From: an uncultured virus (IMG/VR IMGVR_UViG_3300006922_000014)
Lineage: Duplodnaviria > Heunggongvirae > Uroviricota > Caudoviricetes
Direction: 5' to 3' (one strand)
Length of the DNA: 64,000 bases
Virus record (IMG/VR): IMGVR_UViG_3300006922_000014
The stretch's first letter is position 1. Every line of letters begins with the position of its first letter. The position numbers and the translations under genes were made by a program. The notes beneath the pieces are model-generated. The model was given only the letters and a program-made list of their open reading frames with translations, was not told the origin of the DNA and did no database searches. This document shows, piece after piece, positions 1-64,000 of this stretch.

Positions 1-1056
1 ACATCAACTTGTGAATCAGTTGAATCATCTGTAATAGATGGTGTGATTCCTTGTCCAACTATATTATTTACAGATATGACAGTATCAGGTGGAAATGCAA
101 ACTTTACAAATTTATTAGGTGTAACAGCACAGTATACCTTAACAATTAGAGAAGCTTCATCAAACAATGTTGTTGGTACATATGTTATTAACAATCCAGG
201 ATCACAAGTTACACAACCAATAGGAGGATTAACTGCAGCAACAACTTATACAGCAGAGCTTCAAATTATAATAAATGGTCAAACAAAAGAGTGTGACAGA
301 GTAGATTTTAATACTGCATCAGCAAGTGCACCTTGTGATGCTGGTATGGATGTAGCATTTATTATAGACTACACAGGAAGCATGGGGGATGAAATAGATT
401 TTATTAAAACTGGGATGTCTGGTATAATTAATACTATAGATACTTCTTCAGGTTCTAACAACTATAGAATAGGTATAATAACTGTTGATGAAATGCCAGG
501 TTCAGATGCGCCAAATTATGGAGCTTGTGCAGACTATACGTCATTACCTGCTACTCAAAAAATTGCTAATACAGGAATTGGGGTAACACAGTATTTAACA
601 GCATGGGAAATGTTCTCAGACAATAATGGAACAACAGCAAATACCCAAGTTCAAAAACTTAATGGTGGTGTTGATGGAGTATGTGTACAATTGGGTGATG
701 GTAATTATTCTCCTGAACCTACAGATATGGCAATTGGTCAAGTATTAACAGGAAATTTCTTAAATGCATTTAGAGCAAATGTAGCAAAATATATTGTTGT
801 AATAACTGATGCTTTACCAGGAGGTGATGATGATGCTTTCACTCCAACTGATTATACATACATTGGTCAATTAACAAATCAAGCTAATAATCAAGGTGTT
901 AAAATAATTGTATTAGGTGATGGTGTGGATGCTACATTTGATAATGGAGGAACAATTGTTTACCCATGGAGAGAGTTAGCAATTAATACTGGCGGATCTT
1001 GGAATGCAAATGAAGATCCTTCAACAATAAACGCAGAGCTTATAGCAAGCTGCTAA
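1..1056 (+). CDS. Virion structural protein, 5'-truncated, with an FN3-like segment and a C-terminal VWA domain
   Basis: Frame 1 is open from base 1 (TSTCESVESSVIDGVIPC...), so the gene starts upstream of the window. It has a VWA MIDAS-type motif (FIIDYTGSMG) and downstream IVVITDA. GLTAATTYTAEL is FN3-like. Confidence 0.7.
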   Translation, partial: TSTCESVESSVIDGVIPCPTILFTDMTVSGGNANFTNLLGVTAQYTLTIREASSNNVVGTYVINNPGSQVTQPIGGLTAATTYTAELQIIINGQTKECDRVDFNTASASAPCDAGMDVAFIIDYTGSMGDEIDFIKTGMSGIINTIDTSSGSNNYRIGIITVDEMPGSDAPNYGACADYTSLPATQKIANTGIGVTQYLTAWEMFSDNNGTTANTQVQKLNGGVDGVCVQLGDGNYSPEPTDMAIGQVLTGNFLNAFRANVAKYIVVITDALPGGDDDAFTPTDYTYIGQLTNQANNQGVKIIVLGDGVDATFDNGGTIVYPWRELAINTGGSWNANEDPSTINAELIASC

Positions 1057-1072
1057 AATAAAATAATAAAAA

Positions 1073-1633
1073 ATGGCATGTAATTGTTCAAATAATAGTA
1101 GTAATTGTGGATGCAATGATGTTGCATTAACTAACCCTTGTTCATACACTGATTGTAGTGTTGGTAGTGAAAGATGTGAAGATATTCAATGTGCTTCATG
1201 TGTAAGTTATTGTGGTACATCTTTTCAAATAGGTGATCCTGGTAGCAAAATAGTTATAACTTCTGGTGAAAGACTTGATTCTATTATACAGAAGTTTTCT
1301 ATGATTTTAGCAAATGGTTTAGGTGCTTGTACATCAGATGATGTTCAACATGATCCATATAATGTATATGCAGGTGTAGTTACTAAAAACTCTGCAGAAG
1401 TTCTGTGGAATGGAGTTTGGAGTAATAGTACTGGTATAAATATTTATATAGATACACAAATTAATCCGCAAGGATGGACATTGGTAAATGCTACACCTAT
1501 TGTACCAACTACAAATAATTTTAAAATAACAAATCTAGTTCCAAATACTCTTTACAAAATTAAAGTTGTAGATGCAGGTTTAGGTTCTAGTTGTATACCT
1601 ATTGAAATTTTAATTTCAACGGGAGCACAATAA
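1073..1633 (+). CDS. Cys-rich structural protein with a C-terminal FN3-like domain
   Basis: There are 10 Cys in the first 47 aa. The C-terminal region has the FN3 signature ITNLVPNTLYKIKV. Confidence 0.55.
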   Translation: MACNCSNNSSNCGCNDVALTNPCSYTDCSVGSERCEDIQCASCVSYCGTSFQIGDPGSKIVITSGERLDSIIQKFSMILANGLGACTSDDVQHDPYNVYAGVVTKNSAEVLWNGVWSNSTGINIYIDTQINPQGWTLVNATPIVPTTNNFKITNLVPNTLYKIKVVDAGLGSSCIPIEILISTGAQ

Positions 1634-1680
1634 AATAACAACAGGTGGTGGTTTGTTGGTTTTCTACTACAAACGTTGGA

Positions 1681-1714
1681 AGAGGCCGGGTTTAACTCCG
1701 GTCTCTTTTTTTTT
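1681..1714 (+). terminator. Intrinsic terminator
   Basis: Stem AGAGGCCGGG/TCCGGTCTCT followed by a T-tract, downstream of the 1073-1633 gene. Confidence 0.8.
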
Positions 1715-1744
1715 CTTATCTTTACAATAATCAAAAAAATTTTT

Positions 1745-2968
1745 ATGGACAATTTAAAACAGAGAGTATTAGAATCATTAAAATGGAAAAAGCATCCTTC
1801 TATTAGTAGTGCAAGACTTGGTATAACTGAGAAACAATACAGAAAGATCAAAAAAGAATTGTTAACTGAGAGGAAGAATAAAAAAAAGAAATCAATATTT
1901 TTTAGCAAAGCAGTAGAAAATGCTCAGGTTGTAGAAGCAATTGATTTAGAAAAAGGAGAAGGTAAGATATCAGGAACTTTTGATCATGAACCTAAAAGTG
2001 CAGAAGAAATAATTGAGTTACTAAAAATAGATACTGATAGGTGGAAGCTATCTCAGTATTGGAATAAACAAATGGGTGATCACTGGAGAGTGTCAGCATT
2101 AGTATCTCAGATTAAAAATCCAGAAGAAAAGCTTTTTAAAGAGTTATTAGAAAACTGGAAACCCAAGACTTATAAATTACCTAAAGTTAATCTAAAGAAT
2201 ATTGTCTCAAATGATCCTGTGTGTGGTGTAATATCATTACAAGATATTCATTTTGGAAAAGAAGGTAATGATACTATAGATAAAGATTTTGAAGATACAG
2301 TTACCTACCTAATACAAAAGGCAGCTCCAGTTAATTATATAGAGAGAATGTATTTTGTTGTAGGAGGTGATTTAATAAACATGGATACATTTGATGGTAC
2401 TACCACTAGTGGAACAGGATTAGACAACTGTATGCCTGCTACAGAGGCTTATATGCAAGCGTTTGATGCAATGCATTGGGCTATAAATTATATTAAAGCA
2501 TATTGTAAAGAATTAGTTGTTGTATATGTTCCGGGTAATCATGATAGATTATCTTCTTTTCATTTAGTTCATGCTTTATCTAAATCTATTATTAGTGATG
2601 AGATAGTTTGGGATACCAAATATGAAGAAAGAAAAGTTCATGTATGGCATAATAACTTTAATGCTTTTGAGCATGGTGATAAACGCAGCAAGAATAATCC
2701 ACTGATATATGCATCAGAGTATCCAAAAGAATGGGGTGCTACAACAAACAGAACATTATTCAAAGGTCATATACATACAGATAAAAAAGTAGAATATATG
2801 ACATCTAATGAAACAGCTGGTTTTATAGAAAAGACACTTCCAAGTTTAGGAAAGACAGATTACTACCACTATAGTAACAAGTATGTGGGTAATAGAAGAT
2901 CTGGTAAATTAGAAATTCAACACCCAACAATGGGAAATATATGCGTATTAACTTACCAAGCAATATAA
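1745..2968 (+). CDS. Calcineurin-like metallophosphoesterase with a possible N-terminal HTH
   Basis: All five motifs are present: DIHFG, GDLIN, GNHD, HGD, GHIH. The start was moved to ATG 1745 (MDNLK) because the ORF-track start at 1676 reads through the terminator. Confidence 0.85.
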   Translation: MDNLKQRVLESLKWKKHPSISSARLGITEKQYRKIKKELLTERKNKKKKSIFFSKAVENAQVVEAIDLEKGEGKISGTFDHEPKSAEEIIELLKIDTDRWKLSQYWNKQMGDHWRVSALVSQIKNPEEKLFKELLENWKPKTYKLPKVNLKNIVSNDPVCGVISLQDIHFGKEGNDTIDKDFEDTVTYLIQKAAPVNYIERMYFVVGGDLINMDTFDGTTTSGTGLDNCMPATEAYMQAFDAMHWAINYIKAYCKELVVVYVPGNHDRLSSFHLVHALSKSIISDEIVWDTKYEERKVHVWHNNFNAFEHGDKRSKNNPLIYASEYPKEWGATTNRTLFKGHIHTDKKVEYMTSNETAGFIEKTLPSLGKTDYYHYSNKYVGNRRSGKLEIQHPTMGNICVLTYQAI

Positions 2969-2969
2969 A

Positions 2970-3006
2970 GACCTCACTTTAAATTTCATTAAGTGGGGTT
3001 TTTTTT
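2970..3006 (+). terminator. Intrinsic terminator
   Basis: Imperfect stem ACCTCACTTTAA/TTAAGTGGGGT followed by a T-tract, immediately after the phosphoesterase stop. Confidence 0.7.
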
Positions 3007-3022
3007 GTAAATTATAAATGTA
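3004..3022 (+). promoter_or_regulatory. Candidate late promoter motif (TTTGTAAATTA variant)
   Basis: Variant of a motif that recurs upstream of structural operons; lies just before ATG 3029. Confidence 0.45.
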
Positions 3023-3028
3023 GACTGT

Positions 3029-3595
3029 ATGATTAATAATTTTAAAAAACCTGATTTGAATGCTCCAAGATACAGACAAAAAAGATTGGGGTTATTAAAT
3101 GAAGAAACATATAGAGAATTCAAAGAGAAAAAACCTTTGTATTCTAAAATAGATAATAAGAAGCTAAAAAAAATAATTAAAACATATAATGAAAATTTAT
3201 GGCATGCTGTAATAGATAATAGAGATGGTGTTGAATTACCTGATTCATTAGGATTTATGTTTATTGGAACATGCCCTAACTCTAAATCAGTTAATACAAA
3301 TTATGCATTATCTAATCAGTATGGTAAAGTTTTACAAAACAAGAACTGGGAAACAGATGGTAATTTAGGAAAAATATTTTATACAAACTGGTCAACAAAG
3401 TACAGATTTAAAAACAGAGAACTTTGGAGATTTAAAGCGTGTAGAAATTTTAAAAGAACAGTTGCCAAAGACTACCCAAAAAATTGGACAAAGTATGTTA
3501 TAATGAAAAATAAGTATAGGGTAGCTCATCTTTATGATAAGACACCTGACAAAACTAATGAAGCTCTTAAAGATTATAATGAATTTGAAATATAA
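3029..3595 (+). CDS. Putative IHF/HU-like DNA-binding protein of the crAss-like tail module
   Basis: Basic protein with a helix followed by GVELPDSLGFMFI, resembling the HU/IHF V-x-L-x-x-x-G-x-F strand. It sits directly before the ring genes, as in crAss-like phages. Confidence 0.45.
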   Translation: MINNFKKPDLNAPRYRQKRLGLLNEETYREFKEKKPLYSKIDNKKLKKIIKTYNENLWHAVIDNRDGVELPDSLGFMFIGTCPNSKSVNTNYALSNQYGKVLQNKNWETDGNLGKIFYTNWSTKYRFKNRELWRFKACRNFKRTVAKDYPKNWTKYVIMKNKYRVAHLYDKTPDKTNEALKDYNEFEI

Positions 3596-3600
3596 AAACT

Positions 3601-4275
3601 ATGTCAACAATAGCAGAAGTAGTATCAAGAGTAAGGGGTCAAGTCAAAGCAGAAGTACAAGACGCATTTATTACAGATAGATATATTTATAGTTTGATAG
3701 AAAAGTTTGCTCAGATATTAATGAGAAGACAAGATTATGCAAACAAATTAATGAAGTTTAATTCAGTGTGGAAAGCTTTACCATATGTAGAATTAATAGA
3801 AGTAGATAAAGTAGAGGCTGGTTGTTCTGGAATAACAAGTGGTTGTACAATAAAAAGAACAAAGCATAGATTACCTAGTATGATAGAAGGATACTGGGGT
3901 CCTTTAATCCGTACAGTAAGTTCTATTGACGGATCTCAAGAGTTACAAGCAACACAGCCGGGTACATATACTTCAATGACTAAAACAACCACATTTAAAT
4001 ATAATAAAACATTATATTTTTGGTGGTTAGATGGGTATATATATTCTCCCAGTATTGAATGGGACGCATTAAAACTAGAAGGAGTATTTAATTCAGACAT
4101 TACAAGATGGAATTGTGATTTAGAAGATGACTGTACACCTAGATATGAACAACCAATATACATTCCAGAAGCGCTTTTTGCAGAGATAGAAGGTCAAGTT
4201 ATTCAGACAATGATTGGATCAATGCAGATACCTTCAGAAGATTCAGATAATAAACGTAATATACATAGACAATAA
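3601..4275 (+). CDS. Tail ring/adaptor protein (crAss-like tail tubular protein)
   Basis: Size (224 aa), position before the muzzle gene, and ring-protein-like termini (MSTIAEVVSRVR...YIPEAL...SEDSDN). Confidence 0.6.
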   Translation: MSTIAEVVSRVRGQVKAEVQDAFITDRYIYSLIEKFAQILMRRQDYANKLMKFNSVWKALPYVELIEVDKVEAGCSGITSGCTIKRTKHRLPSMIEGYWGPLIRTVSSIDGSQELQATQPGTYTSMTKTTTFKYNKTLYFWWLDGYIYSPSIEWDALKLEGVFNSDITRWNCDLEDDCTPRYEQPIYIPEALFAEIEGQVIQTMIGSMQIPSEDSDNKRNIHRQ

Positions 4276-5228
4276 TGGGCGTATCAAATAAATACAGAAC
4301 GTTTAGTCAATTAATGGAGGATGTATCCATTGACTTTTCTAATTATGCATTAGAAGGGATGATTGAACCACAACAATTAATTAAGGTTGCAACTAGAGTA
4401 AACTATGATTTAGGTTTAAGAATACATAGAACAAAAGAAGTTGTTTTAGATATAGAGCATGGTAAAGCTCAATTGCCATCTGATTTTGCATTTATAAATT
4501 ATGCATTTAGATGTGGGTCTTATGTAATTAATAATAGCATGCCTTCAGGTACCCATGTTGAAACATTTAATGATGTACCTTACGTTCCTGCACCAACTGA
4601 TGCAGCACCTTGCGAGGATGGTCAAACATGTAAAGATGTATGTGTTGTTAAAACATGCAATGACAAAAATGAGTATCAACTTGTTCAACGGGTAGGTCCA
4701 TCACAATACAGACAGTTTAGTAGTTGGACTCAGCTTAGAATACAAAATGTAAACGATCCAACATGTTTTTGTCCTGCATTAGGAGCACAAGCTTTAGATG
4801 TTGCTGAGATAAAAGATGGTTATATGATAACTACATTTAAAACAGGAAAGGTTTATATAAGTTATCAAGGAGCAATGGAAGACGCTAATGGAGATTTACT
4901 TGTTCTAGATCATCCTTACTGTAATGAGTATTATGAGTATGCAGTAAAACAAAGGATTTTAGAAAATATGCTATGGCAAGGAGAAAATGTTTCACAACAA
5001 ATAGGTTTTGTTGAAGGTAAACTTAGAGCAGCAAGAAATAATGCACTTGGTTTTGTTAACACTCCAGACTTTGCTGAGATGAGAAAAGTATGGACAATGA
5101 ATAGAAGAGCTCAATATCATAATTATTATAATATGTTTTTAAGTTATGCTCCTGCAAATCCTCAAGTATCTGGACCAGCAGTAATAAACAGTAACGGTAC
5201 GTCTGCTACTACAACTGGATATAATTAA
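4275..5228 (+). CDS. Second tail ring protein
   Basis: Translationally coupled to the previous gene (TAATG). Contains AQLPSDF and GKVYISYQG...DGDLLV-type segments typical of adaptor/ring proteins. Confidence 0.55.
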   Translation: MGVSNKYRTFSQLMEDVSIDFSNYALEGMIEPQQLIKVATRVNYDLGLRIHRTKEVVLDIEHGKAQLPSDFAFINYAFRCGSYVINNSMPSGTHVETFNDVPYVPAPTDAAPCEDGQTCKDVCVVKTCNDKNEYQLVQRVGPSQYRQFSSWTQLRIQNVNDPTCFCPALGAQALDVAEIKDGYMITTFKTGKVYISYQGAMEDANGDLLVLDHPYCNEYYEYAVKQRILENMLWQGENVSQQIGFVEGKLRAARNNALGFVNTPDFAEMRKVWTMNRRAQYHNYYNMFLSYAPANPQVSGPAVINSNGTSATTTGYN

Positions 5229-5248
5229 TAAAATATATTTAACTAGTT

Positions 5249-8200
5249 ATGGCAAAGAAGAAGTCTACATCAAAAGCTAAAGCAACACAAGCATCATCTA
5301 AAAGTAGTTCTAGTGTAAATACTAACATGTTTACCAAAGGAATGAATAAAGATGTAACACCGTCTTTTGAAAAAAATGATACTTGGTACCATGCTGTTAA
5401 CGCAGCAAATAATAGTTCAGATGGTGACCTGGGTATTATTGGTAATGAGCCAGCTAATTTACAATGTGGTGTTATACCTTACACTATTATAGGAGCTATA
5501 CATAGATATGGTGATGAGTGGATTGTATATTCTACTGATAATATTAGTTCAGAGATAGGAAGATTTGATGATAGTGAATGTAAGTATGAGACAATAGTTA
5601 ATGATCCATGTTTAAATTTTAATAAAAAGTTTTTAATTAGCGGTGCAGCAAAAGAAAATTTTGACTGTTCTTGGCAAGTGTATTGGGATGATGGTAACAA
5701 TCCATCACGCTCAATGAACATAGATGATGTACCATACATACAAGATATAGTATCAGCTCCAGGTGATCCATGTATTATTTATGAGGATACTTCTTTTTTA
5801 GATTGTGAAAAAATAAGATTACATCCTCTAGTAGATACACCTTGTCTTAAACTTACTAAGGCAACAGATGGAGGTACTATTATAAATGGAGCTTATCAAG
5901 CTTATATAGCTTATACTGAGAATGATCAGGTTATATCAGACTACATAGGAATATCAAACATCCAAACCATATGGTCACATAGAGGTACGAATGGATCACT
6001 TGATATAGAAATTGATGGTTTAGATAAAGATTACTTTTATTTTGATTTAGTATTACTAATAAGACAGCAAGGACAAATATTTACAAAACTTATAGGTAAC
6101 TATAGTACTGAATCAAAACATATAAATATAGACTATATAGATGATTCACTTATATCTATACCAATACAAGAAATATTTAGACAGTCACCCGCATATGAAA
6201 AATCAGAGGCAATGTACGTTGTCAATGATTATCTTATAAGACAAGGACCAACTGAACAATTTGATTTTAATTATCAACCTCTTGCAAATAATATAAAAAC
6301 TAATTGGGTTATCAATGAGGTAAGTAATGATTATTATATAAACTCAGGTAATAAATTAGGATACATGCGAGATGAGCAGTATGCATTTTTTATTAGATGG
6401 ATATATAACACAGGTGAAAGGTCTTCTTCATATCACATACCAGGTAGAGCATCTAAGGATTATACTTTACCTAATGGGGTAGTTGAAAATGAAAGAACTA
6501 TAATATCTGGTCCCAATACATTAGATCCTGCAGGTGATCCTTTATTTAAAGTTTATAATACAAGTTCTGTAGGTGCTTTAGTTAATGAGGCACAAGATGA
6601 TGGATCAAGAATAATAGCTAGAGGTGATATGGCTTATTGGGAATCTACAGAAAAGTATCCTGATAAACAACCTGAAATATGGAACTCAAGCTCACATACT
6701 TGGTCAAATGAATTTGATCCGGGTGCAGACTTATGTGGTGAATTTATCAGACATCATAAAATGCCTAATGAAATGGTTAATCCTGTATTAGGTTTAACAG
6801 ATGGTACGGATACAGGTATATACATATTAGGCGTAGAATTTTCAAATATAAAAAGACCTGTATATAATGATGGTAGTCCTATTACAAATATAGTAGGTTA
6901 TGAATTACTTAGAGGGTCTAGATTAGGTAATAGAACTATACTTGCTAAAGGTATGTTTAAAAACATGCGTGAGTATGATTTACCAGATAGTGAAAATTTA
7001 ATTGGTGATGCTCAAGGTCTATATCCTAATTATCCTTTTAATGATTTAAGGCCTGATGTGTTTCACACAACAGTTAGAAAAACAACAGGTTGTGACAATG
7101 GAGGTCCATTTTCTGGTTCTGCAATTAGTGATTTTCCACCTCTATCTGGTTTTAGAGAAGATGTTTTTACATTTCATTCACCAGATTTAATGTTTACTAA
7201 ACCATATTTAAATGCATATGAAACAGTATTCTATGGTAAGATAACTGGAGAATCATCGGGTTACTTTAAACCATCAGAGAAGCATCCTCAGTTTAAATTA
7301 CTAAGAAACATTAGTGCTATAATTAGTGCATTAATAGGTGTAGGTTATGCTTTAAGAAATATCAATGGTACACCAGATACTAAAGCATTGCCAGTTCAAG
7401 GTATTAACACTGCTTATCCTGAATGGAGAATTGACGAAAGAGGTGGAGGTGGTGGAAATTGGAATGACTTTGCTTCATCCGTAACTCCAGGAGGTGTTGC
7501 AACTGCTAGTACATCAGGTAATATTAGTAGTCACACTGGTGGTGATGGTAATAATAATTATAAAGGAGCTGGTGCACAGACTGATGCAAACGATGCTATT
7601 AATACATATGTATCTAGTCAAGGTGGTGGAGGTATTGGAGGCTGGTTAGGTGGCCTTTTAGATTTGTTTACTGGTGGCATTCAAGATGTTCAAGATTTAA
7701 CAGGATTTGGAGATAGTACAAAAGAAAGACTAAATCAGTTGGCTATAGATAACATGTCAGATACAGGTTCTACTGCTAATGGTGGTCTTATGGGTGGTGG
7801 CTCTCAAGAAGGAGTGACATTAGATACCTCAGAATCAAACTTAGGTAAATTATTTAAAAGAGCTTTTGGTTTTGCATTACTCCAAAAAAATATTGCAGTT
7901 GGCGGTCAAGAAATAATAGATTTATTATATAACCTAAATTCTTTTCAGGAACATGTTTTAAAATATAATGCATATGGGTTCTATAATGATTTTGATGCCC
8001 ATCCTTTAAACATAACATTTAGAACATTAAATGAAGCAGCTAATTATATAGGTTCTTCATTCCAAACATTTGATCAAAATAAATATAAAATAAATAATTT
8101 ATTTAGACCTACTACTGTAGCAATTTCAACTAAAGATAATATATCTTCAAACTATGGTGTAGAAGATAAATCTAGATTTGCTTTAGGTGGATTCTTTAAT

Positions 8201-11200
8201 AGTAATGGTACTGCGTCAACACCAAATTGGCAAAGTAATTTAAAAAATCCAGAAGGTCCATATAAAAAACCTATATCTGCATTGTATGGTGCATTAAAGT
8301 TTAACATGGATAATCAGTATGGTCAACTTGATGGTATAAAACAAATACAGCAAAGAGGTTGTGTAGAAAAAGTAGATCAATCAGATCCAGCTAATTTAAA
8401 ATATACAAGTAAAGCTTTATTTAGTGGTGATGTATTTATTTCTCACTACACTGAAAAATCTATTATGCCAATTTTTACTGACTTTTTAATTGGTCAGTAT
8501 GATGGATATCCATATGATTATTACTTAAGATACAATGTACCTTTTCCAAGATTTTGGCTTAACAGTAGAAAGTTTGATATGGCCGGTATGGCCACTACAA
8601 TAAGTTCTTTTGGATTCAATGAACTGTTTGGTGGTAATGATATTGATGAGACTTTACCAAATGAATTATATTACTTAGATAGAGGTGATACTTGTGGATG
8701 GAACTTACTATCACTTTTTACTTCTGATGGTTTGAATAGTGCGTTTGCTATGAACCGTGCATACATGTATAGTCACATAAATGGGGTAAATGATTTTTAT
8801 GTTGAAACAGAAATTAACTTACCGTATAGAGATTGGGAAGAACCAAAAGAAAGAAGATTTTATGACAAGTATGATTACAATGATTTAGATGATTTGTTTC
8901 ATGCTGAAATAGAAAAATTTGATAACTTTTATAAGTATGACGAGTCTCTAAGTCCATCTAAATTTATCAGTCAAAACAGTACGTTTGCAGAGCTACAAAC
9001 AAAAGACTATGACCCATACGTTGCAGAAAATTGTTATGTCAATTATCCTAAGAGATTAATATATTCCTTACGTGCTGAAGAAGAAGATAGAAGAGATTAC
9101 TGGAGGCAGTATCTATTTGCTAATTACAAGGACTTTAAAAATAAAGTATCTGTCATAAAACCTTTTAGTAAGACGGGAGCATTAATGTTTTTCCCTTATC
9201 AATCACCACAATTATTTCAGGGTGTTGATACTTTAAAAACAGATGCTGGTACTAAAATAACAATAGGTGATGGTGGATTGTTTAGTCAGCCTTTACAGAA
9301 TATAGTAAATAGTGATTTATCAAATGAGTATGGATCACTAGAAAATCAACGTGGTGTTATAAACACAGCAGCAGGTTTATTTTTTATATCCCAAGCTCAA
9401 GGTAAAATATTCCAATATACTCCAGGCAAAGGCTTAATTGCTATATCAAACCAGGGAATGAAATGGTGGTTTAATAAATATTTACCTTCTAAATTTTTAA
9501 AACAATTCCCAGAAGCAGAGGAAACAAAATGGATAGACAATCCAGTAGTTGGAGTTGGTTGTCAAGTCATGTATGATCCAAATGATGATATAGTCTACTT
9601 TATGAAAAAAGACTATTCAATGAAATCTCAGTATGCAATAAGAGCAACTCTTACAGATAGATTGACTGCACCAATTGATATTACTCTTGGTGGTAATGTA
9701 GTTGCTGTTGAGATAGGAGATCCTATATATTTTGATGATTGTTCTTGGACCATAAGCTATGATCCAAAAGCAAAAGCATGGATTTCATTTCATGATTGGC
9801 ATCCTGAATTTGCATTGCCAAGTATAAATCATTTCTTTACAACAAAGACTATTGAGACAGATATACCACAATGCCCTCCAGGTTATACTTTTAATTCAAC
9901 AACTGGGTTATGTGAAGATATTATAAATATAACTGAGCCACGTGAAGTAACAGTAGATGATATACCTGCAACTGTTACAGGTGGTCCACAAAATTGTTTA
10001 TTAGATATTGTAATTGCTATAGATGCATCTGGTAGTACAGGTAATCCAGGCCCTGGTCAAAATACTTTAGCAGATGCAGAATTAACATGGTTGGTAGCTT
10101 TTATAAATGATCCTGCTATACAAGCAGCATTAACTGCAAATACTATGCAGATAGGATTTTTAGCTTGGGCAACTAATTCAGCTCAAGGAAATCCAACTGG
10201 GACAGGACAGTCTATGTTAGGAGCTGTTACTGGAGCTCAAGCAAGAACTTGGTTTCAAAATAACTGGTCAGGTCAAAATGGTATAGGTGGTCAAACTAAT
10301 GCACAACTTGCAAGAACTAATGGGTTAGCACAGCTTAATAATAAAGCAGGATCAGCTTACTCCGCTGCCTATCCAGCAAGAAGTGCTGATCCTTTCTTTA
10401 GACAAATTTTAATTGTAGTAACAGATGGTAATGCAATTACTTCAGGTAACAATACATTAACTCCACAAAGTTTTAATTCTTTACAAAGTCCAAATGTTAT
10501 ACCTGGAGCAGGTGGTCCAGTTAATCAAGAATTAATGTCTGTATTTGTAGGTCCAAATGCAAATGGTCCAAATAATTCAACCATTATTGATCAAATAACA
10601 GTTGGTGCTGGTGCGGGTCCAGCTAATGCATATTATAATGCAGGTCCTCCAATAACACCTGGGCCAAATCAATTTATAATGAATGCAAGTGTTCCAGCAT
10701 CATTGCAGGCTACAGCACAACAAATAGCAGCTCAAGTTTGTACTATTCCATTTACTTGTGATTGTCCAGCAGGGTATACTTTAGTATATCCAAATGCTAC
10801 TAACGGATTTTATACAGATCCTACAGGAACATGTGATGATGTAAATCCACCTATTTGTAGACAGGTTGAATGTCCTGACTGTCCACCAGGTCCAACAAAT
10901 ACAACAACAACTACATTAGGAAGTTGCCCAGATACATTCCCTGAATTAGGTCTTATAGGAGACCCTAACTGGGTAGACCCTACACCTCCATTGTGTAATT
11001 ATTATTATGCAGACTTTGTGCAAGCTAATTACCAAGTTGGTTCATTCTGGAGACATAATGTAAGGTGTGATTTATTTGCCAATTACTATGGTGAAAGTTT
11101 CCCGTGGGAAATAGAATTAATATCAAATACAGGTCAGACAGTAAATACTATTAGAAGTATAGAATATCAACTAGAAACATTTGTTTATAAAGGAGAACCA

Positions 11201-11656
11201 GAATACAATATGTGTGGGGGAGATAAATGGGAAGATCTTTTATTTAATTTTGATAAAGCAATTATTTATAATACAGAACAGGTATCAGGATTACTGAATA
11301 TAGAAATGCAACCATTTAATAATCCATGGGCAGAGAATGCATACCCTATAGTTAGCCCTAATGACATAACTGTTCTTTCTAGTAAAGTAGAACATAAGTT
11401 TAGAATAAATCAGTTTTATGATATTACAAATGATAGAGGTGAATTTTCTAACGCAGAACAATCTGTATTTGATACACAATGTAATGGATACATTAGGCCT
11501 TTAAATCAAACTAATCTAAATTACTTTAAGAGTCCTACTCAGCATAAAAAGTTTAGACATTATTCTAATCATGTTTTATTAAGAAGACAAGAATCTGGAA
11601 ATAGAAAAATGCTATTAAGATTAGACAATACTAAATTATTACTATCAAAAAGATAA
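5249..11656 (+). CDS. Muzzle / tail stabilisation protein (P22 gp10-like) with an inserted VWA domain
   Basis: N-terminal FTKGMNKD, GYMRDEQYAFFI, FTFHSPD and WTISYDP...WISFHDW are characteristic of crAss-like muzzle proteins. A VWA motif (DIVIAIDASGS) lies near the C-terminus. Confidence 0.7.
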   Translation: MAKKKSTSKAKATQASSKSSSSVNTNMFTKGMNKDVTPSFEKNDTWYHAVNAANNSSDGDLGIIGNEPANLQCGVIPYTIIGAIHRYGDEWIVYSTDNISSEIGRFDDSECKYETIVNDPCLNFNKKFLISGAAKENFDCSWQVYWDDGNNPSRSMNIDDVPYIQDIVSAPGDPCIIYEDTSFLDCEKIRLHPLVDTPCLKLTKATDGGTIINGAYQAYIAYTENDQVISDYIGISNIQTIWSHRGTNGSLDIEIDGLDKDYFYFDLVLLIRQQGQIFTKLIGNYSTESKHINIDYIDDSLISIPIQEIFRQSPAYEKSEAMYVVNDYLIRQGPTEQFDFNYQPLANNIKTNWVINEVSNDYYINSGNKLGYMRDEQYAFFIRWIYNTGERSSSYHIPGRASKDYTLPNGVVENERTIISGPNTLDPAGDPLFKVYNTSSVGALVNEAQDDGSRIIARGDMAYWESTEKYPDKQPEIWNSSSHTWSNEFDPGADLCGEFIRHHKMPNEMVNPVLGLTDGTDTGIYILGVEFSNIKRPVYNDGSPITNIVGYELLRGSRLGNRTILAKGMFKNMREYDLPDSENLIGDAQGLYPNYPFNDLRPDVFHTTVRKTTGCDNGGPFSGSAISDFPPLSGFREDVFTFHSPDLMFTKPYLNAYETVFYGKITGESSGYFKPSEKHPQFKLLRNISAIISALIGVGYALRNINGTPDTKALPVQGINTAYPEWRIDERGGGGGNWNDFASSVTPGGVATASTSGNISSHTGGDGNNNYKGAGAQTDANDAINTYVSSQGGGGIGGWLGGLLDLFTGGIQDVQDLTGFGDSTKERLNQLAIDNMSDTGSTANGGLMGGGSQEGVTLDTSESNLGKLFKRAFGFALLQKNIAVGGQEIIDLLYNLNSFQEHVLKYNAYGFYNDFDAHPLNITFRTLNEAANYIGSSFQTFDQNKYKINNLFRPTTVAISTKDNISSNYGVEDKSRFALGGFFNSNGTASTPNWQSNLKNPEGPYKKPISALYGALKFNMDNQYGQLDGIKQIQQRGCVEKVDQSDPANLKYTSKALFSGDVFISHYTEKSIMPIFTDFLIGQYDGYPYDYYLRYNVPFPRFWLNSRKFDMAGMATTISSFGFNELFGGNDIDETLPNELYYLDRGDTCGWNLLSLFTSDGLNSAFAMNRAYMYSHINGVNDFYVETEINLPYRDWEEPKERRFYDKYDYNDLDDLFHAEIEKFDNFYKYDESLSPSKFISQNSTFAELQTKDYDPYVAENCYVNYPKRLIYSLRAEEEDRRDYWRQYLFANYKDFKNKVSVIKPFSKTGALMFFPYQSPQLFQGVDTLKTDAGTKITIGDGGLFSQPLQNIVNSDLSNEYGSLENQRGVINTAAGLFFISQAQGKIFQYTPGKGLIAISNQGMKWWFNKYLPSKFLKQFPEAEETKWIDNPVVGVGCQVMYDPNDDIVYFMKKDYSMKSQYAIRATLTDRLTAPIDITLGGNVVAVEIGDPIYFDDCSWTISYDPKAKAWISFHDWHPEFALPSINHFFTTKTIETDIPQCPPGYTFNSTTGLCEDIINITEPREVTVDDIPATVTGGPQNCLLDIVIAIDASGSTGNPGPGQNTLADAELTWLVAFINDPAIQAALTANTMQIGFLAWATNSAQGNPTGTGQSMLGAVTGAQARTWFQNNWSGQNGIGGQTNAQLARTNGLAQLNNKAGSAYSAAYPARSADPFFRQILIVVTDGNAITSGNNTLTPQSFNSLQSPNVIPGAGGPVNQELMSVFVGPNANGPNNSTIIDQITVGAGAGPANAYYNAGPPITPGPNQFIMNASVPASLQATAQQIAAQVCTIPFTCDCPAGYTLVYPNATNGFYTDPTGTCDDVNPPICRQVECPDCPPGPTNTTTTTLGSCPDTFPELGLIGDPNWVDPTPPLCNYYYADFVQANYQVGSFWRHNVRCDLFANYYGESFPWEIELISNTGQTVNTIRSIEYQLETFVYKGEPEYNMCGGDKWEDLLFNFDKAIIYNTEQVSGLLNIEMQPFNNPWAENAYPIVSPNDITVLSSKVEHKFRINQFYDITNDRGEFSNAEQSVFDTQCNGYIRPLNQTNLNYFKSPTQHKKFRHYSNHVLLRRQESGNRKMLLRLDNTKLLLSKR

Positions 11657-14600
11657 TGGGAAGAAATAAAAGCATAGGATTAAAAGGAGGACCAAATGAA
11701 ATAATTATTGATCCAAAAGGACAATGGAATCATCCAGGAAAAAACACACGTATTGAAGGTAATCACATTACTATGCAAGATGTGCAATATCCAGTGTGGG
11801 CTCAACCTAACATTGGTCCTGGAACAATGATGATGCCTGGTAGTGAACACTATTTTAAAAATGCAGATTATGTAGATGAATATCCCATGGCTCAAAATGG
11901 CATAGAAATTCCAAAAAGAAAGGGTGTAAGAATAAATGAGGATGGAAGTGTGTCTACACATCTAATGAAAGCTGAGACAGTTGATGGTAAATGGTATGGG
12001 TTTCCATCATTATTCCAAAACTCTAATGGAGAATGGATAGATATGTCAGGTGAGAAAGATTGGATGAATATATATAATGAAGCAAAAAAAAGAGGTGAGC
12101 TTATAGAATTTGGAGATGATGCAGAAAGTGCAATAAAGTTTGCAGAAGGTTCTTGGAAACCTAAGGCTCAACGTGGTGGTAGTGCATTACCTAAAGCTCA
12201 AGATGCTGGTAGCACTTCTACGCCAACAAAGCAAATTGAGTTTATGACTAATTGGGCAAATTCACCAATGCATAATCAAATGTTAAATGCTAGTTCTACC
12301 TCAGATAAATTTAAAGATAAAGTTAAGATTGCAAGAAATAACTTTAAGAATGTAAATATATCTGATGATGAAGTTGATGGTTTTCTAGGACAGTATATTA
12401 ATGGTCAAATAACAATGAACCCTTCACTATTGGAAGAGGCTAGAATAGGCAATGGTTATGATAGCGTTCTTGTTCATGAATTGTCACATTTTACTGATGA
12501 TGGTGACCCTGATAATAAGGGTTATTTTAAAGTAAGTAATATACCTTTATCTGACCGTAAACTAATTAAAAAATATGGTAAAGAAGGAATAAAACGTGCA
12601 AAGAAAGAAGAAAAAGAACTTAATGAACTATTATTGTCTGAAGGGTTAACGCCTAATGATAAAGAATTTCTTGAAGAAAGAATTGACCGTCTTAGATATT
12701 TAAATAGAGATACAGAAACAAGATCAAGAATAAATGCTACAAGATATTTTTATGAAGAGGATGAAAACTTTGGTAGAAGTAGTGAAAGAAACATAGACAA
12801 AAACTTACCAAGTATATTTGATTCTAAGGTAACTCCTGAGATGATCAAGGTTATGCAACAGAGTGGGCAGTATAAACAGTTACAAGAAATTTATACGGAT
12901 GATCAGATACTAGAATTATTTAATACTATATCAGATAGCAAAACCCCAGAAAGAAGCTTTAATGTATTAAACGCAAGATATGGAAAAGAATTACCAACTG
13001 CTCAAAAGGGGAAAAGTATAATAACAGCATTATTAAAACAAGCTAAAAAATGGGCTCCAAGTGTTTTTGGAAAAGCAGACGATGTAGCTAAAAGATCAGA
13101 TAATGTAGTTAAAGCTGTTAGCAATACTTCTAAAAAAGGTTTATATGAAATGTTTCCTATTAGACAACTAGATGCACCTACAAATTATGGTACTGTAAAG
13201 GTAGATGATGGTACTATACAAACTGCTTTAGATGCAATGAAAGCCCAAGGAAAGTATGCTGATGATGTAGGATATAGCATAGATGATTTAGTAGGTAGTG
13301 ATATTCAGTACTTAGGTGATGTGAGTGGCAGAACTATTGTTAATGTGCCATTACCAGATGGCAAGAGTCAATTGTTTTATAAATCTTCAGGATTGGCTGG
13401 TAAAAGAGGAAGTGGTGTAGGAGGCACATCAGAAGGATTATGGCAACCCTATGGGGGTCATGCATCTGTTAGTGATTTTCCAGGCCGTGGTTATGTAGAG
13501 AATTGGTTTATAAAAGATTCAGGTTATGCAGACTATTATGGTAGTGAATCATTTAAAAACATAGCTAATAAATTAGGTGAAATAGGAAAAGAACAAGGAT
13601 GGGATATGTCTAATCAAATACTAAAAAGTAAATTGAAGTATGGTGGAGAAGATCTACCAAAAGCTCAACGTGGGTTAATTAAACAGCTCATAAAAAGTGG
13701 AGCTAAATATGCAGATGAGATTATACCAACAATAAAAAATTATTTTAAAGGCGTTGATGATGCAGGTGAATTTGTATCTGAAATTAATTGGGGTAAATGG
13801 AATAAAACAATACCAGATAATAAACCCCTCATGGAAGAGTATGCAACAATTGAAAAGGTTGGTAAAGCAAAAGGTACTTGGATGAAGAATCCTGATGGCT
13901 CTAAGTTTACAGGTACACCTGAGCAATGGGTACAACAACAAAGTAGTAATTATAAAGCAGCTTTTGGTGAAAGTAAATTATTAAATCCTGATGGCTCACC
14001 TATGAAACTTTATCATGGATCACCTAAAAAGTTTGATGCTTTTGATGAGTCAATGTATCAATTAGGTGACTCAGGTTATTCTGGAGCAGGGATATATACA
14101 ACACCTAGTAAAACAACCGCAAATAGTTATACAATATCTGGCAAAAGATTTCATGATGGAGAAATTGAGCCTACTCTTTATGAATTATATGGAAGGGGAA
14201 ATAATCCTATAACGTCAAAGCAATTAATAGATAACTCTGGGGGAGATATAGGATTTGGTAAAGTTGGAGAATTAATTGATAAAAATTTACCTACAAGTCT
14301 TTTTAATTTTCATAGAAAAGGAGCTCCAAGAGTAGATCAGCTTTTACAATATGATGTTGCAATAAAAAATCAAAATAGAGGTATAAGTAATATTAGGCCA
14401 ATTGAAAATGCTTGGGAAATTGTTTTTCCATCTAATAAACAATTAAAATCAGCAGTAGGTAACAATGGTATGTTTGATATGACTGACCCCAATATATATA
14501 AACAAAATGGTGGAGAGTATGATCCATATTTTGATATTGATGATAAGTCTAAACAAAGAAGAGAAAGATTAAATGCTGCATTAAAGAGAGTAGTTGCTAA

Positions 14601-15219
14601 TTCAGATAATGATTCAGATTTAGAAGCATTGTTGTTAATGACTGCTGCTATGGAAAATTCATTTGGTGGAAATTCTGATGCATATGGTAGAAATTATACA
14701 AGAGGACCAATGTCTATAGATGATGCAGCCTACAATGATTTGTTTGATCCTAGAGGTGAAAATAACAGATACACAGCTCAACAAAAAAAGATGTTTGATT
14801 GGTTAAGTTCAATGGGTTTAGATCCTACAAATATGAACAATGCATTAAAAGCAGGAGATGAATTAGCAGGAATGGCTGCTGCTAGAATGCAATACGCTAG
14901 ATCTCCTGAGAGTTTACCTAGCTCACAAGACCCAAATGCAATGTATGACTATTATATGAAATTTTATAACAAAACAGATGCTGATCATAAAGAAAGATTT
15001 ATGGGGAACTATAATGCATTTATTAAACCAAAGCTAAAAACTGGTGGTGAAGATGATCCATATAGAAGATATAAGAAATATGTAAATGGTGGGTTTGTTG
15101 GATCAGATGAAGATAAAAAAAATTATGATAAAATAAATAGAATCAATTATGCAGATGCTAAAGCAGTAGGTATGACTCCTGCAAATTACATAATGACTGA
15201 GTTATCTAAGCGTTCTTAA
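11656..15219 (+). CDS. Modular (polyvalent) virion cargo protein with zincin-like, ADP-ribosyltransferase-like and lysozyme-like modules
   Basis: VLVHELSH (HExxH); LYHGS...GAGIYTT...ANSY (ART-like); LLMTAAMENSFG...AARMQYARSPESLP...YYMKFYN (lysozyme-like). Modules are separated by xxxGG/LPKAQxG linkers. Confidence 0.65.
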   Translation: MGRNKSIGLKGGPNEIIIDPKGQWNHPGKNTRIEGNHITMQDVQYPVWAQPNIGPGTMMMPGSEHYFKNADYVDEYPMAQNGIEIPKRKGVRINEDGSVSTHLMKAETVDGKWYGFPSLFQNSNGEWIDMSGEKDWMNIYNEAKKRGELIEFGDDAESAIKFAEGSWKPKAQRGGSALPKAQDAGSTSTPTKQIEFMTNWANSPMHNQMLNASSTSDKFKDKVKIARNNFKNVNISDDEVDGFLGQYINGQITMNPSLLEEARIGNGYDSVLVHELSHFTDDGDPDNKGYFKVSNIPLSDRKLIKKYGKEGIKRAKKEEKELNELLLSEGLTPNDKEFLEERIDRLRYLNRDTETRSRINATRYFYEEDENFGRSSERNIDKNLPSIFDSKVTPEMIKVMQQSGQYKQLQEIYTDDQILELFNTISDSKTPERSFNVLNARYGKELPTAQKGKSIITALLKQAKKWAPSVFGKADDVAKRSDNVVKAVSNTSKKGLYEMFPIRQLDAPTNYGTVKVDDGTIQTALDAMKAQGKYADDVGYSIDDLVGSDIQYLGDVSGRTIVNVPLPDGKSQLFYKSSGLAGKRGSGVGGTSEGLWQPYGGHASVSDFPGRGYVENWFIKDSGYADYYGSESFKNIANKLGEIGKEQGWDMSNQILKSKLKYGGEDLPKAQRGLIKQLIKSGAKYADEIIPTIKNYFKGVDDAGEFVSEINWGKWNKTIPDNKPLMEEYATIEKVGKAKGTWMKNPDGSKFTGTPEQWVQQQSSNYKAAFGESKLLNPDGSPMKLYHGSPKKFDAFDESMYQLGDSGYSGAGIYTTPSKTTANSYTISGKRFHDGEIEPTLYELYGRGNNPITSKQLIDNSGGDIGFGKVGELIDKNLPTSLFNFHRKGAPRVDQLLQYDVAIKNQNRGISNIRPIENAWEIVFPSNKQLKSAVGNNGMFDMTDPNIYKQNGGEYDPYFDIDDKSKQRRERLNAALKRVVANSDNDSDLEALLLMTAAMENSFGGNSDAYGRNYTRGPMSIDDAAYNDLFDPRGENNRYTAQQKKMFDWLSSMGLDPTNMNNALKAGDELAGMAAARMQYARSPESLPSSQDPNAMYDYYMKFYNKTDADHKERFMGNYNAFIKPKLKTGGEDDPYRRYKKYVNGGFVGSDEDKKNYDKINRINYADAKAVGMTPANYIMTELSKRS

Positions 15220-15249
15220 ACCTTTAAAATTAGTGATTCTAAGTAATTA

Positions 15250-15268
15250 TTTGTATATTAATAATATA
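15250..15268 (+). promoter_or_regulatory. Candidate late promoter TTTGTATATTA-ATAATATA
   Basis: Exact copy of the recurring 11-mer, just upstream of ATG 15274. Confidence 0.55.
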
Positions 15269-15273
15269 ATATT

Positions 15274-18200
15274 ATGAGTTTGAAAGTAAACAAAAAAAGT
15301 TTAAAACAACAAGGTGGACAGATGATACCTGAGCAACCTGGGATGCAGCAGCAAACGCAGCAACCACAGGTTGATCCAAAGGTTATGGAAATAACTCAAG
15401 TTATAAGTCAATCAGTTCAAGAAGGTCAAGATCCTAAAGATGTTATTTCAAGTCTACTAGAAAATCAAGTTGATTCTCAGATGATTGCGCAAGCATTAAT
15501 GGTTGCAGGAATGAAAGAAGAACAAATAATAGCTTTATTTGATTCTATTGAAGAATCTAATCAACCTTCTCAGCCTGATCAAGTATCTAACAATCCTCAA
15601 CTACTTGCAAGAAATGAAAGTTTACAAACTCAAGATCAACAAGGATCTCCTGAAGAGCAGATGATGATGCCAATGGCACAAGCCGGGACAGAAACAATTA
15701 ATGATTACTGGCAAAATGCTAATGGTGACGTTGAAAGGCAAGATTTGGATGAAGTTACTATTACAGCAGATAATAGATCATGGTTAAAAAAATTAACGGA
15801 TAATGCTTTGTATAATATTAATCCTTTATACTTGGCTGATGACGCTTTACAGGTACTAGGTATACCTGCTAACTTTATAAGAGAAGGTGTACAAGGTGTT
15901 TTTGACAAAGGAGATGGTTCATTTGATTGGGGTAATATTATACCAGATATACGTAACACTACTATATTAGATGATGATCCGTCTCAAGAGGGTGTATCTA
16001 AATCATTAGGTGTAGATAATTTTTGGGGAGCTCTTGCAACAGATATGGTATTAGATCCTACTACATATATTGGTGCAGGTGTTGTAAAGAATTTGCTAAA
16101 GAAAGGATTAAAAACAGGTAGTAAAAAACTTGCACCTAAACTTCTTAATAAGGTTGATGATGGATTAAAAAGAGCACCCGGTGAATTACCTGAGGGTGTT
16201 AGCATTATTGATATATTTAAACAAAATTTAGATGATGCAGATAACGGGCTTAGTCAAATTGATGATCTTGAGAGAAAAGAGATAGAAGATTTTCTAAATG
16301 TATTTAAAGAAGACAAAGCAGCTAGATCAGCTGAATCAGCAGCAGAAAAAGAAGCACGGGATTTACTTGATAATCAAATGATAAGAGACAAGTACTTTGA
16401 TGATGTTGCTGGTTTGGAAGATGAGGATATAAGATTTATGATTGACAGAGGTGATGTCCCATCAGATGTTATTGAAAGATTAATAGAAAGCAGAAGAGGA
16501 AATTTGACAGAAGATCTTATTGGAAATCAGCAAGGTAGAAGCAGTCTTCTTGATGAATTCTTAAAAAGAAAAGACATACCTTCAGATGTAAAGTCTGATA
16601 TGATAGATATAGATTATCTGAACATAGGAAATAGACGAGAAGACGTTAAAGATTTTTTAAAGAAAACAGGTATTGATAGTGATAATTTTCCAACAGGTGG
16701 AGAGCCTAGAAGCTATGCAGTTGGAGGAGAAAAACAATATATAAATGGTGTTTACTTGCCTGACGAAAAAGATATTGATGATAAATATTTAGACAAGAAT
16801 ATTAATAGAGCTGTTGAGTTCTATAGTGGTGTTGATCCTACATTAGGTTTAGCTCCTTTAATGCCACCGCCAAAAACAAATATATTTTTAGATACGCTAC
16901 AAACTGGTGTAAGTATGTTTGCAGATGCAAAAAGTGCATTTGGAGGATATAGTGAAAGACAAGAAGAATGGGCTAATAAGCTACCGTCTTTTTATAAATA
17001 TGATGTAAATACAGAAGGTGTATTTGAACCTGAGAATCAAATGAAAATTAAAGATTGGGCACAAACTCAATTTGATGAATGGCAGGCAGAAACAGACAAA
17101 AATGTTGCAAGTTCTAATAAAGAAAAAGCAAGTATTTTAGGTACTACTGTAGACAAAATGATTAATGGTCAAACATTTGAAGAATATAATAGAGAGCAAG
17201 GTCAAACAGTTGTTGGTAAAACAGCTGAAGAAATAGCCACTATGCAAGACTTATATAGGGCCGCTGCTAAAAAAGCTAGAGGTGGAGAACAATCTTTACC
17301 AAAAGCACAGTATAATCTTCCTGACTGGATGTATGGTAAAGATGGGGCTGAGTATGATATGGGTGGATCAGATTTCAATCCTTATACAGATAGTCTACAG
17401 GATATGATGAAAAATTCTGGTCAAACAAACTACATGGAGGATTTAATGAATACTACACCTCCAAGAAAATCAAGCAATCAACCAACACAACCCGTATCTA
17501 ATAAACCGCCTGTTAGAACTGCAGATGATAAATTTGGTGACATTACTTTACCGGAAGCCAGAGTGTCTAATCCTTTAAGCGGTACATTAGATGCTATTGC
17601 AGATAGTCCTTTATACAATGCTTATACAGCAATGTCAAACTTTGCTGTCAAAGGAGCAGGTTTTTATAATAGAAGGATGGCAGAGCGTGATTTTAAAAGA
17701 CAATATGATAAGCTTGAGTTGATGGGTGGTGCTGATTTTGCTTATGATACTAAGATGTCTGATCCTATGAGTGAAGGTTATTATGGTTTAAATGATGGAC
17801 GTTTACAAGGTGAAGCGGAAAGAACAACTGGTTACTATATGAACTTCCAAGGATCTCCTACTCAGTTTGGTGGGGCAACAGGAACTGCAAAAAAAGGTGG
17901 TGAGTTTGAAGCACATATGATGTTTGATCCTAAAACAGGTAAAGGATATAAAGCCAATCAACCTGCTGATCATGAAAGAATGAAGAAACTAGGTTATCTT
18001 CATAAAGATGAAATGCAAGATGGAGGACCTATTACACCAGAAATGAAAGCTTATCTTGATGCCCTTGCATTCAATAAAGAAGCAAGGCAAGCTATTGGTA
18101 CTAATGATAGAGAAAAACTAAAAAAATTAAGATTAGATAAACCATATAATACTAACGACCTAGCAAGAGATTTTCATGAATTACAACAACTAAGAAAAGC

Positions 18201-18378
18201 AGCAGGCTTGGGTGCAATGGAAGAAGCCTCTATTATTTTTCCCCATGTAGGTCAACAAATAAGAGGTGGTATTAATTCAATCCTAGGAACTAATTTTGAA
18301 CAGGGTGGAGAAATAGAAGTTGATAATGATACATTAGCTGCATTAATAGCAGCAGGTGCTGACATAGAAATATTATAA
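15274..18378 (+). CDS. Modular virion cargo/ejection protein
   Basis: Gln-rich N-terminus, a hydrophobic LATDMVLDPTTYIGAG segment and about 8 xxxGG-type linkers. Located in the cargo gene block. Confidence 0.55.
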   Translation: MSLKVNKKSLKQQGGQMIPEQPGMQQQTQQPQVDPKVMEITQVISQSVQEGQDPKDVISSLLENQVDSQMIAQALMVAGMKEEQIIALFDSIEESNQPSQPDQVSNNPQLLARNESLQTQDQQGSPEEQMMMPMAQAGTETINDYWQNANGDVERQDLDEVTITADNRSWLKKLTDNALYNINPLYLADDALQVLGIPANFIREGVQGVFDKGDGSFDWGNIIPDIRNTTILDDDPSQEGVSKSLGVDNFWGALATDMVLDPTTYIGAGVVKNLLKKGLKTGSKKLAPKLLNKVDDGLKRAPGELPEGVSIIDIFKQNLDDADNGLSQIDDLERKEIEDFLNVFKEDKAARSAESAAEKEARDLLDNQMIRDKYFDDVAGLEDEDIRFMIDRGDVPSDVIERLIESRRGNLTEDLIGNQQGRSSLLDEFLKRKDIPSDVKSDMIDIDYLNIGNRREDVKDFLKKTGIDSDNFPTGGEPRSYAVGGEKQYINGVYLPDEKDIDDKYLDKNINRAVEFYSGVDPTLGLAPLMPPPKTNIFLDTLQTGVSMFADAKSAFGGYSERQEEWANKLPSFYKYDVNTEGVFEPENQMKIKDWAQTQFDEWQAETDKNVASSNKEKASILGTTVDKMINGQTFEEYNREQGQTVVGKTAEEIATMQDLYRAAAKKARGGEQSLPKAQYNLPDWMYGKDGAEYDMGGSDFNPYTDSLQDMMKNSGQTNYMEDLMNTTPPRKSSNQPTQPVSNKPPVRTADDKFGDITLPEARVSNPLSGTLDAIADSPLYNAYTAMSNFAVKGAGFYNRRMAERDFKRQYDKLELMGGADFAYDTKMSDPMSEGYYGLNDGRLQGEAERTTGYYMNFQGSPTQFGGATGTAKKGGEFEAHMMFDPKTGKGYKANQPADHERMKKLGYLHKDEMQDGGPITPEMKAYLDALAFNKEARQAIGTNDREKLKKLRLDKPYNTNDLARDFHELQQLRKAAGLGAMEEASIIFPHVGQQIRGGINSILGTNFEQGGEIEVDNDTLAALIAAGADIEIL

Positions 18379-18380
18379 TT

Positions 18381-21233
18381 ATGGCAAAAGTTAAAATAAA
18401 CAAATTACCTAAAGGCTTCCATATAGTTGATGGCAAAGTAAAGAAAAAAGCTTTAAAAAGAGATGGTGGAATGGTAACTGGTGATCAAGCAGATTACGGT
18501 TTAATTACAACACCACAAGAATACTATGGTCAAACAAACTTTAATAATGATCTAGATGATTCAGTTAGATATAGCCTATCTAGTGTGCCTAGAGATGAAG
18601 CAAACATTGAAGCAGAGGGTGGTGAGACTGTACTAACAGACTTAAGTGGTGATGGTCAATTTGGTTTATATAGTATAACTGGACCAAGACATTCAAGTGG
18701 AGGTGTGCCAATGTATTTGCCAGAGCAATCTTTTATTTATTCTGATACTGCAGGGTTAAAGATGGATAGAAATGAACTTGCTGAGTTTGGTATAGAAAGT
18801 AGAAAAAAAATAACACCAGCACAAGTATCTAAAAGATATCAACTCAATCCTTTTTATGGAGTTATTAATGATCAGTATGCTGATAACATATCTACAGCAA
18901 GTGCTGAATTAATGCTTAAGAAAAATATGAGTAACTTATCAAAGCTAGCCTTTGGTCAAGAAGTCAAAAAGAATTTTGAAGATGGTGTACCTTTAGCATC
19001 ATACCCATACTTAGTAGAAAAAGGCATTGACCCAATAGAGTTTGCTGCTACAGTAGAACAATCAACTAAACAAAAACAAGAGTTAGAATTATTAGCATCA
19101 TTGCCACCAGAGCAACAGCAGCAAATGTTACAGATGCAAGCTATAATGGAGAATATAGACGGGCAACCACAGCAACAAGATTCTGTAGATCCACAAATGG
19201 TAGATCCTAATAATCAAATTCAACCAACAGCACAAGAAATGGATCAAGCTCCAGCTGCTGAGTTTCAAAAAGGTGGAGAAAAAGCTTCTGAATATGCTAA
19301 ACGCAGAGGACAAGACTGGCCAGAAGGCGTTAAAGATCCTACCTTTGATGGTAAGGTCTGGGTATTTGATGATGGTACTCCTCCTTTAAGTAAGTCAGCT
19401 GCTATGCAATTGGCAATGAGTGTTAAAGGCACAGGTAATATTCCAGAACAATATAGAACTGAGAATGTAGAAATACAAGAAGAAGTAACTGAACAACCAA
19501 CAGAGGTTAATCAAGAAGTAACAACAGAAGCATCAACAGATGTAGAAGATGGTTCTATAGATGAGTCAGGTACTAGTCTTAACACTTCAACTGCAAAACC
19601 TATTGATAAAAACCCATTACCAAAGACACACCCTCAATGGCAAGAGTTTGAGGATGCTGTAAATAATGGTTATAGAATTGTTGCTACTAGAGATGAAACA
19701 CAGGGTGTTACAAACTATGAGGCTATAGAAGTTTTACCTCCTAACAAGTTTGAAAATTTTGTTCAGAATGAGCAGAAACAACTAGAAACAAAAGGAACAG
19801 GTAGTATAAGTGTTATTAGTAAAGAAGATGCTTCTTTAAATGCCGTGTATGAAGGAGCAGATGATAATAATGTTAGGATAAGAAAAGGTATGTATTCTGA
19901 CCAGGACAGACCTAAAATGCAAGGTTGGATGGGTGAAGATTCTAATTCATTTGGTGGTGACTTTACAACTCCTGAAGCTGAAGCTGATTTTAATCTACGT
20001 TACGGTGATGACCTAAAAATCATGATGCCTAACTTTAATTACCAAATGAAGTCAGGTGTATGGAAGAATGGTAAACCTGTAAATGAACAAGCTAGAAAAT
20101 ATAAAGCTCATTGGATTGAAGCACAGACTTTAATGCAAGAAATAGAAAACAAAAATCATTATGAGATATTTGGAAAAGATGCAAAAAGTAAACCTAGAAT
20201 ATTATTTCCATGTAAAGGAAGACCAGGAACATGTGTAGATGGTAAATTAGGTTTTGATACTTTTAATAAAGGTAGAACATATGTACGTGTAGAAAAGCCA
20301 AATATATTAAATGCTAGTGTTGAAGATGAAAGAACACCAACAAGTAGCGGAGACATAATAACAGAAAAACAACCAATGCCTGATTGGTGGTGGCAAGACC
20401 TTAATAATATAGCAACACAAAATTCATTAGAGAATCCGTTGTTTATGCCTAATGTGACTAAACTACCACAAGAAAGAGTAAACTATGTTCTTGATGATTG
20501 GACTGCAAAAGTAAATGCAATAAATGCAAATACTGGTCAGTATATGAAAAACCTTAGAGGATATGGTAAAGGTAAAGTAGCAGGTACAAATGCATTTGGT
20601 AAAGGTGCTGAAGAAGCAGTAAAAGCAATTGCTAGTACTAATACTAATAATGTAGGTATTATGAATAATGCTGCGAGAACACAAGCTGATCTTAATTTAA
20701 GAACAGGAGTTTTCAACGCCAAACAACAAGATGAAGAATATAATGGTAGTATAAGAGCACTGCAAAGATTTGTTGATTTTGAGAATTGGGATAAAAAAGA
20801 ATCTAATAAATTATATAATGAAGCTATAACAAACAGGGCTAATACATATAATTTAAATATGCTTAAAGACTATATGGAAATAGATCCTAGCATTGGTGGT
20901 ATGCAAGTTAAAAAAGCAGACAAACCTTTTGAGGTAAATAAAGATGACCGAGAGGATTGGCAGATAAGACAAGATAGACTGATAGAGATTGATAAAAAAA
21001 CATCTGAACTTTATCCTAATGCTACAGTAGAAGAGAGGATGAAAATGAATCAATATTTCTTAGATGGCACACCTCTAACAGGTAAAAAAACAGAAAGAAG
21101 AAATCCTTCATCTGAAGAAGATACTGATTTCAATATTCCTTCAGTTACAGTACCAAACACAACAGTTGGTAAGAAAGGTGGTAGCATGAAACGTTTTGCA
21201 AACCCTTTCTATACAGGTAAGATGGGGATATAA
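18381..21233 (+). CDS. crAss-like cargo protein 1 homologue
   Basis: ANIEAEGGETV...GPRHSSGGV...FIYSD is a motif I recognise from crAss-like ejected cargo proteins. Has a Gln-rich linker. Confidence 0.6.
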   Translation: MAKVKINKLPKGFHIVDGKVKKKALKRDGGMVTGDQADYGLITTPQEYYGQTNFNNDLDDSVRYSLSSVPRDEANIEAEGGETVLTDLSGDGQFGLYSITGPRHSSGGVPMYLPEQSFIYSDTAGLKMDRNELAEFGIESRKKITPAQVSKRYQLNPFYGVINDQYADNISTASAELMLKKNMSNLSKLAFGQEVKKNFEDGVPLASYPYLVEKGIDPIEFAATVEQSTKQKQELELLASLPPEQQQQMLQMQAIMENIDGQPQQQDSVDPQMVDPNNQIQPTAQEMDQAPAAEFQKGGEKASEYAKRRGQDWPEGVKDPTFDGKVWVFDDGTPPLSKSAAMQLAMSVKGTGNIPEQYRTENVEIQEEVTEQPTEVNQEVTTEASTDVEDGSIDESGTSLNTSTAKPIDKNPLPKTHPQWQEFEDAVNNGYRIVATRDETQGVTNYEAIEVLPPNKFENFVQNEQKQLETKGTGSISVISKEDASLNAVYEGADDNNVRIRKGMYSDQDRPKMQGWMGEDSNSFGGDFTTPEAEADFNLRYGDDLKIMMPNFNYQMKSGVWKNGKPVNEQARKYKAHWIEAQTLMQEIENKNHYEIFGKDAKSKPRILFPCKGRPGTCVDGKLGFDTFNKGRTYVRVEKPNILNASVEDERTPTSSGDIITEKQPMPDWWWQDLNNIATQNSLENPLFMPNVTKLPQERVNYVLDDWTAKVNAINANTGQYMKNLRGYGKGKVAGTNAFGKGAEEAVKAIASTNTNNVGIMNNAARTQADLNLRTGVFNAKQQDEEYNGSIRALQRFVDFENWDKKESNKLYNEAITNRANTYNLNMLKDYMEIDPSIGGMQVKKADKPFEVNKDDREDWQIRQDRLIEIDKKTSELYPNATVEERMKMNQYFLDGTPLTGKKTERRNPSSEEDTDFNIPSVTVPNTTVGKKGGSMKRFANPFYTGKMGI

Positions 21234-21292
21234 ACATTAAAGGTTTATTTATTTTGATAGGTAAACCTTATAAATTATAGTAAATTTGAATT

Positions 21293-24200
21293 ATGGCTAC
21301 ATTTTTAAAAGGAGAAAAGAATTTTTACCCAGAGATTAAATCATTTACACCTGATTATAAGTTTCTCTCTGCAACATTGGATGCAAGAGAAAGTAAATAT
21401 TTATCTGGTTGGGAGGCTGCTAATGATACATATAGCAGAATGTATTCTGATTTAAGTCAAGAAGAAAATAGACAGTTTCAAAAACAGTTTATAGAAGATC
21501 TAACTCCAAAATTACAGAAGATATCTGGATTAGATTTTTCCATACAGCAAAACGTAAATGCAGCTAAAGGGGTGTTTGCTCCTTTTTTTGAAGATGAACG
21601 TGTTGTAAAAGATATAGTATATACTTCTACTTATAAAGATCAATTAAGATATGCTAGTCAACTGGCTAATAGTGCAGACTTTGAAGTACGTCAAAAGTTT
21701 AATCCTATTGCTATGGAGGCAATGCAATTTAGAATGCAAGAGTTTCAAGAGGCAGATAGAGCTGCAACTTTAGGTATGGCTTTACCTAAGTTTGTTGAGG
21801 ATGCTGATTTAGTAAGAACAGCTAAAGAATATTTAAAAGAAAAGGGTCTTACAATGACAGTTGAGTACCCAAGTTTTGGAGATAAGGATGGTAAAGGTGC
21901 AGGTAATTTTTTAATTACTGACAAGAATGGTAAACTTATAGAAGGTCTAGCAAGAAATATGATTATGACAGATTTACTGGATGATCCTAGAGTAAGGCAG
22001 TGGTATGATACAAGAACATATGTAGAGAGCATGAGGTTTGCTAATAATGCATTAGAAGCAGGAGGCGTTCAATCAAAACAAGAAGGTTTACAACTTTGGG
22101 CTAGTGAACAACTTAAAGTATTAGAAGAGATTAACTTTAACCAACAAGAAGATTTAAAAAAAGATATAGACAAAAGACGAAATGCTACGGTTACTTGGGA
22201 ATCTGTAAGAGGTAGTTCAGGTTTATTACCTGCAGAAAAAACCATAGTTGAAAATAATAAATCAGCAGTAGAACAATTACAAGCAGACTTAGACAGAAAG
22301 TTACAAGGATCAGAGTTTTTATCAATGAAAGATGTTGATAATACCGCATCACTAAGTAAGGCATACGCAATGTTAGGCCAACAATATATGATGCAAGATA
22401 CTATGGAAGCTGCACGTCAGTATGCATACTTAGACTCTAGTACTGACTTAGAAGTAAATGATTTAAGACAAGATGAATTAAATCACAAATATGAATTAAA
22501 TGAAATTAAAACAAGAGCTTACTTTGAAAGTGAACAATCTAAGCAAGACTATGAAGAGGCATTTAAATTAAGTCAACAAGAGTATGAAGAAGATGTAGCT
22601 TTAAAACAATTACAAGGTGCAATTGACAAAGACAATAAGGATGATAGTAGCAATGATACAGAAAGAAATAGAAATAGATCAACAGTAACATATGGTAATA
22701 CAACCTCTTCTATATTTCAACTTGATGATGATGGCCTAATAATAAAAGATAATTATATAAATGAAAATCAAAATGCAATAGCTAATAAGCAAAAGGAGAT
22801 GATGTTACGCAAGAACGATCTTATTATAGATATGTTTGCTGCAAGATATCCTGGTGCTGAAACTTATACTATTAATACAGGAACAGTAGATGAACCTGTT
22901 ATGGAGGAAATGAATTCTAATAGACTTAGAGAATTTTTAGCAGCTAAACAAAAAGTTTATAACCCAAAGACCCAGCAAGAAGAAGAAACAGACAAGTTAA
23001 AAAACTATGCTACTATAGATAGACTATTCACAGAAATGTCTGATTATTTCTCACCAGATAATGAACAGAATATATATCAAGAGCATCCTAACTGGTTAAT
23101 AGGTGATGATGGAGTTAGAAATACAGATGATGATAATCAGACTGATTACAGAAAAATCCAAAATAAACTTTTTAAATCTGATCCTACAAACCCATCTCAA
23201 CAAGGTTTCTTTGAGGATGAAAAGCTTTTTAATCAAATGGTTGTAAAAAATGGTGAAGCATTTTATAGTAATGCTACAGCAGCATCAGCAGCCCTTCAAG
23301 AGACGGATAAGGATTTTAATAAAATGATTAATGAATTAAACTATCCTACACCATATGTAAATGAAAATGGTATTAAGAGAGTCATGACTAAAGTTGAGTA
23401 CATGAAAGTATTTAGAGATATGGCTCTTAAAGGAGAAATCAAAAACTTTGATGGAGAAGGTTTTGGTCAAACAAGTGATGGAGATAGTAATCCAAATTGG
23501 TATGATAAGCAAATAACACCAATGCCTTCTGGTATTCCAGGGGGACTGCCTGTAATGACAATTATGGATAGACCAGATGAAGATGCTATCAAAGGTAAGT
23601 CTGAGTATATATATGATAAACTTACAAAACAGATGCAGAAAAATTTTGGGTCTCAAGATTATAAAACATACTTACAAATACAAAGAGAAGTAATAGGCCT
23701 TCCCGGAACTAACATGGGCTTTACACAAACAGAAAGTGTTTATACTGATGGAGAACCTTTACCAGGATCTGATTCAGAAAGAGTGGTAAATACAATGATG
23801 AATCAGTTCAGACAAACTTATGCAGACCCAACTCAAATAGGCGGGATAATTATGCAGTTACCAGAGAAAGTAGAAGACATAACTGATATTAACATTAATG
23901 CTCCCAATACAACTAGTGATGAAGCTATAGCAGGTAGAGTTTTATTTAATGAGTTAGTGCTAAAAGGAGCAGATGTGAAATCAAAATATAAAATAGAATA
24001 CTTTCAAAATATTGGTCCAGATAGATTTGATGATGAAGGTATAAAAATTTCAACTCCTATGGCAGGATATAAAATATCTGAAATAGACTCAGAATTTATA
24101 ACTGCTTTAAACCCTGATGAAAATAAAAATTCCCCTCTTAATGCAGAGCAGTATGATATAGCAAAAGATATGAATAAAGAAGGGTTTGTGTTTTTATTTC

Positions 24201-24703
24201 CAAGAGATAAAGATATTAGTCCGGGCAGTTATGCAAAAAGTGCTGAGGGTTCAAACATTAAAAAAAGATTAGATTTAAGTCAAAACGGAACATTTAAATA
24301 TACAATACCAGGTCAAATATTTTCTCCAGGTAATGTTATATTTAAAGAGATTGTTCCCGGTAAGATTCAAGTAACAATGAATATCAATACCTATGACCCT
24401 GCATCTAATGATTCAGCAAAGCAATATAAAACTCAACAAGTTGTTCAAAATATTATTTATGATCCAGGAGAGAATTATACTATAGGTCTTAATGAAAAAT
24501 ATAATAATATTAAACAAGCGCTTGAGCTAACTAATGCTAATAATAATCTTAAGATGTATGATATGAGAGCTAAAGATCTTTCTAAAGTAAAATGGATAGA
24601 AGGATTTAAGGCTAACAATCCAGGTCTGTCAGAAGCAGATTATGAACTTCAATATCAACAAGCATTAGAATTTGCTAAAATCAATAGCAAAACAAACGAA
24701 TAA
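21293..24703 (+). CDS. Virion cargo/ejection protein, coiled-coil rich
   Basis: Large helical protein directly upstream of the virion RNA polymerase, with an N-terminal FTPDY motif. Preceded by a TAAATTTG box at 21281. Confidence 0.5.
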   Translation: MATFLKGEKNFYPEIKSFTPDYKFLSATLDARESKYLSGWEAANDTYSRMYSDLSQEENRQFQKQFIEDLTPKLQKISGLDFSIQQNVNAAKGVFAPFFEDERVVKDIVYTSTYKDQLRYASQLANSADFEVRQKFNPIAMEAMQFRMQEFQEADRAATLGMALPKFVEDADLVRTAKEYLKEKGLTMTVEYPSFGDKDGKGAGNFLITDKNGKLIEGLARNMIMTDLLDDPRVRQWYDTRTYVESMRFANNALEAGGVQSKQEGLQLWASEQLKVLEEINFNQQEDLKKDIDKRRNATVTWESVRGSSGLLPAEKTIVENNKSAVEQLQADLDRKLQGSEFLSMKDVDNTASLSKAYAMLGQQYMMQDTMEAARQYAYLDSSTDLEVNDLRQDELNHKYELNEIKTRAYFESEQSKQDYEEAFKLSQQEYEEDVALKQLQGAIDKDNKDDSSNDTERNRNRSTVTYGNTTSSIFQLDDDGLIIKDNYINENQNAIANKQKEMMLRKNDLIIDMFAARYPGAETYTINTGTVDEPVMEEMNSNRLREFLAAKQKVYNPKTQQEEETDKLKNYATIDRLFTEMSDYFSPDNEQNIYQEHPNWLIGDDGVRNTDDDNQTDYRKIQNKLFKSDPTNPSQQGFFEDEKLFNQMVVKNGEAFYSNATAASAALQETDKDFNKMINELNYPTPYVNENGIKRVMTKVEYMKVFRDMALKGEIKNFDGEGFGQTSDGDSNPNWYDKQITPMPSGIPGGLPVMTIMDRPDEDAIKGKSEYIYDKLTKQMQKNFGSQDYKTYLQIQREVIGLPGTNMGFTQTESVYTDGEPLPGSDSERVVNTMMNQFRQTYADPTQIGGIIMQLPEKVEDITDININAPNTTSDEAIAGRVLFNELVLKGADVKSKYKIEYFQNIGPDRFDDEGIKISTPMAGYKISEIDSEFITALNPDENKNSPLNAEQYDIAKDMNKEGFVFLFPRDKDISPGSYAKSAEGSNIKKRLDLSQNGTFKYTIPGQIFSPGNVIFKEIVPGKIQVTMNINTYDPASNDSAKQYKTQQVVQNIIYDPGENYTIGLNEKYNNIKQALELTNANNNLKMYDMRAKDLSKVKWIEGFKANNPGLSEADYELQYQQALEFAKINSKTNE

Positions 24704-24713
24704 GTAAATCAAC

Positions 24714-27700
24714 ATGGAAGAAGTAAACAAAAATTTACCTAGTTCAGGGAGTAACTTAACAGATCAAATACTAGCAGATACTACAGCTTTGAATCCTATT
24801 GATTCATCTAAGCCTTATGTATCTATTGCTGATATAATGGATGATGATCCAACAGCTGTTAGTGATGAGTATAAAAATATGATATCTGCTTATCAAACTG
24901 ATATAGATAAATTTGGACCTATTAATATGGGTAATATTAATAGTGACATACCTTCTCCAACATTTTCAACTCTACCAAATCAGAATACTGATACTTATGA
25001 GTCTGAAATGAATAGCCTGATAAAATCAATTGGAGCTCCTATGGTAAAGGAAGAGGGTGCTTTAGCTAAACCTATATTTGAAAATGTTAGATCTTTAAAT
25101 TTTGATAGACAGTATAAGTCAGACGCTTTTGGTGATATAGGCTTTACACCATATGCAGACATGGATACTATCTATAACCAAAACATGACAGCTTGGGATG
25201 GTTGGCAAAGAGGATGGGAACAGTTTCAACATCTTGCTGGTACAGGGTTTGTATCAAGTTACAGATCAATTGCGGATTTCTTTGATGGTGATGATTATTT
25301 GAGTTCTCCAGATCTAACTTCTGCATATGAAATGGAAGATGCAATGAGAATAGGAGGTAGTACTGATGGTTCTTTTATTGGTAAAGCAGGAAACTTAGGT
25401 CTTAATTTTGGTTATACTGCAGGGATTGTAGCATCAGTAGCCTTTGAAGAAGTTGTAATGGCTGCGGCTGCAGCTGCCGGTACAATACCAAGTGGGGGTT
25501 CTAGTTGGGGTGCATTTGCTGCTGGAACTCTGGCCAACTTAAGGAAAGTAGGTAATCTTTTTGACGTAACTAGAGCAGCAAAAGCATCAAGAGATTTAGT
25601 AAAAACACTAAAAAATATTGAGAATGCAAGAAGTTTTTATAATGTATCAAGAGGTGTTGCTACAGCAGGATTAAAATTTGTAGCACCAGAGTTAACTCAT
25701 GCTATTCAAAACTGGAAGACTACAGGTAACACAGCAAAGAATTTACTTAACATAGGAAAGAATACACATGTCTTTGGTGCGTTTTATAGAGATATGAGAA
25801 TGATTAATGCTTCAATGTCTGAGTCTAAAATGGAAGCAGGTATGGTATTTAATCAAATTGAAATGAATGGTTTAAATTATTTCAATTATAAGAATGGAGC
25901 CGGGAATGGTATTACAGAACAGCAAGCTAAAGATACAAGAATAAAAGCTGCTGAAGGAGCTTTCAAAGCTCAAATGAGAAACTTCTTAATTATACATGCA
26001 TCAAATAGAATAGTATTAAAAAATGCATTTGGAGGTTGGCAAAGAAAGCTAGGTAAAGAAACACAAAGAGTTTTAAGAGGACAAGGTGGTAAAGCAATAA
26101 AAGCAGAAAAGTATTTATTTAAACGTGTACCTCAAGAAATTAAATTAGCATTTAAAGCCCAGGGTTGGAAAGGTGTTCCTAAAGTATTGGGTAGCCAGAT
26201 GTTAAAGTACGCAGCAGCTAATTTGGCTGAAGGTGTTCAAGAGGTTTCTCAGGAAGCAATATCTGCAGCTACTGTTGGATATTATAGTTCTTTATTAAGA
26301 GATCCTTTAGCAGGTGCACCATCTACCTATGGTGCCTTTGGTCAACAGGCTGTAGGTAATGTATTTTCAAAAGAAGGGGCGGAAGTGTTTGCATCTGGAT
26401 TTTTTATGGGTGGTTTAGCTGGCCCTTATCAACAAGTATTATTTCAAGGTATGCCTGCTCTATTTAGAAAAGGCCAATCTGTTTATAATAAAAGTACAGT
26501 TAAAGAAGGTGAGACAGCAGCAGATCCTTATACTGAGTATAATGCTGCAAGAGAAAAAGCAGTAGACGATGTTGTCAATTACATCAATAAGATTAATGAT
26601 CAGCAGATGAATGCTGAAAAACCATTAGAAGCTATATTAAGTGAGAACCAATTAAAGTTGTCTTTACAAAAACAACAGCAAGGTCTTATGAACTTAAATA
26701 TTGCAATGGGTGATAAGAAAGAGTACTTTGATAATAGAAATTTTGCTGAGTTTGATGCATTAAAAAAAGCATTTGATACAGGCTCTATTGTATTCTTAAA
26801 AGACAATCTTGTAAATTTAAATAAACTAAATGATAAAGACTTAGTTGATGCATTTAAAGGAAGTGGTAGAAGTGCTAAATCATTAAGAAATAAAATATCA
26901 ACTCAATTAGAAAGAATAGATTCTTTTGGGAAAACTGTCACTGATAATATGGGTGGTCTTTTCCCAACTAAATATGATCCTAAACAGTTTGATCCAGGCA
27001 CTGAAGAGTTTATCAAAGAATCTTTCAAACTTCAAGCATATGAGCAAACAAAATTGCTTTATATGTTTACTAATGAGTCTTTTAAAAATGCAGCAATAAG
27101 ACAGTCTGAAATAGAAAATAGACTAGAAACGGAACCACTTATTTCCAATCAAGGAGCAACTGATATAAGATTACTATATACTAAAGATACAATAGAGCAA
27201 GAGCTCAACACTTTAGAAACAGAGATAGATGCATATGAGAATACTCCAGAAGGGAAGAAATTAAAATCAAAAAAACAAAAGAAAAAGAAAGCATTAGAAA
27301 AGTATCTTAAGATATTTACTGATCCTAAAAACTTAACAAAAAAAGGTTACTTTGCTAGAAACAAAGTAAAAACATCCGGGTTAGATGCAGCGTTTAAAAA
27401 CTATATTGAAACATTGGCAGACAAGTCTAGTGATTTTGTAGACTACGGTAAGGTAAAAGAAGCTTTAATTCTAATTACTGATCATGTAGCATTACAAGAA
27501 GATGCTTCTGCATTTAGTAAATCAGTTGACCTTTTAACTAATCCAAAAGTACAAGAGCAATTAGAAGAAAGAGCTACGGAATATCTTGAGTATATATATA
27601 AAAATAGAAAGACAATATATAAAAGACAGACTGAAGCATTTATAGATAGTGTTGAAAAAACTAAATTATTAAATGGATTAGCTGAAGTAGATATTCTAAT

Positions 27701-30700
27701 GGAAGAAAACTTCACAAGAGAATTTTTACAAGATGAAGTTAGTTTAGAGGATTTACTTCAAGCAGTAAATGAAGGTAAGCTTATACAAAACGGCAGACGT
27801 TTAAATCCAAATGTTATAAAAGATGCTGAGTCATTAGCAAAAGCAGTAGCAATAATTAAAAATTACATTGGAGTAAAAGTTCAACAAGAAAGAGAGAGTG
27901 AAGTATCTGATGAAGCTGTAGCAAATGCAGAAATATTAGATATTGAGGAAACACTACAACAAGCTGGAGTAGATGTTGAGGTAGATGAACAGGTTGATTC
28001 AAACATATTAAATGAAATACTTAAACAGCAGTATCTAAAGTACAGAGCTAATGACAAGTCCTCAGACCCATTAGATTTTTCACAATGGTCAGCAACAAAC
28101 GAAGCTCTTAAAATTAAAAAAGCTTTTATTGCTATAAAAAGAATATGGGCAAAAGGTTATTCAACTACAGTTGAAGAATATGGCAATTTAGTTGAAAAGT
28201 CAAGAATACCATCTGCAGGAGATATAGATGAAGAAAAAGGTTTCCAAGAGTATCTAGATAGTAGAGAAGCTATTGAAAATCCTATTATAGAAGATATACT
28301 AAGACAGCTAGATTTATCTTATGATATTTTTACAAACAGGAATATCAATAAGAAAAGTAATTTAAAACCTATTAAGGGTGGTGATGGAGTTAATTTCAGA
28401 GTTATATCAATTGATGTAGCTGACGAAGATCAAAAATTATATAAAATAATAAACAACAATGGATCAGATTTATCAGCAGTACAGTTAGATGCAATATCTG
28501 GTCAAGGCGTTTACAATAATGCTAGGGCAGCCTTAGATCAGTTTACTATACTAGAGGAAGAGTATTCAGATGGTTCTACGTTTAAGTTTGATGGTCTTAC
28601 ACTTATAAGAGGTCAATTTGTATACGATAAGGTTACAGGAGAAGAATTCAGAGTTGCAGTAAATAGACCTTTAGGAGATAACATTCAGTTAGTTACTCCT
28701 GAAGATTATGGTAAACCTTATGCTGATAGAAAACAAAAAGCAATAACAGAGTCTGAATTAGATTTTAGTGAGCGTTACTATGATGAAAAACTTATTGTTG
28801 ATAAAGTTCCTGATGGTACTGCTAAAATAACAGCAGATAACATTGCTAATATTTATGTAAGAGAAAATGCAGGTGAATCAAAGGAAAGTGCTGAAAAACG
28901 TTTAAGCTGGATCATAAACAACCTAACTGATAACGTTTATAATAATTTAGTAATTGATGTAAAACCTAATCCTAATAAAGCAGCAACACAATTTAGTTAT
29001 AGTGGTACAGCTCTACCAAATAAATATATACTTACAAAAGGAGAACCTTATAATATACAGATAAGAATTAAAGATGAGCTTACTCTTCTTGATGTTAACC
29101 AAAAATTACAAGCCGTAGGGTTACAACCTATTAGTGATAAGAACAATGGTATCATAGGTAACATTGCAAATAGTTCTTATATATATAAAGTAGGTAACAA
29201 AGAATACACTCCTTCTACAATGCCTGTAGATCTGGCTAAAAATATATTTAATGTAGATACATCTAAAACAACAATTGAACAAGAGCTTGCAAAAGCAATT
29301 GATTCTACAACTAAGAAAAATGTTTTAGTAAACTTTTTAAATAAACAATATGCTTCAGGCATAACTGATATTACTTTTGAAAGTTTAAAGAAGAACGGCT
29401 TTTCAATTGTAAGAGAAGATGGTTATCCTGATTATAATACAGACAATCCATTAACAGTATTGAGTGACTTCTATAAGGCCGGCCTTTCTTCAGATGGAAA
29501 AGGTGGTATTCTTATTTATGATATCACAAGAGATAAGAATGGTGAATCTATTGGAGAACCAGAAGTAATAAGTAATTTAATAGATGATGAACTTAAAATA
29601 TTAGAGAAGGAAGCTAGAGAAGGTTTACAAAATGGTTTATGGAGTAAAATGCTTGGTCCTAATAGTCTAGGTTATACCGAAAGATATCAGTATGTTATTA
29701 AACAACCTAATGGAGTTTATACATTAGCAACGGCTAAGACTATAGGTCAAGACAAAACCATTATTAGTGATTTTGTAACCGGAATGATGAACAAGGTTAT
29801 AGAACTAAAAGAAGGAAATAAAGAAAAAAATATAAAGCCTTCAATTAATGAAAAAGGAAATTATATTAATGGTCAGACACAACAAACTGTTGGTCAAGAA
29901 ATTGATGTATTTAATCTAGAAAATAATAAGAATATCAGGATAGCAATGGTTCCTGGATTTGATGTTACTATTAACGTTGCACCCTTTGGAAAAATACGTG
30001 CAGTAGTAGAAAAAAATAGAAGTAAAATAACAAGCACATATCTTGAGCTTTCAGAAATAAAAGCTTCATCAGATCCTTTGAAGCAACTGAATGACTTACT
30101 TAAAAAAATCAATGCTGACTTAGATGTTGCTGGTTATAGTACAGTGAATATTTCTTTGGATCAATTTACAACATCATTATCATTAAATGCTAATGTACAA
30201 ACTACACTAGAATCTCTTGGTACAAAGCTTACTCCTAGAGTCAGACGTAATTCTAAATTAAATTTTGAAACTACAAGTGCTGCTAATCAAGCAAGTTATG
30301 ATAAAGATGTAAATTCATCTGCAGAAGATAATACTAATAAGATACTTAATTTAGGAAATAAGATTACTACAAATGCAGTCTTTACTGAAACATTGGGTTA
30401 CACTGATGCAGAAGGAAACCCTATAACTGTTGGAGAAGAGAAAACAGCAACATCAACAGATGGTTCTATTGACTTAGCATCTATAACACAGAGTCCGTTA
30501 GATCAACTTAATGTAAAATTAAAAGAGATAGAAGACACTACTAAAAAAGAAGTGGGTGCTAGAGGGTTAACTAAAGCATTAAGAAATGACCCAGTATACC
30601 AGAAACTTAAGCAAGCTAGAGATAAACTGATTTCAAATAAAGTAGTTACAAACTTTACAGCACAAGATGTACAATCTCTAAATGAGTTTACTGTATGGGC

Positions 30701-33700
30701 ACAAAACAACTTACCTGATTCTATTACACTTGCTGATATAAACGTATTAGGGAGTAACCTTTTAAAAGGTGGAGTAAGAGTAGGTGGCTTTGCATTAAGT
30801 ATGAATGCATTAGCAGGAAATCTTAAAATAGGTGGAACAATATATACTGGAGCAAGCAATCCGTTTAAATATCATGAAGCATTTCATGCAGTATACAGAT
30901 TATTATTAACACCAGAAGAGCAAGTTAAGTTAAGAGCAATTGCTAGAAAAGAAGTAAGAGCTCAGCTTAGAAAAGAAAATAAATCATTTGCTAAAGAATT
31001 ACAGAAGTTTAAAAATACATCTGAGCAATATGATAGCTTAAGTTTAAAAGAATTAGAAAATCTTTTCTATGAAGAATATATGGCGGATGAGTTTAATAAA
31101 TTTAAATTAAATCCAAGAGATACAAATACAGATTCTGTTGTTAAGTCATGGTTCACTAAACTTCTTGATTGGTTAAAAGGTATATTCTCTAAGTACACAA
31201 AGACTGAATTGCAAAGTTTATATGAAAACATAGACTCTGGTAAATATGCACAGGCTGAGTCAGTATCAAATGAGTTCACGGATAACTATAGCAACGAGAT
31301 AGTAATAGCAAATGCTGTTATCCCATATGAGCAAGTACAAGTAGGTACAAGTAAAGGTCAACTATTTTTGGATAGTAGTGTAGCTAATAATATAGTTTTA
31401 ACTATGGCGGCTACATTTGTAGAAAGACAGCAACAAGATCCTAAAGTTTCCAGAGAAGATAGAATGTCAGAAATATTAGATGACTTTGAGTGGTTATATA
31501 GTGTTGACAATCCATCTAATGAAAGTAATATGAATGATGATGAAAGATCTAAACTCTTACAAAAGATTACAGATTCTTTTATATACTCTAATAGCTATGA
31601 AGACCTTACTGAGTCACCTTATTATAAAGCTGCTTTTGATGTTCTAGATACAATAGACTTTCAAAAAGCAGAAGAGGTAGAAGAAGCGGATAGTCTTGAG
31701 CAGGATCAAGGTCTAAGAAATGTAACTCAGTATGGCAAAGAAGCATACCTCAACGGTAGCTTTAGCTCACTGTCATCTTACTTTAGAAAGTATTTAGCTA
31801 CAATAACAAGAGCTGAGTCAGATATATTTGGTAATACAACAATAACAAGAAAAGATAATAGAGAGGAAAAGTTAATTGTACCTATAAATGTATATAACAC
31901 TTATAACGGTATCATGAAAGCTATGGAAGGCAGAACTGAGCCTATGGAAATTGTTCAGTCTTTAGCTTTATTTTCTACCTCAAATCCAGATACAAAAGCA
32001 GCAGTTAACAAAATATTTACTGACTTAGGTATAACTATGGGTGAGTCAATATCAGATATGGTATTACCAACTAAGATTAACAATAGTATTTTGTTCAACC
32101 AGCTAAAAGCATTTAGCAATTTTAAAGTTGAGTGGTTATTTCAAAAGACAGATAATAATGGTAGTTTAATTACCTTTTCTGCTGCAGAAAGAGATGATGC
32201 AAATACACAGTTGTCTCTATGGAGCCAGGCTTATACTTCATTATTACAAGAGTGGAAGATAAAACCCCAAGAAAGAGCCGATGCAGTAAAATCTATAAGT
32301 AGACTCAGACAGTTACTGCTAAGTGGTAAAAAGTTTAATGATCAAAAATTAGATGACTCAAGTAAAAGTGCAGCTAAAAAAATATTTGATGACACAGGTA
32401 TAAGTTTATCTCCACAGTATATAAAATTCAGTATACTAAAGTCTAATGGTACAAATGAAGAACACCCAGATCAAGAATTACTTTTATCATTAAACGCAAA
32501 TGCAGAGCCAATTACGGCTGAGCAACTTTATTTTATATCTGAAATTATAAAAAGTAAAGAGACAGCTCATGAACTATATAGTGATGAGAAAGGTGCAGCC
32601 GGTAGACTAAAGTCTATGGCAGTTAACAATGCAGTATTTGATGAGAGCATTGGTTTATCCGTATTTAAAAATGTAAATGGTGATTTAGTAAATGCTCATC
32701 AAAAGCCTACATACCATTTAAAAAGAATAAAGGAATTAAATTATCAGGCAAAATTACAAGAGTTATCAGAAAAAGAATACTTGTCAAATAATTACCTTTT
32801 AAATAATGATAAGTTTAAAGCAATGTCTGATGCCAATATGCTGTCAGTACAAAGAGTATCTGGTGTTGCGGAAGTTAAAACATTAGATAGAGATGTTGAT
32901 TATGATCAATATATAAGTGGAGTGTTGAATACAACAGAGTATGGAAGCTTCACAGCTGGTCAGTTCATGTCAAACTTAATTAACAATTATACATTAGACT
33001 TTAACCCAAAAACAAATAAGCTTAAGAAGTCTGTTGTAGTAAACCAAGAAACTGGTCTAGTTGAACAAATAGCTACCTCTCCTATTCAGATAAGAATTCT
33101 AGAATCATCTAATACTAATGATATGACAACGTTACCAGTTACAATTGCAGTATCTGGTAAAGATGGAAAAATAACAGACACTATAATAGATGCATCATTT
33201 GATTTTGTAAAAAATGAGTATGATAGAATTGTTAGAGAGCAAGGTGAAAACAAAACAAAAGATTCATACAAAGGATATGATGATAGAAAACTTAGTTTTG
33301 TAAATAATTCAGATTTAATTTCTGAAGAGTTAAGAAAATCTTTGGAGGTTTCTGCTCAACAAAAAGTTGGAGAAAATCTTGAAGAGCACTTTACTTTTAA
33401 AGAAGCATTAAAAAATAATGAATTATCAGAAAAACAATTTAAAGATCAGTTAAGAAGTAATTTAGAAATTAAGTATAAAAGATTTAAGTCTTTATATGAT
33501 ACTCTTAAGATAGATAATAAAATATCTAATGAAATAAAATCTGGTATAGTTCAAGACAGAACTGGTGTGGATAGAGCGAATGCTGTAGCTGCTGCAGAAA
33601 AACTAAACTTAAGAAAAGATTTAGATTATAACTTAAGACAGATATTTTTTAATGATTATATAAATACAAAATCTATAAATGAACTTCTTCTTGGTGATCA

Positions 33701-36700
33701 GGCATTAATACTTAAAGACTCAGTTGATAAGATTAAAAGAGCTAAGGGTCAGAATGCAGCATTTGATAATGTATATACTAACATGCTTGATGCCAATTTA
33801 GGTGTTGATACCATGACTGAAAATATATCAGTATTAACATTTGATGATCCTATTTTGAGTTCTTGGTTTACTGGTCAAGGTATTGAAAGAGCAGATGCAC
33901 AGGTTTACTTAACTACTAAAGCATTTAGAAACTTCTGGTTTGGTTTAGGTAAATTGACTAAGTCACAAGCTGACATTATAACTAAAATAGAACGAGGAGA
34001 AAAAATTACATCAAGTGATATCTATGATGAAGGAGGATTAATACAAACAGACGGGATGTTAAACTCTAAGAAGTTTGTTCATTTTGACGGAGAGCAGTTT
34101 ATTAAAATGTCTGCTTTTGTTTTATCACCTTCATTTACATCTATAGATACAGGGAAGAAAGATAATAACGGTAATGTTATTTGGGAAGAGAACCCATTAA
34201 GACCAGAGCTTCATAAACTAAGAGAAGACCTTGAAACTATTCAAAGAAATACAGGTAACGTGGCAATTGCAACACCTGTTAGTGCACAGAAAATGGCTAA
34301 GAAAAATATACAGCTCTTAAATGAAAGTATATCAGAGCCATCTTCTATAATAAGTGCTAAAGATTTTGGACTACAAGTTGTAAACCCAAGTAATAAAAAC
34401 TCTGTTACTGAAGTAAGTCAAATAAAGCTATTAGCTACTAATGAACAAGAGGACTCACAACAAGTAAACATACCTGGTTATCCAGCTCTTACAACTATAA
34501 AGAAAGTTAAAGCATTCTATAATGATGCATTGAAGAAAAGAGTTGTTCTTAAATTTAAAAATAAAAGAAATCTAGTATTTACTTTTGATGGTATAATGTC
34601 AGAATTTAATGTAAGTAAAGAAAGAAATAATCTTACACCTGATCTTGCAGCATTTTTAAGTTATGCAATTAATTCTTTAAAAGCATCTAAATCTAGCAGT
34701 AATGTTATTGAGTTTTTTAGTATTGATCCTGTATCAGGGCAACCTAAGTTTGACTTCAATAACCCATTGGCTATTGCAAAAGCAGAACAGTTATTTTTAA
34801 GTTACTTCACTAAAGGTGTATTCCAAGAAAAGATACCAGGTCATGGTTTGGCCCTGGTTTCTGACTTTGGAAATAACATATATAGAAGAGTATTTAGCGT
34901 TGAAGAAATAAAAGATGAAGCTGGTAATAGTAAATTCTTACCTCTTAGACATGAAGTAATAAGAGAATCTGTTGCTGTTAGAATGAGTGCTTTAGATGTT
35001 AAACAATTCTCTATGGCTGAGTTAGCTCAAAAACAAATACCTAAAGAAGGTATAGTTGTAATAGATAGACTTAGATATGGTCTACAAGAGTTTGATGATA
35101 AAGGTAGATCAACAAAACAACGTTATTCAGAGAGCATGATGCCTGCTCACTTCAAAGATGTATTTGAAAAGGTTGCAGAAAAAGGCGGTCCTATACCAGA
35201 GATGATTGCAAAAATGTTTGCTGTGCGTATACCATCACAAGATAATCATTCTACAATGAATATAAAACTTGTAGACTTTATGCCTGTTTATTATGGTTCA
35301 TCAGCAATGTTTGCAGCTGAACTTGTAGAAGTGTCAGGAGCGGATTTTGATATTGACAAAGTATATACTCAAATATTAGAATACTATTACTCAAAAGAAG
35401 ACAAAAAGTTTTTCCAATATGGTGCCACGCAAGGCAGACAGTATAAAGATTATGTTGAATATATCAATAGAAAAGTTAAACAAGACACAATCTATGCTGA
35501 GGCATTAAAGTCATTTAAGGTTCAAGGTTCTAGATTGGAAGACAGCTATGATGATAACTTTATCATAGATCAAATGTTTACTGATGATGCGCTTAAGGCT
35601 ATAACAAGATTAGGGCTTCCCGTAACTAAGGCTCAGTATCAAAAGTATAAAGAAGAATATGGTGAGCCATATGAAGCACCTATTAATAATGCGGTTCTCA
35701 ATATGAGATATGCACTTATGGGTAATGAGGCAGTACAAGATATTTCTTATACTCCAGCTACACTAGATGCAGTTAAAGAAGCATATGCAAGTTTAGAAAA
35801 ATTTGCACCTATCTATACTCAATCCATGAATGGTTCTGAGGTTGATGTAGATGATATAAATGGTAAAGTAATATCATTTATTAATAATAAAGGTGCTGCA
35901 ATTGGTAGAGCTGTATCACCAAACTTAGCTATCAGTTTATTAAGTGAGTATAAAATAAAACTACCTGGAGAATTACAGTTCAGTATTCTGAATAAGCCAT
36001 ACACCGGTTTTGACAAAGCTAATACTACCGAAGGTAAAAGAAAGCAAGATACAATATCTGCTATAATAACAATGCTTACTGATAACTCTAAAGAGAACTT
36101 TATGTCAAAGCTTGGTATGCACAAACAGGCAGTACCAAGAGCTGTAACAATGGTTGCTTTAGGGGTTCCGTTGTCTGATGCAATACTTATATTAAATTCA
36201 AAAATAGCTAGGGATTTATTTGAACAAGCATCCAACAAAATACAGAAGTTTGATCCAGGGTTTAAAGGTCTTGTTAATCAAGAGCTAGCATTTAAGCAGG
36301 GTCAATTAAAAGATGATAAACTAAAAATAGATATAGGTACAGGAATAAAAAGTAAAGAAGATCTTGGTGGTTTAGTTGAAGGCAGCGGTTCTTTCAAACA
36401 AGAGTTAGAACTGCTACAAATTTTATCTACGGTAAATACTATAAATGAATTTATTGGTAATATGAATGCATTAACTGGTATATCAGGTAGTGCAGGGCTA
36501 GGTAAAAACTTTGCTGACATAGCATCAATTAAAAAAGACTTGCAGAAAATAGGTGCAATAGAAAAAATTGGAGAGAGACCAGCAATTAATATTAAACCTA
36601 TTCTTGAAAGTAGTTTTGTATCAGCCAATTTAAATATCTTTAATGAGATAACAAATGAGCTTTTACCACAAGTATTCTTAACAGCAACTCCTGTATTTAA

Positions 36701-38288
36701 TGAGCTCTATGAAAAACTTGAAAAGTCATTTGCTGTAGATGCTATAACTTTTAATGAAGAGACAGAGCAGAAGATTAGAAGAGATATGCTTTCTTACTTT
36801 ACTATAAAAGCATATATGCATAACAATGCAAACACACAGAATAAAGATGCGGGAACATTAAGCAATAAGCTTATATACCCTATGCAAGATGCACAAAATA
36901 TTTATGATTCTATTAGAAGACTGAATGCTGCAGACAATGATAACTTTTTTCTTAAATCATTTGTTACACAGTTACCTGTAAATGCAGAGTCTAACAAAAC
37001 AGGAATTAATATTTTAGCTGCTAATTCATGGAGAAACCTAAATAAACTTCAGAAGATAGATCTTCAAACCTCATTTGCAAAGTTGTATGGTAATCCTGCA
37101 ACAAGAAAAGATGCGTCAACAATTGTAAATTATATTATGGTTAAAGATGGTTTGCAGCTTTCTAAAGATAGCCTATTAGAAGCTATATCTCCTTTTGTAA
37201 TGGATTCTTATCTACAACAAATAGAGACTGCTAAAGATTCTTTACTTAATGATAAAAACTATAAAGAGGCTTTTGGTTTAACAAAAGATGAGTTATTTAA
37301 TGAGTATGAAAATGGATACCTATCATCTAATGTTGGCATGTTTAATCTTACATTTAAAGAGGTTAGAACAGGAGTTGATGGTTCATCAAATATACAAACT
37401 ACAATTAAAGGTAAAACATCACTAAGTAAAGAAGGTGTGTTAACATTATCTGCTCCTAAGAATTCACAGGTTGATGGTGCATTTACTTTGGAAAATCAAC
37501 CAAAGTACTTAAGATATTATACTGAAACAGATACTGGATTTAAAGTAGAAAGATCAAATAAATTATTTTTATTAAGAGAAGGTCAAGAGAAAAGCACATC
37601 ATTTGTGTATGATGAAGTTCCGTTTATGGGATCAAATTATCAAAATGCAATAGGATTCATGTTTGGCCCTAGAGATACGCATGCAACAGTTAGAAATAAT
37701 ATTAATAATAAAACTGATATTATAGGAAATATAGATGACATGCTTGGTATAGATCAAGCAATTGATTCATTGGATATTGAAAATTTTAATTTAGATAGAT
37801 CAAAATCTATATCTGCTCAAGCACTTAGAAATGAAAGTTCAAATATTAACGCTGATGAAAACAGTATTTCTATACAAATTGATCAAGCAGCAAAACCTAA
37901 AAACATTGGCTCTGTTAATGCAAATGATTTGCTAGGTAATATAGAAGCAGTAAATAATATTGAGAAGCAATCAAAAGGTGTTGTTTCAGCAGAAAAGAAT
38001 TTACCAGTCTTAGATTACAATCAGCAAATCAAACTAGATCTTTTTAATCAAAACATTGATGAGAAAAGCAAGTATCCTCAAATTACTAAGTTTTATAATG
38101 ATACAATAAATGCGCCATACATAGCAGACGAGTTTACTGAGATGAGAAAGAAATTGGCTGATAATAAAATTGTATCTTTGGGAGATCTTATAGCATTATA
38201 TGAAAACAAAATATTGTCATATGACGGGAAGACAGAAGAGGAAAAAATTAAAAATTTCTTAGAAGAAATCAAAAGATGTAATTTATAG
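24714..38288 (+). CDS. Giant virion-packaged DNA-dependent RNA polymerase (crAss-like), fused to a zincin-like domain and an N-terminal hydrophobic region
   Basis: Catalytic loop VRIPSQ...SGADFDIDKVY (about 35337-35360) matches the DFDID motif of crAss-like virion RNA polymerases such as phi14:2 gp66. YHEAFH lies at about 30870-30887. The N-terminal part has Ala/Gly-rich hydrophobic helices. Confidence 0.9.
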   Translation: MEEVNKNLPSSGSNLTDQILADTTALNPIDSSKPYVSIADIMDDDPTAVSDEYKNMISAYQTDIDKFGPINMGNINSDIPSPTFSTLPNQNTDTYESEMNSLIKSIGAPMVKEEGALAKPIFENVRSLNFDRQYKSDAFGDIGFTPYADMDTIYNQNMTAWDGWQRGWEQFQHLAGTGFVSSYRSIADFFDGDDYLSSPDLTSAYEMEDAMRIGGSTDGSFIGKAGNLGLNFGYTAGIVASVAFEEVVMAAAAAAGTIPSGGSSWGAFAAGTLANLRKVGNLFDVTRAAKASRDLVKTLKNIENARSFYNVSRGVATAGLKFVAPELTHAIQNWKTTGNTAKNLLNIGKNTHVFGAFYRDMRMINASMSESKMEAGMVFNQIEMNGLNYFNYKNGAGNGITEQQAKDTRIKAAEGAFKAQMRNFLIIHASNRIVLKNAFGGWQRKLGKETQRVLRGQGGKAIKAEKYLFKRVPQEIKLAFKAQGWKGVPKVLGSQMLKYAAANLAEGVQEVSQEAISAATVGYYSSLLRDPLAGAPSTYGAFGQQAVGNVFSKEGAEVFASGFFMGGLAGPYQQVLFQGMPALFRKGQSVYNKSTVKEGETAADPYTEYNAAREKAVDDVVNYINKINDQQMNAEKPLEAILSENQLKLSLQKQQQGLMNLNIAMGDKKEYFDNRNFAEFDALKKAFDTGSIVFLKDNLVNLNKLNDKDLVDAFKGSGRSAKSLRNKISTQLERIDSFGKTVTDNMGGLFPTKYDPKQFDPGTEEFIKESFKLQAYEQTKLLYMFTNESFKNAAIRQSEIENRLETEPLISNQGATDIRLLYTKDTIEQELNTLETEIDAYENTPEGKKLKSKKQKKKKALEKYLKIFTDPKNLTKKGYFARNKVKTSGLDAAFKNYIETLADKSSDFVDYGKVKEALILITDHVALQEDASAFSKSVDLLTNPKVQEQLEERATEYLEYIYKNRKTIYKRQTEAFIDSVEKTKLLNGLAEVDILMEENFTREFLQDEVSLEDLLQAVNEGKLIQNGRRLNPNVIKDAESLAKAVAIIKNYIGVKVQQERESEVSDEAVANAEILDIEETLQQAGVDVEVDEQVDSNILNEILKQQYLKYRANDKSSDPLDFSQWSATNEALKIKKAFIAIKRIWAKGYSTTVEEYGNLVEKSRIPSAGDIDEEKGFQEYLDSREAIENPIIEDILRQLDLSYDIFTNRNINKKSNLKPIKGGDGVNFRVISIDVADEDQKLYKIINNNGSDLSAVQLDAISGQGVYNNARAALDQFTILEEEYSDGSTFKFDGLTLIRGQFVYDKVTGEEFRVAVNRPLGDNIQLVTPEDYGKPYADRKQKAITESELDFSERYYDEKLIVDKVPDGTAKITADNIANIYVRENAGESKESAEKRLSWIINNLTDNVYNNLVIDVKPNPNKAATQFSYSGTALPNKYILTKGEPYNIQIRIKDELTLLDVNQKLQAVGLQPISDKNNGIIGNIANSSYIYKVGNKEYTPSTMPVDLAKNIFNVDTSKTTIEQELAKAIDSTTKKNVLVNFLNKQYASGITDITFESLKKNGFSIVREDGYPDYNTDNPLTVLSDFYKAGLSSDGKGGILIYDITRDKNGESIGEPEVISNLIDDELKILEKEAREGLQNGLWSKMLGPNSLGYTERYQYVIKQPNGVYTLATAKTIGQDKTIISDFVTGMMNKVIELKEGNKEKNIKPSINEKGNYINGQTQQTVGQEIDVFNLENNKNIRIAMVPGFDVTINVAPFGKIRAVVEKNRSKITSTYLELSEIKASSDPLKQLNDLLKKINADLDVAGYSTVNISLDQFTTSLSLNANVQTTLESLGTKLTPRVRRNSKLNFETTSAANQASYDKDVNSSAEDNTNKILNLGNKITTNAVFTETLGYTDAEGNPITVGEEKTATSTDGSIDLASITQSPLDQLNVKLKEIEDTTKKEVGARGLTKALRNDPVYQKLKQARDKLISNKVVTNFTAQDVQSLNEFTVWAQNNLPDSITLADINVLGSNLLKGGVRVGGFALSMNALAGNLKIGGTIYTGASNPFKYHEAFHAVYRLLLTPEEQVKLRAIARKEVRAQLRKENKSFAKELQKFKNTSEQYDSLSLKELENLFYEEYMADEFNKFKLNPRDTNTDSVVKSWFTKLLDWLKGIFSKYTKTELQSLYENIDSGKYAQAESVSNEFTDNYSNEIVIANAVIPYEQVQVGTSKGQLFLDSSVANNIVLTMAATFVERQQQDPKVSREDRMSEILDDFEWLYSVDNPSNESNMNDDERSKLLQKITDSFIYSNSYEDLTESPYYKAAFDVLDTIDFQKAEEVEEADSLEQDQGLRNVTQYGKEAYLNGSFSSLSSYFRKYLATITRAESDIFGNTTITRKDNREEKLIVPINVYNTYNGIMKAMEGRTEPMEIVQSLALFSTSNPDTKAAVNKIFTDLGITMGESISDMVLPTKINNSILFNQLKAFSNFKVEWLFQKTDNNGSLITFSAAERDDANTQLSLWSQAYTSLLQEWKIKPQERADAVKSISRLRQLLLSGKKFNDQKLDDSSKSAAKKIFDDTGISLSPQYIKFSILKSNGTNEEHPDQELLLSLNANAEPITAEQLYFISEIIKSKETAHELYSDEKGAAGRLKSMAVNNAVFDESIGLSVFKNVNGDLVNAHQKPTYHLKRIKELNYQAKLQELSEKEYLSNNYLLNNDKFKAMSDANMLSVQRVSGVAEVKTLDRDVDYDQYISGVLNTTEYGSFTAGQFMSNLINNYTLDFNPKTNKLKKSVVVNQETGLVEQIATSPIQIRILESSNTNDMTTLPVTIAVSGKDGKITDTIIDASFDFVKNEYDRIVREQGENKTKDSYKGYDDRKLSFVNNSDLISEELRKSLEVSAQQKVGENLEEHFTFKEALKNNELSEKQFKDQLRSNLEIKYKRFKSLYDTLKIDNKISNEIKSGIVQDRTGVDRANAVAAAEKLNLRKDLDYNLRQIFFNDYINTKSINELLLGDQALILKDSVDKIKRAKGQNAAFDNVYTNMLDANLGVDTMTENISVLTFDDPILSSWFTGQGIERADAQVYLTTKAFRNFWFGLGKLTKSQADIITKIERGEKITSSDIYDEGGLIQTDGMLNSKKFVHFDGEQFIKMSAFVLSPSFTSIDTGKKDNNGNVIWEENPLRPELHKLREDLETIQRNTGNVAIATPVSAQKMAKKNIQLLNESISEPSSIISAKDFGLQVVNPSNKNSVTEVSQIKLLATNEQEDSQQVNIPGYPALTTIKKVKAFYNDALKKRVVLKFKNKRNLVFTFDGIMSEFNVSKERNNLTPDLAAFLSYAINSLKASKSSSNVIEFFSIDPVSGQPKFDFNNPLAIAKAEQLFLSYFTKGVFQEKIPGHGLALVSDFGNNIYRRVFSVEEIKDEAGNSKFLPLRHEVIRESVAVRMSALDVKQFSMAELAQKQIPKEGIVVIDRLRYGLQEFDDKGRSTKQRYSESMMPAHFKDVFEKVAEKGGPIPEMIAKMFAVRIPSQDNHSTMNIKLVDFMPVYYGSSAMFAAELVEVSGADFDIDKVYTQILEYYYSKEDKKFFQYGATQGRQYKDYVEYINRKVKQDTIYAEALKSFKVQGSRLEDSYDDNFIIDQMFTDDALKAITRLGLPVTKAQYQKYKEEYGEPYEAPINNAVLNMRYALMGNEAVQDISYTPATLDAVKEAYASLEKFAPIYTQSMNGSEVDVDDINGKVISFINNKGAAIGRAVSPNLAISLLSEYKIKLPGELQFSILNKPYTGFDKANTTEGKRKQDTISAIITMLTDNSKENFMSKLGMHKQAVPRAVTMVALGVPLSDAILILNSKIARDLFEQASNKIQKFDPGFKGLVNQELAFKQGQLKDDKLKIDIGTGIKSKEDLGGLVEGSGSFKQELELLQILSTVNTINEFIGNMNALTGISGSAGLGKNFADIASIKKDLQKIGAIEKIGERPAINIKPILESSFVSANLNIFNEITNELLPQVFLTATPVFNELYEKLEKSFAVDAITFNEETEQKIRRDMLSYFTIKAYMHNNANTQNKDAGTLSNKLIYPMQDAQNIYDSIRRLNAADNDNFFLKSFVTQLPVNAESNKTGINILAANSWRNLNKLQKIDLQTSFAKLYGNPATRKDASTIVNYIMVKDGLQLSKDSLLEAISPFVMDSYLQQIETAKDSLLNDKNYKEAFGLTKDELFNEYENGYLSSNVGMFNLTFKEVRTGVDGSSNIQTTIKGKTSLSKEGVLTLSAPKNSQVDGAFTLENQPKYLRYYTETDTGFKVERSNKLFLLREGQEKSTSFVYDEVPFMGSNYQNAIGFMFGPRDTHATVRNNINNKTDIIGNIDDMLGIDQAIDSLDIENFNLDRSKSISAQALRNESSNINADENSISIQIDQAAKPKNIGSVNANDLLGNIEAVNNIEKQSKGVVSAEKNLPVLDYNQQIKLDLFNQNIDEKSKYPQITKFYNDTINAPYIADEFTEMRKKLADNKIVSLGDLIALYENKILSYDGKTEEEKIKNFLEEIKRCNL
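38171..38180 (+). promoter_or_regulatory. Bacteroidota-type -7 promoter box (TATCTTTG) inside the 3' end of the RNA polymerase gene
   Basis: TGTATCTTTG matches TAnnTTTG, about 110 nt before ATG 38292. Confidence 0.35.
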
Positions 38289-38291
38289 AAT

Positions 38292-41200
38292 ATGGGAAAG
38301 TGTCACAATAAAAATCTAACAACGTATAAAAACTTAAAGAAAGTTTTCAAGACTGATATTATAACAAATAATGTAATAAATCAATATCAAAGACTTTCAA
38401 AAAGTGATACTATACCTACTGTTGTAGAAGCACAAAATATGATTGCTGATAGAAAAGTTCTTTTTAACTTAAAGCAAGAAGAGTTTGGGGTTGCATTATT
38501 AAATAATCTTAGAAGGCTAAACATAATACACAGTTTTGGGGGTAGGTACTATATCAATAATACTGATTCAGATACATTACAACCGAGTCAAACACTTATA
38601 GACTCTAATGTTAGAAGGTTGAATAGATATCTTGAAATAAATAACATACCTATTGAGTCTGTAGATATAGTTAAAACAAAAAAAACATTTTCTGTATCTA
38701 TTGATCCATCTATTTTTTCTGCAACTGACATGCTAGAATCTTCTAGGGCATGGGATAAACCCAGAGCTAGAAAAGTAGTTTCACATTTAATGAGAATGTT
38801 TCCTGGAATTAATGTTAAGTTAATGTCAGTAAAGGATGCAGAAAATCTTTATGCTAGTATACCTCAATGGAAAAAAGCAAAAGTTCCTTTTAATAAAATA
38901 AACTCATTTTATCTGGATGGTACTGCTATATTAATAAATGGCAGAGTAACAGATGAAATAGCAATAGAAGAAGTCTTACACCCTTTTATAGATGCTGTAA
39001 AACTGGATAATGAAAACTTATTTAATTCTTTATTAGATGAGGCACAAAGGAATTTTCCTGAGATGACTCAACAAATAAAAGATGCTTACCGTGGTAAAAG
39101 AAGATTTACAGAAGCAGATGTTCAGTTAGAAATTGTAACACAAGCATTATCCAGACATTTTAATAATGAATATGAGAACACCCCAACTAAAAGTTTTACT
39201 GATAAAATAAAACAATTTTTAGATTGGTTTTCTAAAATTATTAAAAACCTCAATGAGGTAATTACAGGCCGTGTTATTGAAGTAAATAATATATCTGAGA
39301 AAGCAACCTTAAGTGACATTGCTAAACTACTTAATACAGATGGTATATCATTTAAACTAGATACACCTGTAAATGGCAGAATAAGATACAGTCTATCTCC
39401 TGAGAAACAAAAGATAGTTAATGTAGCAAAAAAAGAAGGAGGAGTTCTACAAAGAAGAATGATTGATAGATTGTTTCACAATGTTGAAAGTGCTAAAGAG
39501 GAATCAGATACTTTGTCTGCCTCAGAAGGAGTTACTTTTAACAGTGATGACTTAGTTATTTTGAATAAAGAAGACGGTAAATATTATAGTCTTACTAGTA
39601 AAAAGCCTTTTATATCTGCTAAAGAAGCGCTAGGTAGAAAAGAAACTAAAGAACAACAGCTTATTAAAAATGATTTAAGTACAATGTTAGATGCTATTGC
39701 ATCTCATGAGTCTTTTGATAAGATATCTGATAAGATTACAAATATAGAAACTGAAGTTGCTAAACAGGCTTTTAGTAATATAGTAAACCAGGTTAATACA
39801 GTCAAAAGCCAAGGAGATGTTATGTTAACTAATGTGGTCTTTCATGACGCATATACAGAGATAGCTTCTAAAGCAGACATAGTTTTGGTTGCATCAACAG
39901 GACAACTTAAAATTTTACAAATACAATTAAATGAATCAAACGTTTTAAAGACAAACCCTAAGACTTGGACCAAAGGTATATTTACTTCTACTAAAGATAT
40001 GGGTATATTATATGGTGATAAGAAAAATCCCTACAATGTAGATAAGGTAACCCTTGCAGAAACAAGTATGTATGCAAAACTTACTGATACAAAGTCTTTA
40101 ACACTCAAAACATTAGATGCTTTGGAAGTAAACCTTCTGCAAAGAATGGTTGAAAATATGGGCTATGATATTGAGTATGGTGTTGGTAATGTTGCTAGTC
40201 TACTAGTTTCTTATAATGGAAAGAAAATAAGGTTTGATGGTAATGAGCCTCATGGGTATAAGCAAAATGCAGAAAAGGTTAATATCTTAATACCTGCTAT
40301 AGATACTAAGTTAGCAGAACAAGAAATATCAGATCAAGTACTTAAAGACGCAGCAGAACAAATTTATAATGCTGAGCAAGATATAGAATCTGCTGAGAAT
40401 TTTGCTGATACTGTTGATCCTTCAGAATACCCTGAACAAGGAACTGTTCTTGGTGCTTTGGAAACATATGAAAAAGCTTTAAAGAGCAAACAAGAAGTAG
40501 AAGATTTATTAAAAGAAAACATATATAGAGATAGATCAAAAGAAGATGTGCAAGAAGAAATAGCAAGTACATTAAGTTACATAGCTCTTGCTAAACAAGA
40601 AGGTCCTATATCACAGTCTAGAGTGTACACAAGATTATTACAGGATGCTCTAAGACAGATGAAGTCATTTAAAGAATATGCTACTGATCCTAAGAATCAA
40701 AGTAAAAAAGAATACATAACGTATATACTAAACTTTAATAGATTTCTTTCAACATTTGAAGGGCTTCATGCTATAGAAGCTAATAAAGAATTAAATGCAA
40801 CACAAAGATCATTATTAGGTAGTATTAATATTGAACTTACTCAACTACTTGGTAATGATATTGTATCAGACGTAGGTGCTAACAGAGGTATAATTAAAAC
40901 AGCTATACTTGATTATGTTGCTACTGTAATCAGGGCTTTTGCAAAGAAAGGAAAAAAGACAGATGCTGAAACAGTCATACAGTCACATTCAGGACAGACA
41001 ATTACTCTTGATGATCTAGATGAGTTATTTACTCTTGTGCCGGATATATCTAACTCAGAGCTTTATGCTAAGGATTTAGCAACATCCAAAGATGTTATTC
41101 TTGCAACTATGGATAAAATATTTAAGTTTAAAAAACAAGAGTTTTTAGATAAAGTTCAAGCTAGAAAAGCAGATATATTAGATGCAGGTAAAACACTACT

Positions 41201-44039
41201 AGAACTCTCAGGTGAAAAAGATCTTCAAAGGTTATATGACTTTATGCTTGAGTTTGATGATAATAAAAGATTCACAGGTTTCTATACTACAAGAGTAGGT
41301 CAGAATTATTTAAATGAAAAGAAAGCATTAAGAGATAAACTTTATGATGCTAATGGTAAGCCAAGAAAATATTTTCCTATTTATTCTTTAGCTAACGCTG
41401 ACCCTATTCAAATAGAAAAGAATAAACAACTGTACAGAGATAAGAAAGCTTTTGCTGATTTTATGCAAGGAGAAAAACTAGAAGATGGTGTTCTAACTTC
41501 AGGAACATTTCATCAATATACACAAGAGTTTATTGATGTTAGAAAAAATTATGAGTATGCTCAAGTGTGGTCTAATGGGGAAGGTGTTACCTGGATTAAA
41601 AAACCGGGTGTCCCACAAACTGCTTATGATGTATATAAAAACAAATACTATTATAAGGTAGAGTATACAAAAACTTTTAAAGATGCAAACAGAGAACCTA
41701 CTGGAGCTATTAAAGAAAACAAAAATTTTGATGCTGTAAAGCCTGATTATGTTGAGGTTAAAGATGAAAGATCAGACACAGGTGCTAGCTTACTCAATCC
41801 TAAGTATGAAGCTATAATGAATCCAACTGATCAATTGGGTGAAGCCAGGAAGCAATACTACTTGAAATTTGTAGAGCATTATGAAGATTTGCTTAAAAAA
41901 TTACCAAGAAGTCAACGAATGCAAATGCTAGGTAAGGTACCTGTTATTGCTAACAACTTTGTGGATGAGGTAATGACTAAACCATCATTCTTTGCTAGAA
42001 TGATACCTAAGTTTTTAGGAAGTATAAAGAACTTATTTACTGAAACATCAGAGCAAAAGGTTGTTCTTTTAAATGAGCAGGGAAAATTAGTAGATACTCT
42101 TCCTGTATTTTACACTGGTAATCCAAGGGTAGAAGGACAACTTGAAAAAGTATATGAAGACATTCAAGATCTTAAAGATAAAAGAATGAATGGTGGTATT
42201 AATGTTGACCAATATAAAAAAGAAAGAGCAGTATTAGAAGCTGAAGCAGCCAAGTTAAGATCACAACCTACACTTGGTGAAGTTAGTACAGACATGACTA
42301 AAAGTTTAGTTAAGTTTGCAAGTATGGCAGAAAACTTTGAGGTGATGGGTCAAATAGAAGACACATTACAAGCAATGGTACAAGCCTTAAAAATGAGAGC
42401 TTATAAAGAACCAGGTACAGCGCTTGAGTTAATTGCAAAAATAAAACAAGGATCACAAGGCTTTGTGAATACAGTTGTAGGTAGAGATAGCCAAACCGGT
42501 TTGCAAAGTAATGCAGAAAAACGTGCTCATCATTGGATGAAAATGGTTTACTATGATAATGATAAAATAACTAAAGGTGCCGTAGACAAGTTAGCAGGTG
42601 GATTAATTAATCTGTCTTCATTGTCTTATGTGGCTTTTAACATATTTGGTAACTTTAATAACTTGACTCTAGGTCAAATTAACAATTACATAGAAGCTGC
42701 CGGTGGTTTATTTTATACAGCAGGAGATTATACTGAAGCTACTAAAATGTTTTATACTATGGGTACCCAAGGTATGATAGAGAGAACAGCTAATGCTGTT
42801 GAGTCAGCAGCTGATTTTACAGGTAGAGTAGTGACCGGTAATAATTTACAAATAAAAAGAGGAAACTACGATCCAGATAAAGCACTTAATAAATATGAAG
42901 CAATAGTTCAGTATTTTAGAATGATGGACGATGATGCAGATATAAGAGAACAGTTTGGATTAGGTGATGGTGAAACTTTATGGTCAAGATTCACAAACTT
43001 TGGTTACTCTTTTAACCAGGGTGCTGAATACAAAGTTCAAAGTACTGTGGGTATGGCTATGCTATTAGGTACACAAATATCTAATGGTGAAGATTCTCTA
43101 AATCTAGTTGATGCTTTAGACTTTGATCAGTCAACTGGTAAAGTAACTATGAGAGAAGGTTATGATACAATTATCAATAAAGATGGATCTACTACAGAAT
43201 ATACAGATGGGTGGAGATATGAAATGAGAAATAATATACGTGAAGTAAACAAGCAGATACATGGTAACTATGCTAGAGAAGATAGAATGGTTATTCAAAA
43301 TAACTTTACTGGTATATTAATGGCACAGTTTCACAAGTGGGTTATGCCTGCTTTTAGAGCAAGGTTCCAAGAAAATTATTATGATCAAAACTTAGGTTGG
43401 TTAGAAGGTAGATATACATCTGCATTTAAGTTTTTAAATCATATACGAAAAACTGCTGTAACTGGTGAAAGAGGTATGGCTAAGTTTGGTTTAGCAGAGT
43501 TAGGTAAATCATTTAAAGAGGAGTACGGACTTGTAGATGGAAGATACGATGAGGGTAAAGCAAACATGATGCTTAAAAATGTATATAGAACATTAGGTGA
43601 AGCAATGATACTGCTAATTATTCATATTCTAGATGAGACTTTAGTTGGTGGAGATGATGATGACCCTATCCTTATTAAAAAGCTTAGAAACTTTGGCGCT
43701 TATCAAGCAAACAGAACTTATAAAGAGATGGTTTTATTTAACCCTTTACCTACACTAGGTGGTTACCAACAAGTATATCAGATGTTAAAATCTCCTATAG
43801 CTGCTACACGAACTCTTGGAGAGCTAGGTGAATTACTTGACCTTACTTTTGGTACTGCATTTGGTCTACTGGTTTATAGTGATAAAGAATTTAATGAAAA
43901 CAGTAAATATGTATATCAGAACAAACCTAAGAAAGGTATGTGGAAGCTAGAAAAAAACTTCTATGATGTAGTTCCTGTATTATATACTTTACAAAAATGG
44001 AAAAACTTTGAAAAACTTGAAAGTTTTTATATTAAATAA
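38292..44039 (+). CDS. Large virion cargo protein with degenerate zincin-like and PD-(D/E)xK-like segments
   Basis: IEEVLHPF stands where HExxH is expected; ASKADIVLV...GQLKILQIQ resembles an eroded nuclease motif. The C-terminal region (MAQFHKWV, hydrophobic helix) is typical of ejection proteins. Confidence 0.55.
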   Translation: MGKCHNKNLTTYKNLKKVFKTDIITNNVINQYQRLSKSDTIPTVVEAQNMIADRKVLFNLKQEEFGVALLNNLRRLNIIHSFGGRYYINNTDSDTLQPSQTLIDSNVRRLNRYLEINNIPIESVDIVKTKKTFSVSIDPSIFSATDMLESSRAWDKPRARKVVSHLMRMFPGINVKLMSVKDAENLYASIPQWKKAKVPFNKINSFYLDGTAILINGRVTDEIAIEEVLHPFIDAVKLDNENLFNSLLDEAQRNFPEMTQQIKDAYRGKRRFTEADVQLEIVTQALSRHFNNEYENTPTKSFTDKIKQFLDWFSKIIKNLNEVITGRVIEVNNISEKATLSDIAKLLNTDGISFKLDTPVNGRIRYSLSPEKQKIVNVAKKEGGVLQRRMIDRLFHNVESAKEESDTLSASEGVTFNSDDLVILNKEDGKYYSLTSKKPFISAKEALGRKETKEQQLIKNDLSTMLDAIASHESFDKISDKITNIETEVAKQAFSNIVNQVNTVKSQGDVMLTNVVFHDAYTEIASKADIVLVASTGQLKILQIQLNESNVLKTNPKTWTKGIFTSTKDMGILYGDKKNPYNVDKVTLAETSMYAKLTDTKSLTLKTLDALEVNLLQRMVENMGYDIEYGVGNVASLLVSYNGKKIRFDGNEPHGYKQNAEKVNILIPAIDTKLAEQEISDQVLKDAAEQIYNAEQDIESAENFADTVDPSEYPEQGTVLGALETYEKALKSKQEVEDLLKENIYRDRSKEDVQEEIASTLSYIALAKQEGPISQSRVYTRLLQDALRQMKSFKEYATDPKNQSKKEYITYILNFNRFLSTFEGLHAIEANKELNATQRSLLGSINIELTQLLGNDIVSDVGANRGIIKTAILDYVATVIRAFAKKGKKTDAETVIQSHSGQTITLDDLDELFTLVPDISNSELYAKDLATSKDVILATMDKIFKFKKQEFLDKVQARKADILDAGKTLLELSGEKDLQRLYDFMLEFDDNKRFTGFYTTRVGQNYLNEKKALRDKLYDANGKPRKYFPIYSLANADPIQIEKNKQLYRDKKAFADFMQGEKLEDGVLTSGTFHQYTQEFIDVRKNYEYAQVWSNGEGVTWIKKPGVPQTAYDVYKNKYYYKVEYTKTFKDANREPTGAIKENKNFDAVKPDYVEVKDERSDTGASLLNPKYEAIMNPTDQLGEARKQYYLKFVEHYEDLLKKLPRSQRMQMLGKVPVIANNFVDEVMTKPSFFARMIPKFLGSIKNLFTETSEQKVVLLNEQGKLVDTLPVFYTGNPRVEGQLEKVYEDIQDLKDKRMNGGINVDQYKKERAVLEAEAAKLRSQPTLGEVSTDMTKSLVKFASMAENFEVMGQIEDTLQAMVQALKMRAYKEPGTALELIAKIKQGSQGFVNTVVGRDSQTGLQSNAEKRAHHWMKMVYYDNDKITKGAVDKLAGGLINLSSLSYVAFNIFGNFNNLTLGQINNYIEAAGGLFYTAGDYTEATKMFYTMGTQGMIERTANAVESAADFTGRVVTGNNLQIKRGNYDPDKALNKYEAIVQYFRMMDDDADIREQFGLGDGETLWSRFTNFGYSFNQGAEYKVQSTVGMAMLLGTQISNGEDSLNLVDALDFDQSTGKVTMREGYDTIINKDGSTTEYTDGWRYEMRNNIREVNKQIHGNYAREDRMVIQNNFTGILMAQFHKWVMPAFRARFQENYYDQNLGWLEGRYTSAFKFLNHIRKTAVTGERGMAKFGLAELGKSFKEEYGLVDGRYDEGKANMMLKNVYRTLGEAMILLIIHILDETLVGGDDDDPILIKKLRNFGAYQANRTYKEMVLFNPLPTLGGYQQVYQMLKSPIAATRTLGELGELLDLTFGTAFGLLVYSDKEFNENSKYVYQNKPKKGMWKLEKNFYDVVPVLYTLQKWKNFEKLESFYIK

Positions 44040-44080
44040 GACAAATTAACAGGTTAAAATCCTAGGGATGACGGTATAAT

Positions 44081-44098
44081 TGTGTATATTATAGTATA
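44081..44098 (+). promoter_or_regulatory. Candidate late promoter TGTGTATATTA-TAGTATA
   Basis: One-mismatch copy of the recurring motif, upstream of the holin. Confidence 0.5.
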
Positions 44099-44132
44099 AC
44101 CTCCCAAGAATTAAAGTAAATGAGACTAATAA

Positions 44133-44546
44133 ATGACAACTAAATTATTCATAGTGAGCATAACAGCATTTTGTACGTACTTATGTACGTACTTTTTTGA
44201 TTTATCAATGGAAAACATGGAACAATACTTGGCCGTTTGTTCAGTATTATGGTTAGATGGCATTTTTGGAGTTTGGGCTGGCTGTAAAAGAGAAGGATTT
44301 AAAACATATAAAGCGTTAAGAATTACTAGAAACACCTTTGCGTGGATAGCCATTCTGACCGTTATACTAATGGTAGAAAAAGGATTTACAGGAACAGGCT
44401 GGCTATCCGAGGTAGTTGTTGTACCCTTTATGATACTACAACTTATTAGTGCTTTAAAAAATGCTTCTATGGCAGGTTTAATAAAGACAGAAGAACTTAA
44501 TAAAATTTTAGATAGAATTGATAATCATAAAGGACCTAGAACTTAG
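44133..44546 (+). CDS. Holin (phage holin family 4-like)
   Basis: 137 aa with 3-4 hydrophobic helices and the pattern LDGIFGVWAG.KRE...QLISALKN. Confidence 0.7.
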   Translation: MTTKLFIVSITAFCTYLCTYFFDLSMENMEQYLAVCSVLWLDGIFGVWAGCKREGFKTYKALRITRNTFAWIAILTVILMVEKGFTGTGWLSEVVVVPFMILQLISALKNASMAGLIKTEELNKILDRIDNHKGPRT

Positions 44547-46168
44547 CCTTCACAACTAGAACATTCTAATATATTACGAGCAAAGTCCTGTGCACTACTC
44601 TTACTAAACTGATAGTACAAAGTCTTTACACCTTCTTCCCAAGCATACATATATAGTTTGTTTATATCTTTAGCTGACACAGATGGATCTATCATTAAGT
44701 TTAATGACTGTGATTGATCAATATACTTTTGTCTTTGTGCTGCCTGCAATACAATCTCTTTTGGAGATATCTCAACAAATGATTTAAATACTTCTTTAGT
44801 TGGAAAATCTAAATGTTGTACACTACCATCTTTTTTTAAGATAGACTTCCAAGTCTTATCTGTATTTAGACCATGCTTCTCAAGCTCCTCTTCTAAGAAA
44901 GGGTTCTTGTAAATAGTCTTAGACTTAGCAAGATCCTTAATAAAGTAGTTAGACTTGATAGGCTCTATACCCATAGATACAGCACCGTGTATAAATGAAC
45001 TAGACTTAGTAGGAGCAATGGCCATAAGAGTAGTGTTAGCATACCCTTCTCTAAGAGATGTGTATCCATACTCATTATGTAACTCTCTAGAAGCAATCTC
45101 ACTTCTGTCTTTAAGTGTTCTGAAGATCTCACTGTTCAATCCTTTAGCTTGCAATGAGTCAAACTCAAGAAGCTTAGACTGAAACAAAGAGTGGTATCCT
45201 AAAACACCAAGTCCAATTGCTCTATGCTTCTCAGCAAAGTTAAACGCTCTCTTCATACCCGGCATAGTCTCAGACTTTATAATGAATTCATCCATTACTG
45301 CATTTAAGAAATATACATATGTTTCAATTGCGTCAGTTTCTTTTATCTGATCCCAGTGCAACAGGTTGATAGAACCAAGGCAACATACAAAAGAGTTATA
45401 ACTATCTGTAGGAAGCTGGATCTCTGAGCATAAATTAGATGCTGTAATATCCATCCCAAGTTCTTTGTAAGGAGAATTGTTATTAGAATTATCTTTAAAC
45501 ATAATATAAGGAAATCCAAACTCACTTCTGTTCTGAATAATCTTAGCCCATACTTTACGTTTATCTTTGTCTCCTTCTTTCATCTCAGTCATCCATTGAT
45601 CAGTAACTGTAACACCATACTGTAAATTTTGTATAGGATTACCCTCTGTACCAATATCCAAGAACTCTAGGATGTCTGCATGCTCAACTGGTAGGTATAC
45701 TGCACAAGCACCACGTCTGGCCTCAGACTGCTTACATACATCTACTACAGTATCATATATCTTAGCGTAGTGCACTGGACCATCAGCAAAGCCACCTGTA
45801 GATATTTCAGTTCCTCTTGCCCTAATGTTGCCAATAAAAGCACTTGTACCTCCCCCATATTTACTCATCATTCCAATTTCACGGCCTGCATTTAATATGC
45901 TATCTAAGTTATCATCAACGTTAGATCCATAACAGCTTATAGGTAAACCTTTTTGTTTACCAAAGTTAATCCATACAGGAGTAGACAAAGAGTAAAACCC
46001 TCTTGCCATGTAGTCCTCAAACTTTTCTGCAAAACCTTTTATATTCAAATACTTTTCCGCTTTAATAGCAATGTCTTTGATTCTTTGCTCAGGGGATTCT
46101 GATATATATCCCCTTGATAAAAATGTACGGCTATCTTTATTAAGCCAATAGTATTTATTGTATTCCAT
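44543..46168 (-). CDS. nrdA: Ribonucleotide reductase class I alpha subunit, without an ATP cone
   Basis: PISC, GGGTS, SNLCSEI (thiyl-radical Cys), APTKSSS, KTLYY and a C-terminal CSSCEG redox pair. Confidence 0.95.
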   Translation of the reverse strand: MEYNKYYWLNKDSRTFLSRGYISESPEQRIKDIAIKAEKYLNIKGFAEKFEDYMARGFYSLSTPVWINFGKQKGLPISCYGSNVDDNLDSILNAGREIGMMSKYGGGTSAFIGNIRARGTEISTGGFADGPVHYAKIYDTVVDVCKQSEARRGACAVYLPVEHADILEFLDIGTEGNPIQNLQYGVTVTDQWMTEMKEGDKDKRKVWAKIIQNRSEFGFPYIMFKDNSNNNSPYKELGMDITASNLCSEIQLPTDSYNSFVCCLGSINLLHWDQIKETDAIETYVYFLNAVMDEFIIKSETMPGMKRAFNFAEKHRAIGLGVLGYHSLFQSKLLEFDSLQAKGLNSEIFRTLKDRSEIASRELHNEYGYTSLREGYANTTLMAIAPTKSSSFIHGAVSMGIEPIKSNYFIKDLAKSKTIYKNPFLEEELEKHGLNTDKTWKSILKKDGSVQHLDFPTKEVFKSFVEISPKEIVLQAAQRQKYIDQSQSLNLMIDPSVSAKDINKLYMYAWEEGVKTLYYQFSKSSAQDFARNILECSSCEG

Positions 46169-46178
46169 GCTGGTTTGT

Positions 46179-46319
46179 TTAAATTGTTCTGTTTCTTCTT
46201 TTGTTGTCCCACTGGACCTTTTTAGATCTACCCAACATCATAAATTTAGAAACTCTTTGATTGAAGTTTCCTCTTTCTGTATTTAGTTGGGTATTACCTG
46301 TTGTTTGTTCTGAATTCAT
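46179..46319 (-). CDS. Small basic hypothetical protein (46 aa) between nrdB and nrdA
   Basis: Manual translation gives MNSEQTTGNTQLNTERGNFNQRVSKFMMLGRSKKVQWDNKRRNRTI*. It fills the intergenic gap with 10-nt spacers on each side. Confidence 0.55.
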   Translation of the reverse strand: MNSEQTTGNTQLNTERGNFNQRVSKFMMLGRSKKVQWDNKRRNRTI

Positions 46320-46329
46320 TATTTAATTA

Positions 46330-47310
46330 TTAAAATAGATCATCAACTGTGATGCTCTTGCTTTTCTTATTATAGTCAACACTCTTTTTGTAAAAGAAGT
46401 CTCCCTCTTTAGTACCAGTGATCTCTATATCAAACCATTCTACTGCTTTTAATATTTCTTGATCTACTTCAAAGATTGGTTTCATACCTATCTTTTCTAG
46501 AGAGTTGTTGAATCTATTTTTTATAAAGTGTTGTATTGTATTCTGTGGTAAGAAGCTAAGTTCTCCTTTCTCAAAGATCCAATCAAGTATACCGCACTCT
46601 GCTCTATATGCTTTTCTACATGCTGAATCTATTAGATCTTCAAACTCCTGATCAAACCATTCTGGATTTTCTCTTTTGATTATATTAATAATCTCAGCAC
46701 CAAAGTTTCCGTGTATCTCTTCTTCTTTACTAGTAGCTTCAACAACATTAGATATGCCTTTAAGCACATTCTTTTCCTTGTTAAAGCTCATCATAATTAA
46801 GAACTGACTAAACAAGCTTACGTGTTCTATAAACAAAGAGAATAGCAATACAGACTTAGTATACATTTTATTGTCTCTAGAGCGTGTACCATCTAGGTAC
46901 TTCTTTAAGTACTTAAGTCTACCTTCTATTGCAGGCACCTCAACTACTGATTGAAATTCTTTTTCTAATCCTAGTATTCTAAGCAGCCTGGCGTAAGCAT
47001 CTTTATGTCTAACTTCTGACTCAGCAAAAGTAAATCCTACATCACCTACTTCTGTGATAGGCATTCTCTTATATAGATCTCCCCAAAAGGTTTTTACATT
47101 TACTTCTATTTGCGCAATTGCAAGCATTGTCTTTTTAATGACATCTTTTTCTTCATTTGATATAGTGACTTTAAAGTCTTGTATGTCTTCTGTAAAGTTG
47201 AATTCTGTATCAATCCAGTACGAGTGCCTAATTGCATCTTTGTATGCTAGTAGTTGTGGATATTCATAAGGCAATATGTTTACTCTGGGTTTAAAGATGT
47301 CTTTGTTCAT
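46330..47310 (-). CDS. nrdB: Ribonucleotide reductase beta subunit, class Id-like
   Basis: Ferritin-like ligands QIEVNVK, ESEVRH..AY, IEHVSLF and EEEIH; C-terminal DFF...KSITVDDLF. Confidence 0.95.
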   Translation of the reverse strand: MNKDIFKPRVNILPYEYPQLLAYKDAIRHSYWIDTEFNFTEDIQDFKVTISNEEKDVIKKTMLAIAQIEVNVKTFWGDLYKRMPITEVGDVGFTFAESEVRHKDAYARLLRILGLEKEFQSVVEVPAIEGRLKYLKKYLDGTRSRDNKMYTKSVLLFSLFIEHVSLFSQFLIMMSFNKEKNVLKGISNVVEATSKEEEIHGNFGAEIINIIKRENPEWFDQEFEDLIDSACRKAYRAECGILDWIFEKGELSFLPQNTIQHFIKNRFNNSLEKIGMKPIFEVDQEILKAVEWFDIEITGTKEGDFFYKKSVDYNKKSKSITVDDLF

Positions 47311-47330
47311 TGTATAATTTATTAAGGATT

Positions 47331-47364
47331 AAAAAGCCGCACCCCTCTTTGGAAGAATGCAGCT
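47331..47364 (-). terminator. GU-rich hairpin plus U-tract in the nrdB leader (terminator or attenuator-like)
   Basis: Minus strand reads AGCUGCAUUCUU-CCAAAG-AGGGGUGCGGCU-UUUU, about 20 nt before the nrdB ATG. Confidence 0.5.
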
Positions 47365-47409
47365 GTCAGATAGATATAATTTAAAAAAAAATTATCTTAT
47401 ATGAAAGGA

Positions 47410-47598
47410 TTATAACCTAATATTCACAAAAGATAATGTTAAAAATATAAGACCTATCTCTAAACCGTTGACCCAACGGTATTTATCATCATCACATAAA
47501 ACTTCACAGTTTACAGTTTTAAAACCAAGTAGTGTTTCTGTTGGTAAAAACTCAATGTTAAATCTATTCTTAAATACTAAAGGATTTACTTTACTCAT
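47410..47598 (-). CDS. Small hypothetical membrane-associated protein
   Basis: 62-aa ORF with a hydrophobic C-terminus, downstream of a minus-strand TATATTTG box. Confidence 0.5.
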   Translation of the reverse strand: MSKVNPLVFKNRFNIEFLPTETLLGFKTVNCEVLCDDDKYRWVNGLEIGLIFLTLSFVNIRL

Positions 47599-47629
47599 AA
47601 AATATTAATTAAAGGTTTTTGTCAGAATT

Positions 47630-47723
47630 TTTGTATATTACTTATATAGTTATCTACCTGACTGTAGACAAATATACCAATATATTTGATTAGGTTAATC
47701 AAAATTTGTATATTATTAGTATA
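47630..47723. promoter_or_regulatory. Divergent promoter region
   Basis: Two TTTGTATATTA copies (47630, 47705) flank the inverted repeat CAAATATA-CCAA-TATATTTG (47669-47688), which gives a TAnnTTTG box on each strand. Confidence 0.6.
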
Positions 47724-47743
47724 GTACTTTAAAATTAAATAAG

Positions 47744-47908
47744 ATGATTAAAAAAATACTACATGTGTTATGGACTTTTAGCTTACAAGACTATTGGAAA
47801 TGGGTTTGGTCAAAAACAGAAGTTGATGAAAAAGTTATTATAGGTGCTAAAAAAACCAAAAAAAGAACTAAAGCTGTAGTCAAGGCTATTAAAGGAAAAA
47901 AGAAATAG
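47744..47908 (+). CDS. Small basic hypothetical protein (54 aa)
   Basis: Manual translation gives MIKKILHVLWTFSLQDYWKWVWSKTEVDEK...KAIKGKKK*. First ORF after the promoter. Confidence 0.55.
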   Translation: MIKKILHVLWTFSLQDYWKWVWSKTEVDEKVIIGAKKTKKRTKAVVKAIKGKKK

Positions 47909-48010
47909 ATGAGACAAGTATGTTTATTAATACAATGGTTGTCAAGGGGCAAAGTATGCCTGGGACACTGCCGTCAAGGTCTTTGTAAAAAAACTAAAAG
48001 TAAAATATAA
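47909..48010 (+). CDS. Cys-rich basic peptide (33 aa)
   Basis: MRQVCLLIQWLSRGKVCLGHCRQGLCKKTKSKI*; abuts both neighbours (TAGATG, TAATG). Confidence 0.45.
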   Translation: MRQVCLLIQWLSRGKVCLGHCRQGLCKKTKSKI

Positions 48011-48159
48011 TGGGAGATTGGGAACTAGAGATAGCGTTTCATTGGCCACATGATAGACTAGCTTTAGGCTGGGAAATAATGAGACCCGATGAATCATATA
48101 ACTATACTACAGTAAAAGCTTATTTACTTATTTGCACATTAACGTTAGATGTATCATGA
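48010..48159 (+). CDS. Small hypothetical protein (49 aa)
   Basis: MGDWELEIAFHWPHDRLALGWEIMRPDESYNYTTVKAYLLICTLTLDVS*; coupled to the next gene by ATGA. Confidence 0.55.
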   Translation: MGDWELEIAFHWPHDRLALGWEIMRPDESYNYTTVKAYLLICTLTLDVS

Positions 48160-48389
48160 AATATAAAAAAAAAGGTGGAGGACTTAATCCTCAAAAAGTA
48201 ACAAGACAGAAATCAAAACTATTATGTAGAATGGCTAATGGTGGAGAATCTGCATTAGATAATATTATGCTTAGTTCAATGGAGCAAAAGATGACTAAAG
48301 GTGGAGACGCTAAAAGAGTAGTATCAAAAGCTGATAGAACTGAAAAATTACAATCTTATAAACGAGGTGGGTGGACTCACTCAGGATAA
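48156..48389 (+). CDS. Small basic GG-motif protein (77 aa)
   Basis: Start moved to ATG 48156 (ATGA overlap). Contains KKKGG, MANGG, MTKGG and YKRGG. Confidence 0.6.
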   Translation: MKYKKKGGGLNPQKVTRQKSKLLCRMANGGESALDNIMLSSMEQKMTKGGDAKRVVSKADRTEKLQSYKRGGWTHSG

Positions 48390-48395
48390 TACCAT

Positions 48396-49589
48396 ATGAA
48401 CATTTTAACAGACATATTAAGTTTAATAAGACAAAACAAGTTTTCTAAAGTTGCTGAAAGAGATGATGTTCTTGTACTAGGTAAATGGAATGAACAACCT
48501 GATATGACTGGTGTTGCATCTCCTATACCGTATAAGTCTGTTAAGCTTATTAAAATAAAAGACTTCAAAGTAGAAGGAACTAAATGTGATTATAAAAATA
48601 CACCGGAAAAACCTTCTGGTGATATTGCTACTATATATCAGAAGACAGAGACTGATCCAATAACAGGAGAGTGTACTGTATATTTCCGTACATTAAAGTC
48701 TTTGAGTACAAATTTAACCTTAGCTCAGTCAGCTGATAATGATTATGTAGAAATAGATACATCAGGAGAACCCAACTTAGCAGCTAATGTAGGTACAGGT
48801 TTTGGATTATGGAAAAATAAAGTTGGTGAGACACTCAATTTTAAATCTATAATAGCTGGAGATAACATTACTATAGCAGAATCACCTGATCAAATTACTA
48901 TTAATGCTACAAGCTCAGGCGGTGTAACCTATACTTTTTCAAGTTCACCACAATCAACAGGTGGGCCTCAACATGTAAATCTAAATCTTGATGGTTCAGA
49001 CGGGTCATTAAATAATGTAAAGCTTTTTGCAGGATCTAATGTATCAATAACAGATAATGGTTCAAATGAAGTAACAATTTCATCTAGCGGTGGTATGACT
49101 TCCTTCAATGTATATGATGAGAACCCAGGTGGAGCAGGTCCAGGTTTTGCTGTAAGTCAATCAGATAACGTTTTAATGTGGGGACGCAATGGTATAGAAA
49201 CAATAACCGGTGTTCCTTTAGGATCAACAGCCAATCCTAAGTCAATTGCTATGGGATTATCTCATTACTATGAGGCATATGTATCTCAAGTAACTCAGCT
49301 AGGTAACGATGCACCTACAGAGAATGTCATTTATAATGATACAGGAAGAACTTTATCATGGTCAAGACCTACCGTTGGACGCTACACTGCAACTTGGTCA
49401 ACATCAGTTGATCCAAGTAAAGTAACTATAAACATTGCACAAGTATTTAAAAATCATCCAAACATAGCTAATATTATTGGTGTAACTGGAAATGGTTTTA
49501 CTATCACTACTAATTCAGCTGAAAACTCAGCTATAGCTGATGATAGTATTTTATTTGATACACCATTAGAAATAAGAATATACCCTTAA
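48396..49589 (+). CDS. Fibre/spike-like structural protein
   Basis: Ser/Thr/Gly-rich beta-type repeats (AGDNITI, AGSNVSI). N- and C-terminal regions resemble those of the 967-aa protein. Confidence 0.6.
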   Translation: MNILTDILSLIRQNKFSKVAERDDVLVLGKWNEQPDMTGVASPIPYKSVKLIKIKDFKVEGTKCDYKNTPEKPSGDIATIYQKTETDPITGECTVYFRTLKSLSTNLTLAQSADNDYVEIDTSGEPNLAANVGTGFGLWKNKVGETLNFKSIIAGDNITIAESPDQITINATSSGGVTYTFSSSPQSTGGPQHVNLNLDGSDGSLNNVKLFAGSNVSITDNGSNEVTISSSGGMTSFNVYDENPGGAGPGFAVSQSDNVLMWGRNGIETITGVPLGSTANPKSIAMGLSHYYEAYVSQVTQLGNDAPTENVIYNDTGRTLSWSRPTVGRYTATWSTSVDPSKVTINIAQVFKNHPNIANIIGVTGNGFTITTNSAENSAIADDSILFDTPLEIRIYP

Positions 49590-49598
49590 ATTAAAGAG

Positions 49599-50066
49599 AT
49601 GAGTGATAAAAAACCTAAAAAGAAATTTAAAGATACTAAAGTAGGACAGTTCCTTACAAAGAAAGTTCCTAGTATACTTGGTCTTGCCGGGGAGTTACTT
49701 CCTGATGCAGGTGTTTTAGGTATGGTTAAATCTTTAATAGAAAAAGAACCAGCTTTATCACCAATAGATAAAGAGCATGCATTGAAACTACTTGAACAAG
49801 ATATGGTTGAAATGCAAGAAGTAAGTAAGCGTTGGGTCAGTGACATGAGTTCTGATTCTTGGCTAAGTAAAAATACAAGACCAATGACTTTGATATTTTT
49901 AACTATATCAATGGTAATATTTATGCTATTAGACAGTTCTGATATTGAATTTAAAGTAGACTCAGTGTGGGTTGACTTATTAAAGTCATTATTAATAACA
50001 GTTTATGTAGCATACTTTGGCTCAAGGGGAGCTGAGAAATTTAAAGCAATTAGTAACAAAAATTAA
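49599..50066 (+). CDS. Holin, 3TM gene-transfer-agent type
   Basis: RWVSDMSSDSWLSKNTRP followed by hydrophobic helices and AYFGSRGAEK. Confidence 0.7.
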   Translation: MSDKKPKKKFKDTKVGQFLTKKVPSILGLAGELLPDAGVLGMVKSLIEKEPALSPIDKEHALKLLEQDMVEMQEVSKRWVSDMSSDSWLSKNTRPMTLIFLTISMVIFMLLDSSDIEFKVDSVWVDLLKSLLITVYVAYFGSRGAEKFKAISNKN

Positions 50067-50078
50067 AAAATAGAAATT

Positions 50079-50309
50079 ATGCCAAAAAATATGACAGATG
50101 CTGGAATAAGCTACAAAAACGGTGGCTCTTCAAAAAAAGGTGGACAAGCATTATTTAATGCTTTAAAAGCTAAAGGCTATAAACAAAAAGGTGGTGAAGA
50201 AACACCAGCTAAAGCAAGAATGACTTCATATGCTGAAGGTGGAGGACTTATGGGTTATGCAAAAAGAGGTGGCTGTGTTTTATCAGGAATGAATAAAAAA
50301 AGAAAATAA
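50079..50309 (+). CDS. Small basic GG-motif protein (76 aa)
   Basis: Five xxxGG motifs: YKNGG, SKKGG, KQKGG, YAEGG, AKRGG. Confidence 0.6.
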   Translation: MPKNMTDAGISYKNGGSSKKGGQALFNALKAKGYKQKGGEETPAKARMTSYAEGGGLMGYAKRGGCVLSGMNKKRK

Positions 50310-50311
50310 TC

Positions 50312-50539
50312 ATGGCAAAAAAGATATCATTCCCAGAGGGAAACGGAAAAGTAGAAAATGGATATTATGATCCAACATCTATACCAGCAAGAATTCAAGC
50401 TAAAAAAAATGCAACTGCTACGGCAACGAGAATGCGTTTAGCGGCACAAGGTGTTGAAATAAAAAGATCATCTACAAAAGCTTCTGAACCAGTTCAATCA
50501 GCTGCATTTAAAAACGGCTATAGAAAAGGAAAAAAATAA
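50312..50539 (+). CDS. Small basic hypothetical protein (75 aa)
   Basis: Lys/Arg/Ala-rich and tightly packed in the operon; carries degenerate linkers AAQG and FKNG. Confidence 0.55.
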   Translation: MAKKISFPEGNGKVENGYYDPTSIPARIQAKKNATATATRMRLAAQGVEIKRSSTKASEPVQSAAFKNGYRKGKK

Positions 50540-50549
50540 ATTAAATACT

Positions 50550-50894
50550 ATGGCAATATTAACAGCACAACAGATAAGTCAATCAGGCTTACAACCTACA
50601 TCAGTCATACCTGACCCTAAAGGAGATACTTTAGCAAATACAGGTAAAGAATTTTTTTATGTGCAAAATAATAGTGGGGACACAATTACTGCAACAGTTA
50701 TACCTGTTGTAAATACAGTTATTGATCCATTACTAGGCACTTTGACAAAAGAAAATGCTATATTAGCAATAGCTAATGGTGAGACAGGATTTGTAGGTCC
50801 TTTTGAAGTTGATGCTTTTAATGATGTTGATGGTAACATAACAATAACATGTTCATTTCAGGTAGGTGTAAAACTATCTGCAGTGTACTTATAA
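50550..50894 (+). CDS. Small beta-rich virion protein (decoration-like)
   Basis: 114 aa with alternating beta-strand patterns, in the structural operon. Confidence 0.45.
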   Translation: MAILTAQQISQSGLQPTSVIPDPKGDTLANTGKEFFYVQNNSGDTITATVIPVVNTVIDPLLGTLTKENAILAIANGETGFVGPFEVDAFNDVDGNITITCSFQVGVKLSAVYL

Positions 50895-50904
50895 ACAAAA
50901 AACA

Positions 50905-53808
50905 ATGGGCTCACTACTGCAAGACGTAATTGGATTATTTGCCAAGAAAAAATATGCACCAAACCCTTATGATCTTGACAAAGATGGTAAAGAGGATTTT
51001 TTAGTTCTATCAACAAAACAAGATAGTTCATTAAATGTAATGGCATACTTGCCAAAACTTGAACAAGAATTAATTTCAGTCAAGCAGTTAGCTGAAGCTA
51101 TTGGCGCTGGTTCAGATACTACATATGATTATAGTAGTGAAGGAAACGCAGATGGTTCTGTTAACTTAATACTTACAGGATCAGATGCTACTATAGATAT
51201 AGTAAAGCTTATTGGTGGTACAAACATCTCTTTGGTTGATGATGGCTCTAATAATGTTACTATAAATAGTACAGATCAGTTTGTTGGAACTGTTACTAGT
51301 GTAGACGCTGGTATTGTTGGAGATGCTCTCAGCATATCTGGAGTTCCAATCACTACTAGTGGTAGTATAGATTTTAGTTGGGATGGTACAGCTTCAGAAT
51401 ATGTAGACGGCCAAGGTAATTTACAAACTTTCCCAACAGTTGGAACTATGAACTCATGGTTTGTAGGAGGAGATGGTGGTTTTGAAGTTCTAGATCAAGA
51501 CAGTGTATTGTTTTTAGGCTCAGATAAAATTACAGTATATCCTATTTTTAATAGTCAATCAGTAAAATTTGAACATAAAGACACAGTTAGAACTGATAAT
51601 ATAATTCCTTTAACTCCAGCATTTGGTGATACATTTACTGTAGTAAGTAAAATAACTCAGGATCAAACCGGTCACCCTACTGAATTAGAAATTAGTGAAA
51701 TTACTTTACCAACTCCAGCAGCTGCAGCTAACACTACATATGATTTAAGTGGTCAGCAAAGCAACATTGATGATTATACTATACGTTTACTTGGATCAGA
51801 TGGATCACTAGATAAAGTAGTTCTTGAAGCTGGTAACAATATTACATTAACAGATCAAGGTAATGATAGAGTAGAAATAAGTTCATTAGATTCTAATACA
51901 ACATATGTTCTTAACGGTCAGCAGTCTGGTGGTACAAACTATGCAGTAAATTTAGAAGATCAAACTGGAGCTCTTAGCACGTTATTTTTAAATGCAGGAA
52001 CTAATATAACATTAACACAAACTGGTAATGGTGTAACTATAGATGCTTCTGGAGGTTCTGGTTCAGTTACTAGTGTAGGTTTAACAGCACCCCCTGCATT
52101 CACTGTTTCAGGATCACCTGTAATAAACTCAGGAACTTTAGCATTAGCAGGAGCAGGTACCGCACAAGAATATATAGATGGTACTGGGTCTTTACAAACA
52201 TTCCCTACTATTCCAAGTGTACCAGCAAATATAGTTGAGACAGTAGATACACAAAATAGTACATACATTGATATGACACCAACAGGTGCTGTAGATGGAG
52301 ATGTTGTTGTAACAGCAGAATTATCAGCAGTAGATGGGGTAGATACTTCAGGTAAATTCTTAAGTAAAGATAATGTATGGTCAGCAATTCCAGGAGGAAA
52401 CCAAGGAACTGTAACTGATTTTAATTGTGATGTAACGCCAGGAATAGCAGATGCAATAGTACCTTCTGTAGCAAATTCAACTACAACACCTTTCTTAACT
52501 TTAGATTTTCAAGGTGTGCCAGCTCAATATGTTAGAGGTGATGGTGTTTTAGAAACATTCCCTACTATTCCTGCAGCAGTACCAGTGATGACATCTACGG
52601 TAACTGGAACAGGTAAACTATGGGATGATATAGTACAGCTTGAACCTGCTGAATCAGTAACTACAGTTAAAGATAGAACATATGGTGTGCAGTTTAATTC
52701 AAACTCACAACTAGTTGTAAATGTACCATGGTCAAATGCTGGAGGTACCATGTCTAGTTGGACAATTAAAGATGGTACTGGGTTAGGACCAGTATTAGAT
52801 CAAACAGAAGTTCAGTTTGTAGGTTCAGATAAAATTACTACACTATTAACTAATAATGGAGGAAACTATATATTAGGTATTGATCATGACGATACAACAA
52901 GAACAGATACAACATCTACGGATGCTCCTGCTGCAGGCGGTACATTTACAGTAATAGATTCTATTACACAAGATGCAACAGGTCACCCTACAGCAGTAAA
53001 TGTTAAAACAGTTACTTTACCTTCCGCAGTATCTGTACCAACAATGACATCAACTGTCCTTGGTATTGGTAAACTATTTAGTGATGTTGTACAAGCACAA
53101 GCAGCACAAGCAGTTTCAAATGTAGAAAAAAGAACTTATGGAATTCAATTTAATGCTAGTAATCAATTAGTTGTTAATGTACCGTGGGAAAACTCATCTT
53201 CAGGATGGACATTAACAGGTGATATTGGAACAGGGCAAGTTGTTGCTGATGGAGATACAGCTTTATTAGCAGGTGGTGTAGGAATTGCAACAAGCACTGT
53301 TGCTACAGATAAACTAACTATAGATTTAGAAAACACATCTGTTACTCCAGGGGTTTATACAAATGCTAATATTGAAGTTGATGCTCAAGGTAGACTTACT
53401 GCAGCATCAAACGGTACAGGTGGTAGTGGAGTAGACTATACATCTTATGTTGCACGTTTTAGTCACCCTAAAGGAGGTTCAATTGCAGTTGATGTATTAT
53501 CAAATAATACAGGATGTGACTTTAGCTGGGGAGGAGGAACAGCATTATATAAAATTAATATACATGCACAAGGAGACCCAAATACAAGATGCGGTAATGG
53601 TAAACGTGTGTGGGTTATGGCAAATGGTAGATCAGAAATAGTAGAAGGTACACGTCCTGCAGAAATCTTTTTTAGAGAGTGGGAAGTAACACCTACTGAA
53701 AACTTAGTTTGGTTAGATTTTCTAGAACAAGATTTTACAGGTACTACTAAAGGAATATTCCAAGGTAATATAGAAATAAGATTATACCAAACAAGAGAAT
53801 TGGTCTAA
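50905..53808 (+). CDS. Tail fibre-like protein with internal repeats
   Basis: Repeats include Y.DG.G.LQTFPT-like x3, RTYG.QFN...QLVVNVPW x2 and ITQD.TGHPT x2, plus the fibre motif VTPGVYTNANIEVDAQGRLTAASNG. Confidence 0.75.
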   Translation: MGSLLQDVIGLFAKKKYAPNPYDLDKDGKEDFLVLSTKQDSSLNVMAYLPKLEQELISVKQLAEAIGAGSDTTYDYSSEGNADGSVNLILTGSDATIDIVKLIGGTNISLVDDGSNNVTINSTDQFVGTVTSVDAGIVGDALSISGVPITTSGSIDFSWDGTASEYVDGQGNLQTFPTVGTMNSWFVGGDGGFEVLDQDSVLFLGSDKITVYPIFNSQSVKFEHKDTVRTDNIIPLTPAFGDTFTVVSKITQDQTGHPTELEISEITLPTPAAAANTTYDLSGQQSNIDDYTIRLLGSDGSLDKVVLEAGNNITLTDQGNDRVEISSLDSNTTYVLNGQQSGGTNYAVNLEDQTGALSTLFLNAGTNITLTQTGNGVTIDASGGSGSVTSVGLTAPPAFTVSGSPVINSGTLALAGAGTAQEYIDGTGSLQTFPTIPSVPANIVETVDTQNSTYIDMTPTGAVDGDVVVTAELSAVDGVDTSGKFLSKDNVWSAIPGGNQGTVTDFNCDVTPGIADAIVPSVANSTTTPFLTLDFQGVPAQYVRGDGVLETFPTIPAAVPVMTSTVTGTGKLWDDIVQLEPAESVTTVKDRTYGVQFNSNSQLVVNVPWSNAGGTMSSWTIKDGTGLGPVLDQTEVQFVGSDKITTLLTNNGGNYILGIDHDDTTRTDTTSTDAPAAGGTFTVIDSITQDATGHPTAVNVKTVTLPSAVSVPTMTSTVLGIGKLFSDVVQAQAAQAVSNVEKRTYGIQFNASNQLVVNVPWENSSSGWTLTGDIGTGQVVADGDTALLAGGVGIATSTVATDKLTIDLENTSVTPGVYTNANIEVDAQGRLTAASNGTGGSGVDYTSYVARFSHPKGGSIAVDVLSNNTGCDFSWGGGTALYKINIHAQGDPNTRCGNGKRVWVMANGRSEIVEGTRPAEIFFREWEVTPTENLVWLDFLEQDFTGTTKGIFQGNIEIRLYQTRELV

Positions 53809-53837
53809 ATAAAAAATAAACAATAAAATAAAAAACA

Positions 53838-56800
53838 ATGAGTGTTTATATACAAGAGGTCTTAGGACTATTAAAAAGGAATAAAAAGAAAAAGAAGCTA
53901 GACAAAATGAGAGATCATTTTGAATTTGGTAAGCTTTATCAGAACAGTAGTTTAAATACTGGTGCTGTTTATAATCCTAAGATGGAACCTTTTGTTGTAA
54001 AGTGGGGAGATCTTGTTTGTGAAGCTACAGAAAATTTAACTAGAACAAAACCAGGTGAAGGTAAACTTGGTTTTGTTCCTGTTTATACTACACCTGAAGG
54101 GTCATGTGCATGGGATACCTTAATGGATTCTATCATAACTCAAAATGCTATAGGTGATACTATTAATATAGCAGGTGATTTATATGTTGAAGGTACTATA
54201 ACAACTCCAACACTAACAGAAGACCGTATAGTTATAGTTGGTCCTGGAGGTGTATTAGAAGATGATGCTAATTTCACAATGGATGGGATTACATTTACTG
54301 CTTTAGTAAATGTACAGCATGGTAGTTCAACTCTTGCACCAGTACCTCCTACAACTACAACATTCAACTCTAATATTGTACTTAGTGGGCCAGTAATTGA
54401 TTCACAAGGAAATCTAGGTCAATTATCTCAAGTACTTGTAGGTTTAGCTGACGGAAGAGTAATATGGTCAGATGATGATGTTGTAGAAGCCTTAACTTAC
54501 GGAAGCCTATGGCAAGGAAATGTAAACAATTTAAAACAAGAGTTACCTATTGGAACAGCAGATCAGATTCTTATCTCTGATGGAGTAACATTCTCTTGGG
54601 AAGATAATCCTGCAGCAATTGTAGGAGAACAATGTGAAATTTATAGAATACCATTATGGACACCTAACTCTAATACATTAGGTTGTTCTTTATTAATACA
54701 AGATGGTGATTCAACAACTCCAGCAAGTAGAGTTATTAATGATGGTGAACTACAGCAAACTAAAAGTATATTTTTAGATGATGTAAATCAAGATGATACA
54801 CTTACACAAGTTCTAGTAAGAGATCCTGCACAACAGAATGTAGTTAGATGGAGAGATGCACTTAGTATTGTACCTGAATTAGGTTGGGATTTAATAGATC
54901 CAAGCTTAGGTATAGCAAACTGGGATGTAGATAAGTATAATGGTTACATGGAAGTTACTAATCCAACTGCTTTTAGAGCAATTAGACCAAATAATCTTTT
55001 GAATGCAGATGAAGGTTATTTTGTTTTTGTTGCAGATAGTCCTAATATACCTTTAGACTATTTACTATTTACCGGTGTTAATGGAGGAACCACACAGACT
55101 GTAAGAACAACTTGGTCTGGTGACGCTGCTAGCGGTTTTCCTTATGTACCAACTAATCAATCTGGTGGATTTTGGTTACAAGGTGTAGCTGTAAAATTTC
55201 ATTATATTTTACGTATAGATGCAGCGGGTAATCAAATTATATGGTGGGATGCTTGTTGTGAAATACAACCTCTTAATCAATGCCCTATTGTACAAAATAC
55301 TTCTATTAGTTTAGTAGAAGATACAACTTTAACAGGTCAAACTTTAACAGCTTCAGATCCTGATGGTGATCCATTAACTTGGAGTATTGTAACTGCACCT
55401 CCAGCATCACATGGAACAGTCAACTTAAACTCAGCAACTGGTGTTTATGACTTTGTTCCTGCTGTAAACTTTTGTGGAACTGGAACATTTACATGGAAAG
55501 TTACTGATGGTTCATGTGAAAAAGAAGCAACAACAACATACAATATAAGTTGTGTTTGTGATATACCATCATTTGCCGTTTATCAAGGAGCTAATCAACC
55601 TTGTGGAGCAGCATCAACTGCACCTTTATATACTGGTGCTTCAGGTGGATCTTATCAATGGGTGGGTGATTATTGTGATCCAGATAATGCATATACTGAT
55701 GTAACACTTACAACAGAATATTCTCTTGATGGTGGTACAACTTGGATAGCAGGTCTTCCAGCAGGAGCAACAATACAAAAAGATGTACCTGCACCATGGA
55801 AGTTTACTTTTGATCAGCCTTCTGTCCCAGCGGGTAATCAGCAATTTAGATTTACACTTCAAGATGTAGATGTAACTTGTAAGAGCGAGTACATTTTTAA
55901 TGTAACTGCAGCTTTAGATATATTAAATAGATTTGAATTTCAGGTATCAAATGAAGCTGGAACAGCAACAGCTGCAGCAGCACTGTTTCCTTTCAGAGCT
56001 AATACAAATTTACCTGTATTTGGAGCTACTGGAGGTACGTGGAATCCTTCAGCTCTTCCTAATTCACAAAACTGGATGGGAAATTATGTTAATCAAGGAC
56101 GAAGATTAACTCAATTTACATCTCAACCAAATGGTCTAGCTGGTTCAGGTTTAAGTAATAATGATGAAGCATTAAATATTACACCAAGTGGTGGAACATA
56201 CCCAGGGGTTGCAAATTCAACGTTTCAATTAGTATATGTAACTGCTGGATATCAAACTAATTCAACTCTTATTGAGACAAGAACGCCAAATATTTGGGTT
56301 AATCCTATGTCTTACCCTGCTAATGATAATATATCAGTGGGTGATACCATAATTTTTGATGCTGCTACAATAAATAATGCTTTTAATTTATCAGGTGGAA
56401 ATGCTGTAACAGGTAGTCTAACTTATGTAATTCAAAATGAAGATGTTGGTTATGCTCCTTTAGCTATATCAGCAATAACTTTAGCAGCTAATGCTAATTC
56501 TGGTCATGCTTGTAATGATGGTGCATTTAAAATATATGCTGCTATTACGAATGCTTCTGGTGCAACAGAAGTTTATTATTTACTTAGAACCTCTACTTCT
56601 AACGGTAGTCCGCAAAATCCTTTTACTAATAATCCAAATCCTATAAGAAGATATAGTTTAGACAGTGTTTCTCCTTCAATTGGATATTTAACTGGACCAG
56701 GTGGAAGAACTTGGTCAAGATCATATTCAAGTGGTACTCAAGCTGGAGTAGGACAAGCAGGAGCACCTGCTATAATGAGTTCTTCTAATATTGATTACAC

Positions 56801-57494
56801 ATTCCGTGGTTCTGCAATGTCTAAATCTAATACAATGTATAACTATGATGGAGGATATGTAATTCCACAAAATAATCAAGATACAGACTATAGTTCTACA
56901 GGAGCGCAAAGACTTCAAGCAGATGTTATACAACAGATAGCTGCTAATAGTATAGATGGTAATATAGTTTTTTATATTGCAGGAGATACTTGGGCCAAAA
57001 CATCTGCTACAACTTTAGCAACAGGTATAATTAGTTCAGTAGATGCTAATGGAGGAGTTACTGGTATAACATTACAAAGTGGTGGCGTTGGTTATAATCA
57101 AGGATTATTTACTAGTAATGCTTCTGGTACTACTAGAGCAGAATATTTTTTAAGTGGTGGGGATAATCAATGTTCAGCTTTTGTAACTATGAGCGGTACA
57201 ACAGTTAATGAAAGTATACAGTCTGTAATCTCAATATCTAGACCAGGTTCAGGTTATGTGGTTGGACAACCTTTTGCTTTTGATCCAGATCTTACATGGG
57301 TTGCACACTCTCATGGTGATGCAGCAACTCTTAGAATATTTAAAGAAGACCCAAATAATACACTAGATCAAATAGAAGTATTTAATGGCCCTCCTTTTAA
57401 TAACACTGGTACAGCAACTGGTACAGCATTTAAAGCAGGTGACGGAACATCAGTGCAAGTAAATATATTTACGGGTGTAGTAACAATTTTATAA
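53838..57494 (+). CDS. Tail fibre/adhesin with a cadherin-like Ig domain
   Basis: NQCP...EDT..TGQ..ASDPDGDPLTW...HGTV...FTWKVTDG (bacterial Ig/cadherin-like). C-terminal ITLQSGGVGY / ISRPGSGY repeats. Confidence 0.7.
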   Translation: MSVYIQEVLGLLKRNKKKKKLDKMRDHFEFGKLYQNSSLNTGAVYNPKMEPFVVKWGDLVCEATENLTRTKPGEGKLGFVPVYTTPEGSCAWDTLMDSIITQNAIGDTINIAGDLYVEGTITTPTLTEDRIVIVGPGGVLEDDANFTMDGITFTALVNVQHGSSTLAPVPPTTTTFNSNIVLSGPVIDSQGNLGQLSQVLVGLADGRVIWSDDDVVEALTYGSLWQGNVNNLKQELPIGTADQILISDGVTFSWEDNPAAIVGEQCEIYRIPLWTPNSNTLGCSLLIQDGDSTTPASRVINDGELQQTKSIFLDDVNQDDTLTQVLVRDPAQQNVVRWRDALSIVPELGWDLIDPSLGIANWDVDKYNGYMEVTNPTAFRAIRPNNLLNADEGYFVFVADSPNIPLDYLLFTGVNGGTTQTVRTTWSGDAASGFPYVPTNQSGGFWLQGVAVKFHYILRIDAAGNQIIWWDACCEIQPLNQCPIVQNTSISLVEDTTLTGQTLTASDPDGDPLTWSIVTAPPASHGTVNLNSATGVYDFVPAVNFCGTGTFTWKVTDGSCEKEATTTYNISCVCDIPSFAVYQGANQPCGAASTAPLYTGASGGSYQWVGDYCDPDNAYTDVTLTTEYSLDGGTTWIAGLPAGATIQKDVPAPWKFTFDQPSVPAGNQQFRFTLQDVDVTCKSEYIFNVTAALDILNRFEFQVSNEAGTATAAAALFPFRANTNLPVFGATGGTWNPSALPNSQNWMGNYVNQGRRLTQFTSQPNGLAGSGLSNNDEALNITPSGGTYPGVANSTFQLVYVTAGYQTNSTLIETRTPNIWVNPMSYPANDNISVGDTIIFDAATINNAFNLSGGNAVTGSLTYVIQNEDVGYAPLAISAITLAANANSGHACNDGAFKIYAAITNASGATEVYYLLRTSTSNGSPQNPFTNNPNPIRRYSLDSVSPSIGYLTGPGGRTWSRSYSSGTQAGVGQAGAPAIMSSSNIDYTFRGSAMSKSNTMYNYDGGYVIPQNNQDTDYSSTGAQRLQADVIQQIAANSIDGNIVFYIAGDTWAKTSATTLATGIISSVDANGGVTGITLQSGGVGYNQGLFTSNASGTTRAEYFLSGGDNQCSAFVTMSGTTVNESIQSVISISRPGSGYVVGQPFAFDPDLTWVAHSHGDAATLRIFKEDPNNTLDQIEVFNGPPFNNTGTATGTAFKAGDGTSVQVNIFTGVVTIL

Positions 57495-57673
57495 TGAGTA
57501 AAGTAAAAACAAATAGTGCAAGTAACCCTATGAGTCCACACAGTCCTAAAGTAAGGACTGGTGGCTCAGTAGTTGCTAATAAAAGTACAGGTAAAGGTGG
57601 CTTTAAAGTTGCTCAAGATTCAACTGTATTGGGTACAATGAATGGTATAATGAAAGATCAGTATAACAAGTAA
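57494..57673 (+). CDS. Small basic protein (59 aa) with GG motifs
   Basis: Manual translation gives MSKVKTNSASNPMSPHSPKVRTGGSVVANKSTGKGGFKVAQD...QYNK*. Coupled to the previous gene by TAATG. Confidence 0.55.
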   Translation: MSKVKTNSASNPMSPHSPKVRTGGSVVANKSTGKGGFKVAQDSTVLGTMNGIMKDQYNK

Positions 57674-57674
57674 G

Positions 57675-57986
57675 TTACTTTAGATCTTCTAACTCTTTTT
57701 GTAAACATGCAAGTGCACGCCAAGCAACTTTTGCTGTATGACGTATTCCGTCATCATCAATTGTTCCTGCATCTATAAGGTGCCTAGCTAATGCATCAAA
57801 ATCATCATTAGATTTATTACGATCCCAATGTAATGGTTTATCAGGATGATGTTGTTTGTTTCCTTGTAAGGAGACTCTTGCTATTTCCATAATAGCATCC
57901 GGGAAGTATTTAAGAACACCAGTAAATACTGGAGTTTCTTTTCTTTTTTCAGCTTTATCCATAAATAGCCATTCTTTTTTTATCAT
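57675..57986 (-). CDS. dATP/dGTP diphosphohydrolase-like protein (DUF5664-like)
   Basis: FPDAIMEIARVS..GNKQH....W...DALARHL...HTAKVAWRALA pattern. Confidence 0.65.
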   Translation of the reverse strand: MIKKEWLFMDKAEKRKETPVFTGVLKYFPDAIMEIARVSLQGNKQHHPDKPLHWDRNKSNDDFDALARHLIDAGTIDDDGIRHTAKVAWRALACLQKELEDLK

Positions 57987-58189
57987 TTCTTTTTCTTTTT
58001 TCTCCTTTCAGCCATAACATCTTCAATCTTTCTAACTTCATATGCTCCACATGGACCATTTGCAGCACGAGATGTTGCTTTCCTATTGGTTCTTTGCCAA
58101 CTGTAAATTTGACTATCTTCACTACATGGTATAAAGTTTATACCTGCTTTATTATATCTTTCTTGTTCTCTTTTTTCTTTCTTTGTCAT
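57983..58189 (-). CDS. Small basic hypothetical protein
   Basis: 68-aa ORF with ATGA overlaps on both sides. Confidence 0.55.
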   Translation of the reverse strand: MTKKEKREQERYNKAGINFIPCSEDSQIYSWQRTNRKATSRAANGPCGAYEVRKIEDVMAERRKKKKK

Positions 58190-58377
58190 TTGTCTTTATT
58201 TTTACGATAATCAATTATGAATCCTACAGCTACTAGTATGTTTAAACCTAAGCTGGCAATAACCTCATGAATATCTTTATATGTATTTATACTTAGATGT
58301 ACATGTCCAATTACCCAAAATGGAATTGCCATTTGCTGACTATACCATATTAATGCAAACTCTAGAAATTTTTTCAT
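58186..58377 (-). CDS. Small membrane protein
   Basis: 63 aa with two hydrophobic segments and a basic tail. Confidence 0.6.
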   Translation of the reverse strand: MKKFLEFALIWYSQQMAIPFWVIGHVHLSINTYKDIHEVIASLGLNILVAVGFIIDYRKNKDK

Positions 58378-58407
58378 AACTAATTTTTGGTTTTTATATT
58401 TTGTAAA

Positions 58408-58487
58408 TTAGGTGTAGGGGCCTACATGTAAAACATGCAGTTGGTTTAGCCCCATTATTATTCACCTAACTTCCTACCTTTTAGGAT
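58408..58487 (-). ncRNA. Candidate structured leader RNA or small ncRNA
   Basis: Nested stems UUAGGUG/CACCUAA, GGGGCU/GGCCCC and UGCAUGU/ACAUGUA, plus a UCCUA/UAGGA hairpin, in an intergenic gap. Confidence 0.45.
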
Positions 58488-58537
58488 CCATATTATATAT
58501 ATTATTATAATTAAAAAAAGTATTCTTAATCCTGGGC

Positions 58538-59419
58538 TCATATTCTACCCATGTACATTTCTTGAACTAATACTTTTTCTGTTATATCTATATCAATTGG
58601 AACTTCAACAATATCTTCCATAACTATGTCTATGTCATTAACATTAGTATTAACTTCTAGATTAGCATATAAGTTATTGTTTATTACTTCAGCAGTTACA
58701 AAATCATGAAAGTCTTTTTGATCTGATAACCAATCTCTTGGATGTGCTTTCTTTAATGCATGCGTTACATGATTATAAAAAGCCCATGCACTGTTATTAC
58801 TCTGACCATAATCAAAAGATGGTTTATCCATTTCTTTCTTTATCATAGATACTTGTTGTGTGTCTATTATATCTTCATCAATAAATAATCTTCCTACTAA
58901 CTCTGACTGCTGTTTACAGCTAAGTTTAACAGACTTTAGATATTCTTTATCATTTATTAATCTTTTATAATATACTTCAGCATTCTTGATTTGATCCGTC
59001 ATATGTAACTTAGTATCCATATTAGCTGTTCCGGTATGCTTTCTAGTGTAATTCATCATATCACCAGCAACCATTCCGTTTGAACATACTTTAACATAAG
59101 CTCCTATAGCACACTGAAACCTTGTACTTTTATCATAAGAGTTTGTCCAAGAGAACATCATACCTAGTTCTTCTTCTTCCATTATACTGCTATCAACAGG
59201 ATTTAGAGGCTTTAAATGATAGATACCTTGTGCTACATTAGCATTCATATTAGATCTATAGACCTCTTTTATTATAGTGAATCCACTTGCATTAAGTAGA
59301 CTCATAGTGTTGTCTATCACTTCTTTGTGTGATATGACTGTGTAAGATTTACCATGGTTAGGTAAAGGTTGACTTTTTAGAAATGCTTTAGTCACTTCTG
59401 TTGGTTTTTTATATCCCAT
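58538..59419 (-). CDS. DUF932-like protein
   Basis: YTVISH, NSYDKS..F...GAY..VCSNGM and RKHTG motifs. Confidence 0.75.
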   Translation of the reverse strand: MGYKKPTEVTKAFLKSQPLPNHGKSYTVISHKEVIDNTMSLLNASGFTIIKEVYRSNMNANVAQGIYHLKPLNPVDSSIMEEEELGMMFSWTNSYDKSTRFQCAIGAYVKVCSNGMVAGDMMNYTRKHTGTANMDTKLHMTDQIKNAEVYYKRLINDKEYLKSVKLSCKQQSELVGRLFIDEDIIDTQQVSMIKKEMDKPSFDYGQSNNSAWAFYNHVTHALKKAHPRDWLSDQKDFHDFVTAEVINNNLYANLEVNTNVNDIDIVMEDIVEVPIDIDITEKVLVQEMYMGRI

Positions 59420-59470
59420 AATTATAAACTTATTAAGTGTAAATATAATAAATTAATCTGACTCAGCAAA

Positions 59471-60313
59471 TTAAAATATATATCTTATTGTGTTTAAAGG
59501 AAAATACTTCTTGTATATATCCTTGAATTCATTGATTAGCCTGCCTTTATGTTCTAAAGGATACCTCATAACGCCTGATTGATTTTTAACTTCATAAGAA
59601 CGCCTCATTAGTTCCTGGGCTTCTGGTGATGCTTTAATCATTTGGTTCTTATGATTGGTTAAAGCTATAACCTCACATTTATTTATACCTGCTAGTTCTT
59701 TTACCTGTTTAAAAAGCTTATTATATTCTTCTTTCCAACCGGGATAAAAGACTAAAGGGCTATAATTAAGATGAACTTGCCAACCTAAATCTTTGAGACG
59801 GTTAACATCAGCTATACGGCTTTCTATCTTTTGCATCTTAGGTTCTAATATATTAGAATACTTCTGAGGCATAAGACTAACACGTACTCTTGGAGGCTTG
59901 TTAAAATTACTAACGTCTAACGTTAATAGTCCTGGATACTTTGTAGCCATTGTTGTATTAAGATTTTTATGTTTATCATACATAAGCAAGTAATCATATA
60001 AAGAAATTCCTGCTTTCTTTACATGTTTTTGCATAAGTACTAAATCTGTATTACAAGCAATGTCTACCATTGTGTATATAGGGTCTTGTTGATCAGGTAC
60101 CTTATAGTAACTTTTTTCCCAATCAACAACAGACTTAAATATTTGGTCAACGTTTCTATTTACAAAAACTCTTTTACCATTATACCTAGACATATAACAA
60201 TAGGTATCTACACAGCCACCAAAACAACCATATATGAGGTTTGGGGCTATGCAGTTAGCACTATTATTATTTGGTTTAGTTACAAGAGTTGTTGTTTTCT
60301 GTACCTTAATCAT
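59471..60313 (-). CDS. splB: Spore photoproduct lyase-like radical SAM protein
   Basis: GCFGGCVDTYCY cluster motif, DIACNTD, ATK, RVRVSLMP, LNYSP and RYP follow the SplB motif order. Confidence 0.75.
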   Translation of the reverse strand: MIKVQKTTTLVTKPNNNSANCIAPNLIYGCFGGCVDTYCYMSRYNGKRVFVNRNVDQIFKSVVDWEKSYYKVPDQQDPIYTMVDIACNTDLVLMQKHVKKAGISLYDYLLMYDKHKNLNTTMATKYPGLLTLDVSNFNKPPRVRVSLMPQKYSNILEPKMQKIESRIADVNRLKDLGWQVHLNYSPLVFYPGWKEEYNKLFKQVKELAGINKCEVIALTNHKNQMIKASPEAQELMRRSYEVKNQSGVMRYPLEHKGRLINEFKDIYKKYFPLNTIRYIF

Positions 60314-60665
60314 TTCTTATGTAAGCTGACTCAGTGCCAGATATAATATCTATATCTTTTACTTCAATATCTTTTACAAATTGACCGTTAACCATCTTTC
60401 CGGTACGTTTAGAGATTACATCATAAGCTGACTTGAGGCAGTATTCTAAAGATACATTCTGCATCTTAGCCTGAATAATCAAGGTGACCATAATATCACC
60501 CATAGCATCAACAATCTCTTCACGGTCATCAGCATTGATAGCCGTGCAGAGTTCAGTTGTTTCTTCTAATGTTTTCAACGCTTGGGCCATTGGTGTGGCT
60601 TTGTCAAAAATACCTTTTTCTTCTGCCCAGCTTTCTACTGCACATTCTAGTTCAAAATAATCCAT
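60306..60665 (-). CDS. mazG: MazG-like nucleotide pyrophosphohydrolase
   Basis: KTLEETTEL...EIVDAMGDIMVTL (EExxE...DxxxD). Confidence 0.8.
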   Translation of the reverse strand: MDYFELECAVESWAEEKGIFDKATPMAQALKTLEETTELCTAINADDREEIVDAMGDIMVTLIIQAKMQNVSLEYCLKSAYDVISKRTGKMVNGQFVKDIEVKDIDIISGTESAYIRND

Positions 60666-60669
60666 ATGT

Positions 60670-62661
60670 TTAAAATAATTTTAATTGATTAGATGACACC
60701 GTTAATATACTATTTATCTCAGACTCAATTGCTTGTAGATAATAAAGCTTATTGATATTATAGTTTTCCCATTTAGGTTCTACTTGCATATCATTAAATA
60801 AACTTTGTAACCACTTACCAGCCTCTAGTTGTATTTCACGATCATCATTTTTGTTAACTTTTACGATCTTTACTCCATCTTTAGATATAAAATACCTATT
60901 GATTTTTTGTAATTTATCTTCAGTGTACTTGCCATCTTTAACATATCTTGCTACTTGTTGCCAATTACCCTTTGATTTACCACCTATACAATAATCTAGA
61001 ATGTTTTTATTTTGTTCTAGATAGTCTTCAGGTAATATGTTTTTTACGAAGAAAGCATATATAGCTTTTGGTATAACTAACTTAGACTTGTTTTTATGTA
61101 ACTGTAGGTTATGAAAATCAAATCTACCTTTCAGCTTAACAGGAGCATAGCTAAACTTATCATTCTTGACATTAAATAAATAATGTGGTAATGATTGTTT
61201 TACTTCTCTAAACTTTGTTATGTCAACATCAATAAAGTTGTTTACACCTATATAGTTATTTACATCTGAAAGTATTAATTTTTGATATTCATCATGTTCT
61301 AAGTTTAAACTAGTTTTCTCCTCCCACTCTTTACATATCTGCATATATAAATCATAGTGCTCTCTTGGTATAATAGTTTCTACACCATCCGTGTTCTGTA
61401 ATAAAGCAACAGCACCCGGTATACGCTCCATGATTTGTTCATACAACATCATCAACGTTAGCTGACCATTAATTGTAATTCTCATACACAATTCTGGATC
61501 ATAAAAGAAGCTATTTACATCATTGCTAAGACCAAATGTAGAATTAAGTATAATCTTATATACATAATTCATTGGATTGCTCTTAGGAATCTTCTTACGC
61601 TCTTCAAAGAACCACTCATACTGATCACAAAACTGGTCAACTGGAAAATGTTCAGGAGACCATTTATTTTTGATTGCTAAGTTTGGGTAAAAAGATGTTA
61701 CATCTGAACTCATAATTAACATATCATCATCACTTTCATAAACACCTTTGTTAGCAGCACCATGTGCACCACCTAAACCAAAATGTGTCTTTACAGATTT
61801 ATAGTTTATATGATATTTGAAACTACCTTTCAGGTTAGAAGCATCTATCTCTAAAGTTTTAAACCTATCATGTAGTGTTTTAAACTCTTGAGATGTAAAT
61901 GAAATGTATGGTAATAAAATATCAGATACTTTAATATTAGATCTATGAGTCCTCATTTGTTTGAGATCTCTTTTTGGTATATTAAGCTTTTCTGATAAAT
62001 AATAACCAAATAGTTCTTTACTAATTCTTGGTTCAGAGGCGCTATATAGATTTATATTATATGTATCTGTTAGTTCTTTACGTAGTTTAATCTGTGACTT
62101 TGACCTATTAAATATTTCTTTGGTTGACTGTACATCATTAACATTATATTCAATGATAGTGTTAATCTCCTCAAGAGTTTTAATTTCAGCTGTATGATCT
62201 ATAGGCATTTCTAATATATTTTGCCAGTCCATACTATATTGTATCCACTTAAGACTAGAACGTTTAGCCGGGTTATCCCAATGGTGTAACTTAAATAGAT
62301 CTATCTGACCTATTTTCATCTTCCATATGGGGTAATCCATAAACTCTTTGTTATTAGACTTATTAATACAGTACTGTGCGTACTTATAAATTATATTAGC
62401 TATCTCACATCCTTTAAGATTGTCCCATAAATAGTAATTATCTATTATATATTGAGTGATCTGGCCATCAAATGCTAAACCATTGTATGATATATGCCAC
62501 TCTTTATTATCTACATTATCTTTTAAGAAACTTATAAAATCATCAAAATCATTACGCAGGTCATGAACAACAAATGTTTTACTCTCATTTGTTTTATAAT
62601 GCTCAAATACCCCGGTGAAACAATTAGATAAAGTTTCATAGTCCATTACCCAGTGTTTCAT
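60670..62661 (-). CDS. polB: Family B DNA polymerase with 3'-5' exonuclease
   Basis: Exonuclease motifs DYET, YNGLAFD and YNVNDV; polymerase motifs DVTSFYP, KIILNSTFG and NTDG. Confidence 0.9.
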   Translation of the reverse strand: MKHWVMDYETLSNCFTGVFEHYKTNESKTFVVHDLRNDFDDFISFLKDNVDNKEWHISYNGLAFDGQITQYIIDNYYLWDNLKGCEIANIIYKYAQYCINKSNNKEFMDYPIWKMKIGQIDLFKLHHWDNPAKRSSLKWIQYSMDWQNILEMPIDHTAEIKTLEEINTIIEYNVNDVQSTKEIFNRSKSQIKLRKELTDTYNINLYSASEPRISKELFGYYLSEKLNIPKRDLKQMRTHRSNIKVSDILLPYISFTSQEFKTLHDRFKTLEIDASNLKGSFKYHINYKSVKTHFGLGGAHGAANKGVYESDDDMLIMSSDVTSFYPNLAIKNKWSPEHFPVDQFCDQYEWFFEERKKIPKSNPMNYVYKIILNSTFGLSNDVNSFFYDPELCMRITINGQLTLMMLYEQIMERIPGAVALLQNTDGVETIIPREHYDLYMQICKEWEEKTSLNLEHDEYQKLILSDVNNYIGVNNFIDVDITKFREVKQSLPHYLFNVKNDKFSYAPVKLKGRFDFHNLQLHKNKSKLVIPKAIYAFFVKNILPEDYLEQNKNILDYCIGGKSKGNWQQVARYVKDGKYTEDKLQKINRYFISKDGVKIVKVNKNDDREIQLEAGKWLQSLFNDMQVEPKWENYNINKLYYLQAIESEINSILTVSSNQLKLF

Positions 62662-62673
62662 TTTTTATGTTTT

Positions 62674-62997
62674 TTAAGAGCTAGAGTCATTATTCTCTTT
62701 CTCATTTGAATTAGTGTTTCCATCATTATAATTTTTAAGTGCCACTACTTTAGCTTCTAGTATTAGATCCATAATACTATCATAGATACTTTCTACCGCT
62801 TCTGGTGATCCATCACGCTCTAACTTTTTATCTATTTCTCTCTCATATAAGTCAACTGTTTTGATTACATGCTTAATCTTTTGTTTAACTTTTTGAGTAT
62901 GTATATACTGTAACCCGTGTGCTATCTCACCCATGCACTTAGTCATAGCAAACAGGATGTTAACATCCATTATTTCTTCTGCTTTTAATTGTTTCAT
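62674..62997 (-). CDS. Hypothetical protein
   Basis: 107-aa helical ORF in the polB operon. Confidence 0.55.
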   Translation of the reverse strand: MKQLKAEEIMDVNILFAMTKCMGEIAHGLQYIHTQKVKQKIKHVIKTVDLYEREIDKKLERDGSPEAVESIYDSIMDLILEAKVVALKNYNDGNTNSNEKENNDSSS

Positions 62998-63016
62998 AAT
63001 TTAATTTATTAGAGCC

Positions 63017-63042
63017 AAAAAAAGCCCAAATCAATGAGCTTT
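63017..63042 (-). terminator. Intrinsic terminator
   Basis: Minus strand reads AAAGCUCA-UUGAUU-UGGGCUUU-UUUU, after the 63073-63492 gene. Confidence 0.7.
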
Positions 63043-63072
63043 CTTTTTAAAAATCAATAAAGTGTTAGACCT

Positions 63073-63492
63073 TTATTGACCAGGTAGAATTAAATTAGAT
63101 GTTTTAGTTTCCTTTACATCTACATTCATAAACTGTGTGTAGTCAAATTCTGAAGCATTAACAGCAAACATATGAATAAAAGTTTCTATATCAGCTTTAT
63201 CATTAAGATAAAACTCAGAGAAAGTATCTACTAGCCTTCTCTCTTCTTTAACCGTTTTACCAGTTTGTTGATTTGGTGTTTTTAATCTTTGTGGATCTCC
63301 GTTATCATCTAACTTTGGTACCATATGATAAGATTGTTTCATCACTTTACTGATGACAGCTAAAATACCTGACGCAGGGTCAAACATAGCTTCTGTATAA
63401 GGTGAGTCTAAACTCACAGGAATTAATGTAAAAGAATTTACATTTCTAAATACTGATTTTACCAGCATCATATTTTGTCCTATTTGTGCCAT
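63073..63492 (-). CDS. Hypothetical phage protein
   Basis: 139-aa ORF preceded by a TATCTTTG box (63513-63520, minus strand) and followed by a terminator. Confidence 0.65.
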   Translation of the reverse strand: MAQIGQNMMLVKSVFRNVNSFTLIPVSLDSPYTEAMFDPASGILAVISKVMKQSYHMVPKLDDNGDPQRLKTPNQQTGKTVKEERRLVDTFSEFYLNDKADIETFIHMFAVNASEFDYTQFMNVDVKETKTSNLILPGQ

Positions 63493-63500
63493 AATTGGTT

Positions 63501-64000
63501 TTATTTATTGCTCAAAGATATTGAAGTATCTTCTAATAACCTAGCTAAAAGATAATTATTATCAACTAAGGTTTCTTTTTCTAGATCTGGAGGTGTGCAT
63601 ATCTCATGAACATCTTTCAATTGTTCAACTGATACATTCAAGAACTCTGCATATTCTTCATGACTTTCTTGTGGTGATAAAAATGAATGAACATACTCAG
63701 AAACCTTATCATCATCTCCAAAATAATCTAATATATTAATTTTACTATCTATACTTATGTTTGAATACTTACCTTTAATGAAGTTATCATAATCAAACTT
63801 TAATGAAGTAAAATCATAAACTATCAGGTGTCTTCTCTCACTAAGTTTTATATGCTTATAAAAATGTTTATGAGAAAATACATGCTTTTCCAAAAACAAT
63901 ATAAATTTCTTAGTCATAGGGGTCTGATATAAACACATAAACATTGTATCATCAATAGAGTAGACATCTTCCAAGGCTATATAAGTTTGCCTAGGAACAT
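63501..64000 (-). CDS. Hypothetical protein, 5'-truncated by the window edge
   Basis: The frame stays open beyond the track start at 63974 to the window end (...VPRQTYIALEDVY...). Confidence 0.6.
   Translation of the reverse strand, partial: VPRQTYIALEDVYSIDDTMFMCLYQTPMTKKFILFLEKHVFSHKHFYKHIKLSERRHLIVYDFTSLKFDYDNFIKGKYSNISIDSKINILDYFGDDDKVSEYVHSFLSPQESHEEYAEFLNVSVEQLKDVHEICTPPDLEKETLVDNNYLLARLLEDTSISLSNK

Follow-up and report, generated by a model that had tools for sequence, protein, structure and literature searches.

A two-part peptide with the full form K-[YF]-G-G-x-[LIV]-P-K-A-Q-x-G joins the modules of two mosaic proteins that an uncultured marine crAss-like phage encodes past its muzzle gene. 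Modules have been swapped or inserted exactly at its sites in both proteins, and the peptide itself is genuine, its amino acid sequence being conserved among highly divergent phages. It is widespread and apparently undescribed. We tentatively favor the reading that it serves as a recognized junction or handling tag, which includes the suggestion of the initial annotation that modules are tagged for loading.

The window, meaning the whole stretch of 64,000 nucleotides that was analyzed, contains 28 open reading frames (ORFs) totaling 20,176 aa. Its 1187-, 1034-, and 950-aa proteins are called p1187, p1034, and p950 here, and a 4524-aa ORF is called p4524. For a wider view we used an IMG/VR contig of 78.9 kb from this phage, with 100% identity over p1187 and p1034; besides the 28 ORFs of the window, Pfam scans covered another 48 ORFs of the phage. 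The genes concerned are as follows.

3601..5228, plus strand: tail ring proteins R2 (3601..4275) and R1 (4275..5228), given for context
5249..11656, plus strand: crassvirus muzzle protein, 2135 aa (crAss_MUZ, E = 8.4e-29), directly 5′ of p1187
11656..15219, plus strand: p1187, mosaic polyvalent-type protein, first gene past the muzzle gene
15274..18378, plus strand: p1034, mosaic protein
18381..21233, plus strand: p950, conserved, non-mosaic protein
24714..38288, plus strand: p4524, given for context, with a DFDxD motif (GADFDIDKV, aa 3544) and an HExxH motif (aa 2054)

This order of ring proteins, muzzle, three proteins, and DFDxD ORF is the same in crAss001, in which C1 (gp45) and C2 (gp46) likewise follow the muzzle and precede the giant RNA polymerase proteins. 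The window trio thus has the placement of Crassvirales C1 and C2, between the muzzle and virion RNA polymerase genes, and gene order suggests that p1187, p1034, and p950 are probably packed into the particle and injected as counterparts of the crAss001 cargo. p4524 had no matches among PDB sequences and is probably a fused virion RNA polymerase polyprotein, DFDxD being a hallmark of crAss virion RNA polymerases according to the accessible part of the literature.

The initial annotation had listed 17 strings as copies of a single linker. All 17 are present, each once and where it had placed them, but instead of one uniform linker they form composite, AQxG-only, and GG-only classes, with four, two, and about 11 sites, respectively, in the window. 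For chance tests, we compared the three cargo proteins (3171 aa) with the other 17,005 aa of the window ORFs using 2000 shuffles. PKAQ was found four times in the cargo proteins and not elsewhere, GGE 10 times versus none elsewhere, and [KRQ].GG[EDSQM] nine times versus once elsewhere, counts that 0/2000 shuffles reached in each case. Plain GG, on the other hand, was seen 29 times versus 22.5 expected, and 171/2000 shuffles reached 29. The enrichment proposed for the linker therefore holds for the narrower PKAQ and GGE elements and is lost for plain xxxGG, which is at chance level. A motif hidden Markov model (HMM) trained on distant relatives alone and run over all window ORFs ranked the four composite sites at the top (16.4, 7.4, 7.0, and 3.4 bits; next match, 0.4), and 100 shuffled proteomes gave on average 0.05 matches of at least 3.4 bits. 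By both HMM and pattern counts, p4524 has no junction motif. A DNA-pattern scan of the 78.9-kb contig gave a single match, inside p1187, and none in the capsid protein or outside the cargo block. The peptide is restricted to the gene block after the muzzle gene.

p1187 can be divided into modules at residues ∼1 to 77, 88 to 168, 186 to 440 (HELSH, a weak zincin), 453 to 655, 706 to 948 (ART-PolyVal), and 955 to 1127 (SLT-like, phrog_3108), followed by a conserved tail at 1133 to 1187. The Pfam ART-PolyVal match spans residues 779 to 940 (E = 3.7e-13) and the phrog_3108 match residues 968 to 1124; the HELSH region gave sub-threshold matches to Peptidase_M91 (E = 0.002; 18.9 bits, cutoff 25) and Peptidase_M48 (E = 0.0077; 16.5 bits, cutoff 20.3). 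A search of the p1187 model against PDB with Foldseek yielded nothing at an E of ≤0.001, with only weak ART-like and SltB3 rows. The HELSH module, of which residues 204 to 301 have an AlphaFold pLDDT of <50, is a swappable cassette found only in two close relatives, L002 and L003. The sites in p1187 are as follows.

11887..11901, plus strand: MAQNG, AQxG half-motif past the N-terminal module (residues 78 to 92 at pLDDT <50)
12163..12210, plus strand: KAQRGGSALPKAQDAG, doubled composite motif between module 88 to 168 and the HELSH module (7.0 bits; residues 165 to 202 at pLDDT <50)
12973..13011, plus strand: ARYGKELPTAQKG, composite variant (YGK, PTAQ) in a coil that separates two predicted helices (3.4 bits)
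13633..13674, plus strand: LKYGGEDLPKAQRG, canonical composite motif, then a conserved amphipathic helix (16.4 bits)
14500..14517, plus strand: KQNGGE, GG half-motif at the ART/SLT-like boundary (residues 936 to 960 at pLDDT <50)
15034..15051, plus strand: LKTGGE, GG half-motif preceding the conserved C-terminal tail

Half-motifs in this protein correspond to fuller forms in relatives. Across nine collinear relatives, the MAQNG column reads [FVIM]P[MLK]A[QK]xG (VPKAQYG in L015), L061 carries KQFGGNIPKAQNE at the KQNGGE column, and the K.GGE column of LKTGGE is GG[ES] in 9/9. Swaps occur at 88/175 in L003, L002 has a different module in place of ART, and an insert of ∼350 aa lies exactly at the KQNGGE joint (953/955) in L009. 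At the ARYGKELPTAQKG site, no relative's similarity breaks, the nearest end of a high-scoring segment pair (HSP) being 73 aa away.

p1034, which has no Pfam or PHROG family match, consists of mosaic modules between a conserved N-terminal leader and a C-terminal tail, GGEIEVDNDTLAALIAAGADIEIL.

15304..15318, plus strand: KQQGG within the N-terminal leader LKQQGGQMIPEQPG, not a module joint (kept in 3/6 aligned relatives)
15673..15687, plus strand: MAQAG, AQxG half-motif closing module 1 to 131 (MPTAQYG in L002 and L003)
16687..16731, plus strand: FPTGGEPRSYAVGGE, two GG sites preceding the module that begins at 488 (column in L015, APKAQNGTETGQYINGV)
17272..17313, plus strand: KARGGEQSLPKAQY, composite motif (7.4 bits; column KYGGxLPKAQ in L004 and L061)
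17887..18027, plus strand: AKKGGE ... MQDGG, GG sites flanking a conserved mini-module of ∼40 aa (EFEAHMMFDPKTGKGYKA...KKLGYLHKDEM)
18295..18312, plus strand: FEQGGE preceding the conserved C-terminal tail

Module 134 to 294 reappears within the p1187-like proteins of L041, L046, L047, and L049. At the column of MQDGG, L033 has KKTPKAQVG, and residues 919 to 1010 are a 92-aa insertion between EMQDGG and GGEIEVD, with GG on each side, where relatives read EMQG-GGEIEVD.

p950 is one of at least 773 unannotated proteins that make up its family. The N-terminal 120 aa of p950 are invariant and predicted to be unfolded when alone.

18456..18470, plus strand: KRDGG inside the conserved N-terminal segment, not a joint (G29 and G30 invariant in 73 aligned members)
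19263..19280, plus strand: FQKGGE, degenerate junction motif linking a disordered, Q-rich stretch (258 to 294) to a folded domain from ∼296
21168..21182, plus strand: GKKGG in the conserved C-terminal tail KKG..K..A.PFYTGKMGI, not a joint

Orthologues carry YGAEMLPKAQDS (L004), GGELSKAQAG, or YGTELNKAQEG at the FQKGGE column. The p950 family profile had 0 matches to PDB sequences, Foldseek found nothing in PDB at an E of ≤0.001 for the p950 model, and there was no detectable similarity to gp45 of crAss001 (BLASTP E = 0.42). A short element, G-x-x-H-x-x-GG-[VI]-P, was seen by eye in the p950 family and in crAss cargo. All three window proteins also have a GG within their basic N-termini (aa 10 to 11, 14 to 15, and 29 to 30). 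FQKGGE-type strings recall the C-terminus of Pup, the prokaryotic ubiquitin-like protein; a Pup-like reading was rejected, as Pfam scans contained no ligase or deamidase family.

We compared the positions of the sites with the ends of internal similarity to relatives. Five of the six sites in p1187 and six of the eight in p1034 lie within 3 aa of such an end, which was equaled by 59 and 17 of 10,000 random site sets, respectively; in p950, one of three sites does so, which is not significant. The earlier claim that the linkers of p1187 fall at domain boundaries thus stands for most of its sites, and p1034 behaves alike (11/14 sites within three residues over the two proteins), unlike p950. Likewise, 41/84 internal HSP ends in p1187 (12.6% expected) and 18/31 in p1034 (17.8% expected) are no more than 12 aa from a site. 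In 11 Pfam-bearing relatives, all 27 motif sites fall outside the shown domain envelopes. The domains near the motif are LysM, SLT, amidase (Amidase_2), SET, YkuD, and lysozyme; LysM begins 7 to 10 aa past the motif in four proteins, and one SET domain lies between two motifs. Similarity breaks, module swaps, and the motif HMM all bear out the view that these proteins are modular and carry a conserved peptide at their joints.

In AlphaFold models, the motif sits in segments that are left unfolded. The initial annotation had suggested checking enrichment together with disorder, and both were found: PKAQ and GGE are above shuffles, and five of six p1187 sites are at pLDDT <50, the sixth being in the interhelix coil. 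With 43% of p1187 at pLDDT <50, this low-pLDDT count is mildly unusual (∼0.06 by a binomial estimate). Predicted helices 651 to 657 and 1111 to 1128 are followed by GG, and helix 669 to 682 begins past the motif. Complex prediction of R1 and R2 with p1187 residues 650 to 705 (motif and amphipathic helix) scored 0.00, which gives no answer either way.

Beyond this phage, the DNA pattern of the motif matched at least 143 IMG/VR stretches. Among the first 80 loci, all 73 distinct contexts were in frame, in ORFs of 345 to >2000 aa. PKAQ occurred in 37 distinct contexts in 347 ORFs, flanked by G at −4 (23/37) and −3 (18/37), L/V/I at −1 (34/37), and G at +5 (29/37), and it was counted 237 times in 714 ORFs versus 4.8 expected by composition. 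L033 and L037 have the motif despite R1 proteins that are just 21 to 22% identical. Synonymous codons vary (Pro, CCT 80/CCA 62; Ala, GCT 80/GCA 59; Gly, GGT 74/GGA 54), which indicates that selection acts at the protein level; a DNA-level repeat or recombination signal was rejected on this ground. PKAQ lies 6 to 13 aa from the start codon in 7 of 78 motif-bearing ORFs (3.2 expected within 30 aa; P = 0.04) and in no ORF within 40 aa of the C-terminus (3.4 expected; P = 0.03), an asymmetry that is statistically weak. ORFs starting with M..LPKAQxG and ORF families ending in K[YF]GGK..K or GGWLDKY are found; GG in the last 12 aa shows no overall enrichment (36/401 versus 33 expected).

A cellular origin of the motif was rejected. 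The bacterial/archaeal scan returned 121 stretches that mostly reflect a high-GC, short-frame chance pattern, mainly out of frame. Twenty-three contexts were in ORFs of ≥300 aa, and only a few, on low-GC, phage-like contigs, look real by eye (L244, L248/249, L270, and, with short flanks, L300 and L309). One LPKAQGG in a complete relative (G005; 226-aa ORF), located outside the cargo block, lacks the preceding GG and is probably due to chance. In cultured phages, tblastn of the linker against 50,697 GenBank phage records gave chance (rIIA) matches only, and the cultured relatives examined, crAss001 (gp45 to gp47) and phi14:2 (g065 to g071), are both without LPKAQ. The literature search returned no description of the junction peptide, no mention of LPKAQ in phages, and no linker in work on Crassvirales cargo proteins.

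Known systems resemble the arrangement in part. In T4, a capsid targeting sequence on IPI to IPIII and Alt is removed by the prohead protease gp21. It too is a short peptide on head-packed, injected proteins, and some relatives of the window proteins bear LPKAQxG near the N-terminus; unlike in T4, the window motif is mostly internal and repeated, and the prohead protease family was not found. Polymorphic toxins have junction motifs such as VENN in CdiA and PxxxxDPxGL in Rhs. As in the window, a short peptide borders constant and exchangeable parts, and swaps occur there, but toxins have one junction with a C-terminal toxin in secreted bacterial proteins, whereas the window has many junctions in what are probably phage particle proteins, with no immunity genes. 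Polyvalent proteins combine several unrelated effectors in one mosaic polypeptide that is delivered with the DNA (PMC5512222). p1187 is alike, as it holds at least two unrelated effector domains in one phage polypeptide (the family-defining ART-PolyVal, the SLT-like phrog_3108 match, and the HExxH-bearing HELSH region). The accessible text of that paper describes no conserved junction peptide and never uses "linker" (PMC5512222), and the zincin hub domain of polyvalent proteins is weakly detectable in p1187, not tracking the motif.

The closest experimental counterpart is crAss001, whose cargo is stored in capsid and tail and ejected ahead of the DNA, partly unfolded according to the published model (PMC10172136). 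In gp45, residues 214 to 245 bind the tail barrel (12 copies), the portal wing is contacted by residues 425 to 552, and a segment of 14 residues attaches to the muzzle (PMC10172136). gp45 has five aromatic/acidic-GG sites (AYGG 207 to 210, AEGG, AFGG 329 to 333, AFGG 425 to 428, and AYGG 560 to 563), and these sites delimit its two resolved segments (214 to 245 and 425 to 552), which begin just past AYGG (207 to 210) and at AFGGWLNTQGG (425 to 435). The aromatic-GG half is thus present in crAss001 and, unlike in the window, the LPKAQ half is absent. gp45 and gp46 do not detectably resemble the window proteins in sequence or fold, and gp45 is not reported as mosaic in the accessible text, unlike p1187 and p1034. 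The structure paper, in its accessible part, does not mention cleavage or describe the GG sites as a motif (PMC10172136).

In the reading that we favor, a helix-capping aromatic/basic-x-Gly-Gly would close one module and [LIV]-P-(K/M/T)-A-Q-x-Gly would start the next, connecting independently folding, exchangeable modules of post-muzzle proteins. LPKAQ is nearly invariant while the modules diverge or change, which suggests that a putative common partner reads the peptide. The motif may then be a handle for loading a module into, holding it in, or threading it out of the particle, comparable to the short gp45 segments that dock on the crAss001 portal, tail barrel, and muzzle, and it would not be a cutting site inside the virion. 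Near a terminus there is nothing to separate, and an element that served only to separate modules would not persist there. Judging from copy numbers, motif copies per virion would, in this reading, exceed the 12-fold sites of crAss001.

The initial annotation proposed polyproteins cut at GG. Cleavage of the joints between GG and LPKAQ, be it in the procapsid or virion or following ejection, would free the effectors, and the enzyme could be a co-packaged zincin (HELSH in p1187 or the HExxH of p4524), a DUF2201_N metallopeptidase, or a host enzyme. The sites are exposed, Gly-flanked, and at every module boundary, natural gene ends lie inside the motif, and DUF2201_N was found in four of five motif-bearing records, including both complete ones. 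HELSH itself, for all its weak M91/M48 similarity, is a cassette limited to two relatives, and HExxH is no commoner by the motif (7/21 loci with it versus 14/39 without) and absent within ∼20 kb at the motif-rich loci L033, L056, L059, and L061. Adenovirus protease cuts at (M/L/I)xGG-X and ASFV polyproteins are cut at GG-X. Gly-Gly in particle proteins is shared with these systems (adenovirus protease and ASFV pS273R); the site consensus and a clan-CE protease are not. None of the 17 listed sites fits (M/L/I)xGG-X or (M/L/I)-x-G-x-G, and the adenain-rule matches lie elsewhere (LKGGP at p1187 aa 9; LMGGA and IRGGI at p1034 aa 816 and 996), the type-2 rule having three matches, none in a listed linker. 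Pfam scans of the 76 same-phage ORFs, head block included, contained no clan-CE, C39, or prohead protease, and in the five motif-bearing records (two complete), Peptidase_S78 (PF04586), ClpP (PF00574), C39, and C48 (PF02902) were each found in 0/5. S77 (PF03420) and C5 (PF00770) were also at 0/5, which says little, as the S77 control was silent too and the C5 control was silent everywhere. The element has 13 residues with an invariant core of four, which exceeds the length of most phage maturation sites, such as L/I-x-E in T4 and S/A/G-x-E in phiKZ, and the p4524 fusion, most in need of cutting, is without it. Published precedents point both ways in their accessible parts: zincin-domain cleavage of crAss polyproteins and polyvalent proteins has been proposed without data, and phage P1 DdrB is processed ahead of packaging, whereas N4 packages its virion RNA polymerase and its MPTase uncut. 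The crAss001 virion gel bands (∼58, 85/100, 150, 270, and >300 kDa) (PMC10172136) match full-length cargo masses of 60.2, 90.8, 154.5, 262.5, and 276.9 kDa, a comparison by mass and not by band identity. Site rules, protease searches, the HExxH tally, and these bands lend the cutting claim no support, and we consider a processing site rather unlikely.

There are three further readings. The peptide could be a passive hinge and recombination junction, a helix-cap, turn, and helix-start linker kept by cassette exchange without any reader, letting modules fold and unfold independently while threaded through the tail. The positions of GG and the motif relative to the predicted p1187 helices, the swaps and insertions exactly at GG, and the accessible crAss001 ejection model (PMC10172136) agree with this; a hinge has, however, no need of an invariant P-K-A-Q at fixed spacing to three glycines between modules that are 30 to 50% identical or unrelated. 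Moreover, the variable codons show that DNA homology is not the conserved feature, and the motif persists at N-termini, which have nothing to link, making this reading unlikely. Doubtful to a further degree is a loading-and-release code, in which [LIV]PKAQxG would tag each module and a co-packaged zincin would cut the aromatic-GG/LPKAQ bond in the capsid or after ejection. If true, one gene would deliver a set of free effectors, the natural gene boundaries inside the motif would mimic the cut, and the system would be a crassvirus counterpart of the T4 targeting sequence and gp21, without a prohead protease. Finally, a putative conserved Bacteroidota protein, such as a chaperone of the periplasm or cytoplasm, a translocation factor, or a protease, might bind the peptide after ejection and pull in, position, or activate each module, much as colicins use Tol and TonB boxes. 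Phages whose ring and cargo proteins differ greatly share the motif (L033 and L037), and many of the modules it flanks have envelope-directed activities (LysM, SLT, Amidase_2, YkuD, and lysozyme), but we regard such a host-directed motif as improbable.

Few known viruses are as abundant as crass-like phages, whose particles take up, store, and eject protein by the megadalton. A near-invariant 13-residue peptide at the joints of otherwise freely exchangeable modules offers a concrete, mutable handle on these steps, and a reader of the peptide, whether a virion part, a protease, or a host factor, would reveal the way in which cargo is managed. With the motif as a marker, the borders of effector modules can be drawn in hundreds of genomes of uncultured phages. 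Should it prove to be a loading tag, it would also suggest a route for packing foreign proteins into the particles of phages that have a laboratory host.

The window comes from a crAss-like phage with a GC content of ∼0.33, and a 78.9-kb IMG/VR contig is from the same phage (100% identity across p1187 and p1034), so that the two together give a genome of about 116 kb. The hosts of this clade are likely to be Flavobacteriia. The structural genes are arranged as follows:

Two ORFs preceding the muzzle ORF: tail ring proteins 2 and 1
5249-11656: crassvirus muzzle protein (Pfam crAss_MUZ, E = 8.4e-29)
11656-15219: p1187 (1187 aa; ∼135 kDa)
15274-18378: p1034 (1034 aa; ∼115 kDa)
18381-21233: p950 (950 aa; ∼107 kDa)
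Downstream of p950: ORFs of 1136, 4524 (24714-38288), and 1915 aa

This order, from the muzzle through smaller proteins to giant polymerase proteins, is that of the cultured relative crAss001. As gp45 and gp46 of crAss001 are cargo proteins found in virions, according to the available text of its structure paper (PMC10172136), synteny makes p1187, p1034, and p950 candidate cargo proteins. The 4524-aa ORF contains GADFDIDKV (DFDxD, aa 3544), a motif that marks the virion RNA polymerases of crAss phages according to a preprint, and also HExxH (aa 2054). It had no sequence match in the PDB and resembles a fusion of proteins that crAss001 and phi14:2 encode separately. The muzzle protein has a Gly-rich hydrophobic stretch, GGGGIGGWLGGLLDLFTGG (aa 792 to 811; 7622-7700), similar to a predicted transmembrane region of crAss001 gp45 (..GSAIGGWLGGNRK..). 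Beyond the window, the same phage encodes a 1167-aa structural-block protein with six stretches of collagen triple-helix repeats (L333, 14837-18337; Pfam Collagen, E = 1.5e-38). A candidate scaffold gene of this phage is located between its portal and capsid genes.

All 17 linker strings listed in the three proteins by the initial annotation are present at the positions it gave. To compare them with chance, the three proteins (3,171 aa) were set against the other 25 ORFs of the window (17,005 aa) and 2,000 shuffles. PKAQ occurs 4 times in the three proteins and GGE 10 times, with neither found in the other ORFs, and [KRQ].GG[EDSQM] occurs 9 times versus once; no shuffle reached any of these counts. 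Plain GG occurs 29 times (22.5 expected; 94 in the other ORFs), a count reached in 171 shuffles, and "xxxGG" by itself is therefore no signal. A motif HMM built from 29 instances, all from distant relatives, placed four composite sites (those with both the GG and AQxG halves) on top across all window ORFs, at 16.4, 7.4, 7.0, and 3.4 bits, followed by a next score of 0.4; shuffled proteomes (n = 100) gave a mean of 0.05 hits at the composite-site level. The recurring linker thus stands once narrowed to a two-part junction peptide, K-[YF]-G-G-x-[LIV]-P-K-A-Q-x-G, but not as any GG.

BLAST searches against relatives show that p1187 and p1034 are mosaics. Five of the six sites in p1187 and six of the eight in p1034 lie within 3 aa of a similarity end (random site sets did as well in 59 and 17 of 10,000 trials, respectively), and internal HSP ends fall within 12 aa of a site in 41 of 84 cases for p1187 (12.6% expected) and in 18 of 31 for p1034 (17.8% expected). 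Among related loci, L003 has a swapped module 88-175 of p1187, L002 has a swapped ART module, and L009 carries ∼350 additional residues between positions 953 and 955. In p1034, residues 919 to 1010 have been inserted between EMQDGG and GGEIEVD, which relatives join as EMQG-GGEIEVD. Degenerate sites in the window are positional homologues of full motifs in relatives:

Degenerate window sites and the peptides in the same column of relatives
MAQNG: VPKAQYG
MAQAG: MPTAQYG
YAVGGEKQYINGV: APKAQNGTETGQYINGV
KQNGGE: KQFGGNIPKAQNE
MQDGG: KKTPKAQVG
FQKGGE: YGAEMLPKAQDS and others

In 11 relatives with Pfam domains, none of the 27 motif sites fell within a displayed domain envelope; a LysM domain starts 7 to 10 aa past the motif in four proteins, and a SET domain has a motif on either side. 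AlphaFold modeled p1187 with a mean pLDDT of 58. Five of the six sites are in segments scoring below 50, and the other occupies a coil flanked by helices, a placement that is weak alone because 43% of the chain scores below 50.

Smaller units also recur. The canonical motif and a following amphipathic helix (LPKAQRG-[LI]IK.[LI].K..A.Y.D....IKN.F) form a mobile unit of ∼45 aa, found at 13657-13770 (p1187 aa 668 to 705) and, in relatives, at another position behind module 88-175 (L041/L047, aa 180 to 232). A ∼40-aa mini-module with conserved His residues, GGEFEAHMMFDPKTGKGYKANQPADHERMKKLGYLHKDEM (p1034 aa 875 to 916; 17896-18021), is flanked by GG sites and recurs in L004, L061, L033, and L035. 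All three proteins end in conserved C-terminal tails, while their middles differ among relatives:

18301-18378: p1034 tail, GGEIEVDNDTLAALIAAGADIEIL
21183-21233: p950 tail, ..K.FA.PFYTGKMGI
15052-15219: p1187 tail, ..Y..Y..G.Y.G...YDKLNR..Y..

The proposed modular organization holds for p1187 and p1034, mosaics with sites at similarity ends, but not for p950, which belongs to a conserved, nonmosaic family whose members (at least 773) all lack annotation. Its sole joint is FQKGGE (residues 258 to 294 are disordered, with a confident domain from ∼296); G29 and G30 are invariant, and GKKGG lies inside the conserved tail. The N-terminal 120 residues are invariant and predicted to be unfolded when alone, which would fit a segment folding on a partner. 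The most conserved part, aa 1 to 123 (18381-18750), has an AlphaFold pLDDT below 50 and retains M1, A2, I6, L9, P10, G29, G30, GDQ (34 to 36), EAEGGETVL (77 to 85), and GPRH..GGVPM (101 to 111). Its G-x-x-H-x-x-GG-[VI]-P element is similar to EGGSHEENP in crAss001 gp45 and to EGGKHETNSLGGIPQ in phi14:2 g070.

Across related IMG/VR loci, 347 distinct ORFs yielded 37 distinct PKAQ contexts, which read K-rich, [YF], G, G, x, L/V/I, PKAQ, x, G (first G, 23/37; second G, 18/37; L/V/I, 34/37; final G, 29/37). PKAQ was observed 237 times in 714 ORFs, with 4.8 expected. The back-translated DNA pattern matched at least 143 IMG/VR stretches; in the first 80 loci, all 73 distinct contexts were in frame, and the ORFs carrying them were 345 to >2,000 aa long and often held two or three copies. 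When bacterial and archaeal genomes (596 Gb) were scanned, the same pattern gave chance-like matches (high GC, short frames), except for a few low-GC, phage-like contigs. As synonymous codons vary freely, the motif is conserved as protein and not as DNA. The literature searched contained no description of the peptide. A complete relative (G005; L340, 3503-4198) has LPKAQGG without a preceding GG in a 226-aa replication-block ORF, probably by chance. A sister clade (L033, 9830-12631; L035, 6824-10681; L036, 8798-11020) has a second recurrent peptide, GGWL(D/N)KY, near N termini, ahead of VPKAQ motifs, and at the extreme C terminus of several proteins (..QPGGWLNKYN, then stop); of the 37 GGWL copies counted over 546 ORFs, 8 fall in the final 15 aa.

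The initial annotation proposed that the proteins are cut, or tagged for capsid loading, at GG sites, and cited the maturation sites of adenovirus and ASFV. Both testable features of this analogy fail: none of the 17 sites fits the adenain rule, and no clan-CE protease was found in the scanned ORFs of the phage or in five motif-bearing records. Pfam scans covering 28 ORFs in the window plus 48 others from the same phage revealed no protease of the prohead, C5, C39, or C48 type; the sole peptidase-like gene, in the replication block, combines DUF2201_N with VWA. Among the five motif-bearing records (two complete), S78, ClpP, C39, and C48 were each absent, S77 and C5 were likewise silent, as were their positive controls, and DUF2201_N was present in four. 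In crAss001, which lacks LPKAQ, gp77 of the same block is annotated with a metalloprotease domain; if gp77 belongs to DUF2201_N, this family would not explain the motif. Parts of the literature put forward, as speculation, that the zincins of crAss polyproteins and polyvalent proteins process the proteins that carry them. In p1187, the HELSH region bears only a weak resemblance to zincins and is a cassette seen in close relatives only, the giant 4524-aa fusion has no junction motif, and HExxH is no commoner near the motif (7/21 loci) than away from it (14/39), in a count that covered ∼20 kb per locus and would overlook zincins encoded in a giant gene farther away, such as that at aa 2054 of the 4524-aa ORF. 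The same literature records N4 vRNAP as packaged uncut and P1 DdrB as cut. crAss001 gp45 has five aromatic/acidic-GG sites; the virion gel bands reported (∼58, 85, 100, 150, 270, and >300 kDa), matched by mass alone, agree with full-length masses, and the available text of PMC10172136 models gp45 as a single chain that extends from the capsid into the tail, with no mention of cleavage. Cutting at the joints is thus unsupported, and we consider it unlikely.

We tentatively favor a recognized handling or docking tag, ranking it above cleavage, a passive hinge (less likely again), and a host-directed motif (improbable). According to the accessible text of PMC10172136, short segments of gp45 serve for docking: residues 214-245 (12 copies) bind the tail barrel, residues 425-552 the portal wing, and a 14-residue piece the muzzle. 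Segment 214-245 starts just past AYGG, and segment 425-552 starts at AFGGWLNTQGG, to which the sister-clade arrangement GGWLDKY..GG.VPKAQ.G is related. Positional biases are modest: the PKAQ half lies 6 to 13 aa from the start codon in seven ORFs (P = 0.04) and never within 40 aa of the C terminus (P = 0.03), and C-terminal GG overall is not enriched (36/401 versus 33 expected). The ring proteins are much better conserved (R2, 82 to 92% identity; R1, 78 to 86%) than the cargo modules of the same phages. The four-residue core is invariant and the glycine spacing is fixed while the modules on either side are exchanged, which points to a common reader of the peptide.
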